DNA of 64,000 bases from Macrostomum lignano (Eukaryota): NCBI GenBank assembly GCA_002269645.1, contig NIVC01001539.1, positions 62,001-126,000 of the forward strand, read 5' to 3'. Positions within the stretch are counted from its first letter, which is position 1, and every line of letters starts with the position of its first letter. This document shows positions 1 through 64,000 of this stretch, piece after piece. The position numbers and the translations under genes were made by a program. The notes under the pieces were generated by a model, which saw only the letters and a list, made by a program, of their open reading frames with translations, was not told the origin of the DNA and did not search any database.

Positions 1-574
<574 letters not shown>

Positions 575-721
575 CTGGAATAAGAACAGATCAGCATCTG
601 CTTAAATACTAGATATTACTATTCGCGTTTGCCTACTGATAGTAGCAACCTAAGAATTTGCAGTAGTACTTTAACCCGACAATTCTCTGGCTAGCGGCTA
701 TAGACTGGTTACCCTCTGACT

Positions 722-1158
722 TAAACTAGAAGCTTCACAAACCAAAAACTTGACGAACGAGAAACTTCACAAACTTGAAACTTCATAAACTAGAAACTTT
801 ATAAACTAGAAACTTCACAAACTAGAAACTTCACAAACCAAAAACTTGACGAACTAGAAACTTCACAAACTAGAAACTTTATAAACTAGAAACTTCACAA
901 ACTAGAAACTTTATAAACTAAAAACTTCATAAACTTGAAACTTCACAAACTGGAAACTTCACAAACTGGAAACTTCACAAACTTGAAACTTCACAAACTG
1001 GAAACTTCATAAACATGAAACTTCACAAACTAGAAACTTCACAAACTTGAAACTTCACAAACTTGAAACTTCATAAACTTGAAACTTTCACAAACTTGAA
1101 ACTTCACAAACTTGAAACTTCACAAACTTGAAACTTCATAAACTTGAAACTTTCACAG
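722..1158. repeat. 16-bp tandem repeat (AAACTTCACAAACTAG), about 27 copies
   Basis: Periodicity is directly visible. Confidence 0.95.
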
Positions 1159-1505
1159 AGAACACCCCAAATTACATCTATCCTAAACTTTGTAAAAAGC
1201 ATTAATCTCAATATCTAAGAAACACAAATTAAATAAAATCACTCAAAGGATTCGAAAATATTTTTGCTTTCACACAAAACTGCAAGCAGTGTATTTTCAT
1301 TACTAAACAGAAATTTTAAAAGATGCAAGCATTGAACTCTTTAAGCACAAATACGAGTACTTTTCCTGTTTCTATTAACAGAATAGGTCAGCTACTGATT
1401 TAAAAAAATATGAAAGAAAGACAGGTTCATACTCGAATATAATGAGCTCAGTGATAGCAAAGATCAGCTATATTTGGCTGCTGCAATATACAGCTTTAGA
1501 GCTAC

Positions 1506-2895
<1,390 letters not shown>

Positions 2896-3054
2896 TCAAT
2901 CCTGAAATTCTCTCAAATAGATTAGCTACCCTCCGAGATTCCACTGTGCTCTTCAAATCTATTCATACATAAATAAAGTGCAGCTTCTTTACGTTTTGAA
3001 GTGTTCAATAAAATGGAATATGAGGAAAGTTATAGTAGAGTTGTTATGCCAAAG

Positions 3055-3260
3055 ACACTTTTCACAAGCTCGAAACTTCACAAGCTCGAAACTTCACAAG
3101 CTCGAAACTTCACAAGCTCGAAACTTCATAAGCTCGAAGCTTCACAAACTCGAAACTTCACAAACTCGAAGCTTCACAAACTCGAAACTTCACAAGCTCG
3201 AAACTTCACAAACTGGAAACTACACAAACTCGAAACTTCACAAGCTCGAACTTTCAAAAG
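3055..3260. repeat. 16-bp tandem repeat (AAACTTCACAAGCTCG), paralogue of 722-1158
   Basis: Periodicity is visible and explains the 16-aa period in ORF 3001..3276. Confidence 0.93.
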
Positions 3261-3724
3261 CTGGAAAAACGGTTAAATCAGACTACAAAAGGGCAGATTT
3301 AATAGTTTGGGTAACTACAGGAGGCTATTCTGGGGGCATTTCCCTAGTATAGTAAAGAAACTTGAAATATTCGCAGAAAACTACCATAAAATTCATCTAT
3401 TTAAACTTTGTAAAAGCAGTAATCTTAATATCTACATGTAAGAAACAACAAATAAATCTAATAGTGAAATCAACTCAAAGGTTTCAAAAATTTTCGCCTA
3501 CTGCAAGTAGTGTATTTTCGTTACTAAGACAAATATACAAATTTAAAACGATGCGAGAACTGGAATTCTGTGTACGCACAATATTTTTACAGTTTATATT
3601 AACATAGTAGGTCCTCTACTGATTAAAAAATATGAAAGAAAAATGTTAATACACGAATAAATACAGTTAGACGTCAATATACAGCCCTTTAAAGCTAATT
3701 ATTGTCACTTTCGAGTTTGTCATT

Positions 3725-4078
3725 CAGTGGGCAGCAGCAACTGCCCACTGCCCAGTCAGATGCTTACAGTGGGCAGCAGCAACTGCCCACTGCCCAGTCA
3801 GATGCTTACAGTGGGTAGCTGCAACTGCCCACTGCCCAATCAGATGCTTACAGTGGGCAGCAGCAACAGCCCACTGCCCAGTCAGATGCTTACAGTGGGC
3901 AGCAGCAACTGCCCACTGCCCAGTCAGATGCTTACAGTGGGCAGCAGCAACTGCCCACTGCCCAGTCAGATGCTTACAGTGGGCAGCAGCAACAGCCCAC
4001 TGCCCAATCAGATGCTTACAGTGGGCAGCAGCAACAGCCCACTGCCCAATCAGATGCTTACAGTGGGCAGCAGCAACA
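3725..4078. repeat. 42-bp tandem repeat (CAGTGGGCAGCAGCAACTGCCCACTGCCCAGTCAGATGCTTA), about 8 copies
   Basis: Periodicity is visible (14-aa period in ORF 3727..4188). The unit is related to the 32-bp unit. Confidence 0.95.
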
Positions 4079-4212
4079 AAACCATGAAACCAAGTTTACA
4101 TCAATTTAAATTATGCTGCAACCAAAAATGTAGAAACTCGATTTCAAAACCGAACTGGATAAATAGATATGAAAAAAGTATAATATGAGCCAAAGAGTTC
4201 AGTCGGTGAAAT

Positions 4213-4539
4213 TTAGGACACAAAGACTGGCAGCACAGACGCGATCGGCCGGTTGCAAATCGGACAAACCCTGCGCTTCAATCTCTGATGACAGGCATCG
4301 CACAGGCAGAAATGATTACACGGCTGCAGCATAATATTGCGCTCTCTATCCAAGCAGACAACGCACTGGAGCTGCTCGGACACCTCCTTCGAGTCACCGC
4401 GGCTTGAAGAGCTGAGGCTGAGACTGAGGCCTTGAGCCTGCGCTTGGGCCTGGGGCCTGCGAGAGCGCAAATAATAGTACACGCTGGCGCCCACAGATAC
4501 AACTAGAACAATGGCGCCAACTATGATTCTACCTGACAT
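4213..4539 (-). CDS. Small membrane-anchored RING-HC (C3HC4) E3 ubiquitin ligase-like protein, MUL1/RNF26/CGRRF1-type RING
   Basis: N-terminal hydrophobic helix IIVGAIVLVVSVGASVYYYL followed by basic RSRR. C-terminal CVVC-x11-CNHFCLCDAC-x8-CPIC motif. An acceptor (TTCCAG) lies 8 nt upstream of the ATG, so this may be the last exon of a longer gene. Confidence 0.85.
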   Translation of the reverse strand: MSGRIIVGAIVLVVSVGASVYYYLRSRRPQAQAQAQGLSLSLSSSSRGDSKEVSEQLQCVVCLDRERNIMLQPCNHFCLCDACHQRLKRRVCPICNRPIASVLPVFVS

Positions 4540-6716
4540 AGATTGACCTGGAATTTTTTAATAGTACACAATGAATACAATAGTACACAATGAATACAAT
4601 AGTACACAGAAAGTCCAAAGATCTGTTTTGAGACAGTGCCCCAATAGCACCCTACACAGTGTGTACATGCTAAGCATATAATAGCAATCTAATGCAATTC
4701 AAAAATTGGTTGCACATTTTGGTATAATTAAGGCCCTAGAGCTAATAGCAATAAAAAGGGCTTTAGGTACCTAAGAAACAATCTAGCACAATTTAACCTT
4801 TCAATTCCCATTACCTTTGGTTGTAAAAGGTTCAATATATTCATAACTTTCTTATAAATATTAAAAATTGTCTAAATATTTACCATTCAATGTGGCTTTC
4901 AATTTAGTTTAGTTTAAAAAACCATTCTTAGAATAAACCAAGGATAAAAGCCAATGTCTTAGAAAACTTTGCTTAAATTTTGCAAATATTAGGCAATATC
5001 TATTTGCATAGCCTTATTAGCTATAAGAATAATCCAAAAAATCAATAATTTTATAAAATAATAGCATGCAAACCATGCAACAATTATAATGTTAAAATAC
5101 ATATGCATTTGGTTAAAACCATATATTTTTAACATCTATTGGAAGTTATAGATATGTTTTATAACTATTGTAATATTTAAGAGAAGATTAAAATTATACT
5201 TCAGGTATTTTTTAATACTAAAGGCCTAGATTTATGACTATAGTCCTTTGGTCTACTTTGAAGTTGTTGTCTTATGAACTAAATATTTAATGGGAGGGAT
5301 GCTAATTACTTGATATAGCAATTAATAAAATATTCAATGGTTGGTTAACAACTTGATTTATTTTTTGACTTTATTATACATATAATTGATTTTTTCATAT
5401 TCTAAATGAAAGGTGCCTCCATTTTTTTCTATTAAAACAAATTCAAAGTTTCTAACTGCTAACTTCTATATTCATCTTAACAAAAGAAGCAATCAATAGC
5501 AAATAGAAATAGAAAATAGAAAAATGGCTTCTATTTCTATTAGAATGCTGCTTTTTGTGTTAAAATACATTTTACTACTTTATTGCTAGCTATTGTTTAC
5601 TTTAAACACAATAGCAAATAAACTGTTTGCCCTAGCATGGACTTTAGCAGATAAACCAATAATAGACAAGACGACCTATACCCAATTTAAGTTTTTATTG
5701 ATTTGTTATTTAAGATATTATTATCCTAGTCTACCTTGATTTGGGTCATTTTGGTAAGTTGCATTGACATAAGTTTTGCTTGAAAGTGTCAAGTCTTCTT
5801 TAAAATGACTTAAACTATAATTGATTTAGATATTTGTTTCAAGAGATAAATACATTTAATTAGAGGGATATTGGTCATAGACTTTTAGAACCTGTATATA
5901 TAGGCTATCTAGACAAAAATCAAGTTTCATATCCTTAGTGAGCAATTGAGAAACCCAATAGGCACTCAGTTTGACATGATCTATCTTCTGCGGATATTCA
6001 TAAACTATGGACTTTGGGCAATCTAGTCAATAAGCCATTTTGCTAATGTTTTTTGCAGTCTCTATTCTTCATTGATCAAGTCAAGAATATGATCAGGTTA
6101 CCATTGTCATAGATCTCAGGGCATCAAAACCTTGACATGTTGCTTATATCAGTTCTTCTATCATTGAACTCTTTCACTTACTTGTTCATTATCATCTTGC
6201 TAATGGGGTGGTTATCATATGCAGTATATAGTTGCCTGTGAATATTAGCTGATATATGCCTAGAGCTCCAAAAGAAAAAGATGGCATATTGCTGCCTAGT
6301 CTCCACTCTCCCAAAAATGCTATTTTCTCCACAAATTTGTGGCATACATAAGGGTTTTGGCCCCTGTATTGCATGCATAACTACATGCAATGAGACTTTG
6401 CAAGCAGCAGTGCATATAAAAAAATTGGTATGCAGCTACATGCAAAATGGATTTGGAAATAAAATAGAGGTTTAGATTTGGCTCAACTGTGGAAATTAAT
6501 AATTGGTAATATATTAATTTAATTTTTTTTAAATAATTTAATTATCTTTTTTAAATAATTGTAACTTATATCCATTTTTGTAACTTTGCAGCAAAATAAA
6601 AGACAGAAAAAAATAATCCAATCTGTGGAAAAGAATTTAATTTGTTTAAACAGGCTTCACTGCATTTACATAAGCACATAATTTATTTAAGCATATAATA
6701 CCAATTTATAATTGGT

Positions 6717-8269
6717 AAATGGTCAACGCAGCCGACGTTGTCAAGCTCGCCCAGCAGTCACCGGGCGGGAAAGCGCTGGGTCCGGACGAGGTGCCCATCG
6801 AGGCGCTGCGCATCCCCTGTGTGGCCGCTGAGGTCGCCAGAGTGATTAACCGCGTGCTCTTCGGTGAGGCGGCGCCCAACGAATGGACCACGGCGCACAT
6901 CGTCGCTGTTCCAAAGAAGCCGGGCACCACTAGGCTTGAAGACCATCGAGGCATCTGCCTTCAGTCCTGTGCAGCGAAGCTGTTCAACCGGATGCTGCTT
7001 TCGCGGTTGCAGCCCGTGCTGGATCCGTACCTGCGCCCAGAGCAGAACGGGTTCCGGCCCCATCGCGGCACAGTGGCGCAGATCCTGGCTCTTCGCCGAG
7101 TCATCGAGGAGGCGCGGATTCGTCAGTCGATCCTGATTTTAATCTTTATTGATTTCAAGAAGGCATTCGACTCGGTTGTCAGAGCCGTGCTTCCAATGGT
7201 GCTCCGCGCGTACAACGTGCCTGAGCAGCTGATCTCCGCCGTCATGGCGATGTACCGTGATACGACAGCTGCTGTGACAACACCGGACGGCCTATCGGAC
7301 TCCTTTGAGACATCCTCCGGAGTGCTTCAGGGAGATACGCTGGCGCCGTTCCTGTTCGTCCTGGTGCTTGACTGGGTGCTGCGGACTGCTCTTCCTACCG
7401 ACGACGACGGTTTCCTGCTGCAGCGACGCGTGGGTCGACGTCAACCGGAGAAGCGGCTCAGCGTGCTTGGCTACGCCGACGACCTCGCCCTGCTGTCCTC
7501 GACCGTCGAGGGCGCCCAACGGCAGCTGGACAGGCTGGTTGCCGTTGCGGCGAGTGTCGGCCTGGTGGTCAACACGCAGAAGACCGTTGTGCTCTGCGTG
7601 CCGGACGACACCGAGGCTGCAATATTTTGCCGAGGCGCTGACGGGCAGGCGACCGAACTCCCGCGATGTCAGCAGTTCATCTACCTCGGCGGTCTGGTTC
7701 CAGACGCTCGCGAGGACCTGCGACGCCGCCGCGGGCTTGCCTGGGCTGCCTTTCGTTCTGTGAGGGCAGTCCTGCAGTCCGAGGCCCTACCGGACCGCCA
7801 GAGGGCGGCGCTGTTCCAGGCGGTAATCGAGACCGTCCTGCTGTACAACGCCGAGACCTGGACGCTGATGGACTCACTCGAACAGCAAGTCGATGCGGCG
7901 CACGCTGGTCTGCTGCGCGCCGCCTTCAACATCGGCGTCGAGCGAGTCACCAACGCGGCACTCTATCGCCGCGCTGGCCTGCCACGTCCAAGTGATCTAC
8001 TGCGCCGTCGGCGACTCCAGCTCGCAGGCCATCTCATCCGCACCGAGTCGTACTGCCCACAGCCGGTGCAGGAGGTGCTGCTGCTCACGCTGCAGGCACC
8101 CTACTGGCGAGGTCAAGCGCGAACTCGGCGTTATGTCAACTGTCTGCTGGCTGACGCCGGCGCCCCGGACACTGCCGGTGGCGCGGCCTTTGTTCGCGCC
8201 CAAGCCATGAAGCGCGCCCTGTGACGCTGAATTTTACCATCATGACAGCGTATTTTGTTGTTGTTGTTG
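6717..8269 (+). mobile_element. 5'-truncated RTE-clade non-LTR retrotransposon
   Basis: RT ORF; short 3' UTR with an ACGCTG...CAGCGT stem; (TTG)n tail at 8255-8270; TSD TTATAATTGGT at 6706-6716 and 8270-8280. Confidence 0.92.
6719..8224 (+). CDS. Reverse transcriptase (RTE-like ORF2, endonuclease domain missing)
   Basis: Motifs KALGPDEVPIEAL, QNGFRPHRGT, FIDFKKAFDSV, GVLQGDTLAPFLF, YADD, FIYLG and LLYNAETWTL in an uninterrupted 501-aa frame. Confidence 0.93.
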   Translation: MVNAADVVKLAQQSPGGKALGPDEVPIEALRIPCVAAEVARVINRVLFGEAAPNEWTTAHIVAVPKKPGTTRLEDHRGICLQSCAAKLFNRMLLSRLQPVLDPYLRPEQNGFRPHRGTVAQILALRRVIEEARIRQSILILIFIDFKKAFDSVVRAVLPMVLRAYNVPEQLISAVMAMYRDTTAAVTTPDGLSDSFETSSGVLQGDTLAPFLFVLVLDWVLRTALPTDDDGFLLQRRVGRRQPEKRLSVLGYADDLALLSSTVEGAQRQLDRLVAVAASVGLVVNTQKTVVLCVPDDTEAAIFCRGADGQATELPRCQQFIYLGGLVPDAREDLRRRRGLAWAAFRSVRAVLQSEALPDRQRAALFQAVIETVLLYNAETWTLMDSLEQQVDAAHAGLLRAAFNIGVERVTNAALYRRAGLPRPSDLLRRRRLQLAGHLIRTESYCPQPVQEVLLLTLQAPYWRGQARTRRYVNCLLADAGAPDTAGGAAFVRAQAMKRAL

Positions 8270-9337
8270 TTATAATTGGTTATATATTAATTTAATTTTT
8301 TTAAAATATTTTTTTAAATAATTATAATTTATATCTATTTTTTATTACTTTGCAGCAAAATAAAAGACAGAAAAAAGTCATCCAATCTGTGGAAAAGAAT
8401 TTAATTTGTTTAAACAGGCTTCACAACATTTACATAAGCACATAAGCAAAGTGCTCTTTAAAATAAGAGCACATTTTTGCTTTTAACCCCTTAAGACCCA
8501 AGTCAATGCCTCGCATGCAGCATGCAATACAGATAAAGCCTTTAGTGGGCAGCATGCATGAGATTTTTTAGTATTCTTAGTGTGCAGCGTGCAGAGTCAA
8601 AAAGTTTTGTGGCATGCATGGAAAATTTTTGGGACTATAGCCTAGTATTTGAATGTACTCCCATTTAATAATTGATAGATAAAAATTAAGCAATAGTAAA
8701 AATGTTTTTGCACAATAAATACAACTAGTCTTTTGAAAAAGCTTTTTATTGTGTCACTTTTGACCATTAAAACAACTTATTAATGCAAAAATATTGATTG
8801 CCACTAAGTAGCATATACTAATTTTAGCAAATATTTAAGCTTCTCTAAGTCTATGACTAATCTCCCTCTAATTAAATGCAAATATCTCTTAAAATATAAA
8901 TCTAAATCAATTGCAATTGTAAGACTTTCTGTTTTCAAATAATACCAAACCTATATCAAGTAAATTCTATCAAATGTCTACAACGAGTAAAAATAATACA
9001 AAAATTATAATGTTTATAAGTATAACACTAATTCTAATTGTATTATTTATAACACGAGCTAATAGTGTTTATAACACTATTTTCTAGACACCCCTTGTAT
9101 GATAATTAAAAATAAAATATTTGATCACTATTTTGTATTTTTATAAGGCTATTTTGCTCCTGATCATTTGTCATTAGTCATCCAACATGAAAATGGAATC
9201 TAACAATCTGACTATCAAAAGATTCATAGGCAAACATATTTAGTATATAACAAAAGTGATATGCTTAACTTATTACTTAAAACAATAGTTAGCAGTTAGC
9301 TACATGTAGCTTATTAGCTACACCCTACCCTAGCGCC

Positions 9338-10901
9338 GGGTCCATGAGAAATGCCTGCAGACAAATTGCCCGCCCAGATTTGCCTGCAAGAGATTTGCCC
9401 ACGGAGATTTGCCTGCCAAGCTTTTCCTGCCAAGATTTGGCCGCAGTGCAATTTGCCCGCAGGAGGTTTGCCTGCTGAGCTTTTTCTGCCATAATTTGCC
9501 TGCAATGCAATCTGCCCGCAAGTGAACTGCCCATAGAGATTTGCCTACGGAGATTTGCCTACAAGCAAATTGCCCACTGAGATTTGCCTGCAAGCAAATT
9601 GCCCACCAAGATTTGCCTGCAAGCAAATTGCCCGCCGAGATTTGCCCGCGGAGATTTCTACAATGCTTTTTCCTTTAGTGCTGCATTTACTTGTACATGC
9701 AGCATTGCGAGTAGCGACAGATTTACCTGCATTGCGTTTTGTCAACACCCAATGCTAAGTAATGTCATTTTTAATAAAAATATTTAGCCAATCAAATTGC
9801 TCCTATAGTATACATGTAACTGTATTTCAAATTTCTCTATGCAGATTTTTCTTATGGGAGAAGTTTTCATTTCTATAGTGGCATATCAGTGAGCCAAATA
9901 AATTCTATGTAGCTAATGCCCCCCTAGACTAGAGCATGCTTGATGCAATTTTTGGTGTTGCAGTTGAGATTTTTTTGTAGGAAATAAAAAAACTAAAAAA
10001 CTAAAATTCCTTTTGCAACAACTTTTCCACAATTGTGTCTTGTCAATGGAGGAAAGAATAGAATGGAGTGCTAATCTGAGCCAGTTATTTTTATCTTGCT
10101 CGATTTTAACTTTTAACATCCCTTTCCCCCCTGTTCCTTCCTATTGGCTGAAAGCATATTTTGATGCGAGCTTATACTATGCTAAGACAGACCTTTCAGA
10201 GGGGGAATGAAAGCGAAAACAAGACAAAAAATACTTTGTCTATGGCAGTCACGAGCCAATAGGAAAGAACGGGGGGAAAGGGATATTAAAAGTTAAGATC
10301 GAGGGAGATAAAAATAACTAGCTCAGATTAGCACTCCATTCTATTCTTACCTCCATGGTCTTATCTAAAGCATTTTATTAGTCATTAGAATTTAGACTCC
10401 TTCAAAATACCTATATACATGTATAGACATGAAAAGCATACATGTATTAGCTATAATAGTAAAAATGTAGTGAGAAAAGACAGAATGCAGTAGAGCTGCT
10501 GCTTATTGGGACAAGACAAACATTTTCTACGCAAAATAGTACTATTATTTAAACAAAGTAACCATTGAATACCATTAAGTGAAATTTTTATAACATGAAA
10601 AAATGACAAATAGATTCATCATTTACTTAACTTAGTAGTTTATCACACATTTGTAAACTATTGCGGAAATCTCCATGGGCAAATCTTGGCAGGCAATTTG
10701 TTCGCGGTCAAATTTCCGAGGGCAAATCGCTCATGGGCAAATCACCATGGGCAAATCTCTGCGGCCAAATTAACTCATGGGCAGATTGCATTGCAAGAAA
10801 AATTACGGCGGGAAAAGCTCAGCAGGCAAACCCCTTGCGGGCAAATCTCCTGCGGGCAAATCTTGGTGGGCAATTTGTCTGCGGGCATTTCTCGTGCTCC
10901 C
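9338..10901. mobile_element. Non-autonomous Foldback/MULE-like DNA transposon with long, internally repetitive TIRs
   Basis: About 9338-9665 and 10655-10901 are imperfect inverted repeats built of GATTTGCC(C/T)GC subrepeats. CCTAGCGCC direct repeat at 9329-9337 and 10902-10910 (9-10 bp TSD). No transposase ORF. Confidence 0.8.
10046..10356. mobile_element. MITE with about 100-bp TIRs nested in the foldback element
   Basis: ATGGAGGAAAGAATAGAATGGAGTGCTAATCTGAG...CTATTGGCT (10046-10149) is the near-perfect reverse complement of about 10254-10356. No clear TSD. Confidence 0.8.
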
Positions 10902-10910
10902 CCTAGCGCC

Positions 10911-11249
10911 ACCGAATTCGTCAACATTTAATTTGTCAACTCTGTTGACGAATTCGGCTACCTTAATAGGCACTGTTGACGAATTCGGTTATCTGAGTAG
11001 GCCTGTCCAATATATATGCAGTCTCAAAAATATACCAAAGAAATGAAATTAAAAAAGATGAAAGCCAATTTCGAAAGTAAAACGAAGGCAAATGCATGGT
11101 TATACAAACCCATGGTTATTTGTGTATTCTGCCTCATTTTGTTGACGAATTCTCTCAGCTTGTTTTAACTGTTGACGAATTCGACTTCCTCCAATTTCTC
11201 GTATTTTAGGTCTGTTGACGAATTAGATATTGACGAATTTGGTGTAACC
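10911..11249. mobile_element. Degenerate MITE-like element with TGTTGACGAATTC subterminal repeats
   Basis: The left end ACCGAATTCGTCAACA is inverted relative to about 6 copies of TGTTGACGAATT. The right end is GGTGTAACC. Confidence 0.5.
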
Positions 11250-11667
11250 CGCTTTCACCACTCGCTTTTTCACCACCAATCAATCTGTACTAATCAGAAA
11301 ATATATGCTATGTATAAGAATAAAGTTATTCCGGAAATCTAAACTTTTTGATACAATTTAATGTTTTATAGCATTAGTACAATAACAATAGTACCTTGTT
11401 TTTATACTGCTACCTGTTTAATATCAGAAATGGGTTCTTAGAAAACATGATGATAAGATGCATATCAAGTTTGTGCGAAAAAGAGCATTAGATAAACTAA
11501 TATTTCAGGTGCAGCACCGTATTTAGAACATTTGTTATAGGTATTGTAGAAGAAGTTTTTTGGGTAAACTTTTTTTAAATATTTATTATGTCATCGTAAC
11601 TTTCGTCAATAAATATACGCTTTCTACAATCCGAAGAACACTTGACAATGGACTGGATTAAGATTAA

Positions 11668-12880
11668 TCCTCTCTAAATACTAAAGTTGGTGCGATGTTT
11701 GTCTGTCTGTATGTTGCAATTTTTCTCCTAGACTACTTGCAACTCAGCGTTGAAACTTATATGGGTAAACTGCAAATTTTCCGGGTTGGGTTTATAGCTA
11801 TTTTAATCTTTCATTTTTATATTTTAAGATCCCTAAAAAAGCAGAAATAATAAAACAATAGGGAATATGATCCACCTTGCGCAACTCTTAGTGATTGCGC
11901 CACAACAGCTGGCCTATCTGTGTAGTGTATTCTTTTAGCTGAAGGGGTGTAACTGGGCCAGTTGGCATCAATTTTTAGTGATTACGCCACAACTTTCTCC
12001 TATCTCGGCAGTGTATTTTCTCTCTAATGGGGGAATGGGGGCATTCTCAGTGGCTGCGTGTGTACAATCGGACCCTAGCTCACTGGCTGATTGTATAGAC
12101 AATTGCGCAACGATATGTTTTCTGATTTTCAATAGGCAGCCCTGTGTATTTGTTGGACAGTAAAATTCAATGAATAAACTTGCGAGCCTCCCACTGCTGC
12201 AGGCAGTGAACGTACACTCAATAGTTCAATTCCTTAAAACGGGAAATTTCAAAGCCAAACTGTTCCTTGAGTTTTAAACTTTAAGAGAAGAGACTTATAT
12301 TGCTGGAAAGAGGTTGCAATGCTGAGTTAGGGGATATAAGTTTTTTGCTCTAAATGTGAAAATTAAAAGCACAGCATTCAAAAAGTGATTTCCATACTTT
12401 TAACTTTTTGCAAAGATTGTACTCCATTTCGGGGGTTCAATGAGGGTTTGACAGACTCCCAACAGTGGGGGGGGGGTTCAATTTCTAGCTGCACTGCGTA
12501 TTCGAAGGGGTTCAGTCGCTGTGTATTGGAGGGTTGATTTAGATTGCGCAATTTTTTTGTTAACTTTAACCGAGGCTGATACTGACTGCCTGAGAAATAA
12601 GTTGCGCAATTTAATTGGTTCAATGTTTTAACGGCGCCTTTCAACATGCAGCTGTGTAGCTCTAACCCTAACCCTAACCATAACCAATGAATTCTGAGAG
12701 CTGGGTTCTGTTTGACAGAGAAATTTCGATTGAGTCCAGTTACACGGAGAGGATTTTCGCGGAGAGGATTTTGATGGTGTTCAGTTTCACGGAGACAATT
12801 TCTGTTTCGCGGAGAGTTCAGGAAATGGGATTCCGGTGATGGGAGTTCTTCCCCTTTCTCCTCCAGCGGAGGAGTTGGCC
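11668..12880 (+). mobile_element. Non-autonomous Helitron-like element H0
   Basis: A|TCCTCTCTAAATACTAAAG 5' end with a (GTCT)n-like tract. 3' hairpin CTCCTCC-AGC-GGAGGAG at 12858-12874. The terminal CTAG is degenerate at the junction with H1. Confidence 0.55.
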
Positions 12881-13479
12881 TCGTATATACTAAAAATGAG
12901 TTGTCTGTATGTGGGTAGGTATGCGATAGATTTCAGAAAAAATGGCTCAACCGATTTTCTTCAAACTTGCACCATTCGATCAGAAATTTTCCTGGGACGG
13001 TACATGCATCTTGGCTAAAAAATTGCTCAATGATAAAGGGATTAAATATTCGAAAAACATGCTTTTTTGCAAAGGTCAAGCAGCTCTTTCGACCTAAAAT
13101 TCATTGTAAGAATGCTAGAGAAAAAAACTGACTGGCTGAATTCTGATTGTCATAAAGATTGCATCACAACAAGTTGAAAACAGTGCCGAAGAAATGCACA
13201 CACGACTTGATTAAAATTGCGAAACCAATATTGCTAACTTGAACTGAGACTGATACTGGCTGACTGAGAAATTGATTATGTCATAACTTTTTACCCCAAT
13301 TGACTTGCTGTAAGAATTTAATTATAAGGGCCACAATTCATGTACTCCAATTGAAAAGAGATAGCCTAGATCCGAACAGACTGGACTGCCAACGTAGCGA
13401 CCTGGGTTCGAATCTTAGTAGTGCAAAATAATTTTTTTATAAAACACCTTGAAAACACGAAACTGCTAAACATAAAAAA

Positions 13480-15172
13480 GCACAATGTCAAACATAAAAG
13501 AGGCACCATGTCAAACATTACATGGGCACCATGTAAAACAAATACGTGACTCTATGTCAAACATTAAAGAGCCACCATGTGAAACATTAAAGAGTCACCA
13601 TTTCGAACATTAAAGAGCCACCACGTCGAACATTAAAGTGCCACCATGTCAAACGTAAAAGAGCCACCATGAAGAACATTAAAGAGCCACCATGCCAAAC
13701 ATAAAAGAGCCACTATGTCGAACATTAAAGAGCTAGCATGTCAAACATTAAAGAGCCACCATGTCGAACATTAAAGAGCCACCATTTCGAACATAAAAGA
13801 GCCGCCATGTAAAACATTAAAGAGCCACATTGTCAAACATAAAAGAGCCACCATGTAAGACATTTAAGAGCCATCATGTGAAACATTTAAGAGCCACCAT
13901 GTCGAACATAAAAGAGCTACCATGTCAAACCTAAAAGAGCCACCATGTCAAACCTAAAAGAGCCACCATGTCGAACATAAAAGAGCTACCATGTCAAACC
14001 TAAAAGAGCCACCATGTCGAACATAAACGAACCTTTATGTCGTACATTAAAGAGCCACCATGTCAAACATTAAAGAGCCACCATGTCAAACATAAAAGAG
14101 CCACAATGTCAAACATAGAAGAGCCACAATGTCAGATATTAAAAAGCCACCGTATCAAACATAAAAGAGTTACCATGTAGAACAAAAAAGAGCCACCATG
14201 TCGAACATAAAAGAGCCACCATGTCAAGCATAAAAGAGCCACCATGTCAAACATTAAAGAGCCACCATGTCGAACATTAAAGAGCCACCATGTCAAGCAT
14301 AAAAGAGCCACCATGTCAAACATTAAAGAGCCATGTCAAACACTAAAGAGCCAACATGTCGAACATAAAAGAGCCACCATGTCAAACATTAAAGAGCCAC
14401 CATGTCAGACATTAAAGAGCCACCATGTCAAACATTAAAGAGCCACCATATCGAACACTAAAGAGCCACCATGTCAAACATATGTGACTCCATGTCGAAT
14501 ATATACGTGCCTCCATGTCACACATAAAAGGGCCACCATGTAAAACATATACATATGACTACATAACAAACATTAAACAGCCCACCATGTCGAACATTAA
14601 AGAGCCATCATGTCAAACATAAAAGAGCCACCATGTCAAACATTAAAGAGCCACCATGTCAGACATTAAAGAGCCACTATGTCAAACATAAAAGAGCCAC
14701 CATGTCAAACATTAAAGAGCCACCATATCGAACACTAAAGAGCCACCATGTCAAACATATGTGACTCCATGTCAAATATATACGTGACTCCATGTCACAC
14801 ATAAAAGAGCCACCATGTAAAACATATACATATGACTACATAACAAACATTAAACAGCCACCATGTCGAACATTAAAGAGCCATCATGTCAAACATAAAA
14901 GAGCCACCATGTCATAAATTAAAGACCCACCATGTCAAACATTAAAGAGCCACCATGTCAAACATTAAAGAGCCACCATGTCAAACATTAAAGAGCCACA
15001 TGTCGAACATAAAAGAGCCACTTTGTCAAACATCTACGAGTCACCATGTCAAGCGTATACATGACTCCATTTCAGACATTAAAGTGCCACCATGTCAAAC
15101 ATAAAAGAGCCACCAGCTCAAACATTAAAGAGCCACCATGTCAGACACAAAACAGCTACCATGTCAAACATA
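13480..15172. repeat. 23-bp satellite (CATGTCAAACATTAAAGAGCCAC) inside H1
   Basis: Periodicity is visible and explains the 23-aa period in ORFs 14244..14438 and 15092..15382. Confidence 0.95.
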
Positions 15173-15174
15173 AA

Positions 15175-16045
15175 TGGGGTGCCTACTATCTTGGAGTGCT
15201 TGCTATCTGGAGATGCGTGCTATCTGGGGGTGCTTGCTATCTGGGGGAATGCTTGCTATCTTGGGGGTTCTAGCTATCTGGGGGTGCTTGCTATTAGGTG
15301 GATGCTTGCTATCTGGGGTGCCTGCTATCTGGGGGTTCTTGCTATCTGGGGGTGCTTGCTATCTGGGGGTGCTTGCTATTAGGTGGATGCTTGCTATCTG
15401 GGGTGCCTGCTATCTGGGGGTGCTTGCTATCTGGAGATGCTTGCTATCTGGGGGTGCTTGCTATTAGGTGGATGCTTGCTATCTGGGGTGCCTGCTATCT
15501 GGGGGTGCTTGCTATCTAGAGATGCTTGCTATCTGGGGGTGCTTGCTATCTGGGGGTGCTTGCTATTAGGTGGATGCTTGCTATTAGGTGGATGCTTGCT
15601 ATCTGGGGTGCTTGCTATTAGGTGGATGCTTGCTATCTGGGGGTGCTTGCTATCTGGAGATGCTTGCTATCTGGGGGTGCTTGCTATCTGGGGGTGCTTG
15701 CTATCTAAGGGTGCTTGCTATTAGGTGGATGCTTGCTATCTTGGGGTGCTTGCTATTAGGTGGATGCTTGCTATCTGGGGTGCCTGCTATCTGGGGTGCT
15801 TGCTATCTAGAGATGCTTGCTACTTGGGGTGCTTGCTATCTGGGGTGCTTGCTATCTGGGGGTGCTTGCTATCTAAGGGTGCTTGCTATTAGGTGGATGC
15901 TTGCTATCTGGGGTGCCTGCTATCTGGGGGTGCTTGCTTGGAGATGCTTGCTATCTGGGGATGCTTGCTATCTAAGGGTGCTTGCTATTAGGTGGATGCT
16001 TGCTATCTGGGGGTGCTTGCTATCTGGGGGGTTGCTTGCTGTCCT
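15175..16045. repeat. 16-17-bp satellite (GGGGTGCTTGCTATCT), about 50 copies, inside H1
   Basis: Periodicity is directly visible. Confidence 0.95.
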
Positions 16046-16186
16046 GGGATATTTTTTTGCATTGCACTTCATTTGAGCAGTTTTTCTATTGTCTATGTGA
16101 AGGCTTTATTTGGCCGTCTTTTTGATACTTTTAGAGTGCCAGAGATTCTATCTAGATGCCCCCCATCGGGGGGCGAAGATTGCTAG

Positions 16187-19100
16187 TCTAATATACTAAA
16201 AATGAAATGCTTGGTTGCTTGCTTGTAATTGATTTTCTCCCGAACGGCTCAACCGATTTTCTTCAAACTTGCACCATTCGATCAGAAATTTTCCCGGGAC
16301 GGTACATGCATATTGGCTAAGAAATTGCTCAATGTTAAAGGCATTAAATATTCGAAAAACATGATTTTTTGCAAAGGTCAAGCAGCTCTTTCGACCTGAA
16401 ATGCATTGTAAGAATGCTAGAGAAAAAACTGACTGACTGAATTCCGATTGTGATAAAGATTGCATCACAACAAGTTGAAAACAGTGCCGAACAAATGCAC
16501 ACAAAACTTGAATGAAATTGCGTAACCATATTGCCAACTTAAATTGAGACTGATTCTGGCTGACTGAGAAATTGATTATGTCATAATTTTTTACTCCAAT
16601 TGACTTGCTGTAAGAATTGAATTATAAGGGCCACAATTCATGTTCTCCAATTGAAAAGAGATAGCCCTGATGCGAACAGACTGGAATGCTAATGTAGCGA
16701 CCTGGGTTCGAATCTTAGTATTGCAAAAAGATTTTTTTTATTAAAACACCCTAAAAACACAACAAAACTGCTAAACATCAAAGAAGCGCAATTTCAAACA
16801 TAGAAGAGCCAACATATCGAACATAAAAGAGTTACCATGTCAAACATGGAAGAGCCACCATGTCGAACATTAAAGAGCCACCATGTCAAACATAAAAGAC
16901 CCACCATGTCAAACATAAAAGAGCCACCATGTCAAACATAAAACAGCCACCATGTCAAACATAAAAGAGCTACCATTTCGAACATTAAAGAGCCACCATT
17001 TTGAACATTAAAGAGCCACCATTTCGAACATTAAAGAGCCCCCATTTTAAACATTAAAGAGCCACCATGTCAAACAATTAAGAGCCACCATGTCATTGCA
17101 AAAAGATTTTTTTTATTAAAACACCCTAAAAACACAACAAAACTGCTAAACATCAAAGAAGCGCAATGTCAAACATAGAAGAGCCAACATATCGAACATA
17201 AAAGAGTTACCATGTCAAACATGGAAGAGCCACCATGTCGAACATTAAAGAGCCACCATGTCAAACATAAAAGACCCACCATGTCAAACATAAAAGAGCC
17301 ACCATGTCAAACATAAAAGAGCCACCATGTCAAACATAAAAGAGCTACCATTTCGAACATTAAAGAGCCACCATTTTGAACATTAAAGAGCCACCATTTC
17401 GAACATTAAAGAGCCCCCATTTTAAACATTAAAGAGCCACCATGTCAAACAATTAAGAGCCACCATGTCAAACATTTAGGAGCCACCATGTCAAACATTT
17501 AAGAGCCACTATGTCAAACATTTTAGAGCCACCATGTCAAACATATATGTGACGTTATGTCAAACATTAAAGAGCCACCATGTCGAACATTAAAGAGCCA
17601 CCATGTGTAACATAAAAGGGCTATATCATGAAGAACATTAAAGAGCTACCATGTCGAACATTAGAGAGCCACCATATAGAATTTTAAAGAGCCACCATAT
17701 AGAATTTTAAAGAGCCACCATGTTAAACATTAAAGAGCCACCATGTGAAACATTAAAGAGCCACCATGTCAAACATTTAGGAGCCACCATGTCAAACCTA
17801 AAAGAGCCACCATGTCGAACATAAAAGAGCCACCATTTCAAACATTGAAGAGCCACCATTTCGAACATTAAAGAGCCACCATGTCAAACAATTAAGAGCC
17901 ACCATGTCAAACATATATGTGACGTTATGTCAAACATTAAAGAGCCACCATTTCAAACATTAAAGAGACACCATGTCTAACATTAAAGTGCCACAATTTC
18001 AAACATTAAAGATCCATCATGTCGAACATTAAAGAGCCACCATGTCTGACATTAAAGAGCCACAATTTCTAACATTAAAGAGCCACCATGTCCAACATAT
18101 ATGTGACTTCATGTCAAACATTAAAGAGCCACCATGTCTAACATTAAAGAGCCACCATGTCGAACATTAAAGAGCCACCATGTCAAACATTAAAGAGCCA
18201 CCATGTCGAACATTAAAGAGCCACCATGTCCAACATATATGTGACTTCATGTCAAACATTAAAGAGCCATCAGGTCGAACATTAAAGAGCCACCATGTCA
18301 AATATAAAAGGACCACCATGTCAAACATTAAAGAGGCACCATGTCAAAAATTAACAGCCACCATGTCTAACATTAAAGAGCCACCATGTCGAACATTAAA
18401 GAGCCACCAAGTCGAACATTATAGAGCCACCATGTCGAACATTAAAGAACTACCATTTCGAACATTAAAGAGCCACCATGTCGAAAATAAAAAAGCCACC
18501 ATGTAGAACATTAAAGAGCCACCATGTTAAACATTAAAGAGCCACCATGTGAAACATTAAAGAGCCACCATGTCAAACATTAAAGAGCCATCATTACATT
18601 AAAGTGCCACCAGGTCAAAAATTAAAGAGCCACCATGTCAAACATTAACGAGTCACCATGTCAAGTATATTCGTGACTCCATGTCAACCATAAAAGAGCC
18701 ACCATGTCAAACATAAAAGAGCCACCACGTCAAACATTAAAGAGCCACCATGTCAAACATAAAAGAGCCACCATGTCAAACATAAAAGAGCCATCATGTT
18801 AAACATTAAAGAGCCACCATGTCAAACATAAAAGAGCCACCATGTCAAAAATAAAAGAGCAACCATGTCAAACATATATGTGACTCCATGTCAAGCAGTA
18901 AAGAGCCACCATGTCAAGCATAAAAAAGCCACCATGTCGAACATAAAAGAGCCCCATGTCAAACATTAAAAAGCCACAATGTCAAACATTAAAGAGACAC
19001 CATGTCGAACATCATGTCAAACACTAAAGAGCCACCATGTCAAACATAAAAGAGCCACTATGTCAACCATAAAAGAGCCGCTATGTCAAACATTAAGGAG

Positions 19101-20712
19101 ACACCATGTTAGACATTAAAAAAACCCCGAATCAAACATAAAAGAGCCACCATGTAGAACATAAAAGAGCCATCATGTCAAACATTAAAGAGGCACCATG
19201 TCGAACATTAAAAAGCCACCATGTCAAACATTAAAGAGCCACCATGTCGAACATAAAAAAACCACCATGTCCAACATAAAAGAGCCACCATGTCAAACAT
19301 TAAAGAGCCACCATGTCGAACATAAAAGAACCACCATGTCGAACATTAAAGAGCCACCATGTCGAACATTAAAAAGCCACCATGTCGAACATAAAAGAAC
19401 CACCATGTCGAACATAAAAGAGCCACCATGTCAAACATTAAAGAGGCACCATGTCGAACATAAAAAAGCCACCATGTCGAACATTATAGAGCCACCATGT
19501 CGAACATAAAAGAACCACCATGTCGAACATAAAAGAGCCACCATGTCGAACATAAAAGAGCCACTATGTCAAACATTAAATAGCCATTATGTCGAACATT
19601 AAAGAGCCACCATGTCCAACATATATGTGACTCCATGTTAAACATTAAAGAGCCGTCATGTCAAACATAACAGAGCCAGCATGTCAAACATAAAAGGACC
19701 ACCATGTCAAACAATAAAGAGGCACCATGTCGAACATTAAAAAGCCACCATGTTTAACATTAAAGAGCCACCATGTCGAACATTAAAGAGCTGCCATGTC
19801 GAAAATAAAAAAGCCACCATGTAGAACATTAAAGAGCCATCATGTCAAACATAAAAGAGCCACCATTTCAAACATTAAAGATCCATCATTACATTAAGGT
19901 GCCACCATGTCAAACATTAAAGAGTCACCATGTCAAACATTAACGAGTCACCATGTCAAGTATATTCGTGACTCCATGTCAACCATAAAAGAGCCACCAT
20001 GTCAAACATAAAAGAGCCACCACGTCAAACATTAAAGAGCCACCATGTCAAACATTAAAGAGCCACCATGTCAAACATAAAAGAGCCACCATGTCAAACA
20101 TAAAAGAGCCATCATGTTAAACATTAAAGAGCCACCATGTCAAACATAAAAGAGCCACCATGTCAAAAATAAAAGAGCCACCATGTCAAACATATATGTG
20201 ACTCCATGTCAAGCAGTAAAGAGCCACCATGTCAAGCAGTAAAGAGCCACCATGTCAAGCATAAAAAAGCCACCATGTCGAACATAAAAGAGCCCCATGT
20301 CAAACATTAAAGAGCCACAATGTCAAACATTAAAGAGACACCATGTCGAACATCATGTCAAACACTAAAGAGCCACCATAAAAGATACACAATTTCAAAC
20401 GTAAAAGTAAGCGTCATGCCAATTTTAAAGGAACCACTGTAGAGCTTAGGAAATTGTTGCACTAGCTACTTATTGTCTGGGGGATGCTTGCCATTTGGGG
20501 GATGCTTGCTATCTGGGGGATGCTTGCTATCTGAGGGATGCTTGCCATCTGGGGGATGCTTGTTGTCTTGGGATAATTTCTTTTTGCATTACACTTTATT
20601 TGAGCAGTTTGTCTGTTGTCTTTGTGAAGGCTTTATTTGGCTGTCTTTTTGTTACTTGAAGAGAACAGAGATTCTATCCAGATTTCCCCCAACGGGGGGC
20701 GAAGATTGCTAG
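16187..20712 (+). mobile_element. Non-autonomous Helitron-like element H2
   Basis: CTAG|TCTAATATACTAAAAATG junction. 3' CCCCC-AAC-GGGGG hairpin, then GAAGATTG-CTAG (20709-20712). Colinear with H1. Confidence 0.85.
16790..20380. repeat. 23-bp satellite (same family as in H1) inside H2, about 150 copies
   Basis: Periodicity is visible, with higher-order duplications. Confidence 0.95.
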
Positions 20713-21066
20713 TCTAAATATACTAAATCTCTAAGGTTTGTATGCTTGAATGAATGAATGTCCATAACGCTCTAGAGCGAGCAATTCTTCACCGATTTTG
20801 ATCGCGTTTTCGCCAAAAGATTTGTGATCAGCCTGGGATTGTATGGTTAAAATTTCTTGTATCTGCTTCAATGCTAAAGGGATTAAATATTCGAAAAACT
20901 GTTTTAAATGGCCTTTTTCAATGCAAATTTTATCAGCCAGAAACTTCACTGCCAATTTTAATTGATTGCGCCAGAGCCAACTGATAAGAAAACTCACTCC
21001 GCTCCACTTAAAGGGGGGCAATAAAAAAATTATTCTGGCTGCTGGCAGCCAGCTCTAATTAGCTAG
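20713..21066 (+). mobile_element. Short (354 bp) non-autonomous Helitron-like element H3
   Basis: CTAG|TCTAAATATACTAAA start, (GAAT)n tract, CCGATTTT. 3' hairpin CTGGCTG-CTGG-CAGCCAG (21035-21052), then CTAG at 21063-21066. Confidence 0.75.
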
Positions 21067-21667
21067 TCCTATATACTAAAAATGAAAATCTTGCTTGCTT
21101 GCTTGTAATCGATTAGAGAAAAAAATGGCTTAACCGATTTTCATGAGACTTGCACTGTTTGATCAGAAATTTTCCCGTGACGGTACATGCATCTTGGCTA
21201 AGAAATTGCTCCATGTTAAAGCGATTAAATATTCGAAAAACATGCTTTTTTGCAAAGGTCAAGCAAACTTTTCGACTTGAAATGCATTGTAAGAATGCTA
21301 GAGAAAAAACTGACTGGTTGAATTCTGATTCTGAAATAGATTGCATCATAACTGAATTGTAACTCTGACTTGAATTGAAAATGCAGTGTGGAAGCGTAGC
21401 ACCAGACTTGATTTAAATTGCGTAACCATATTGTTAACTGATACTGACTGACTGAGAAATTGATTATGTCATAACTGCCTCGTGTGATTTACTCCATGCT
21501 TGGAGTTTTGAAACTTATAATTATAAGTGCTAAAATTCATGTTATCAAAACGATGAGAGCTAGCCTAGAGGTAAACAGACTGACTGCTAAATGCAGGGAC
21601 GATGGTTCGAATTTTGAGAGAGTGGAATTTTTTTAATTAAAGCTTTTTAACACCAAGAAGAAAACTA

Positions 21668-24395
21668 AAAAATCATAGAAGCGTCATGTAAAAAATCATA
21701 GAAGCGTCATGTAAAAAATCATAGAAGCGTCATGTAAAAAATCATAGAAGCGTCATGTAAAAAATCATGGAAGCGTCATGAAAAAATCATAGGAGCGTCA
21801 TGAAAAAATCATAGAAGCGTCCTGCAGAAATCGTAGAAGCATCATGTAAAAAATCATAGAAGCGTCCTGCAGAAATCGTAGAAGCATCATGTAAAAAATC
21901 ATAGAAGCGTCCTGCAGAAATCGTAGAAGCATCATGTAAAAATCATAGAAGCGTCATGTAAAAAATCATAGAAGCGTCATGTAAAAAATCATAGAAGCGT
22001 CATGTAAAAAATCATGGAAGCGTCATGAAAAAATCATAGGAGCGTCATGAAAAAATCATAGAAGCGTCCTGCAGAAATCGTAGAAGCATCATGTAAAAAA
22101 TCATAGAAGCGTCCTGCAGAAATCGTAGAAGCATCATGTAAAAATCATAGAAGCGTCATGTAAAAAATCGTGGAAGCGTCATGAAAATATCATAGAAGCG
22201 TCATGTAAAAAATCATAGAAGCGTCATGAAAAAATCATAGAAGTGTCATGTAAAAAATCATGGAAGCGTCATGTAAAAAATCATAGAAGCGTCATGTAAA
22301 AATCATAGAAGCGTCATGTAAAAATCATAGAAGCGTCATGTAAAAATCATAGAAGCGTCATGAAAAAATCATAGAAGTGTCATGTAAAAAATCATGGAAG
22401 CGTCATGTAAAAAATCATAGAAGCGTCATGTAAAAATCATAGTAGCGTCATGTAAAAAATCATAGAAGCGTCATGAAAAAATCATAGAAGCGTCATGAAA
22501 AAAACATAGGAGCGTCATGAAAAAATCATAGAAGCGTCATGTAAAAATCATAGAAGCGTCATGTAAACAATCATAGAAGCGTCCTGCAGATATCGTAGAA
22601 GCGTCATGAAATAATCATAGAAGCGTCATGTAAAAAGCATAGAAGCGTCATGTAAAAAATCATGGAAGCGTCATGTAAAAATCATAGAAGCGTCATGAAA
22701 AAATCATAGAAGTGTCATGTAAAAAATCATGGAAGCGTCATGTAAAAAATCATAGAAGCGTCATGTAAAAATCATAGAAGCGTCATGTAAAAATCATAGA
22801 AGCGTCATGTAAAAAATCATAGAAGCGTCATGTAAAAATCATAGTAGCGTCATGTAAAAAATCATAGAAGCGTCATGAAAAAATCATAGAAGCGTCATGA
22901 AAAAAACATAGGAGCGTCATGAAAAAATCATAGAAGCGTCATGTAAAAATCATAGAAGCGTCATGTAAACAATCATAGAAGCGTCCTGCAGATATCGTAG
23001 AAGCGTCATGAAATAATCATAGAAGCGTCATGTAAAAAGCATAGAAGCGTCATGTAAAAAATCATGGAAGCGTCATGAAAAAATCATAGGAGCGTCATGA
23101 AAAAATCATAGAAGCGTCCTGCAGAAATCGTAGAAGCATCATGTAAAAAATCATAGAAGCGTCCTGCAGAAATCGTAGAAGCATCATGTAAAAATCATAG
23201 AAGCGTCATGTAAAAAATCGTGGAAGCGTCATGAAAATATCATAGAAGCGTCATGTAAAAAATCATAGAAGCGTCATGTAAACAATCATAGAAGCGTCAT
23301 GTAAAAATCATAGAAGCGTCATGTAAACAATCATAGAAGCGTCATGTAAACAATCATAGAAGCGTCATGTAAAAAATCATAGAAGCGTCATGTAAACAAT
23401 CATAGAAGCGTCATGTAAACAATCATAGAAGCGTCATGTAAACAATCATAGAAGCGTCATGTAAACAATCATAGAAGCGTCATGTAAACAATCATAGAAG
23501 CGTCATGTAAAAAATCGTAGAAGCGTCATATAAAAATCATAGAAGCGCCATTTAAAAAATCATAGAAGCGTCATGTAAACAATCATAGAAGCGTCATGTA
23601 AACAATCATAGAAGCGTCATGTAAACAATCATAGAAGCGTCATGTAAAAAAATCATAGAAGCGTCATGTAAAAAAATCATAGAAGCGTCATGTTAAAATC
23701 ATAGAAGCGTCATGTAAAAATCATAGAAGCGTCATGTAAACAATCATATAAGCGTCATGTAAACAATCATAGAAGCGTCATGTAAACAATCATATAAGCG
23801 TCATGTAAACAATCATAGAAGCGTCATGTAAAAAATCATAGAAGCGTCATGTAAAAATCATAGAAGCGTCATGTAAAAATCATAGAAGCGTCATGTAAAC
23901 AATCATATAAGCTTCATGTAAACAATCATAGAAGCGTCATGTAAACAATCATAGAAGCGTCATGTAAACAATCATAGAAGCGTCATGTAAAAAATCATAG
24001 AAGCGTCATGTAAAAATCATAGAAGCGTCATGTAAAAATCATAGAAGCGTCATGAAAAAATCATAGAAGCGTCATGTAAAAATCATAGAAGCGTCATGTA
24101 AAAATCATAGAAGCGTCATGTAAAAAATCATAGAAGCGTCATGTAAACAATCATACAAGCGTCATGTAAACAATCATAGAAGCGTCATGTAAACAATCAT
24201 AAAAGCGTCATGTAAACAAGCATAGAAGCGTCATGTTAACATAGAAGCGTCATGAAAAAATCATAGAAGCCTCATATATAAACTAATGAAAGTGTCATTT
24301 AAAAAATTAAGAAGCATCATGGAAGAATAAAAGAAGCGTAACGTAAAAATCAAAAGAAGCGTCATGTCAGACATAAAAGAAGTGTCATGTAAAAA
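21668..24395. repeat. 22-23-bp satellite (CATAGAAGCGTCATGTAAAAAAT) inside H4, about 120 copies
   Basis: Periodicity is directly visible. Confidence 0.96.
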
Positions 24396-25213
24396 TTAAA
24401 TGAAGCTATTGTGCTGTGCTGGGGAGAATCACTGAGACGTCAAGGCTCACAGAGAATAACTGAGATTACAGGGGGGTTTCTGAGATGTTAAAGCAAAAGT
24501 CAGAAGCTACTTCAAAGTACATGTACTTTACTTAAGTTTTTTTATTGCATTCTTTGTTGGCTTGCCACGGTGGGGGGGGGCGCTGATAGAAGAAGAGTCA
24601 TGTAAAAATAAAAGGAGCACTATGTATACATAAAATAAAAGTCATGTCAAAGTTAAAAGATTCATTTGGGAATTGCTACGATGTCAAAGCTTGGAGGGAA
24701 TCGTTATAGTGCTGTGATTCTTAAAGAAGGAATCACTTAAATGCCAAGGCTTAGGGAAGAAGAATTGCTGTGATTTCAAGGCTTTAGGTTGGGTGAAAGT
24801 TAGGTTTACGTCAGGTTTGGGTTGAGGGTTAGATTTTAGCGCGTTTCAAGGTTAACAGGGGATTTTTTAGATTTCAAGGTTTATGGGGGGCATCGCTGAC
24901 ATGTCAAGGCTTACGAGGGGAATCTATCTATCTATCTATAGCTGAGATGTCAAGGCTCACGGGGAATAAATGAGATGTCAAGGCTAATGTCAGAAGCTAC
25001 ATGTAGTTTATTGGAAAAAAGTTATTACATTATTTGTTGGCTCCTCACGGAGGGATCGCTGATAGAAAAAGCGTAATGTAAAAAAAAGAAGCTTCATGTC
25101 AAAGTTAAGAGATTCATTTGGGAATCCCTACGATGTCGAGGCTTGCAGGGAATCGCTATAATGCTGTAGTAGTGCTATAGACTCTTAGAGAGAATTACTG
25201 AAATTTCAATGCT

Positions 25214-25253
25214 TTAGGGTTAGGGTTAGGGTTAGGGTTAGGGTTAGGGTTAG
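25214..25253 (+). repeat. Interstitial telomeric repeat (TTAGGG)6 inside H4
   Basis: Six perfect TTAGGG units followed by TTAG. Confidence 0.9.
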
Positions 25254-28200
25254 AAAGTAGACAGATTTTTTAAGATTTCAAGGCTTATGGGAGCATTGCT
25301 GAGATGTCAAGGGGGGAGTTGATATGTTAAGGCTTGTGGGGGGGATTGCTGACATGTCAAGGCTTACACGGGTACTGGTAGCGTACTGAAGCATACTGGT
25401 AGAAGTAGCTCTGAAAGAAGGCAAGTATGGTTGAATTTCAATGTCTGTTATAAAATTCTGCACAAACATGTTTTATTGGTACATAAGCCTGGAATTAAAA
25501 TGAGAATTCGATTCCTAGCCCCCCCTCCCTAAGAATTTTTTTTCATTTTAAAGGATTCGTCCCTTGCTTATTGGCCACCCCGAAGGGGGGCGCTAGATTG
25601 CTAGTGTATTACTAGTTATGGTAGGCCTATTAGATGTCAGTTAAATTTAAGAACCTTTTAGAAAAAAAAGAACTAACGTACAAAAAGTGACCAAAGAGTG
25701 CATCTTTTAATCAGTCTAGGTTTAGGGCATCATATAGGCCTAGGGCTAGGCCCCTTGGCTTTGCTTTTGCATTGCATTCTAATTCTAAAAAAGCTTAAAT
25801 CAAGAAACTACATGTTATTGTTACATGTATGCCTTAGTTTAAATTTAGGTAGGCCTATTCTACTGAGTGAAAAACTAGAATACTATTAACCATTCTGCTA
25901 TGGTATACAATTTTTCATCTGTTTCAATCATTTTTTTAAACTAGGCTCAATTTTTGCCTCTTTTTTTAAGGTAACAGTCCACTTTGGTAACAGCCACTTT
26001 AGTAACAAGTAAGAATAATATTATATGTATTAATTCATATCCTCTGAAAGGATATGCAAACAAACTTTAAAGAAAAAGGGACAAAACACATGCATACTTG
26101 CATGTATTTAGGCCTAACTTGTTTAAAAGTGTTTTAACCAATCTATTTTAATTTCCAGATGAGTCAGATATATGCACCCAAGATATCCTGTAATTGGCCA
26201 AATATTGTGTACCATGTACATTAGAATCACTGATCTAGTTAGCAAATAGCAACTTAAAATTATAGAATCTAACTTTTTTCTTCAATAATTATTTTTTAAA
26301 AATTAAATTTTAATGTATATGCAATCTTGCTTTTCTTGATTTTCAAATTTTCATACAGTTTAACTAGAAAGTTTAACAATATATGCAATAAGATAGGCTA
26401 TTTGAGATGTTAATTACTAAACTAATTATTGCTAAACCTAATAATCATAAAAATAAAGTGTTAAACAGTTGTAAATCTGCTTTGTTACTGAAATGGTAGT
26501 TACCAAAATGGATTATATTCTTTTTGAAGGGCACAATTGTTTCACAAGGCAACTAGCCTTAGTTTCTAAATAAAGGCTACTAGCTGCTTAGCCTTGTCTT
26601 ATTTTTGTTTAAAATAGTATATGTTGATAGTAAATATATATATATATATATATAAAAAAGTAGTTTATTAGCCTATGTCTATTGCTTTTTGCTTTTATTG
26701 TAATTTTGCTAATTTTGCTTTTAAAGCCAAACTAAAAGGCCTAGTATAGAAGATACAAATGATACAATGGTCAATATAGTTGTTTTGTTTGAAATAATAT
26801 TTGAATAAGTAAGGCTTACTATATCTTCAAAATCATATTATATTTATTAATAGTTTCATAAATTTATATTAGTTGATAATAATAAAGATAAAACAAAAAA
26901 ATTGAACCAATTTGATTTGATTTGAATATTAAATACTAGAACTGATTCTAGTATAATATGTTTGTAAATAGCTTTATTGGATATAGGCCTATTTGATACC
27001 ATATAAATTATTCTAAGTAGTTTTCAAATAGGGCTTCTAATGTCCAATATATAGTATATAGCTAAATAGTAATAGGCCCTTATAAATATATTGAACATCT
27101 GTTTGATAAGAATTGTTATTTTGAACATATTGCTTAAATAAAAAAATGCTAAGTTACTTGACTCATTCAAGATCAAATCAAGTATATACCTTGTCCTTGA
27201 ATATAATATTATATCTTGTTGTAGCAAAATGTTTTTTTAAAGTGAAATTTATATCTATGAAAGAAAATATTGCATTTAAAACTAGGCCCCTAGGTTCCTA
27301 AAACTAGGATTTTGTATCCTAGTGCCCATGAAAACATATTTCATTTATAAATTATAGGATTAAATATTTTTAAGTATATGGTAAATAACTATACAGTATT
27401 TAAGTTTTCTTATGCTAAGAGAATATTCCTAGGTATTATTCATGTCAAGACTAGGCAAAATATTCATTTTTTAATTTTCTAATTATCATTATCATACATT
27501 TTTATAATTATAGATCTAGTAAATATACTAGTACAAAATATTAACATTAGTTAAGAAAGTCCCCGAGGTATATATCATTAATATTAAGCTAAGCTCTTAT
27601 TAATCTTGCTGATGCACTTATAGCCTTGAGCTATGGCAAAAATATAGGTTTTGAGTTTTAATTCTATAATCTTCTTAACAGGCTTTATTAGCCACACATC
27701 AATCTTATATGTTTTAGGAGTATTTCCAAATCTAAATTAATTCAATTAGTATTATTATTCAATAAAGTACAAATCATAGTTGCCTTGTAAAATTTAATGA
27801 TTTTGGTATTACAGGCAACATTTGTCATGACCCTAACCTCTAATATTCACTATGAGACAACTGACCTTTAACCTTAAGTACATGGATGGCTCCCTCATCA
27901 AAGTGCCATTCAGCATCCTGATTTCAGCATTAGGGTGCCAATTTTGGAAAACCAAAGCTAAAATTAAAAGTTTGACACATTTTTATTAGAGGCAGGGGGT
28001 TGTGTGCACCCTGGCACACTTTAAGCGACATAGGCACACAACTGGCAAGAGGCATTACTGCCCATTCCGCCAACTCCCCTAAGCAGGCATACAAGCGCAC
28101 AGATATGTACGCAGGCACACACACACCTAACTTATATTATCGTTAGGCATGTACACTTCACTGCGCCTTGGGAGGTTGGCTCTCAAGGCCATTAATTGCA

Positions 28201-28425
28201 CAAGCAGAGCCAAGCCGAGATTCCAATTCAGCCCCAAATTAATGTGACTGCACTTGGAATTGAGCCTGGGTCGCTGGCACACCAGAGCAGCTGCACTACC
28301 GCTGGGCTATGGCCTCCTTTTTGACACATTCTAGAGACTTTTATCTGCATTGGGTGGGATCGGGATCCCTTAGCTCTTAATTGCCAACTTATCTTGCCTT
28401 TTTCATGCCACAAACAGCCTCTAAA

Positions 28426-28695
28426 ATGCCTGGCAGTCCAATGGTGTTCCCCTATACCTACCTGGCCAAGGTGAGAAACTTTCCCTGGCGGGCATTCTGG
28501 AACGAGAGCCGAATGTTCCGCTTCATGACTTACACCCTGCCGGTGCCCATCTTCGTGCTGGCCAAGATTCGCAAAGCACTCGACTCCGAGGACAACCGGC
28601 GCCAGTGGAAGGAGATCCGCGGCCGGCGCTTGATCAACTTCTTTGATCCGTACGCGATTCCGCCTAATAAGATCCACCTGGATGATCATCATTGA
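28426..28695 (+). CDS. Small (89 aa) single-TM protein resembling the invertebrate CG30415/roh-like family (probably mitochondrial)
   Basis: GC-rich island with biased codons. MVFPYTYLAKVRNFPW...hydrophobic segment...KIRKALDSEDNRRQW...HH matches my recollection of the insect pattern MRYPYTFSAKIAQFP...KISKLANSPENKKAW...HH (from memory, not searched). Acceptor 8 nt before the ATG; AATAAA at 28856-28861. Confidence 0.7.
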   Translation: MPGSPMVFPYTYLAKVRNFPWRAFWNESRMFRFMTYTLPVPIFVLAKIRKALDSEDNRRQWKEIRGRRLINFFDPYAIPPNKIHLDDHH

Positions 28696-29008
28696 GTTGC
28701 TCATCCGGCTGTTTTAATGAAGCTTTACTCTGTCCTGACAGAAGTTAGTAAATTTGATAAGGAACATTAAGTTTAAATTCTAAAGCACCCATATATTTAG
28801 CATTAGAAAGAACTTTCTCTCTCTGTAGCAAAAGTGCATCCTTGAGGTCAAGTCCAATAAATTACCAACCTGGCCATCTCTCTGATAGTTTTGTCCAATA
28901 AGTGACTAGGAAACAAATATAATCAGTGTGGCATAACACACAACTGACTCCTGGTCTACACTCTCTAGACTGCTACTTATAACTTTAGCCAAAACTGTTT
29001 TGTTCTTT

Positions 29009-30003
29009 TGAAGTACAATGGGGTTTCTTCCCGGTTTAGGCCCTTGCGGATTACCTTCAGACTCGGGCCTCTTCAGTGGGAAGTTCTCTCAACTCTCTCA
29101 GTAGCGTAGGTAGTGCTGCCACCAGTTCCTTCAGGTCTCGGCCTTCGGTGAGGTGAGCTTTCCGTCGGAACGAAATAATGAAGTCAACGAACACAGCACG
29201 ACGTGCAGATTTGCAGCTCAACGTATAAGGCGTCTCGTCAGCAGCACCTGCCGGGCTTGGATGGTACAGGGAGGGCTGAGTTAGCCTCTCGTAGACTTGG
29301 GTTGGTTTGGTCGGGTCTCAGTCGGAGCAACAGGAACAGAATCAATGTGCGCAAAGACTCGGACACTCGGGACTTAGTCACACGCGGACGTAGAACTCGA
29401 GGTTGAACAGAAGGAAGACTCCTTGACGGAAACAAGGGGAGAGGGCTCCTATTTATAGCCGGGAAATTCCCACGCTCCAGACCTCGTGACTTGTTCTATT
29501 TTTAGAACTGACGTCACTCGAGAGTCTCAGGCAGGGTTCAAGCGCGCGGAAGACCTCGTGACTTGTTCTATTTTTAGAACTGACGTCACTTGAGGGTCCC
29601 CGGCAGAGTACACATGGCTGTGACTCAGTTGCTAATTTTAGCAACATGAGTCACTCCTCTCCTTAGGAAAGGGAGGGGTCCGAAAGCATGTGACTCACCC
29701 GGTAAACAGGGCCAACGAGTGCAGTAAACATGTTTACTGCACTTTAAGACTCAAAGAACGCAAGAGCTGTCATGTGACTTGCTCACAAGACAGGGAAAAC
29801 GGGACGGGAGCGAAACAGAGACAGCCAACAGTCGAGAGACTGAGGGCTGAGAACGGAAACGCAGCAGGGCGGAAAGGACACGGGGGCAACAGGCAAGCGA
29901 AAGGAGGGCGGGAAGCTGACCAGCGGCAGACAGCAACCCAGGGCGGAGGCGAGGGAACAGCTGACAAGGGCGACGCCTAACCATAAACTAGCGGCTCACT
30001 ACA
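29009..30003 (-). repeat. 3' LTR (995 bp)
   Basis: By eye it differs from the other LTR by 3 single-base indels and 1 substitution. Confidence 0.95.
29450..29697 (-). promoter_or_regulatory. LTR promoter/enhancer: TATA box, kappaB-like site, two MEF2+CRE modules, three AP-1 sites
   Basis: TATAAATA (-, 29450-29457); GGGAAATTCCC 29461-29471; CTATTTTTAG 29496-29505 and 29568-29577; TGACGTCA 29509-29516 and 29581-29588; TGA(C/G)TCA 29621, 29647 and 29691. The same set occurs in the 5' LTR. Motif matches only. Confidence 0.6.
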
Positions 30004-30015
30004 CTCTCCCCGTTC
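30004..30015 (-). other. Polypurine tract
   Basis: GAACGGGGAGAG immediately precedes the 3' LTR on the minus strand. Confidence 0.75.
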
Positions 30016-30645
30016 AAATAAAGAGGCGGAGTGAAGGCGGAGCGCGCCTTTATTTAAAAGGTAAACTGCAGAAAATAAAATTTTGATTGGCAAAAAGGTG
30101 GTAACTTTGGCAGAATAGCAGAGAAGGGGCTGGGTTAGGCCCATGATTGGAACCCTAAACGCGTGTGCGGGGGCGCCTGCCCGCTTGAAGTCAGCGCCTA
30201 AATACCGGGTTGCACAAATAACTGCAGCGCCCGTAAAAAGGATGGCAAATACCGGTAATGGGACAAAAGAAGCCACAGTGGGCTATAAAAGCGCGGCTGG
30301 GCGAGGCCGTAGCTCGTACTACCGCCCCATACGGTATTAATGGAGTCACACCAAAGCATGAAGGGGGGCGCCAGCCCCATGATACGCAAGAGGCGCCTAA
30401 ATATGGGGGATGCGGGAGTTCATGCAGAGCCCCGGGGGAAAAGGCAAAAGACTGGCCACAAGGGCACAAATGGTTGATGCCGAAAATGAGCACAAAGGAC
30501 AAATGCCGCTCATATACGAAGAGGGGAAGTAAACGGCGCGACTGCGCAAAAATTCGCACGTGCAGCGCAGGGCTGCTGAGGGCGCTAGCAAAAGGGCGCG
30601 ACGAAAATTGGAGTCACCTGGGGTTTGTCAGTCCAGGGTTTAAAG

Positions 30646-32619
30646 TTACTCTTGCCGGTCACAGTGGCGCACGAGATCCGGGACCTCCGGCGTCCGACCC
30701 GCCATCTGGGCCGCAATTAGCCGGGCGACGACGCGGGCCGTCTCGGGATGCGGCGGACGTCTGAGCGTCGGTGCCGCGAGCTGGGCGGCCTCGTCCATTA
30801 GTCGCTGCCGATCCTCATCCGTAAGGGCGCGGAGACAGGCCCATCGCGGCCAGTCCGCGAGGGTTGGCAGTCGGTTCAATTGGGCGGCAGCAGTCAGCTG
30901 TTGGGCGATAAAATACACCGCCTCAATATAGCGGTTAACGGCAGCTTGAACAGCTGGCGAAAGGCCCGGTGGCGACGATCCGTTGTCCTCGGACTCATTG
31001 TCTGATGAGTCTGGGTCGCGTGGCTCCGGCGAGTTGGGCGGTGCCGGAGGGACTGCGTTGTTTGTAGGCAGGGCCTGTCGCAGCTCGGTGGTTAGCTCCT
31101 GCAGGGTGGTCGCCTCCGAATTGTTGCCGTCAGTCTGGCAGGCGGCCTCTACTCTGCCTGGGGCCACGGGGTTCTCCGGCTCGGGAACAGTTGGCAGCCA
31201 GACTTGGTCGTCGCGGGGCGGTGAAGCCGGTTCCAGTCGGAGCTCTGGCCCCGCTATTCTGCAAAGAAAAACTGAGTTGGGGGCGGGCTGCGCCGACGGT
31301 TTGCTGGCGTCATCCGACGACTCTGGCCGGGCGTCCCGAGTTTCGATCTTAGTCGATGTTGGCGTCGGCTGCCGGGGCGCGAGCTGTTGTCGAAGCTCCG
31401 CTAGGCCTTCGGCGACGACTTCGGCGGCCGACCCACCGGCCGGTTGGTACTTAGTAGTCGGGCTTAGCCCCGGGGAGTCCGGCTCCGTCAAGTCAATGAA
31501 GACGGGCGTCGGCGGTCGGGGACGCTGGCGTCTCGATCCTTGAGCCTGATCAGCCGTCGCTGCGGGCTTAGGTCTCTCGCTGCTGTGGCCCGCGGCCTCT
31601 CTAGCCTGATCCTGCTCGACTTGCCAACGGATCTCAGCGATTCCTTGAGAGATTCCGTCGGTCGATGCAGTGGCTGCCAGGCTCGATGATGGGGCGGCCG
31701 CAATACGGCGAACAACGGGCGGGTTCTCCGAGGGCGTCCCCTCGGCACCGGCGGTCCGGTTGTGCCCCGGCCGCTGTCGCCTGCGGCGCCTAGGACGTGG
31801 CCGGCGTACCTCTAGTGGCGGTGACGGGGCTCTCTCCTCCTGAGGAAGGGTGAGCCGTAGCCGGGGAGGGATTCGGGCAACCTCCCGGTGTTCGCCCGAC
31901 TCAAATTGGCCGCCGGCTGCCCCAATGGGCGGACCTGCTTCGGCCTCGTGCCGCGAGCGGCGATGGCGATTCTCCGCCGACGGCGTGCGCTCAGTGCGCT
32001 TGGCGGTACGGCGAGAGTGCATTTCTGCGCTGAAATGCGTTTCGATTTGTGCGCGGATGCGGGCGGTGCGGCTAACATAAGTCTTAGCCTTAGGATTAAT
32101 AATCAGCCTCTCAGGCTGCCTACGATTCCTAGCCGGCCTACCGGCATCTACAATTCCTACTGACGCTTCCACCGGAGTGGTGCATAGCGACGGCCCAGGG
32201 GTCTGGACCACAGAAAAGGCAGCACTGGGGGCGGGAGCAGAAACGGGAGGAAAAGAAACAGCAGGCATAGACGCATCAAGAACAGGCTCATGCAAATGAC
32301 ATTCACCATACGGCACTGGCTCACGCCGAAGTGCACTTGCCTGGTTCGCTGGTGTCGTGACCGGTCCACCTCCTGGCTGCACCTCCGGGATCGCCAAAGG
32401 CCGGAAGTGCCATCGGAAGGCCGGCCTTGCGTCGTAGCCGTCATCATCGTCATCGTCGGGGTCGTCCTGGTCGTCCTCGGGATCGGCGTCAGGGTCGCGG
32501 GTCCTGCGCCGTCGGGACGTCGGGCGGTCGCCGACGCTTCTTCGGTTTGTCGACTTCAGGATCGGAAGTCCTCGTGTAGTCAGCGTCGGGCACGAGCAGA
32601 AGGTTCCGGCGATGGACGA
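30646..32619 (-). CDS. Long C-terminal extension of gypsy integrase (includes ORF 30646..32397)
   Basis: Same frame as the integrase ORF and open from 32619 to 30646. VVHRRNL lies in the -1 frame just after TAG 32620. The region has an acidic tract and the gypsy tail motif RPARNRRQPERL, followed by about 485 more codons. Confidence 0.65.
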   Translation of the reverse strand, partial: SSIAGTFCSCPTLTTRGLPILKSTNRRSVGDRPTSRRRRTRDPDADPEDDQDDPDDDDDDGYDARPAFRWHFRPLAIPEVQPGGGPVTTPANQASALRREPVPYGECHLHEPVLDASMPAVSFPPVSAPAPSAAFSVVQTPGPSLCTTPVEASVGIVDAGRPARNRRQPERLIINPKAKTYVSRTARIRAQIETHFSAEMHSRRTAKRTERTPSAENRHRRSRHEAEAGPPIGAAGGQFESGEHREVARIPPRLRLTLPQEERAPSPPLEVRRPRPRRRRRQRPGHNRTAGAEGTPSENPPVVRRIAAAPSSSLAATASTDGISQGIAEIRWQVEQDQAREAAGHSSERPKPAATADQAQGSRRQRPRPPTPVFIDLTEPDSPGLSPTTKYQPAGGSAAEVVAEGLAELRQQLAPRQPTPTSTKIETRDARPESSDDASKPSAQPAPNSVFLCRIAGPELRLEPASPPRDDQVWLPTVPEPENPVAPGRVEAACQTDGNNSEATTLQELTTELRQALPTNNAVPPAPPNSPEPRDPDSSDNESEDNGSSPPGLSPAVQAAVNRYIEAVYFIAQQLTAAAQLNRLPTLADWPRWACLRALTDEDRQRLMDEAAQLAAPTLRRPPHPETARVVARLIAAQMAGRTPEVPDLVRHCDRQE

Positions 32620-33610
32620 CTAGTTCGTCTCGTCTAGCTCTCGGGTTGGCAGTCTCCGTCGTATCTTGTAGACGACCTCGCCCTTGGGCTCGACGACTTC
32701 GTATAAGGCTTTGCGAGGTCGATGAAATTTCGCCGCTTCGTCCGGTTTGAGCACCGGGTTGTTGAGGAAGACCAGATCGCCGGGTTGGAGCTTCTTGGCG
32801 GCGGGCAGGTTCGAGTAGTGCTCGTCTCGCAGTTGTTGGTGCAGGTGCAGGCGCTCCTTGGCCAGCTCAGTCGCCTCGTCCAGGCGACACTGGAAGTCTT
32901 TGACGTAGTCGGGCAGATCGGCGTACTCAGGCAGCTTCTTCAGCGCGTTGTCGATCGGGAGTCGGAAGTCACGGCCGAACACCAGGTAGTGAGGCGTGAA
33001 ACCTGTCACCGGGTGGACGCTGGAGCGGAGAGCCATCAGGCAGGCTGGGAGGTAGGTATCCCAGTCGTTGTGGTTGCGCTCAAGCAGACAGGTGAGGACC
33101 TTCTTCAGTTGTTTGTTCAGATTCTCGACTTGTCCATTGGAAGCTGGGTTGTATGGTGTTGTTGTCGTATGCCGAATGCCAAACAGGTCGCAGAACTTCT
33201 TGAAGGCCGAACCGGTGAAGTTGGTGCCTTGGTCGGTGTGGATCCAGCATGGTACACCGAACTCGGGGATGAAGCGCTCCTGCAGAAGCTTGATGACTGT
33301 TTTGGCTTTCTGGTTTCTCATCGGGTAGGCGAATGGATACTTCGACGTCGCATCGCACAAGGTCAGGATGTAGCGGTTGCCGCTCTTGCTCTTCTGCGCG
33401 ATTGGTCCTACTACATCACAGTGTATTCTACCCAGAACTTCGCAAACTGGAAAGCTCTGGACCGGAACTCTCTCTCGCCGTCGCGATTTACTTTCAAGGC
33501 AGGTGCGGCACTTACTGATGAAGGTCTTGGTAGTACGGGCTAATCCGGGTCTCCAGAACCGTTCTCGTAGCCGCAGTAACGTCTTCGTCTCGCCGAGGTG
33601 TCCACACAGT
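32620..33610 (-). CDS. Integrase (HHCC zinc domain and DDE core)
   Basis: GHLG...RERFWRPGL...CRTC, IHCDVVGP, CDATSKYPFAYP, IHTDQGTNF, NGQVENLNK. One frameshift near 33605 joins it to the upstream Pol frame. Confidence 0.93.
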
Positions 33611-36600
33611 GGGAACTGTGGAGCTCCTGGAGCACCTGGGCGTCAAGGGCCTCAGGCAGAACAACCTTGGGCGGCTGCTGTCCATCAGTCAGATCAATCA
33701 GCAGCAGGCCGTTGTCCTCCTGCAGGTTCTCGTAGTATCCGAGCAGATTCCGCTGCTCCTTAGTCAGTCGCAACCGGGCGTCGAACTCAGGCTTCGGGGC
33801 TTCGTTCTCGACCAGGTTGAGCACGTAGCTGATGGCTCGGTCAGCGCGTTGGGCGTCAACGAACTGTTGGCGAGTCATCGGCAGCTTCAGAAAATCAGTG
33901 AGCACAGCGCGGCATGGCTGAGGGGTCATGACTCCCGCAGTCTCCGCTTTAATGGCTCCAGGTCGATCACACGGCACCGTCTTGTCGGCGTCAGGATTAG
34001 GTCGCTCCGAGGGACTTTGTCTCACAACGTCGGCGTACGTCCGTTGATCTAGAATCGAAGTTCTCTTCATCGCTCTCATGACAGAAAAATCCGCAGATGG
34101 AGCAGCGCGCATGCCTCCACTGCATAGCCCAGGCGACTCTTGGCTGTAGGGCGGGACGCAACACGTGAAGCACGCCTCGTCGCTGGCAGCCGTAGCCGTC
34201 GGCTCAATCGTAGTCAAAATTGGGTGAGTCTTCTCCTGCACTGGGCGGTGTCGCAAAGGGGGACTCGACTTTCCGCACAGGCGATGAGCAGCTGTCTGTC
34301 GGCCCGGGGGACAGAGCTTCGACCTTGCAGCTGGCGCGAGATTCTGGCCTCTGTCAACACGGCGAGAAATCTCAGCGAAAGGCTCGGCGGGGTTGTAGTT
34401 AAATTGCTTGCCTGGAGTTGCGTTGCGGGCCGTCATCAGAAGGGCTGCTGGTGCGGTGGCCTTTGAATCTTGGTCCGTGGGCGTCTCCAGAGTCCGAGAC
34501 CTGTAGTCTTGGGCGTCGTCAAGGAGGTCTGTGTCCACAGTGGCCTCAAGGTCTTCGTCCAGGTTGGTCTCCAAGTAGCGGCAGTCGGCGTGGGCATCGT
34601 TGCAGAGGGCTGTTGTCACAGTGGCCTCTGAGTTGTCGTCCAGGCCGAACTCCAGGCGTTGACTGCATCGGTGGGCGTCGTGCTGGAAGGCTGCTGGCGC
34701 GGTGGCTTCCAGGTCTTCGTCCAGGTCAGTCTCGGCCTCCAAGGAGCGAGAGTGGACAGTCTTCGGGAGGGCTGCTCTGGCAGTGGCCTCGGGTGTCGCG
34801 TCCAAGTCCGTTTCCAGGAAACGTCGGCGCTCAGTCTTGGGGCTGTCGCCGGCACCGGGTTGGGCTGCAGAACCGGGTGGTTCAAGGAGTCGGCCATGCT
34901 CGAAGGTGATCGGTGGTGTCTCCGGTCTTCTTGACAGGGCGTCGGCGTTGACGTGGTCCTTGCCTTTGCGGTGGTTGAGCTGGAAGCGGAACTCGCTTAG
35001 GCGTTCGATCCAGCGGCCTAAAATACCTGTGGCCTGAGTCTGGTTCAGTAACCACAGTAAGGCCCGATGATCGGATCGAACTTCAAACTTCTTGCCAATT
35101 AAATAATGACGGAAATGTCGCATAGCGTCCACAATTGCAAGCAGCTCTTTCTTCGTGACCGTGTAGCGCTTCTCAGGATCGCGAAGTTTACGGCTAAAGA
35201 ATGCAATTGGACGTTCGACGCCGTCGGATTGCAGTTGTCCAAGGCAAGCGCCTATTCGAATATCAGAGGCATCCGTGTCGAGGACAAACTTCACAGCAGG
35301 ATCAGAATTAAATTCAGGCAGAGCGAGAACTTCAGTAGAACACAATTTCTTCTTCAAAGTGTCGAACGCTAACTGATGCTCGGGAGTCCAATGCTGCCGC
35401 AGGCTGCCAATGTCCTTTCGCGTCAGGGCATGCAGCGGCGCAGCCACTCCAGCGTAGCCGTCGACAAACTTGTGGTAGTAATTGGCGAGGCCTAGGAATT
35501 GTCTCAGTTGAGTAACGGACTGTGGCACGGGCCAATCACGGATCTGCGCAATCTTGTCCTCACAGGTCTTCAGGCCGTCGGGAGTCACGACGTGACCTAA
35601 ATAATGCAGCTCCTTGAGGAACAAATGACACTTCTTCGGTTTCACTTTGAGGTTGGCTGCGATGATGCGCTGGAGTACAGTTCGCAATTATCCAGCTGTT
35701 CCTCAAAGTCACTGAGTGCACCACGATGTCGTCCATGTAGCCAAGCGCAGTCTTTGGCGTCAGGCCGTCCAGGAGCTTATTGATGCAACGCTGAAAGCTG
35801 CCGGGACTATCGTGGAGACCCATCGGTAGAACGTTAAAACAGAATTGGCCGCGGTCGATTACTGAGAACGCCGTCAGGTGCTGGTCGCAGTCCGCGCAGC
35901 GGGATCTGCCAGAATCCTTGAGCAAGGTCCAGGCTGGAATACCACTGAGCACCACGAAGCTTCGCGAAGGTTTCCTGGATGTGCGGCAGCGGATACGGGT
36001 GATACACACACCTGTCGTTGAGAGCTCTGAAGTCGTGGACTAGTCGGATGTTGCCGTCCTTCTTGGGCACGATGAGCATTGGCGAATTGTAGCTCGAGTA
36101 GGCAGGGCGAATGATGTGCTTCGCCAGCATCTCGTCTAGCAGGGCGTCGAGCTTGTCCTTCAGATGAGGCGGGATTCGGCGCGGTGGTAGCGCAACTGGT
36201 GTCCGGTCCTTCAAGATGATCTCGTGGGTCACCAGGTGAGTCAGGCCGGCGTCTAGCGGTGCTTGGAGAAGGCCGCTTGACATTCGACTAGTAGATCTCG
36301 CACTCTTTGATGTTGTTCTTTGGACAATTCGCTGTTGATCTCGACTTCATCTAGCCATGCTGTGCTGGACTCTTCAGAGTTCTTCGGGAGATGTCGCACT
36401 TCAGGTTCTGGCGTCTCGCTCAAGTACATCAGGTCGGCAGTTCGGAGTGGCGTCGCGACACCAACACGGATACCGGCTTGCAGAAACACTTCGCTGTCAG
36501 CGGTGTTGACGACCTCAATGTAGCCGCGACCTTCAGGCATCGTCATCAGAGCAGGCGCTGCCTCCAGAGCGTTGCAGCTGGGATGCAGCCTCGACTTAAC

Positions 36601-37143
36601 CAGCTCGACAATTGATGGCGATCCTCGATTCTCGGAATGGCCGTCATCCAATCTGACGGGAAGCAGCGCTGAACTTCTAGGCGGCAGGGTGCACTTCTCG
36701 GAGGTGTACACTCGGCAGGTTTGAAGCTCACGACGCGAATAACGAACAGGGATACACGTGCCATTGTTGAACGTTAGCATTCCTTGAGCGAAGTCCAAGT
36801 TCTGGCAGTGCTCTCGCATAAACGATACGCCAAGCAAATTTTCACAATCGGAGACCGTGACGAGGAATTCGGTGTCCGCGACGACATCACCAAACTCCAC
36901 GGGATGGTCACCTTACAAGCAAGTGGGAGCTGCGTCCCATCATACATAGTTACGCAATCGGGATAGCATGCGATATAATACAACGAGGCATCCGGCGTCT
37001 AATAGCGGCCCAGGTTGACGAACCAAGAAGTTTTTCCGGCTGCCGCTGTCTAGCAAGAAAGGGACCTCTCGACTCGCAACTCGACCTGTGACGTACGGAT
37101 CGGCCTCACGCGCATGGATTTTTTGATTCGGGGAGGTGTCCAC
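33540..37143 (-). CDS. Gypsy Pol (protease, RT, RNase H, long linker), broken by several single-base frameshifts
   Basis: FLLDSGS (PR); SSYNSPMLIVPKKDG, SLDLAQGFWQIP, LPMGL and GYMDD (RT); LDTDASD, ELLAIV, VRSDHRAL and NADALSR (RH), spread over ORFs 36940..37143, 36253..36900, 35834..36283, 35560..36009 and 33540..35687. Confidence 0.92.
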
Positions 37144-37162
37144 GAAACCTCCGCACTCCGCG

Positions 37163-38390
37163 TCACTTACTGACGAGCGACTGTCGGACTGGGCATTGGC
37201 GCCTGCACAGCCGACATCTCTTCTTCTGGTGACCTCTCGGAGTCTGCCAAGTAGCCTGGGCTTGGACCTCGCGGAGGGCGGTGCCGTTGTCGCTCTCCGC
37301 CTGGCCGTTTCCCTGGTTCTGGCGCATCGGGCACTGGGTGTTGCGATGACCGGGCTGTCCGCAGCTATAGCAGATTATAGCTCTCTTTGGCGGGCTGGCT
37401 ACCTGCTGTTGGTCACGCTGCACCAGGTGATCCAGCATTCGCTGCTGCTTCTCAATCAAGTCGGTTAGAGTCAGTAAGGCTTGGGCGGTGACGTCGGGTT
37501 TCGGGTCGCCGTCCTCCTCCCCGTCCAACATCCTAACCGGGGGTTGAGCAGATCGGTGCGCCAATTCTTTGGCGCCTTCTAGTCGTCGTAGCTCTCGAAT
37601 CGCAGCAAGAAGATTGTTCGGGCGAACCCAGTACAGCCGTTCACGCAGATCTGGAGTCGTCCGGATACCAGCAAGAAATTGATCAGTAATCTCCTTCTCG
37701 CGGTCTTCAGGATGCATTCGGGGATATGCACGTTCACCCAGAGTTCTCAGGGCGTCAGCGAACTCTTCTGCTGACTCATTCTTGCCTTGTTGACGACGTC
37801 GCAACAGTTCTCGATACTCATCAGCACCACCATGACGGGCAAATCGCTCAATCAGACGTTGCTTGACCTCCTCGTAGCTGGCGAAACGCGGAAGATTCAT
37901 ACCAAGCAAGGCTGGATACGCAGTAGCCAAATCAAGACTCGCGATGAGGTGTTGCTTCATCTCGAACGGGTCGACAATGCGCTCCATCTCGCAACGCTGC
38001 TCGAACGCGGCAAGCCAGACATGAATGTCCTGACTTGGAGTAAACTTCACAATTTTAACTTGTTTACTCACGGGCCGCTCCATCTGCTGCTGCAGAGCTG
38101 CCATCATGGTCCTCACGTCCTGGTGCGTGATGTTCCGGCCGATGTTGTCCAGGCCTTGCAGAAGCTCGTCTGGCGGGTCGTCGGACACGTCGCTTCTGGC
38201 ACCTTGCCTCGGCGTTGGCTGCTGACCAAAGTCGTTGATCGCTGCTGCTGCTGCGGCGGCGTCTCCGGCCGCAGGCCTCGAACTGCTGATGTGCTGATCC
38301 AGCCGGCTGCTGCACCGGCTTTCGTCTCGCTCGTTGAACATGTTGAACTCGTCGTAGTCGCTGGCCGAAGTCGTTCTCGAAAGAGCGGTT
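37163..38390 (-). CDS. Gag with retrotransposon-gag domain and CCHC zinc knuckle
   Basis: W..AFEQRC...YEEVKQRLIERF...QGKNESAEEFADAL...DQFLAGI and CYSCGQPGHRNTQC. The true start is uncertain because the track's start at 38443 lies inside the LTR. Confidence 0.88.
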
Positions 38391-38412
38391 GTCTTGGGTG
38401 TGTCGTAGTCGG

Positions 38413-38432
38413 ATCTCACCGCTGCGTCACCA
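38413..38432 (-). other. Primer-binding site, tRNA-Leu-like
   Basis: TGGTGACGCAGCGGTGAGAT, 1 nt from the 5' LTR. It resembles the complement of a tRNA-Leu 3' end (TGGTGGCAGCGGTGGGAT) with 2 extra bases. Confidence 0.7.
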
Positions 38433-38433
38433 G

Positions 38434-39427
38434 TGAAGTACAATGGGGTTTCTTCCCGGTTTAGGCCCTTGCGGATTACCTTCAGACTCGGGCCTCTTCA
38501 GTGGGAAGTTCTCTCAACTCTCTCAGTAGCGTAGGTAGTGCTGCCACCAGTTCCTTCAGGTCTCGGCCTTCGGTGAGGTGAGCTTCCGTCGGAACGAAAT
38601 AATGAAGTCAACGAACACAGCACGACGTGCAGATTTGCAGCTCAACGTATAAGGCGTCTCGTCAGCAGCACCTGCCGGGCTTGGATGGTACAGGGAGGGC
38701 TGAGTTAGCCTCTCGTAGACTTGGGTTGGTTTGGTCGGGTCTCAGTCGGAGCAACAGGAACAGAATCAATGTGCGCAAAGACTCGGACACTCGGGACTTA
38801 GTCACACGCGGACGTAGAACTCGAGGTTGAACAGAAGGAAGACTCCTTGACGGAAACAAGGGGGAGAGGGCTCCTATTTATAGCCGGGAAATTCCCACGC
38901 TCCAGACCTCGTGACTTGTTCTATTTTTAGAACTGACGTCACTCGAGAGTCTCAGGCAGGGTTCAAGCGCGCGGAAGACCTCGTGACTTGTTCTATTTTT
39001 AGAACTGACGTCACTTGAGGGTCCCCGGCAGAGTACACATGGCTGTGACTCAGTTGCTATTTTAGCAACATGAGTCACTCCTCTCCTTAGGAAAGGGAGG
39101 GGTCCGAAAGCATGTGACTCACCCGGTAAACAGGGCCAACGAGTGCAGTAAACATGTTTACTGCACTTTAAGACTCAAAGAACGCAAGAGCTGTCATGTG
39201 ACTTGCTCACAAGACAGGGAAAACGGGACGGGAGCGAAACAGAGACAGCCCACAGTCGAGAGACTGAGGGCTGAGAACGGAAACGCAGCAGGGCGGAAAG
39301 GACACGGGGGCAACAGGCAAGCGAAAGGAGGGCGGGAAGCTGACCAGCGGCAGACAGCAACCCAGGGCGGAGGCGAGGGAACAGCTGACAAGGGCGACGC
39401 CTAACCATAAACTAGCGGCTCACTACA
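38434..39427 (-). repeat. 5' LTR (994 bp)
   Basis: Direct repeat of 29009-30003 with TG/CA ends. Confidence 0.95.
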
Positions 39428-39574
39428 CTTTCTTTCTTTGTCAGTTCTTTTAACACGAGACATGGGACTGGAGAAAGTTTTTTCTTTGCAGATAGCAAGG
39501 AATGACAATCAATATTCTCAAATCAAGGCTCAGTAGTCGTAACTATCGATGAGGCAGCAGTTCTGCTCGTACGA

Positions 39575-40110
39575 CTTACTTGACTTAGCTGCAGGGTGGT
39601 CCGTAGACACAGCGTGGAGGCGAGGGTCGCCCATTCCGCTAGCCCCTGAAGGCCCGCAGGCAGGCAGAGGCGTGTGGGGCCGGTCAAGGTGGTCCGCCGG
39701 TGCGTCCTGCAGCGTGATCTTCCGTGGGGAAGAAAGTGGCCCGTCTTGTGGCCTGAAGGAACTGCTGGATGCATGAGCCATGTGGGATGCTGTCGGTCTG
39801 GCAGACCTCGTCAATGGAGGGGTTCGGCCCGAGGTAGCGTAGCCGTAGAAAGGGCAGTGACAAACAAAATGCTGAGCATCTTCGTTGTCGTACTCGCAGA
39901 AAGGGCCAAGTTCACTCTCGAGGTCGCCTCGGATGAAGCAGTGCCTGGCGAGGTAACCATGGCCGGTAAAGGTCGTGACAAGGGCTCGAATATCCTTTCG
40001 GTTTTGGTTCAGAAGGACGTTCTTGAGCCAGAGGGGCGCGGTGCGTGATTGCCGGCAGTTCTGGGCGCCCGTCCATCTGTCCCTGTGAAGCTGCTCGTCA
40101 AGGACCATTA
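39575..40110 (-). mobile_element. 3' fragment of a LINE (I/LOA/R1-like C-terminal CCHC region) with (AAGT)n tail
   Basis: W..AQNCRQSR...RKDIRALVTTFTGHGYLARH...FCEYDNEDAQHFVCHCP. Tail AAGTCAAGTAAG ends at 39575. 12-bp direct repeat CTGCTCGTACGA at 39563-39574 and 40489-40500. Confidence 0.78.
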
Positions 40111-40729
40111 GGAACACTTCGTTATATAAGGACGTAACACTCAATTCGTGTAAAAATAGTTGATGGCCGATTTCAGTTCTCGTATACATTAGTGAGATAG
40201 ACGAATTGCATGATTTTCAACATAATGTGCTGTTTGCATAAGCCTATGGCTATTGATTTCCGAAATTTTGCAGTATGTAACCAGAAACACTTAGCTAAAT
40301 TATATTATTTTGTGGTTTTTAGTCATATTATTAGGTTATTTACCGTTTTTTACATTACTTATGACTAGGCTAGGCCTATTACTAAGGACAAATGTTTATC
40401 GACTTGGATGGGAACCTAGTAATAGATACTTTATAGACCTATAGACCTATTTGATTTCTAGCTAGTCATAACCCTAACTGTCTAACTGCTGCTCGTACGA
40501 GAGCTCTCGGGCCAATTTTCGTTCACAAGCCGCAAAAACAGCAAAAGAAAATAGTAAAACAACGATATGCCTGACTGGCGGTTAAAATTGGTCGGAGAAA
40601 GTACTCCAGTACATGTAAGTTTCTATATGTGCGAGTCAACAAACTTAAGGGGAAGAGAATTGAAGTTTTTGCCGCACTACAGAGTCTACAGAATCTTTCA
40701 CAATCACCAGCTGCTTGACGTGTACAAAC

Positions 40730-40891
40730 TCATCGACTGTGCGGAGTGAAGTACAGACTGTACCTTGACTTTGGCACCTGGACGCCAAGCAGGCAGAAGT
40801 GCGAAGCGGAGAATGGCCTGGCCACCATGGCTGACGTGATTATAGCGTCGAAGAAATGAACCATGTCGAGGCGATCTCTTACACGTACGGG
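40730..40891 (+). other. Possible C-type-lectin-like exon remnant (frameshifted)
   Basis: GC-rich patch reading CGVKYRLYLDFGTWTPSRQKCEAENGLATMAD, then (shifted) EEMNHVEAISYTYG ending at G|GTAAAG. The pattern C-Y-W-C-LA-EE resembles the start of a CTLD. Weak. Confidence 0.25.
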
Positions 40892-40897
40892 GTAAAG

Positions 40898-42058
40898 ACA
40901 ACATCTCATGCTTATGACTCATGAGCTTTGCAGTGACAACTGAACCTCTTCATCTCATGCTTATGACTCTCATGAGCTTTGCAGTGACAACTGAACCTCT
41001 TCATCTCATGCTTATGACTCTCATGAGCTTTGCAGTGACAACTGAACCTCTTCATCTCATGCTTATGACTCTCATGAGCTTTGCAGTGACAACTGAACCT
41101 CTTCATCTCATGCTTATGACTCTCATGAGCTTTGCAGTGACAACTGAACCTCTTCATCTCATGCTTATGACTCTCGTGAGCTTTGCAGTGACAACTGAAC
41201 CTCTTCATCTCATGCTTATGACTCATTAGATTTGCAGTGACAACTGAACCTCTTCATCTCATGCTTATGACTCTCATGAGCTTTGCAGTGACAACTGAAC
41301 CTCTTCATCTCATGCTTATGACTCTCATGAGCTTTGCAGTGACAACTGAACCTCTTCATCTCATGCTTATGACTCTCATGAGCTTTGCAGTGACAACTGA
41401 ACCTCTTCATCTCATGCTTATGACTCTCATGAGCTTTGCATTGACAACTGAACCTCTTCATCTCATGCTTATGACTCATTAGATTTGCAGTGACAACTGA
41501 ACCTCTTCATCTCATGCTTATGACTCCCATGAGCTTTGCAGTGACAACTGAACCTCTTCATCTCATGCTTATGACTCCCATGAGCTTTGCAGTGACAACT
41601 GAACCTCTTCATCTCATGCTTATGACTCTCATGAGCTTTGCAGTGACAACTGAACCTCTTCATCTCATGCTTATGACTCATGAGCTCTGCAGTGACAACT
41701 GAACCTCTTCATCTCATGCTTATGACTCATGAGCTCTGCAGTGACAACTGAACCTCTTCATCTCATGCTTATGACTCATTAGATTTGCAGTGACAACTGA
41801 ACCTCTTCATCTCATGCTTATGACTCCCATGAGCTTTGCAGTGACAACTGAACCTCTTCATCTCATGCTTATGACTCATGAGCTCTGCAGTGACAACTGA
41901 ACCTCTTCATCTCATGCTTATGACTCATTAGATTTGCAGTGACAACTGAACCTCTTCATCTCATGCTTATGACTCCCATGAGCTTTGCAGTGACAACTGA
42001 ACCTCTTCATCTCATGCTTATGACTCATGAGCTCTGCAGTGACAACTGAACCTCATCT
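40898..42058. repeat. 51-bp (and 49-bp variant) minisatellite, about 23 copies
   Basis: Unit ATGAGCTTTGCAGTGACAACTGAACCTCTTCATCTCATGCTTATGACTCTC; 17-aa period in the ORFs. Confidence 0.97.
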
Positions 42059-42664
42059 CATTCCTCCACTCTCATCCTCTAATCTCTTACACTTACACCC
42101 TCCTCCAGCCTCCCACACCCTCCTCCAGCCTCCCACACCCTCTTCCAGTCACTCACACTCTCCTTCACTCTCTTTCAAGAACTGTAATACATTAAATATT
42201 ACTGCTGCTCAAGGGCTTCCACACCGTACCAAGAATCATAAGCATTAACCACAGCAAGGCAGTGTCTTTTTAACGCGGGCCAAGCAGAAAGCACAAACCC
42301 CGGTAAAACAGCATTCAGGCAGGTCCCTGCCCGTTGGGTCTGGGGCCAGCCTATGGTTTAGTCCACCAACAGTCAAATTTCATGCCTTCCCCGGGGTCAG
42401 TCCCGCCAACTATTCATACTTCACCCTTCCCTCACTCCTCGTACAGCGAATTTAAATTTCTAGGAAAATATGCAGCAGCAGAAGATAGCAACTGCGTACT
42501 CTACGCGTATGTACATTCTGTCTACAGTCTAGACTGATAAACTACCACGCACGCAGTAAAGTGAGGTTTTCCAGGATATCACTAGCCCCGTTGAGCCTCT
42601 AATTCTATATGGTGATATAAAAATTTTTACTTGGGGAGCCCGTATGACTCGGCTGAGTTAGACA

Positions 42665-45600
42665 ATGTCCACCACTGCTGCTTGGAATTTGCTCTGCCAC
42701 CGGCTCGGCCGTCAGGGCGAGTCTCAGCTGCGCGCCGAGGCCGCCCAGGCGCCGGACGCCACCGACCGGGATGTCCGGCGACGTCTGGCCGAACTGCTGC
42801 CAGACGAGCGGGCCAGGCTGACGCTGCGGCCGGACAGCGGCGACCATGGCCTGACGGGAGCTCACCTGCTGGCCGACCTGGGACTGGCCTTGACTCTGCA
42901 GCAGGTGCTGCAGTCCGTCGCTGACGCCCGCTGTCCGGCTGCCGCTTACGCCGACGCCAAGGGCCGGACGCCACTGCATTGGGCGGCCAGAGCCGGACAC
43001 TGGCCGGTCTGCAAAGTGCTGCTTGACTCTGGAGGGTGCGGCAATTTGGATTCTAAAAAAATTGATTCAGTAGCCAACTCATTGTGTGATCCCTTCCCGT
43101 CTCCCTGCCTCTCTTCTCCCCTCCCCGCCTCTCTTCTCCCCTCCATGCCTCTCTTCTCCCCTCCATGCCTCTCTTCTCCCCTCCCCGCCTCTCTTCTCCC
43201 CTCCCCGCCTCTCTTCTCCCCTCCATGCCTCTCTTCTCCCCTCCCCGCCTCTCTTCTCCACTCCATGCCTCTCTTCTCCCCTCCTCGCCTCTCTTCTCCC
43301 CTCCCCGCCTCTCTTCTCCCCTCAATGCCTCTCTTCTCCCCTCCCCGCCTCTCTTCTCCCTCCCCGCCTCTCTTCTCCCCTCCATGCCTCTCTTCTCCCC
43401 TCCCCGCCTCTCTTCTCCCCTCCCCGCCTCTCTTCTCTCCTCCATGCCTCTCTTCTCCCCCCGCCTCTCTTCTCCCCCGCCTCTCTTCTCCCCTCCCCGC
43501 CTCTCTTCTCCCCTCCCCCTCTCTTCTCTCCTCTATGCCTCTCTTCTCCCTCCCCGCCTCTCTTCTCCCCTCCCCGCCTCTCTTCTCTCCTCCATGCCTC
43601 TCTTCCCTTCCCCGCCTCTCTTCTCCCCCCGCCTCTCTTCTCCCCTCCATGCCTCTCTTCTCCCCTCCCCGCCTCTCTTCTCCCCTCCATGCCTCTCTTC
43701 TCCCCTCCCCGCCTCTCTTCTCCACTCCATGCCTCTCTTCTCCACTCCATGCCTCTCTTCTCCCCTCCCCGCCTCTCTTCTCCCCTCCATGCCTCTCTTC
43801 TCCCCTCCATGCCTCTCTTCTCCCCTCCCCGCCTCTCTTCTCTCCTCCATGCCTCTCTTCTCCCCCGCCTCTCTTCTCCCCTCCCCGCCTCTCTTCTCCC
43901 CTCCATGCCTCTCTTCTCCCCTCCCCGCCTCTCTTCTCCCCTTCCCCGCCTCTCTTCTCCCCCGCCTCTCTTCTCCCCTCCCCGCCTCTCTTCTCCCCTC
44001 CCCGCCTCTCTTCTCCCCTCCATGCCTCTCTTCTCCCCTCCCCGCCTCTCTTCTCCACTCCATGCCTCTCTTCTCCCCTCCTCGCCTCTCTTCTTCCCTC
44101 CATGCCTCTCTTCTCCCCTCCATGCCTCTCTTCTCCCCTCCCCGCCTCTCTTCTCCCCTCCCCGCCTCTCTTCTCCCCTCCATGCCTCTCTTCTCCCCTC
44201 CCCGCCTCTCTTCTCCACTCCATGCCTCTCTTCTCCCCTCCTCGCCTCTCTTCTCCCCTCCCCGCCTCTCTTCTCCCCTCAATGCCTCTCTTCTCCCCTC
44301 CCCGCCTCTCTTCTCCCCTCCCCGCCTCTCTTCTCCCCTCCATGCCTCTCTTCTCCCCTCCCCGCCTCTCTTCTCCCCTCCCCGCCTCTCTTCTCTCCTC
44401 CATGCCTCTCTTCTCCCCCCGCCTCTCTTCTCCCCCCGCCTCTCTTCTCCCCTCCATGCCTCTCTTCTCCCCTCCCCGCCTCTCTTCTCTCCTCTATGCC
44501 TCTCTTCTCCCCTCCCCGCCTCTCTTCTCCCCTCCCCGCCTCTCTTCTCTCCTCCATGCCTCTCTTCCCTTCCCCGCCTCTCTTCTCCCCCCGCCTCTCT
44601 TCTCCCCTCCATGCCTCTCTTCTCCCCTCCCCGCCTCTCTTCTCCCCTCCATGCCTCTCTTCTCCCCTCCCCGCCTCTCTTCTCCACTCCATGCCTCTCT
44701 TCTCCACTCCATGCCTCTCTTCTCCCCTCCCCGCCTCTCTTCTCCCCTCCATGCCTCTCTTCTCCCCTCCCCGCCTCTCTTCTCTCCTCCATGCCTCTCT
44801 TCTCCCCCCGCCTCTCTTCTCCCCTCCCCGCCTCTCTTCTCCCCTCCATGCCTCTCTTCTCCCCTCCCCGCCTCTCTTCTCCCCTTCCCCGCCTCTCTTC
44901 TCCCCCGCCTCTCTTCTCCCCTCCCCGCCTCTCTTCTCCCCTCCCCGCCTCTCTTCTCCCCTCCATGCCTCTCTTCTCCCCTCCCGCCTCTCTTCTCCAC
45001 TCCATGCCTCTCTTCTCCCCTCCTCGCCTCTCTTCTTCCCTCCATGCCTCTCTTCTCCCCTCCCCGCCTCTCTTCTCCCCTCCATGCCTCTCTTCTCCCC
45101 TCCCCGCCTCTCTTCTCCCCTTCCCCGCCTCTCTTCTCTTCTCCCCGCCTCTCTTCTCCCCTCCATGCCTCTCTTCTCTCCTCTATGCCTCTCTTCTCTC
45201 TATAATGCCTCTCTCTGACACAAAAGCTGATAACAAACTCCTATTTAAAGGAGACTGCTAGAAAACTAACGTAAACGCAGAAGCAAACTGGCACCCCTGC
45301 AGGTGCTGCATGACCGCACTGGACAGCTGCGGCCGCACACCGCTGGACCTCGCCGTGTCTGGCGGACACGCCGAACTTCTGGAGGCGGCATTCAACCAAA
45401 ATGACAGCTGGCGCCGATTTTTATCGCGTCAGCGCGACTTCAAAGGCCGAACGGCGTTGCACGCGGCGTGCCGGGCAAAATCGACTTCTAAGGGCGACGG
45501 CTGCAGCGCGAAGGTGCTGGCGCTGCTGCTGCGCCGGCTGGAGGCGCCGGAGAAGCTGGCGCGGTTCCTCGACGAAGCGCGCGGCTGGCCGGCCGGATTT

Positions 45601-48600
45601 TATGCCGCCGAACGGGGCGACGTCGCCTGCCTGCGGTTGCTGGCCAGCCGGCCGGACACGCAGCTGGCCGGGCTGATTCAGCGCGCCGAAGACGGCCGGT
45701 CGCTGCTGCACGCGGCGGCTCAGGGCGGCAGCGTCGAAGCCTTCGAGTTCGGCGTCAGCCTCGGTCTCGACCCGTCCTCGTTGGTGACCGACGAAGGCGA
45801 GACGCCCGCGCATGACTGCGCCCGCGTCGGGCACGCCGAGCTGCTGCGCCGCCTTCTTGACGGCGACACCGGCGGCGCTTTAATCGGCGCGGCGGAACGG
45901 CGCGGCGGACAGACGCTGCTGCACTGCGCGGCTGAGTCGAACAGCTTGGAGGCGGCGCGAGCCCTCATCGAAGCCGGGCACCCACTCGATGCGCTTGACG
46001 ACTGGGGCCGCACGCCGGCTGAGGCGGCTCGAGTTGTTGGAAGCCACGACGTGGCGGAGGCGATCGAGTCGGAGCTGTCTGCCGCGGCTGCGACCCCGGA
46101 GCTGCACGCCGCAGTCCTGACCGAGGCGCCTGACGATCACGACTGCGACCCGGCAGCTGGCGTGGTTGAAGTTCTGCAGTCTCTTGAAGGTGACGAGCGG
46201 CGCCGGCGGCTGTGGCAGCGCGATGAAGCCGGCCTGACGGCGGCTCACGTGGCGGCTGAAGCCGGCAGTGTCGGCGCTCTGGCGCAGCTTCTGACTGCCG
46301 AGCCGCGCCTGCTGTGGGCGCTGACGCCGCGTCGCGAGACGCTGCTCTACTTGGCTTTGAAATGCGACAAAGACAAGGCGCGTGACGCTACCGTCCAGCG
46401 GCTGCTCGACTGGGGCGTTCGGACAGACGTTGCCGACGTGAACGGCATCACGGCGCTGAGACTGGCCGCTCACAAAGGTCTCTCCGGCGCGTTCGATGCG
46501 GTTTCAATTGCCTGCGGCGGCCTTCGCGCTGCCTGCAACCGCGAGTGCGTCTTCGACAGCGGCGTCGGCGGCGTCGGGAAGCAGCGAGGCAGCCTCCTGC
46601 ATGTGGCCGCGGCAGGTGGCTCGGTGCACATTGTTCAACGCCTGCTCGCGCTCCGCATCCCGGCTTTCGATCCGTTTCTGGCGCGGGATGCCAAGGGCCG
46701 CCTTCCGGTGCGTCTTTCTCGATCAACTGGACTGACAAATTGCCAATTGCAGTCAGCTCAATGTTAGAATACCTTTCTTGAAGCACGATAGCCGTTCCTC
46801 CGTCTCTGCAGGTGCACTGGGCAGCCCGGGCCGGCTCCGCTGATTGCTTGGCCTGTCTTCTGCGCCTGGAAATTGCGGCTGGTCGCGCGGCACCACAGCC
46901 GCCCAGCCTCCATCATCTGGCGATGCGGAGCGGCTCTGAGCAGGCGGTCGCCGTGCTTGACCAGCTGCGCGTGCCCGCCCTGCGCCTGGACAGCCGCGGC
47001 CGCTCCCTGCTTCACTCGGCAGCGGCCGGTGGCAGCGAGAGCCTCGTCAAAGGCCTGCTTGACACGCCAGCAGCGGCGCTGAAGCAGTCGCTGACCGCTG
47101 TGGACACTCGAGGAGCCACGCCGGCTCACGCTGCTGCGGCGGCCGGTCGTGCGGACATCCTTCGACTGCTGTTGGACGGAGGCGACTGCAGCACCGCGGC
47201 GGAGACGCTGCTTCGCGCAGCAGCTCGCGGCGGCTGCCTTGAATCTGTCCGGCTGCTGCTTGACAGAGCGGAGGGTCGCTTGAGCTTTGATCGTTCTGTG
47301 TCCGAAGATGCTGAAGGTGCGTGTTTCTGCAACTGCTTTATGAGTCAGCGTGAGTATGCTAGTCCATTACAAGTACAAGTTCCACTAATACTCGGTGCAC
47401 ATCAAGTGACAGCAGATCCCTATCAGTGCCAGTTCATCTGCCTCAGCGGCCCGAGCCCACTCAATTTCTTAAGTTCAGTGTTTCTTAAGTTCAATTTTAT
47501 TAGGTTAATTTTATCATTGTTTTAGTTTCTTTTAGTTTAGTTCACTTTAGTTTAGTTCAGTTTAGTTCAGTTTATTTCACTTTAGTTTAGTTCACTTTAG
47601 TTCACTTTAGTTCACTTTAGTTCACTTTAGTTCACTTTAGTTCACTTTAGTTCACTTTAGTTCACTTTAGTTCACTTTAGTTCACTTTAGTTCACTTTAG
47701 TTCACTTTACTTCACTTTAGTTCACTTTAGTTCACTTTCGTTCAGTTTTGTTTAGTTTAGTTTAGTTTAGATCAGTTTAGTTCAGATAATCGTGTTTAGT
47801 TTAGTTAGTTTTGCTTATTTTTTATTTTCGTTTAGTTTCGTTTAGTTTCGTTTAGTTAAGTTAAGTTAAGTTTAGTTAAGTTAAGTTTAGTTTAGTTTAG
47901 TTTAGTCTAGTTCAGTTTAGTTCAATTTAGTTCAGAGGATCCCGTTTAGTTTAGTTAGTTTACCTTATTTTTCAATTTTAGTATAATTCAGTTTAGTTTA
48001 GTTCAGTTTTTTACTGGTAGTTTACTTCAGTTTAGTTCAGTTCAGTTTAGTTTCGTTCAGTTTAGTGCAGTTTATTTATCAGCGAGATGCATCACCGACC
48101 CAAGGTGTGGGTATTCTCCAGCACCCGATGCTCCTGATAGAAAAACAAACAAACCAAAAACTGGGTCGCCAATAAACTCACTTTAACGAGCTGCTTGCTC
48201 ATCAAACGCGCAGACGCTCCGCCAGGGGAACAGAGCCGATTCCGGGAAACAGCGGCGCACGCAGCCGCCAGAGCGGGCCAGACGGAGTTGCTGTCCGAGC
48301 TGGTGCTCAGTCGAACGGAGCCGCCGCCACCGGGGCTGCTCCACGCGGCTGCGGAAGCTGGCCAGGCCGCCACGGTGACTCTGCTGCTGGAGTCCGGCCG
48401 CTGCTGCCCGTTCGATAGGGACCCGGCCACTGGTCGGACGGTGGCCCACTGCGCCGCTGCGTCTGGCGACCCCAGGACACTGAGAGCTGTGCTCGCTTTC
48501 GATCAAGACTATGCGATGTCCAAGTCGACTGACTCCGCGGGACAGTCGCTGCTGCACTCGGCAGTGGAGACGGAGGCGGCCGCTGTGAGCCCCTCAGCCC

Positions 48601-50767
48601 AGCGCCATCTCGTTGTCCGTCGCCTACTTCGATTGGACGGCAAGGCGGGCCAGCCGCTGATGCAGGATGCGGACGGCCGGACGCCGGTGGACCTGGCTGT
48701 GCTGTCGGGCGCCGGCCCGGCCTTGGCGGTCCTCCTCGGGGCTCTGGTGACGGAGGGCAAGTCGTCCGAGGTGCTTTCGGAGGTGCGAGATTTGGAGGTA
48801 ATTTGGAAGAAATGGTGTGGGTACCGTTTTTATTTGGTAGGGAGGGGCGAGAAGCTCGGCGATAAACGCATATGACTCTTCCGCAACGATCCCTGGTTCG
48901 ATTCCGTACATCCGGCAACTTTCTAATCGTCAGGTATGTACACCTTGCGCCTCTGCGCCTTGGGGTTGGCCCTCATCCTTGTGAACCCATGTCCAATAAT
49001 CGCGCACAAGCCATAAATAAATGTTCACGGAATTGAACCATGCAGGGGTTTATCGCTCCTCTGCCACCACCAGAACCGCATCATCATCCCAGCCACTCAT
49101 CGCACACTGAAGGGTCGCGGCCTGTTGCACTCCGCCTGTCTCACTGGCCGCGCAGACACCGTTCTACAATTGGTTGCTATGGGCTTGAGCCCTTGGCAAC
49201 CGGACGCGCACGGCCTGCCGGCGGTATGCTACGCCGCAGCCGCCAAGAGTCCGGACGCTCTGCACGCTCTGCTCAACGCTGGCACGGTCGGCGGGCTCGG
49301 CCTGCTGGCAGCTCGCGTGGCCGAAGACGGAGCCACCCTGGCGCACTTGGCCGCTCACGCCAACCGCCCTGCGGCACTTCGTCTGCTGGCGGCGGCCGGC
49401 CTGCCCGTCCTGACTGCGGTCGATTTCGACGGCTGGAGTCCATTGCAACTGGCGATCGCCGCTGGAGCCTGGGACGCCGCTGAGGCCTTGGTCGATGAGG
49501 CCGCTTCGCAGGTAAAACTTTGCATGCCATTTATTCCACAGAATCTACTGAGATCTTTCAAACTCGAGCACGAGCCTCAAATCACGGAATCGAACCCTGG
49601 GTAGCTTACCACTTTACTGAGTTCAGCAGTGCCGTTTTGTCACTTTGACAGGTGGAAGCTGCCATCGCGGCCGAGGCAGACCCGACGGTTGAGTGTCCGG
49701 CCGCGGCGCGCCTCCCGGACATGCGGACGCCAGACGGTCGATCGCTGCTTCATCTGGCCGTGACTGCTGGAAACTGCGGCCTGGTGATCGGCATTCTCTC
49801 CATCGCCCGTCTGTTGAGCCCGCCAGCATCTGGTCAGTCCTCCCCGCCGCTGCATCCGACGCATGTCCCCGATCCGCTGGGCTGGACGCCGCTGCACGTG
49901 ACCCTCTTTGCTGGTCGGGCGAATCTTGCCCGCCTGCTTCTGGACATCAGCCCGGTGACGGCTTTGTCAGTCAGCCGTACCGCTGACGGCCTGACCTGCC
50001 TGCACCTGGCCGTGTCCGGCTGCTGCCTCGGCCATGGCAGCGTGGATGCCATTCAACTGTGCCAGGAGTTCTGGCCCTGGCAGGCGGTCACCACAGACAA
50101 TGAAGGCGCAATGCCGATTCATTTGGCGTCGGCCTGCGGCTGTGAAGCTGCTGTGAGTGCTTTGCTGAGCACTTGCGGCGTGTTTCAATCCCTGCATCTG
50201 ACTGCTCAAGGCGACTCTCCGCTGCACCTGGCCGGCTCGGAGACTGTGGCCCGCCTGCTGTCCAGCCGGATGCTAATGAAGGACCGAATTCAGCGTAATT
50301 TAGCCGGACGCACCCCCAGCGAGGAGGCGCGAGCTCGGGGCCGCTCTGAGGCGCTTGTCGAACTGCTACGAGAGCTGGAGCTGGAGGCACTGGTGGATGC
50401 TGATGGGAAACAACCTGCCAACCAGCCTACCAACCAGCCTGCCAACCAGCCTGCCAACCAGCCTGCCAACCAGCCTGCCAACCAGCCTACCAACCAGCCT
50501 ACCAACCAGCCTACCAACCAGCCTACCAACCAGCCTGCTAAAAAAAATACCAACCAGCCTGCCAACCAGCCTGCCAACCAGCCTGCCAACCAGCCTGCCA
50601 ACCAGCCTACCAACCAGCCTGCCAACCAGCCTGCCAACCAGCCTGCCAACCAGCCTGCCAAAAAAAATACCAACCAGCCTGCCAACCAGCCTGCCAACCA
50701 GCCTGCCAGCCAGCCTGCCGACCAGGTCTCTCGATCGCGAATCTCTAGTAGTAGGAGATTACGTTAA
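42665..50767 (+). CDS. Multi-exon long ankyrin-repeat protein (roughly 25-30 repeats, about 1400 aa)
   Basis: Exons 42665-43035, 45303-46707, 46812-47316, 48214-about 48782/48797, about 49046/49113-49511 and 49652-50767. Phases match at four of five junctions (GG|G, CCG|GTG, G|AC, CAG|GTG); exon 4/5 is uncertain. Repeated [34 protein letters not shown] and GDSPLHLA motifs. Confidence 0.88.
43097..45200. repeat. 21-bp polypyrimidine minisatellite (CTCCCCGCCTCTCTTCTCCCC) filling ankyrin intron 1
   Basis: Periodicity is visible; open in all six frames because the unit has no stop codons. Confidence 0.97.
47525..48075. repeat. 5/10-bp repeat (TTCACTTTAG, TTTAG) in ankyrin intron 3
   Basis: Directly visible. 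Confidence 0.93.
50410..50725 (+). repeat. 12-bp repeat (CCAACCAGCCTG/A), in frame as QPAN/QPTN
   Basis: About 25 units at the end of ORF 49652..50767. Confidence 0.92.
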
Positions 50768-50831
50768 AAATAGCTATAGCTTATATTGAAGTCTCTTTGG
50801 GCACTGAAAAACTGAATAAAGGGAGTTGTAC

Positions 50832-50950
50832 GAGCTAGCCTAGTGGTTAGAGCGTCGGACTCACCAATTCCCGACCCTTTCAGAACAATTTGTGTCCTTG
50901 AGCAAGACACTAAACTCTGCATTGCTTCAGTTCACTCGGCTGTAAAATTG
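50832..50950 (+). mobile_element. tRNA-derived CORE-SINE (MIR-like) remnant
   Basis: A-box head TAGCCTAGTGGTTAGAGCG. TGTGTCCTTGAGCAAGACACTAAACT...GCTTCAGTTCACTCGGCTGTAAAAT aligns by eye with the MIR CORE consensus (TGTGACCTTGGGCAAGTCACTTAACCT...GCCTCAGTTTCCTCATCTGTAAAAT). B-box missing; 3' end undefined. Confidence 0.6.
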
Positions 50951-51789
50951 ATTTCTAGTTCAATCTAGAAATCTGGGGTAATTGAGGGTGTGTGTGGCGA
51001 CCCCCCCCCCCCAGTCCTTGGACTGAACAGCCGTACGCAGCCTTCAGATGCGCCGCGCAATAGCTGCGGCTGAGCTGTCGGTTGCACATCTGGCCAATAG
51101 GGCAGGTGTAATTTCAAGATGGCGCTTCTAGTTTAAAGAAGCCTCTTATTAATAATAGATATGTCCATGTTGCTGCAACCACATTCATTACTTGGAAAAT
51201 AATGATTCTTGTTTCGAATTGTAATTTCATACGTATTTGACTTTTATATAGTTCTGCCGTTATTGCCCTCCATTGCTACTTGAAGTAGTGCAAATCTTCT
51301 ACTATTTAATTTACTAGTTACTGCCGTTAGAAAAGTTTATAAACCAATAAAAATGCTTATCCTGAATAAAAATAGTCTGTTCATTGCTGCCGACATTCTT
51401 TTGTCAGTCTGTCTCGGGCTGGGGTTCAAGGCTTTGGATTAAATGGAAGCTGAGATTGTTCGCCTCATCAAAGTATCTCCAAAGTTCTTCGTAAATAGAC
51501 TGCCAAGTGAAGTTTGACTGCCAAGCAGAAGCAGAGCAGTGCAATTTAAGCAGTAAATTGTAAAAAATGCTTCAATTTAACAGTGTTGTAAACCTGAAAA
51601 TATGGAACTTCTCAAATTGGGGTTATAAAATATTTGCTAAGAGAACTGGATGTAGATGTGACAGTTGTGGCCCGTGAGGAGATCAGAGTTCAGGAAATAG
51701 AGAGGATAGAGAAACTGGGAGTAGATGAGAACTGGAGAAGGGCAGATATGATAGAAGTGAAAAAATAAAAATGAGGGTGAGGAAAATTA

Positions 51790-51918
51790 GAGATGAGAGT
51801 TGGGGAAAGGGTAGAGATGAGAGTTGGGGAAAGGGTAGGGATGAGAGTCGGGGAAGGGTAGGGATGAGAGTCGGGGAAGGGTAGGGATGAAAGCTGGGAA
51901 AGGGTAGAGATGAGAGCT
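51790..51918. repeat. 23-24-bp purine-rich repeat (AGAGATGAGAGTTGGGGAAAGGGT), about 5 copies
   Basis: Directly visible. Confidence 0.85.
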
Positions 51919-52161
51919 GAGTACCTTTAGGCTAATATTCACAATCTTTTCAAAAGAATCGTAAAATGCAAGACGAAAATGAACTTTAAAATCTGCAGCT
52001 TCCGGTACGGTACGGAAGCGGCACGTATTTTTAGATTTTTATTACCTGAGTAGCATGCACGGATATAGTAAGAGTTGTAATTCAAGTCCCATTTAGTTTG
52101 TTTATTTACTGATACAATCAACATCGAATACGGAATCGGCAGGAATTAAGGGGGTTGAGCA

Positions 52162-55070
52162 TTAGTCGGAGTAGCAGTGCGGGAACTGCTGTCGGAACTC
52201 GTTCATGGCCACGTCACCGAATTTGTACAGCTTCTTGCAGGGCGTGCCCACGCTCTCAAAGATGCCGTTGTACTTCTGGCGGCTGCTCCTGCGGCGGGTT
52301 TGAGAGAGGAGTGTGACTAGAGAGTTTCATTAGAGAGGTTATGATTAGACAGGGTGATTAAACAGAGTGATTAGACAGGGTGATTAGAAATGTCTGATTA
52401 GACAGGGTGATTAGAGAGGGTGATTAGAGAGGGTGATTAGACAGGGTGATTAGAGAGGCCTGATTAGACAGGGTGATTAGACAGGGTGATTAGAGAGGGT
52501 GATTAGACAGGGTGATTAGAGAGGCCTGATTAGACAGGGTGATTAGAGAGGGTGATTAGACAGGGTGATTAGAGAGGCCTGATTTGACAGGGTGATTAAA
52601 GAAGTCTGATTAGACAGGGTGATTAGACAGTTTTGATTAAACAGGGTGATTAGAGAGGTTATGATTAGACAGGGTGATTAGAAAGGCTTGATTTGACAGG
52701 GTGATAAGAGAGGGTGATAAAAAGGCCTGATTTGACAGGGTGATTAGAGAGGCCTGATTAGACAGGGTGATTAGAAAGGCCTGATTTGACAGGGTGATTA
52801 GAAAGGCCTGATTTGACAGGGTGATTAGAAAGGCCTGATTAGACAGGGTGATTAGAGAGGCATGATTTGACAGGGTGATTAGAGAGGGTGATTAGAAAGG
52901 CCTGATTTGACAGGGTGATTAGAGATGCCTGATTTGACAGGGTGATTAGAGAGGGTGATTAAAAAGGCCTGATTTGACAGGGTGATTAGAAAGGCCTGAT
53001 TTGACAGGGTGATTAGAGATGCCTGATTTGACAGGGTGATTAGACAGGGTGATTAGACAGGGTGATTAGACAGGGTGATTAGACAGGGTGATTAGAGAGG
53101 CCTGATTAGACAGGGTGATTAGACAGGGTGATTAGAGAGGCCTGATTAGACAGGGTGATTAGAGAGGCCTGATTAGACAGGGTGATTAGAGAGGCCTGAT
53201 TTGACAGGGTGATTGTAGAGGCCTGATTAGACAGGGTGATTAGAGAGGCCTGATTTGACAGGGTAATTGTAGAGGCCTGATTAGACAGGGTGATTAGAAA
53301 GGCCTGATTTGACAGGGTGATTAGAGAGGCCTGATTAGACAGGGTGATTAGACAGGAGTGCTACCTGAAGAATTGCTATAAATCGCTATACATTTTTAAG
53401 CTACTATTTATGGATCCAAGGGTTTGAAAGCGCAAGCCAGGCTGACCTGATGGCTCGGGTCAGCGTGCTGAACTCCGCGCTGGTGTTGCTCTTGAACTTG
53501 CACCAGATCAGAGCCAGCATCTGGGTATTCAGCACCAGGAAATAGTTCGATGGCCGATCTGTCGGCTTCCTGCGCTGGTCGCAAAACACGGCCACCTGGC
53601 CGAGGGCCGACTGCTCATCAGGAGATTCAAAAGTTGGCGCCGAGGAGTTGAGAACGCTGTGCAGAATGACGCCCAGGAATGTGTGAATTCGGCGACCGTG
53701 ACCTTCTGTTGAATGAGTGAACGGTCGTTTTCAATGTTGCGAAATCTATGGAATTCTATCAAACTAATCTAGAGACCTTTTTGGAACTGATCTAGAGACA
53801 ATCTAGAAACTAATCTAGAGGCAATCTAGAAACTGATCTAGAGACAATCTAGAAACTAATCTAGAGACAATCTAGAAACTGATCTAGAGACAATCTAGAA
53901 ACTGATCTAGAGACAATCTAGAAACTGATCTAGAGACAATCTAGAAACTAATCTAGAGACAATCTAGAAACTGATCTAGAGGCAATCTAGAAACTGATCT
54001 AGAGACAATCTAGAAACTAATCTAGAGACAATCTAGAAACTAATCTAGGGACAATCTAGAATCTGATCTAGAGACAATCTAGAAACTAATCTAGAGACAA
54101 TCTAGAAACTGATCTAGAGACAATCTAGAAACTGATCTAGAGACAATCTAGAAACTGATCTAGAGACAATTTAGAAACTAATCTAGAGACAATCTAGAAA
54201 CTAATCTAGAGACAATCTAGAAACTAATCTAGAGACAATCTAGAAACTATTCTAGAGATAATCTAGAAACTGATCTAGAGAAAATCTAGAAACTAATCTA
54301 GAGACAATCTAGAAACTAATCTAGAGACAATCTAGAAATGAACCTAGAGACAATCTAGAAACTAATCTACAGACAATCTAGAAACTAATCTAGAGACAAT
54401 CTAGAAACTAATCTAGAGACAATCTAGAAACTAATCTAGAGAAAATCTAGAAACTAATCTAGAGACAATCTAGAAACTAATCTAGAGACAATCTAAAGAT
54501 CAGAGTGTAAACATCAGCTAGACCTTTACGGTCATTAGAAGAATGTCTAGAGCAGATCTAAAGAGCCCGTAGCATCCAAACTCGCTCACCCATTCTCCGT
54601 CGAATGATGTCTGCAGCCTTGGCGGCCTTCTCGTGCATCAGCGGGTCCAGTCCTGAGCCGCCGAAGCCGCCGCCGCCGCCCTGCACACTTGAAGAAGCAG
54701 CCGTGGCTGCAACACAGCTTACCGCCTGCGGCGGCACGTAGGGTGGCAACAGTCGCAGCGTTAAAATCTGCGGCGGAGAACGGCTGCGGCTGCGGCTGCG
54801 GCTGCGACTTCGGCTATGACTTCTGCTGCGGCTTCTGCTGTGGCTTGTCCGCTTCATCGAATAGTCAATCGGCTTCTCATCTGAGTCAGTCGGCGGGGAC
54901 AGCTGATGAAGGCTGCTGGGCGGCTTTGACAGGGCGGGACAGGGCTGCAGCGGCGGAGGCGGCAACGACTGCTGCTGTTTGATGCCATCAAGATTTCGCC
55001 GGTGCGTCAGCTGCAGCGACACCTCCTGCGGTCCGCGGTGATCGGTAAACAACGCGGGCAGCTCTTGCAT
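52162..55070 (-). CDS. Divergent ETS-domain transcription factor (exons 55070-54590, 53745-53447, 52288-52162)
   Basis: Spliced product ends ...YFLVLNTQMLALIWCKFKSNTSAEFSTLTRAIR|SSRQKYNGIFESVGTPCKKLYKFG, which aligns without gaps to ETS [32 protein letters not shown]...YQF. The last junction has canonical GT/AG and matching phase. Two single-base corrections are needed upstream. N-terminal part has a PIDYS motif and an RS tract. Confidence 0.72.
52315..53355. repeat. 13/14-bp composite satellite (GATTAGACAGGGT / GATTAGAGAGGCCT) in an ETS-gene intron
   Basis: Directly visible. Confidence 0.94.
53765..54500. repeat. 23-bp satellite (AATCTAGAAACTGATCTAGAGAC), about 32 copies, in an ETS-gene intron
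   Basis: Directly visible; two TCTAGA palindromes per unit. Confidence 0.96.
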
Positions 55071-55637
55071 CCTTGTCAGGCTCTGGCTTGAGGCTTTTCA
55101 CCTGTGACCGTGTGTGTGTGTCGGTATGTGTGCGTGTTGGGTTGCGTGCTTGAGTGCCCGCCTGTGACGCTGAAGCTTCGTTTATTAAATAAAACACGGT
55201 CAGAGCCCAGGTGACCCAGCTGCCCCCACCCTGCCCGCCCAGCTCTGCAATTCTCTCTCTGCATCGAAAAGGAAGGAAAGAAGAACTGCTGCTGCTGCTG
55301 TTGTTGCTGCTGCTGCTGTCGCTAATGAAGTGTAATGAAAAGAGCAGAAGTTTTTGGTCTGATAAGAGAACTTCATCGCGTTCAGAGTTGAATAGGAGGG
55401 ACGGCCGAGTGTACATTTAAGGGAGTCACAAGTGGCAGCCCTCCTGTGTGCAGCTGCTGCGTGTGACATAAACAATAGGGGGGCAGGGGTGGCTGCGGCT
55501 GCAGAGGCTTCAAAGCTGAGCGAAGGCTGTACGCAGGCTGGCGGGGCGGCGTCTCGGAACTGCCGAGAGACTTAAGCCCGAGCGCGAGTGCCAGTCATCG
55601 GTATGGGTGAGGGGGCTAGATAGATAGATAGGGATAG

Positions 55638-55927
<290 letters not shown>

Positions 55928-56285
55928 ATTTCTAGTATCTATCAGTTCGATTCCTATCATATTACTTTTAGTAAAGGGCTTGGAAAATTTAACTGCCTAT
56001 ATTTGTTAGTGAAGTATTGCAAAATTGCAGTGTTGTTCAGCTCAATGAAATATCGGAAGTCGAAGAAGAAACACAATTTCTGCTTCTAGAAGAAGCACAG
56101 CAAGCAAGAGAGACTCAAGCTTTCTATTTCTCACTGTTTTCCACTTTCCTCACTCGCTGTCTCCGTCTCTCTGTGCCGGTGATTTATGACCCCGGCTGGG
56201 CCGTCCCTGATTTATCTCCTCCGAGTGCTACAGGGCAGCTGTTTCGAACATGTGTTTCACCCCCCCCCCTGCTGTAAGAAGTGAG

Positions 56286-56454
56286 TCAGGCCCTGAGCAG
56301 ATAACGCGCTTTCATGATGGGATTTGCCAGCCAGCCAGCCAGACCAGCCTCCCTTGGGAGTTTGACTCCCCCTTCACTGCTACAAGACGATGGAGTTTCT
56401 GACTGTCTTGGCGACTTGGAGATTACATTATCAGTTTTTTTAATTCGACTTTTA
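56286..56454 (-). CDS. Possible upstream exon of the ETS-like gene
   Basis: Non-repetitive Ser-rich frame (KSRIKKTDNVISKSPRQSETPSSCSSEGG...) after an AG at 56455-56456. No convincing donor. Confidence 0.25.
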
Positions 56455-56489
56455 CTTTGTAGGTGAATGATTCGTTTTAGAGTGAGTGA

Positions 56490-56922
56490 AGCGTCGTGAT
56501 GGGTGAGTGAGGCGCCAAGGGAAGTAGTGGGGCGCCGTGATGGGTGAGTGAGGCGCCAAGGGAAGTAGTGGGGCGCCGTGACGGGTGAGTGAGGCGCCAA
56601 GGGAAGTAGTGGGGCGCCGTGATGGGTGAGTGAGGCGCCAAGGGAAGTAGTGGGGCGCCGTGACGGGTGAGTGAGGCGCCAAGGGAAGTAGTGAAGCGCC
56701 GTGATGAGTGAGTGAGGCGCCAAGGGAAGTAGTGAGGCACCGTGATGGGTAAGTGAGTTGCCAGCAGAGATACTGAGGTGCAAACAGAGATACTGAGGCG
56801 CAAACAGAGATACTGAGGCGCCAACAGAGATACTGAGGCGCCAGCAGAGATACTGAGGCGCCAGCAGAGATACTGAGGCGAAAACAGAGATACTGAGGCG
56901 CCAACAGATACTGAGGCGCCAG
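56490..56922. repeat. Adjacent 41-bp (about 6.5 copies) and 20-bp (about 8 copies) minisatellites sharing TGAGGCGCCA
   Basis: Units GGGTGAGTGAGGCGCCAAGGGAAGTAGTGGGGCGCCGTGAT and CAGAGATACTGAGGCGCCAG. Confidence 0.92.
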
Positions 56923-57110
56923 CATTGACAATGACGCGCCACAGTTTCGCATCGGTGTTAGCACATATTAAAACTAAGCGAGCGAGCGAACTCTCGAGAA
57001 GGCCGGTGCCGGGGAGGGGATGAGGGGAGTTTGCGGCGGCTTATCTATTCGAGGCGGATTCGGGGAGCGCCGCGATGCGAAGTGAAAGACACGGCCGGAT
57101 AAGGAGATAC

Positions 57111-57586
57111 TCGCTAGCACTCGCTGCCCCATGCCACGGTTGAATGGGCGGCGGCGGCGGCTTCGCTAGAGACCCGAGTGAGAGCGAAGATGAGCAGAGA
57201 GACAGAGAGAGATTCGAAAGCTGAGCTGCTGGGCAGCCACCGCCCCCTCCCTCCATTCTTCCCAAAGCCGGGCGCACTCCAGCGAGCCGAGCGCCGAGCA
57301 GGGCAGGCCCCGATGATTGACTACCTGTCAGATGTGACACTAATCCGGAGCAAAACAGGTCTCCGGTCTGGGATAGAGATGCAGGCGCGATGGGGGAAGA
57401 GAGAGATTGGCGACCGGCGCGCGGTGGGGATCTGATTAATGGCGGGGAGATTTGCCCGAGCCCTAATCTCTGCCTCATTTGCTGCTCCATCGCAGCCTCG
57501 CAGCCAAAGTCCGGATCAATAGGGGGGGGGGGGGGGGGGCTTGCGTGCCGCTGCTCTCTTGCAAATGAGGAAATTCGAAAAGACAA
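57111..57586 (-). CDS. Possible first exon (Pro/Ser/Gly-rich) of the ETS-like gene
   Basis: GC-rich ORF starting with ATG just downstream of GA-repeat, CCAAT and TAATT-rich promoter-like DNA (57620-57780). Candidate donor GA|GTATCT at 57111/57110 is phase-compatible with 56454. Confidence 0.35.
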
Positions 57587-57782
57587 AACAGAGTAAAACC
57601 TTGGAAAGATGCAGGATGAAACTCTCTCTCTCTCGCTCTCTCTCTCTCTCAGCTTGCGTGAGAGATTTTCTAAGAAATTTGGCCACGCCTAATTGGCCAA
57701 TTAATCTCTGCGCTCGGCTCGGCTTGGCTGCTTTAATAATTGGAGAAGGCAGGCAACAGGCTGCGGCTCGGGTGCGCGCATT

Positions 57783-58150
57783 CTCCCTCACTCCCCCACT
57801 CGCTCCCTCACTCTCTCCCTCACTCTCCCCCTCACTCTCTCCCTCACTCGCTCCCTCACTCTCTCCCTCACTCTCCCCCTCACTCTCTACCTCACTCTCC
57901 CCCTCACTCTCCCTCTCACTTTCCCCTCACTCTCTCCCTCACTCTCCCCCTCACTCTCCCTCTCACTTTCCCTCACTCTCTACCTCACTCTCCCCCTCAC
58001 TCTCCCTCTCACTTTCCCCTCACTCTCTACCTCACTCTCCCCCTCACTCTCCCTCTCACTTTCCCCTCACTCTCTCCCTCACTCTTCCTCACTCTCTCCC
58101 TCACTCGCTCCCTCACTCTCTCCCTCACTCTCTCTCTCTCACTCTCTTTC
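57783..58150. repeat. CT-rich 10-12-bp repeat (CCCTCACTCT[CT])
   Basis: Directly visible. Confidence 0.9.
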
Positions 58151-58768
58151 TCGCATTCTCACTCTCTCCGTCTCACTTTAACCTTTTGTCTATCTCATTC
58201 CCTCTGCCTTTCCCCCTCTCTTCTTCTCTCCTACTCCCCAAGGAATTCCTCAAGAATCAATGGGTGCAGGTTGAGCTAGACCAGACTCTTGGCTCCCACA
58301 CTTTCGATGCAGAATTTTTTCAAACACAGTTTCTCCTTAACATTTGTTTTTCTGTTTTTTTCTTCGTTCTTTTTCGCACTCTTTCTTCTGCCAAGCTGTC
58401 ACAGAGTCTCCTGATTTGGGACAGGACGGCAACTGGAAGCTTTTCAGACATTTTTGCTTGGATACCAGGCCTCCTGCAGTTCCTTCTGCTTCTGCAGCTC
58501 CCAAGGTCTGCAACAGATTCTGGAATTAGTGAATTTGCCAATTTTTTTTTCTAATAAGAAAGTCAGCAACGGAGCGGGGCCTGGAGTTGCTCTGCAGAAA
58601 TGTTCCAGTCGATATTTCCGCTTTCTGGTTCAAATGTTTTTGACACAATCTCTTCTTTTAGAAGTGAGACGTTTGACGAGCAGATGGGAAAAGTAGTGAA
58701 CTGATTCTGCTCTGACTCTTAGGCGAGTTTTATCTATGTAAAATACCCCAATGTACGTAGTGAAATAT

Positions 58769-59253
58769 TAGGGGCTTCGCCACCGGGAGGGACAGGGGGG
58801 ACATGTCCCCCACAGTAAAAGTTGTGGGAGGGACATGCCAATGCTTTGTCCCCCTCACCCAACCTCATGACCCGTTATGAAAATCAATAATTTTGCTTCA
58901 GGGTGACAAAAATGAGTGCCTGCGGCGCTAAATGATTGCCTGCCGCGCTAAAATGAGTGCCTGTGGCGCTAAATGATTGCCTGCGGCGCTAAAATGATTG
59001 CCTGTGGCGCTAAATGATTGCCTGCCGCGCTAAAATGAGTGCCTGCGGCGCTAAATTGAGTGCCTGTGGCGCTAAAATGATTGCCTGCGGCGCTAAAATG
59101 AGTGCCTGCGGCGCTAAATGATTGCCTGCGGCGCTAAAATGAGTGCCTGCGGCGCTGACAACACCGATTCTAAAAAGAATATGTACGAGCGTACATGTAC
59201 ATGTAGAATTCTTGGCTTTGTCCCCCTATCAAAAAACCATGGCGACGCCCCTG
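58769..59253. mobile_element. MITE-like element with 14-bp TIRs and an internal 21-22-bp repeat
   Basis: Left end AGGGGCTTCGCCA and right end TGGCGACGCCCCT; subterminal GGGGGAC/GTCCCCC; (AAAATGAGTGCCTGCGGCGCT)n at about 58905-59160. No TSD found. Confidence 0.6.
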
Positions 59254-59689
59254 AGCATGATAAGCATAGATTGAAAATCAATCTATGTTTGATGCTGCAA
59301 GATTATAATAAACTCTATAAGCTTAAGCTGAAACAAAAAAAACATGATTTGAGCACAAATTGAGTCAGTCGAAAAACTCAGGAAAACATTAGCAAGCCCA
59401 TTAAAGCGGCAGACAATGGAGTACCTGAACTCCACGTGAAATAAAGTTTTTTTTCTATCCCAAAGCTTTTAGCAGTGAAAAATTGTTAAATTCCCAAATC
59501 ACTGCTGTTCCCGCCGACAAAAATTAATTCTTTACAACTCTCCTCCATTGTGTCCGACTCCTCCGTATTGGGAATAATAATGGCTGCATTTTTATGCAAT
59601 TAGCCATTTAGTAGCGATGAGAAAAATTCTTCACTGCAAACTAAAAATTCTACCAAAAACTGCCTAATTATCTTTCTAAAGCAGAACTC

Positions 59690-60480
59690 ATCACAAACTA
59701 GGCACTTCACAAACTAGATGATTCACAAATTTGACACTTCACAAAGTAGAAAATTTTTCACAAACTATAAGATTTAAAAGCCTGACAATTCACAAACTAG
59801 AAAATCCACAAACTAGACAATTCACAAACTAGATGATTCACAAGCTTGACACTTTACAAACTATAAGATTTACAAGCTTGAAAATTCACAAACTGGACAA
59901 TTCATAAACTAGACACTTCACAAACTAGACAGTTCACAAACTAGACACTTCACAAACTAGACACTTCACAAACTAGACACTTCACAAACTAGACACTTCA
60001 CAAACTAGACAATTCACAAAATAGACACTTCACAAACTAGACAATTCACAAAATAGACACTTCACAAACTAGACACTTCACAAACTAGACACTTCACAAA
60101 CTAGACACTTCACAAACTAGACACTTCACAAACTAGATGATTCACAAACTAGACAATTCACAAACTAGACACTTCACAAACTAGATGATTCACAAACTAG
60201 ACAATTCACAAACTAGATGATTCACAAACTAGACAATTCACAAACTGGTCAATTCACAAACTGGTCAATTCACAAACTAGACAGTTCACAAACTAGACAC
60301 TTCACAAACTAGATTATTCACAAACTAGACACTTCACAAACTAGATGATTCACAAACTAGACAATTCACAAACTAGATGATTCACAAACTAGACAATTCA
60401 CAAACTGGTCAATTCACAAACTGGTCAATTCACAAACTGGTCAATTCACAAACTGGTCAATTCACAAAGTGGATAATTCA
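59690..60480. repeat. 16-bp satellite (TTCACAAACTAGACAC), same family as 722-1158
   Basis: Directly visible; shares the CTTCACAAACTAGA core. Confidence 0.94.
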
Positions 60481-61024
60481 CATCTATAAGCTCCGCAAAC
60501 TACAGTCCTTTCATTTCTAATAATCTATGATATTAATATAAGGCAGTTACAGCAAAAATTATAGTTCCTGGTGTCCTTGAATTACGTCTTGTTGGCACTG
60601 CAGCGGCGTTTACACAATCGAGGGAACAGGCAAGTGGATAGTATTTGTTGCCAGGCGCGACCACTCAAACTGATAAGCCAGATGATGGTAACATACTTGT
60701 AACTTTGGGCATCCGGTTTGGTCAGCATTTTGTAAACGGAAGCAATTGTAAATTCTTGAATTTTGGTTTGGGCGCCAGGAAGATCAAGTGGATTGCTAGA
60801 CTGGCTGGTAGACAGCGGCTGGGATGGGACCAATGAATTAGGTCAGGTCAAATCTGGCAATTTAAACCACTGTTAACTGACTGTGCAGGCCTGGTGTAAA
60901 CACTTCCCACGATGGGATGAGGGAAATTGGATGGCTAATGGAAGATTGGGATTATGGGATAGCGCTGGAATGAATCACAGAGACCAACTATTTGACAGCG
61001 GCATAGGGAGACGCTGTCAGACAA

Positions 61025-62510
61025 CAGGGTGAGGCTCAGAAAGGGTGAGAGAGTGAGACAGAGTGAGATAGTGAGACAGGGGAAGAGAGTGAGCCAGGGT
61101 GAGAGAGTGAGACGGGGTGAGATAGTGAGACGGGGGAAGAGAGTGAGACGGGGTGAGATAGTGAGACAGAATGAGAGACAGGGTGAGAGAGTGAGACGGG
61201 GTGAGATAGTGAGACAGGGTGAGAGACAGGGTGAGAGAGTGAGACGGGGTGAGATAGTGAGACAGGGTGAGAGACAGGGAGAGAGAGTGAGACGGGGTGA
61301 AACAGTGAGACAGGGTGAGAGACAGGGAGAGAGAGTGAGACGGGGTGAAACAGTGAGACAGGGTGAGAGACAGGGAGAGAGAGTGAGACGGAGTGAAACA
61401 GTGAGACAGGGTGAGAGACAGGGAGAGAGAGTGAGACGGGGTGAGAGAGTGGGACAGGGTGAGAGACAGGGAGAGAGAGTGAGACGGGTGAGAGATTGGG
61501 ACAGGGTGAGAGACAGGGAGAGAGAGTGAGACGGGGTGAGATAATGAGTCAGGGTGAGAGACAGGGGAAGAGAGTGGGACAGGGTGAGACAGTGAGATAT
61601 GGTGAGAGAGTGAGACAGGGTGAGACAGTGAGACATGGTGAGAGAGTGAGACGGGGTGAGATAATGAGTCAGGGTGAGAGACAGGGAGAGAGAGTGAGAC
61701 GGGGTGAGATAGTGAGACAGGGTGAGAGACAGGGTGAGAGAGTGAGACGGGGTGAGATAGTGAGACAGGGTGAGAGACAGGGAGAGAGAGTGAGACGGGG
61801 TGAGAGAGTGGGACAGGGTGAGAGACAGGGAGAGAGAGTGAGACGGGTGAGATAATGAGTCAGGGTGAGAGACAGGGGAAGAGAGTGGGACAGGGTGAGA
61901 CAGTGAGATATGGTGAGAGAGTGAGACAGGGTGAGACAGTGAGACATGGTGAGAGAGTGAGACGGGGTGAGATAGTGAGACAGGGTGAGAGACAGGGTGA
62001 GAGAGTGAGACGGGGTGAGATAGTGAGACAGGGTGAGAGACAGGGAGAGAGAGTGAGACGGGGTGAGAGAGTGGGACAGGGTGAGAGACAGGGAGAGAGA
62101 GTGAGACGGGGTGAGAGATTGGGACAGGGTGAGACAGTGAGACATGGTGAGAGAGTGAGACGGGGTGAGAGAGTGGGACAGGGTGAGAGACAGGGAGAGA
62201 GAGTGAGACGGGGTGAGAGATTGGGACAGGGTGAGACAGTGAGACATGGTGAGAGAGTGAGACGGGGTGAGATAATGAGTCAGGGTGAGAGACAGGGGAA
62301 GAGAGTGGGACAGGGTGAGACAGTGAGATATGGTGAGAGAGTGAGACGGGGTGAGATAATGAGTCAGGGTGAGAGACAGGGGAAGAGAGTGGGACAGGGT
62401 GAGACAGTGAGATATGGTGAGAGAGTGAGACGGGGTGAGATAATGAGTCAGGGTGAGAGACAGGGGAAGAGAGTGAGACAGGGTGAGACAGTGAGACAAG
62501 GTGAGAGAGA
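61025..62510 (+). repeat. GA-rich composite satellite (GGGTGAGAGACAGGGAGAGAGAGTGAGACG)
   Basis: Directly visible. Confidence 0.95.
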
Positions 62511-62712
62511 GTAAAAAAAAGCTGACTGCTCTAGACAAAACGATGCTCCAAACTTCGGTGACCATTTCTGCCCAGAAAGGTGCATCAGTTCAGTAAAAAA
62601 GGCTACGAATTCTGGTAGTTAATTAAGCAATCAGCTGAACTGGTCTGTCCCAAGTTGGTTTAATTCAGATCGTTAATAAACTCCCGGATTTGCATCGGAT
62701 CGCTAGGCAGAC

Positions 62713-62859
62713 TTAATTAACGACTCCGCCTGGCTGCCAGTGGAGCAGAGAATGGCGAATCAAATGCAGCTCATCAAAGAGCTCATCAAAAATCTCCTGC
62801 TCGTACCCTGCCAACAGTCTAGGATTAAGAAGGTCCGGCCTGTCCTCCAAGCTATGAGA
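62713..62859 (-). CDS. Possible terminal coding exon of a minus-strand gene
   Basis: Acceptor CTCTTGCAG| then SHSLEDRPDLLNPRLLAGYEQEIFDELFDELHLIRHSLLHWQPGGVVN*. Unique DNA between two satellites. No family recognised. Confidence 0.3.
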   Translation of the reverse strand, partial: SHSLEDRPDLLNPRLLAGYEQEIFDELFDELHLIRHSLLHWQPGGVVN

Positions 62860-62904
62860 CTGCAAGAGTCTGCAAATTTATTCAACTGGCTTTCTGTCCC
62901 TGAG

Positions 62905-63560
62905 TCTCACTGTCTGACCCTGTCTCACTCTCACACTGTCTCACTCTCACCCTGTCGCACTCTCTCACCCTGTCTCACTCTCTCACCCTGTCTCACTGTC
63001 TCGCCCTGCCTCACTCTCTCGCCCCGTCTCACTCTCTCACCCTGTCTCACTGTCTCGCCCTGTCTCACTCTCACCCTGCCTCACTCTCTCGCCCCGTCTC
63101 ACTCTCTCGCCCCGTCTCACTCTCTCACCCTGTCTCACTGTCTCGCCCTGTCTCACTCTCACCCTATCTCACTCTCACCCTGTCTCACTCTCTCGCCCCG
63201 TCTCACTCTCTCACCCTGTCTCACTGTCTCGCCCTGTCTCACTCTCACCCTATCTCACTCTCACCCTGTCTCACTCTCTCACCCTGTCTCATTGTCTGAC
63301 CCTGTCTCACTCTCACCCTGTCTCACTGTCTGACCCTGTCTCACTCTCGCCCTGTCTCACTCTTTCACCCTGTCTCACTCTCACCCTGTCTCACTCTCAC
63401 CCTGTCTCACTCTCTCACCCTGTCTCACTCTCTCACCCTCTCTCACCCTATCTCACTCTCTCACCCTATCTCACTCTCTCACCCTATCTCACTCTCTCAC
63501 CCTATCTCACTCTCTCACCCTGTCTCACTCTCTCACCCTGTCCCTATTTCACTCATGGTC
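62905..63560 (-). repeat. Same satellite family as 61025-62510, in inverted orientation
   Basis: CCCTGTCTCACTCTCTCA is the reverse complement of TGAGAGAGTGAGACAGGG. Confidence 0.93.
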
Positions 63561-63691
63561 AGAGCCGTGACCATTAAGTCACGCTACTGATGCTGTCAAT
63601 CGCACATCAAAACACCAGCAGCCACACAGTTGCTTGCATCTCGCGCACAAGCCCTACAAGAGACTGTCAGTTCCCCCAGCCCATACTCGTA

Positions 63692-64000
63692 ATTACTTAC
63701 TTACTTACTACTGACGGGGGGCGCAGGCGCCGCGAATAGGCCGCGAGGCCCCTATCGCAACCCCAAGGTAAAAGAGCACAAGGATTAGCCTTGGGGGTGC
63801 GCCCAGTCCCCGCCAGTAGTCGGCAGGTCCGCAGTGGAGGCATCGGCGACCCTCATCCGGCCGGAGTCCCGGACGAAGGCGCGGAGGTCTCGGATATTGT
63901 CCGCGGTGGTCAGCTCGTCCATCCGCTGGGGTGGCCGAGGTATTTGTGCCGCGCCTTGTTGAAGTAAGGGCAGAAGGTGACGTGATGCTCCGCGGTCTCC
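63692..64000 (-). mobile_element. 3' end of a LINE (CCHC-type ORF2 terminus) with (TAAG)n tail; continues beyond the window
   Basis: Minus strand reads [22 protein letters not shown]..., then a GC-rich, hairpin-forming 3' UTR and GTAAGTAAGTAAGTAA. Confidence 0.75.

Follow-up and report, generated by a model that had tools for sequence, protein, structure and literature searches.

Chromovirus integrase bears a C-terminal chromodomain, and chromodomains and the Ty5 targeting motif tether integration complexes to chosen chromatin. In other LTR retrotransposons, additional sense open reading frames (ORFs), or env-like ones, are known in the interval from pol to the 3' LTR (PMC7264820). In the C. 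elegans element Cer1, the ORF that follows integrase is described as part of CERV, a protein made from a spliced, leader-bearing RNA (PMC3315495), and CERV is reported to be required for export of Cer1 genomic RNA (PMC10309623). For animal LTR retrotransposons, roles are known for few accessory proteins, CERV being the clear example in the literature that we searched. On the host side, Panoramix of the Drosophila PICTS/SFiNX system is portrayed as a disordered nuclear protein, dimerised by the dynein light chain LC8 through TQT motifs, that acts in SUMO-linked transposon silencing (PMC7861614).

The element that we compare with these systems occupies the minus strand of a 64-kb stretch of Macrostomum lignano DNA, called the window in the following. 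It is a complete Ty3/Gypsy LTR element with LTRs, target duplication, primer site and polypurine tract, in which gag is followed by protease, reverse transcriptase (RT), RNase H and integrase; the Pfam domain order, zinc knuckle, RT, RNase H, HHCC and rve, is that of Gypsy. The copy is young, its LTRs being 99.6% alike, and a 4-bp target duplication, CTTT, bounds both of them (39428-39431 and 29005-29008). The integrase domains were assigned by Pfam on a sister copy (L002). The parts of the element are as follows.

38434..39427, minus strand: 5' LTR (TG...CA), 99.6% alike to the 3' LTR
38415..38432, minus strand: primer-binding-site-like sequence, beginning TGG, after the 5' LTR
37163..38497, minus strand: gag frame; zinc knuckle above the Pfam cut-off, Retrotrans_gag match weak
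33540..37100, minus strand: pol with protease, RT and RNase H, plus a long linker that separates RNase H from integrase; several frames in the window copy
32489..33700, minus strand: integrase with HHCC, rve core and C-terminal VHRRNL motif; single-base indels break the window copy
32104..32488, minus strand: ordinary integrase tail, an acidic tract and RPARNRRQPERL
30004..30015, minus strand: polypurine tract
29009..30003, minus strand: 3' LTR

The five best relatives of the integrase are named M. lignano proteins, and the copies fall into three integrase groups, A (which includes the window copy), B1 and B2. Some copies may be assembly duplicates; the host has been described as a hidden tetraploid (PMC12801592). 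In the supplements to that article, which cover six heat-shock-element families only, three short motifs of the element were absent, and the heat-stress tables there contained none of the identifiers of the M. lignano records that bear the C-terminal domain described below.

Several observations concern the element and its surroundings at large. The RNase H-integrase linker (window ~33900-34900, minus strand) spans about 440 aa and contains degenerate repeats; it measures 126-199 aa in three related pol proteins. At the U5 end of both LTRs, many copies (L002, L004, L022, L062-L064, L087-L096, L108, L110 and others) carry 1-3 tandem units of 63-86 nt, in each of which a tRNA-type primer site is combined with some 40 nt of leader and a fresh LTR-like end; the unit motif has 214 exact matches genome-wide. 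The window copy lacks such a unit, and its primer site is a variant. Its 5' LTR promoter region (38880-39165, minus strand) has a TATA box at 38882, together with what we take to be a pair of CRE-type sites, both with a MEF2-like neighbour, as well as three AP-1-type sites and an inverted FoxO-like pair within a 26-nt palindrome; a canonical heat-shock element was not found in the LTR of the window element. Four G000 contigs (C1903, C2137, C3668 and C4250) hold pairs of copies 7.9-9.4 kb apart, which fits tandem elements sharing an LTR. Elsewhere the window contains long arrays of one 23-nt tandem repeat (13350-24300), short TTAGGG runs near 25220 and, labelled by eye, a LINE-like fragment (39530-40216) and ankyrin-repeat-like host exons broken up by simple repeats (42662-50767, plus strand).

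An earlier note on this DNA had singled out an ORF that runs on past the integrase. The stop-to-stop frame, 30646-32619 on the minus strand, indeed comprises 657 codons, or 583 aa counted from the first TTG, and continues for 485 codons after PERL, as had been claimed. The integrase-tail features named there are present (acidic tract at 32434-32475, RPARNRRQPERL at 32104-32139), as are RRPRPRRRRRQRP at 31768-31806, VFIDLT at 31486-31503 and the helical block at 30649-30963. The statement that this ORF is in frame with integrase holds for its phase, which is that of the core, but in the window a stop at 32620-32622 separates the two. Here the VHRRNL motif lies in a different frame (32489-32866), and comparison with L002 revealed single-base indels near 33613, 32649, 32516 and 32482; over its first ~46 codons, the ORF as listed is therefore off-frame. 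The integrase-tail fusion rests on natural sister copies, not on the window copy. Among 17 sister loci, all bearing the WPRW block, 8 are uninterrupted from the integrase core to WPRW, making integrase and tail one ORF, and in these intact copies the frame is conserved past the RxxRxRxxPxRL motif with no early stop. In 18 of 25 loci no stop interrupts the frame between HRRN and its end, and 4 of these 18 have YMDD in that frame as well. On the opposite side, only 14 of 24 indels between tails are multiples of three in a codon-blind alignment. The in-frame fusion is retained across all three integrase groups, and a 3-nt indel just upstream of the acceptor discussed below distinguishes groups. 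In related M. lignano pol proteins the reading frame closes 8 and 28 residues beyond the RxxRxxPxR motif; the additional ~470 aa are therefore peculiar to this element family. Since the fusion frame has been kept, the fused form may be the working one.

Beyond what the earlier note contained, we observed an acceptor-type hexamer with an ATG (32035-32020), a TQT-type motif and a cassette-like pattern of divergence. The features of the tail are these.

32030..32035, minus strand: YTNCAG splice-acceptor-type hexamer, 7 nt before a conserved ATG, at the 5' border of the cassette
30646..32022, minus strand: accessory ORF in the frame of pol; 458 aa when counted from the conserved Met, for the most part disordered
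31573..32022, minus strand: first 150 aa, rich in Arg and Ser-Pro, with RRPRPRRRRRQRP at 31768-31806 and a helix predicted at 31615-31653
31486..31503, minus strand: putative SIM-type (SUMO-interacting) motif VFIDLT, by pattern, followed by acidic/Ser-Pro residues
31129..31149, minus strand: TQT-type motif EAACQTD, predicted by pattern and model to bind LC8
31027..31104, minus strand: amphipathic helix LQELTTELRQAL and PPNSP
30649..30963, minus strand: all-helical C-terminal domain, ~100 aa, AlphaFold2 pLDDT 92, under purifying selection
30154..30408, minus strand: 3' UTR hairpin TATTTAGGCGC...GGCGCC, in two copies (30353-30408 and 30154-30209)

Past the conserved Met, the tail behaves as a separate, exchangeable gene cassette with an acceptor of its own. 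Copies L073, L075 and L076 are 92-99% identical to the window copy in gag-pol; in the LTR the identity is 88-95%, whereas over the stretch that begins at the conserved Met and includes the 3' UTR it is 52-73%. Between copies, identity taken from the acceptor to the polypurine tract drops to 52-66%. Resolved in 100-nt identity windows, the borders of the divergent block fall near 32050 and 30100, the 3' border being ~100 nt upstream of the polypurine tract. In the pairs L002/L012, L063/L064 and L066/L071, synonymous difference amounts to 0.01-0.03 in integrase versus 0.58-0.78 in the tail. On the integrase tree, clades composed of copies that share a tail, or have sister tails, are rejected (p-AU 1.5e-6 and 1e-4; 12 rows, with groups set by tail type after the first tree had been inspected), and tail versions still largely cluster by integrase group, with L073 as the exception. 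The tail ORF and the 3' UTR are inherited together. This pattern suggests that old tail versions were recombined onto a homogenised pol. In several pairs the stretch just upstream of the cassette (window 32036-32499, minus strand) shows lower synonymous divergence than the integrase core, e.g. 0.03 vs 0.14, which hints at nucleotide-level signals or recent homogenisation.

A multi-copy subfamily of integrase group A (L027-L030) has no tail: it lacks both acceptor and ATG and reaches a stop 10 codons later. The tail is thus dispensable for spread. Tail loss in L027 may or may not be derived (p-AU 0.093). About ten more matches belong to the same subfamily, and multi-copy tails with internal deletions also occur, either from just past the SIM or from integrase to the SIM (L013-L016, L007-L008).

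Deeply diverged versions sitting on near-identical pol, with purifying selection within each, are also what would be expected if the separate protein were a self-limiting or competition factor, each version blocking or excluding other copies, by copy-number control or as interference groups, and so keeping many versions in circulation; the joint inheritance of ORF and 3' UTR and the multiplication of the tail-less lineage agree with this. Ty1 p22, however, has a Gag-like part, which the tail protein lacks, no type-specific target was seen, and the conserved 3' UTR element is common to all types including the tail-less one. We regard such a factor as improbable.

The 5' border of the cassette coincides with the acceptor, TTTCAG at 32035-32030 in the window, with the ATG from 32022. 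YTNCAG followed by 6-7 nt and ATG occurs in 26 of the 28 haplotypes that carry the upstream anchor block, the two exceptions being a decayed copy without the ATG and the tail-less subfamily. The N of the hexamer is T, C, G or A (encoding Phe, Ser, Cys or Tyr) and the other five letters are constant; because the variable letter changes the residue and the others stay fixed, the constraint is on nucleotides. Of 23 YTNCAG hexamers in the element, the border site is the single one with an ATG at +7. In M. lignano, [T/C]TNCAG is given as the top motif at acceptors of spliced-leader trans-splicing (PMC8629364).

Four public protein records contain the C-terminal domain, all from group B1 and all letter-identical to translations of genomic loci. 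One begins two positions past the acceptor (P0044, partial, acceptor+2), two at the Met (P0041 and P0043) and one a codon past it (P0042, partial), even though the frame stays open for 554-1228 codons upstream of these starts and offers another Met 12 codons back. The M. lignano annotation is reported to have cut transcripts at mapped trans-splice sites (PMC5730564), and the four records probably derive from that trans-splice-cut annotation. Met-start proteins of other tail types, including that of the window, were found in 0 of 10 exact look-ups. The spliced leader is described as ending in AUG (PMC8629364, PMC12582326); joined at the acceptor, this AUG would be out of frame with the tail and would open a short upstream frame of 8-24 codons, or 69 in one tail type. 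In four presumed-RNA contig sets, one contig crosses 32030 unspliced, and the position was absent among the 15 joints and 24 loose ends listed, where contigs show presence, not absence, for which reason we give this result no weight. On the sequence at hand, we infer both trans-splicing of the tail RNA and a function for the tail. For the 5' end of the tail, a trans-spliced RNA is our tentative choice, possible but short of probable; a tail without any separate RNA seems somewhat unlikely, a cis-spliced RNA is doubtful, and an internal start site more doubtful still.

Motifs along the tail were surveyed in 14 tail types, with patterns chosen after the alignment had been seen. The first 150 aa contain 24-33 Arg and numerous Ser-Pro pairs in all types. 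The earlier note had proposed an NLS-like motif here; the basic sequence is present, but a nuclear localisation signal is one option, the whole Arg/Ser-Pro-rich third being basic. Its proposal of a SIM-like motif fared well, since the motif is kept in very diverged tails, in 11 of 14 types and beyond shuffles (0.2% per tail). The published SIMb pattern reads (P/I/L/V/M)-(I/L/V/M)-D-L-T (PMC3395311). The strict form, with V, I, L, M or P first, occurs in 6 of 14 types, and F, Y or C comes first in 5; the window version is F-I-D-L-T and lies in a predicted disordered region. Among the exceptions, the motif is degenerate in L021, frame-shifted in L077 and missing from L073, which contains two SUMO-acceptor-type sites, IKRE and VKAE.

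A [TICV]QT motif was found in 13 of 14 tail types (chance 11% per tail), as strict TQT in 8 and as CQT in the window; TQT is documented as an LC8 anchor motif (PMC7861614). When host LC8 was modelled with window residues 279-311, the score was 0.62, versus 0.02 for the best of 3 controls, on a scale whose mark is reached by 51/78 solved and 2/108 mismatched pairs (eukaryotes 39/65 and 2/126) and is uncalibrated for peptides. At least 93% of contacts are common to the runs, the partner has a pLDDT of 51, and the contacts (288-299) surround the CQT; the score may measure likeness to solved LC8-peptide complexes and not binding. PPx[S/T]P was present in all 14 types (chance 13% per tail). In the 3' UTR, the hairpin recurs in 11 of 11 UTR types checked, the tail-less one included, with 6 pairs, 2 of them with changes on both sides, and might serve as a packaging or export element; folding of the whole UTR was no better than that of shuffles (z -1.3 to 1.8).

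The tail ends in a helical block, as the earlier note had predicted, which was modelled with confidence as an all-helical domain and which has no family match in our searches. AlphaFold2 run on 24 natural rows of the domain returned pLDDT 92.2, pTM 0.85 and six helices, and a model of the whole 458-aa tail was mostly disordered, with three additional helices besides the domain. In the species' own genome, 128 candidate places were scored against the final 110 aa, and 91 of them match, with identities as low as 27%; two distant versions used as queries gave 81/104 and 70/102, largely the same places as the first set. Twenty distant places were fetched, of which 19 have integrase within 10 kb, 16 have RT-RNase H 92-99.6% identical, and the twentieth, with no integrase nearby, carries the acceptor block.

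The domain is under purifying selection. Its dN/dS is 0.06, 0.08, 0.08 and 0.11 in the four window-group pairs with correctable dS. The nearest pair gives 0, and six pairs at greater distance give 0.24-0.60; of the 16 pairs in the set, five are saturated. The disordered part has dN/dS of 0.2-0.6, and no tail region shows a value >1, as positive selection would produce.

Outside the genome, 1.84 billion representatives were searched with a profile, which matched 3 proteins, each an M. lignano record of the same element family; two metagenome matches to the domain profile, of 3 bits each, were rejected. For the C-terminal domain, nothing clear came from Pfam (best E 0.006, scattered), NCBIfam or a PDB sequence search (best E 0.16), and the ESM Atlas search gave no usable match. 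Foldseek with the domain model yielded weak helical matches only (best E 2.8 in PDB, 0.97 among viral models), and the best match in VIA wide, Z 6.3 with rmsd 3.4 over 103 aligned, is in the range of common helical arrangements. Word-index searches, which are less sensitive, found none for the tail alignment, and one record returned only itself. These results do not establish a new fold; the ~100 aa are a candidate new helical module.

One might still take the tail for a captured piece of a host gene, or for neutral read-through into the 3' UTR, with no role in the element; it is largely low-complexity and disordered, and dispensable in one subfamily. Against this stand the domain dN/dS of 0.06-0.11 and the retention of the tail motifs at saturated synonymous divergence, which itself counts against neutral read-through. 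Nor did the 20 distant places, 19 with integrase and the twentieth with the acceptor block, include any host donor. This reading, which we consider very improbable, has already been largely refuted.

A position after pol and before the 3' LTR, an acceptor of its own and swapping between copies are all behaviours of env genes, and in these respects the tail resembles env. Yet its N-terminus is basic, most of it is disordered, and it has no signal-like or transmembrane stretch, as the earlier note had maintained in setting it apart from env. The best 19-residue hydropathy is 0.81 in the window's type and 0.75-1.68 across tail types, falling inside the amphipathic domain. An env-like entry protein is therefore the least credible of the readings weighed here, and we give it hardly any weight.

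The suggestion in the earlier note of a targeting module in the manner of chromodomains leads to another alternative, that the tail has its role only within integrase, as a tether holding the integration complex on selected chromatin, with the SIM reading SUMO-rich chromatin, LC8 aiding transport or dimerisation, and the versions differing in target. In its favour, the fusion is in frame in all three integrase groups and is placed after the integrase C-terminal motif, and a nuclear tether is compatible with the basic region and the SIM. It leaves unexplained the acceptor conserved at the nucleotide level, the invariant Met, the cassette border and the starts of the records. Moreover, the flanks of tail-bearing and tail-less copies are alike. 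Over 2.5 kb, 29 tail-bearing and 11 tail-less copies did not differ in GC (0.43/0.42, p 0.89), CpG (p 0.51) or tandem repeats (p 0.67), a coarse test of sequence content and not of chromatin state, and these flanks revealed no common insertion target, only seven scattered short shared repeats. Resemblance to chromodomain targeting itself did not hold up: no Pfam chromo match was obtained, the model is all-helical, and the flanks are undifferentiated by this coarse sequence test. We consider a pure tether unlikely.

The reading that we favour, tentatively and without calling it probable, is that the tail is a cassette swapped as a block, fused to pol and likely also trans-spliced on its own, which encodes an LC8-dimerised, SIM-bearing nuclear factor that keeps the element's RNA expressed and exported. 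The host spliced leader would join at 32030, so that a protein of 350-470 aa is made from the next ATG; the tail protein would thus be made alone as well as being present as a pol fusion. The Arg/Ser-Pro third would then carry it to the nucleus and onto RNA. There, LC8 would dimerise it, and the SIM might dock on SUMOylated chromatin or on RNA-processing factors, allowing it to counter silencing or nuclear retention at the locus of the element or on its nascent RNA. Because the genomic RNA would contain an unpaired acceptor, expression and export would need to be controlled, as in Cer1. Many old versions would persist through selection for variety in the tail protein while recombination homogenises pol. 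An anti-silencing role of the tail is plausible. In a bolder form, the element would hijack leader trans-splicing to express a counter-defence protein that mimics the SUMO/LC8 silencing factors, with a library of swappable versions engaged in an allelic arms race; this we think slightly less likely than a tether.

The literature that we searched, with an earlier classification paper and Repbase-type entries outside its scope, contained no description of the domain or the cassette, and in the main text of PMC12801592 the words "ORF" and "splic-" were absent. The element family offers a second, independent case of an accessory protein, in a transgenic, RNAi-ready stem-cell model. Natural controls come with it, since nearly identical pol sequences bear many tail versions and one subfamily has no tail. 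Two questions thereby become testable: do retrotransposons of animals encode proteins that counter silencing dependent on SUMO, and do they express a downstream gene by means of the host's trans-splicing?

How, then, does the tail compare with the known systems? As in chromovirus integrase, an extra folded domain ends a Gypsy pol, but the tail domain has no PF00385 match, is all-helical, lies 480 aa downstream and comes with its own acceptor and Met. Rex is a retroviral export factor of the Rev type. Like Rev and Rex, the tail is Arg-rich and, as we propose, is translated from a spliced RNA that derives from the 3' region, with a possible structured RNA nearby (for Rev, see PMC10309623); it differs in being 3-4x longer, and the nearby 3' UTR hairpin also occurs in tail-less copies. 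Inspection of the tail by eye found no clear export signal. The likeness to Panoramix, as far as the latter is described in PMC7861614, lies in the motif set alone (predicted disorder, a TQT-type motif and a link to SUMO, which in the tail is putative), and Panoramix is a host protein that silences whereas the tail is encoded by the element.

With the additional sense ORFs of LTR retrotransposons outlined in PMC7264820, the tail shares a conserved coding region after pol and before the 3' LTR that has no homologues outside the family. In contrast to those, it is fused in frame to pol, lacks a transmembrane segment, resides in an animal host and bears defined short motifs. [quoted passage not shown] CERV needs proline-directed phosphorylation, and the tail retains PPx[S/T]P. 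In CERV, cis-splicing joins the ORF to gag exons, and the protein contains an H domain, an M domain with a Cys loop and a G-protein-like G domain; counterparts of these domains were not seen in the whole-tail model, which has one helical domain and isolated helices. By description, the tail is unlike CERV in its apparent start at the acceptor, its mostly disordered chain with SIM and TQT and a single helical domain, and its swappable versions. As extra 3' ORFs are known and CERV sets a functional precedent, the tail cassette is a variant on a known theme.
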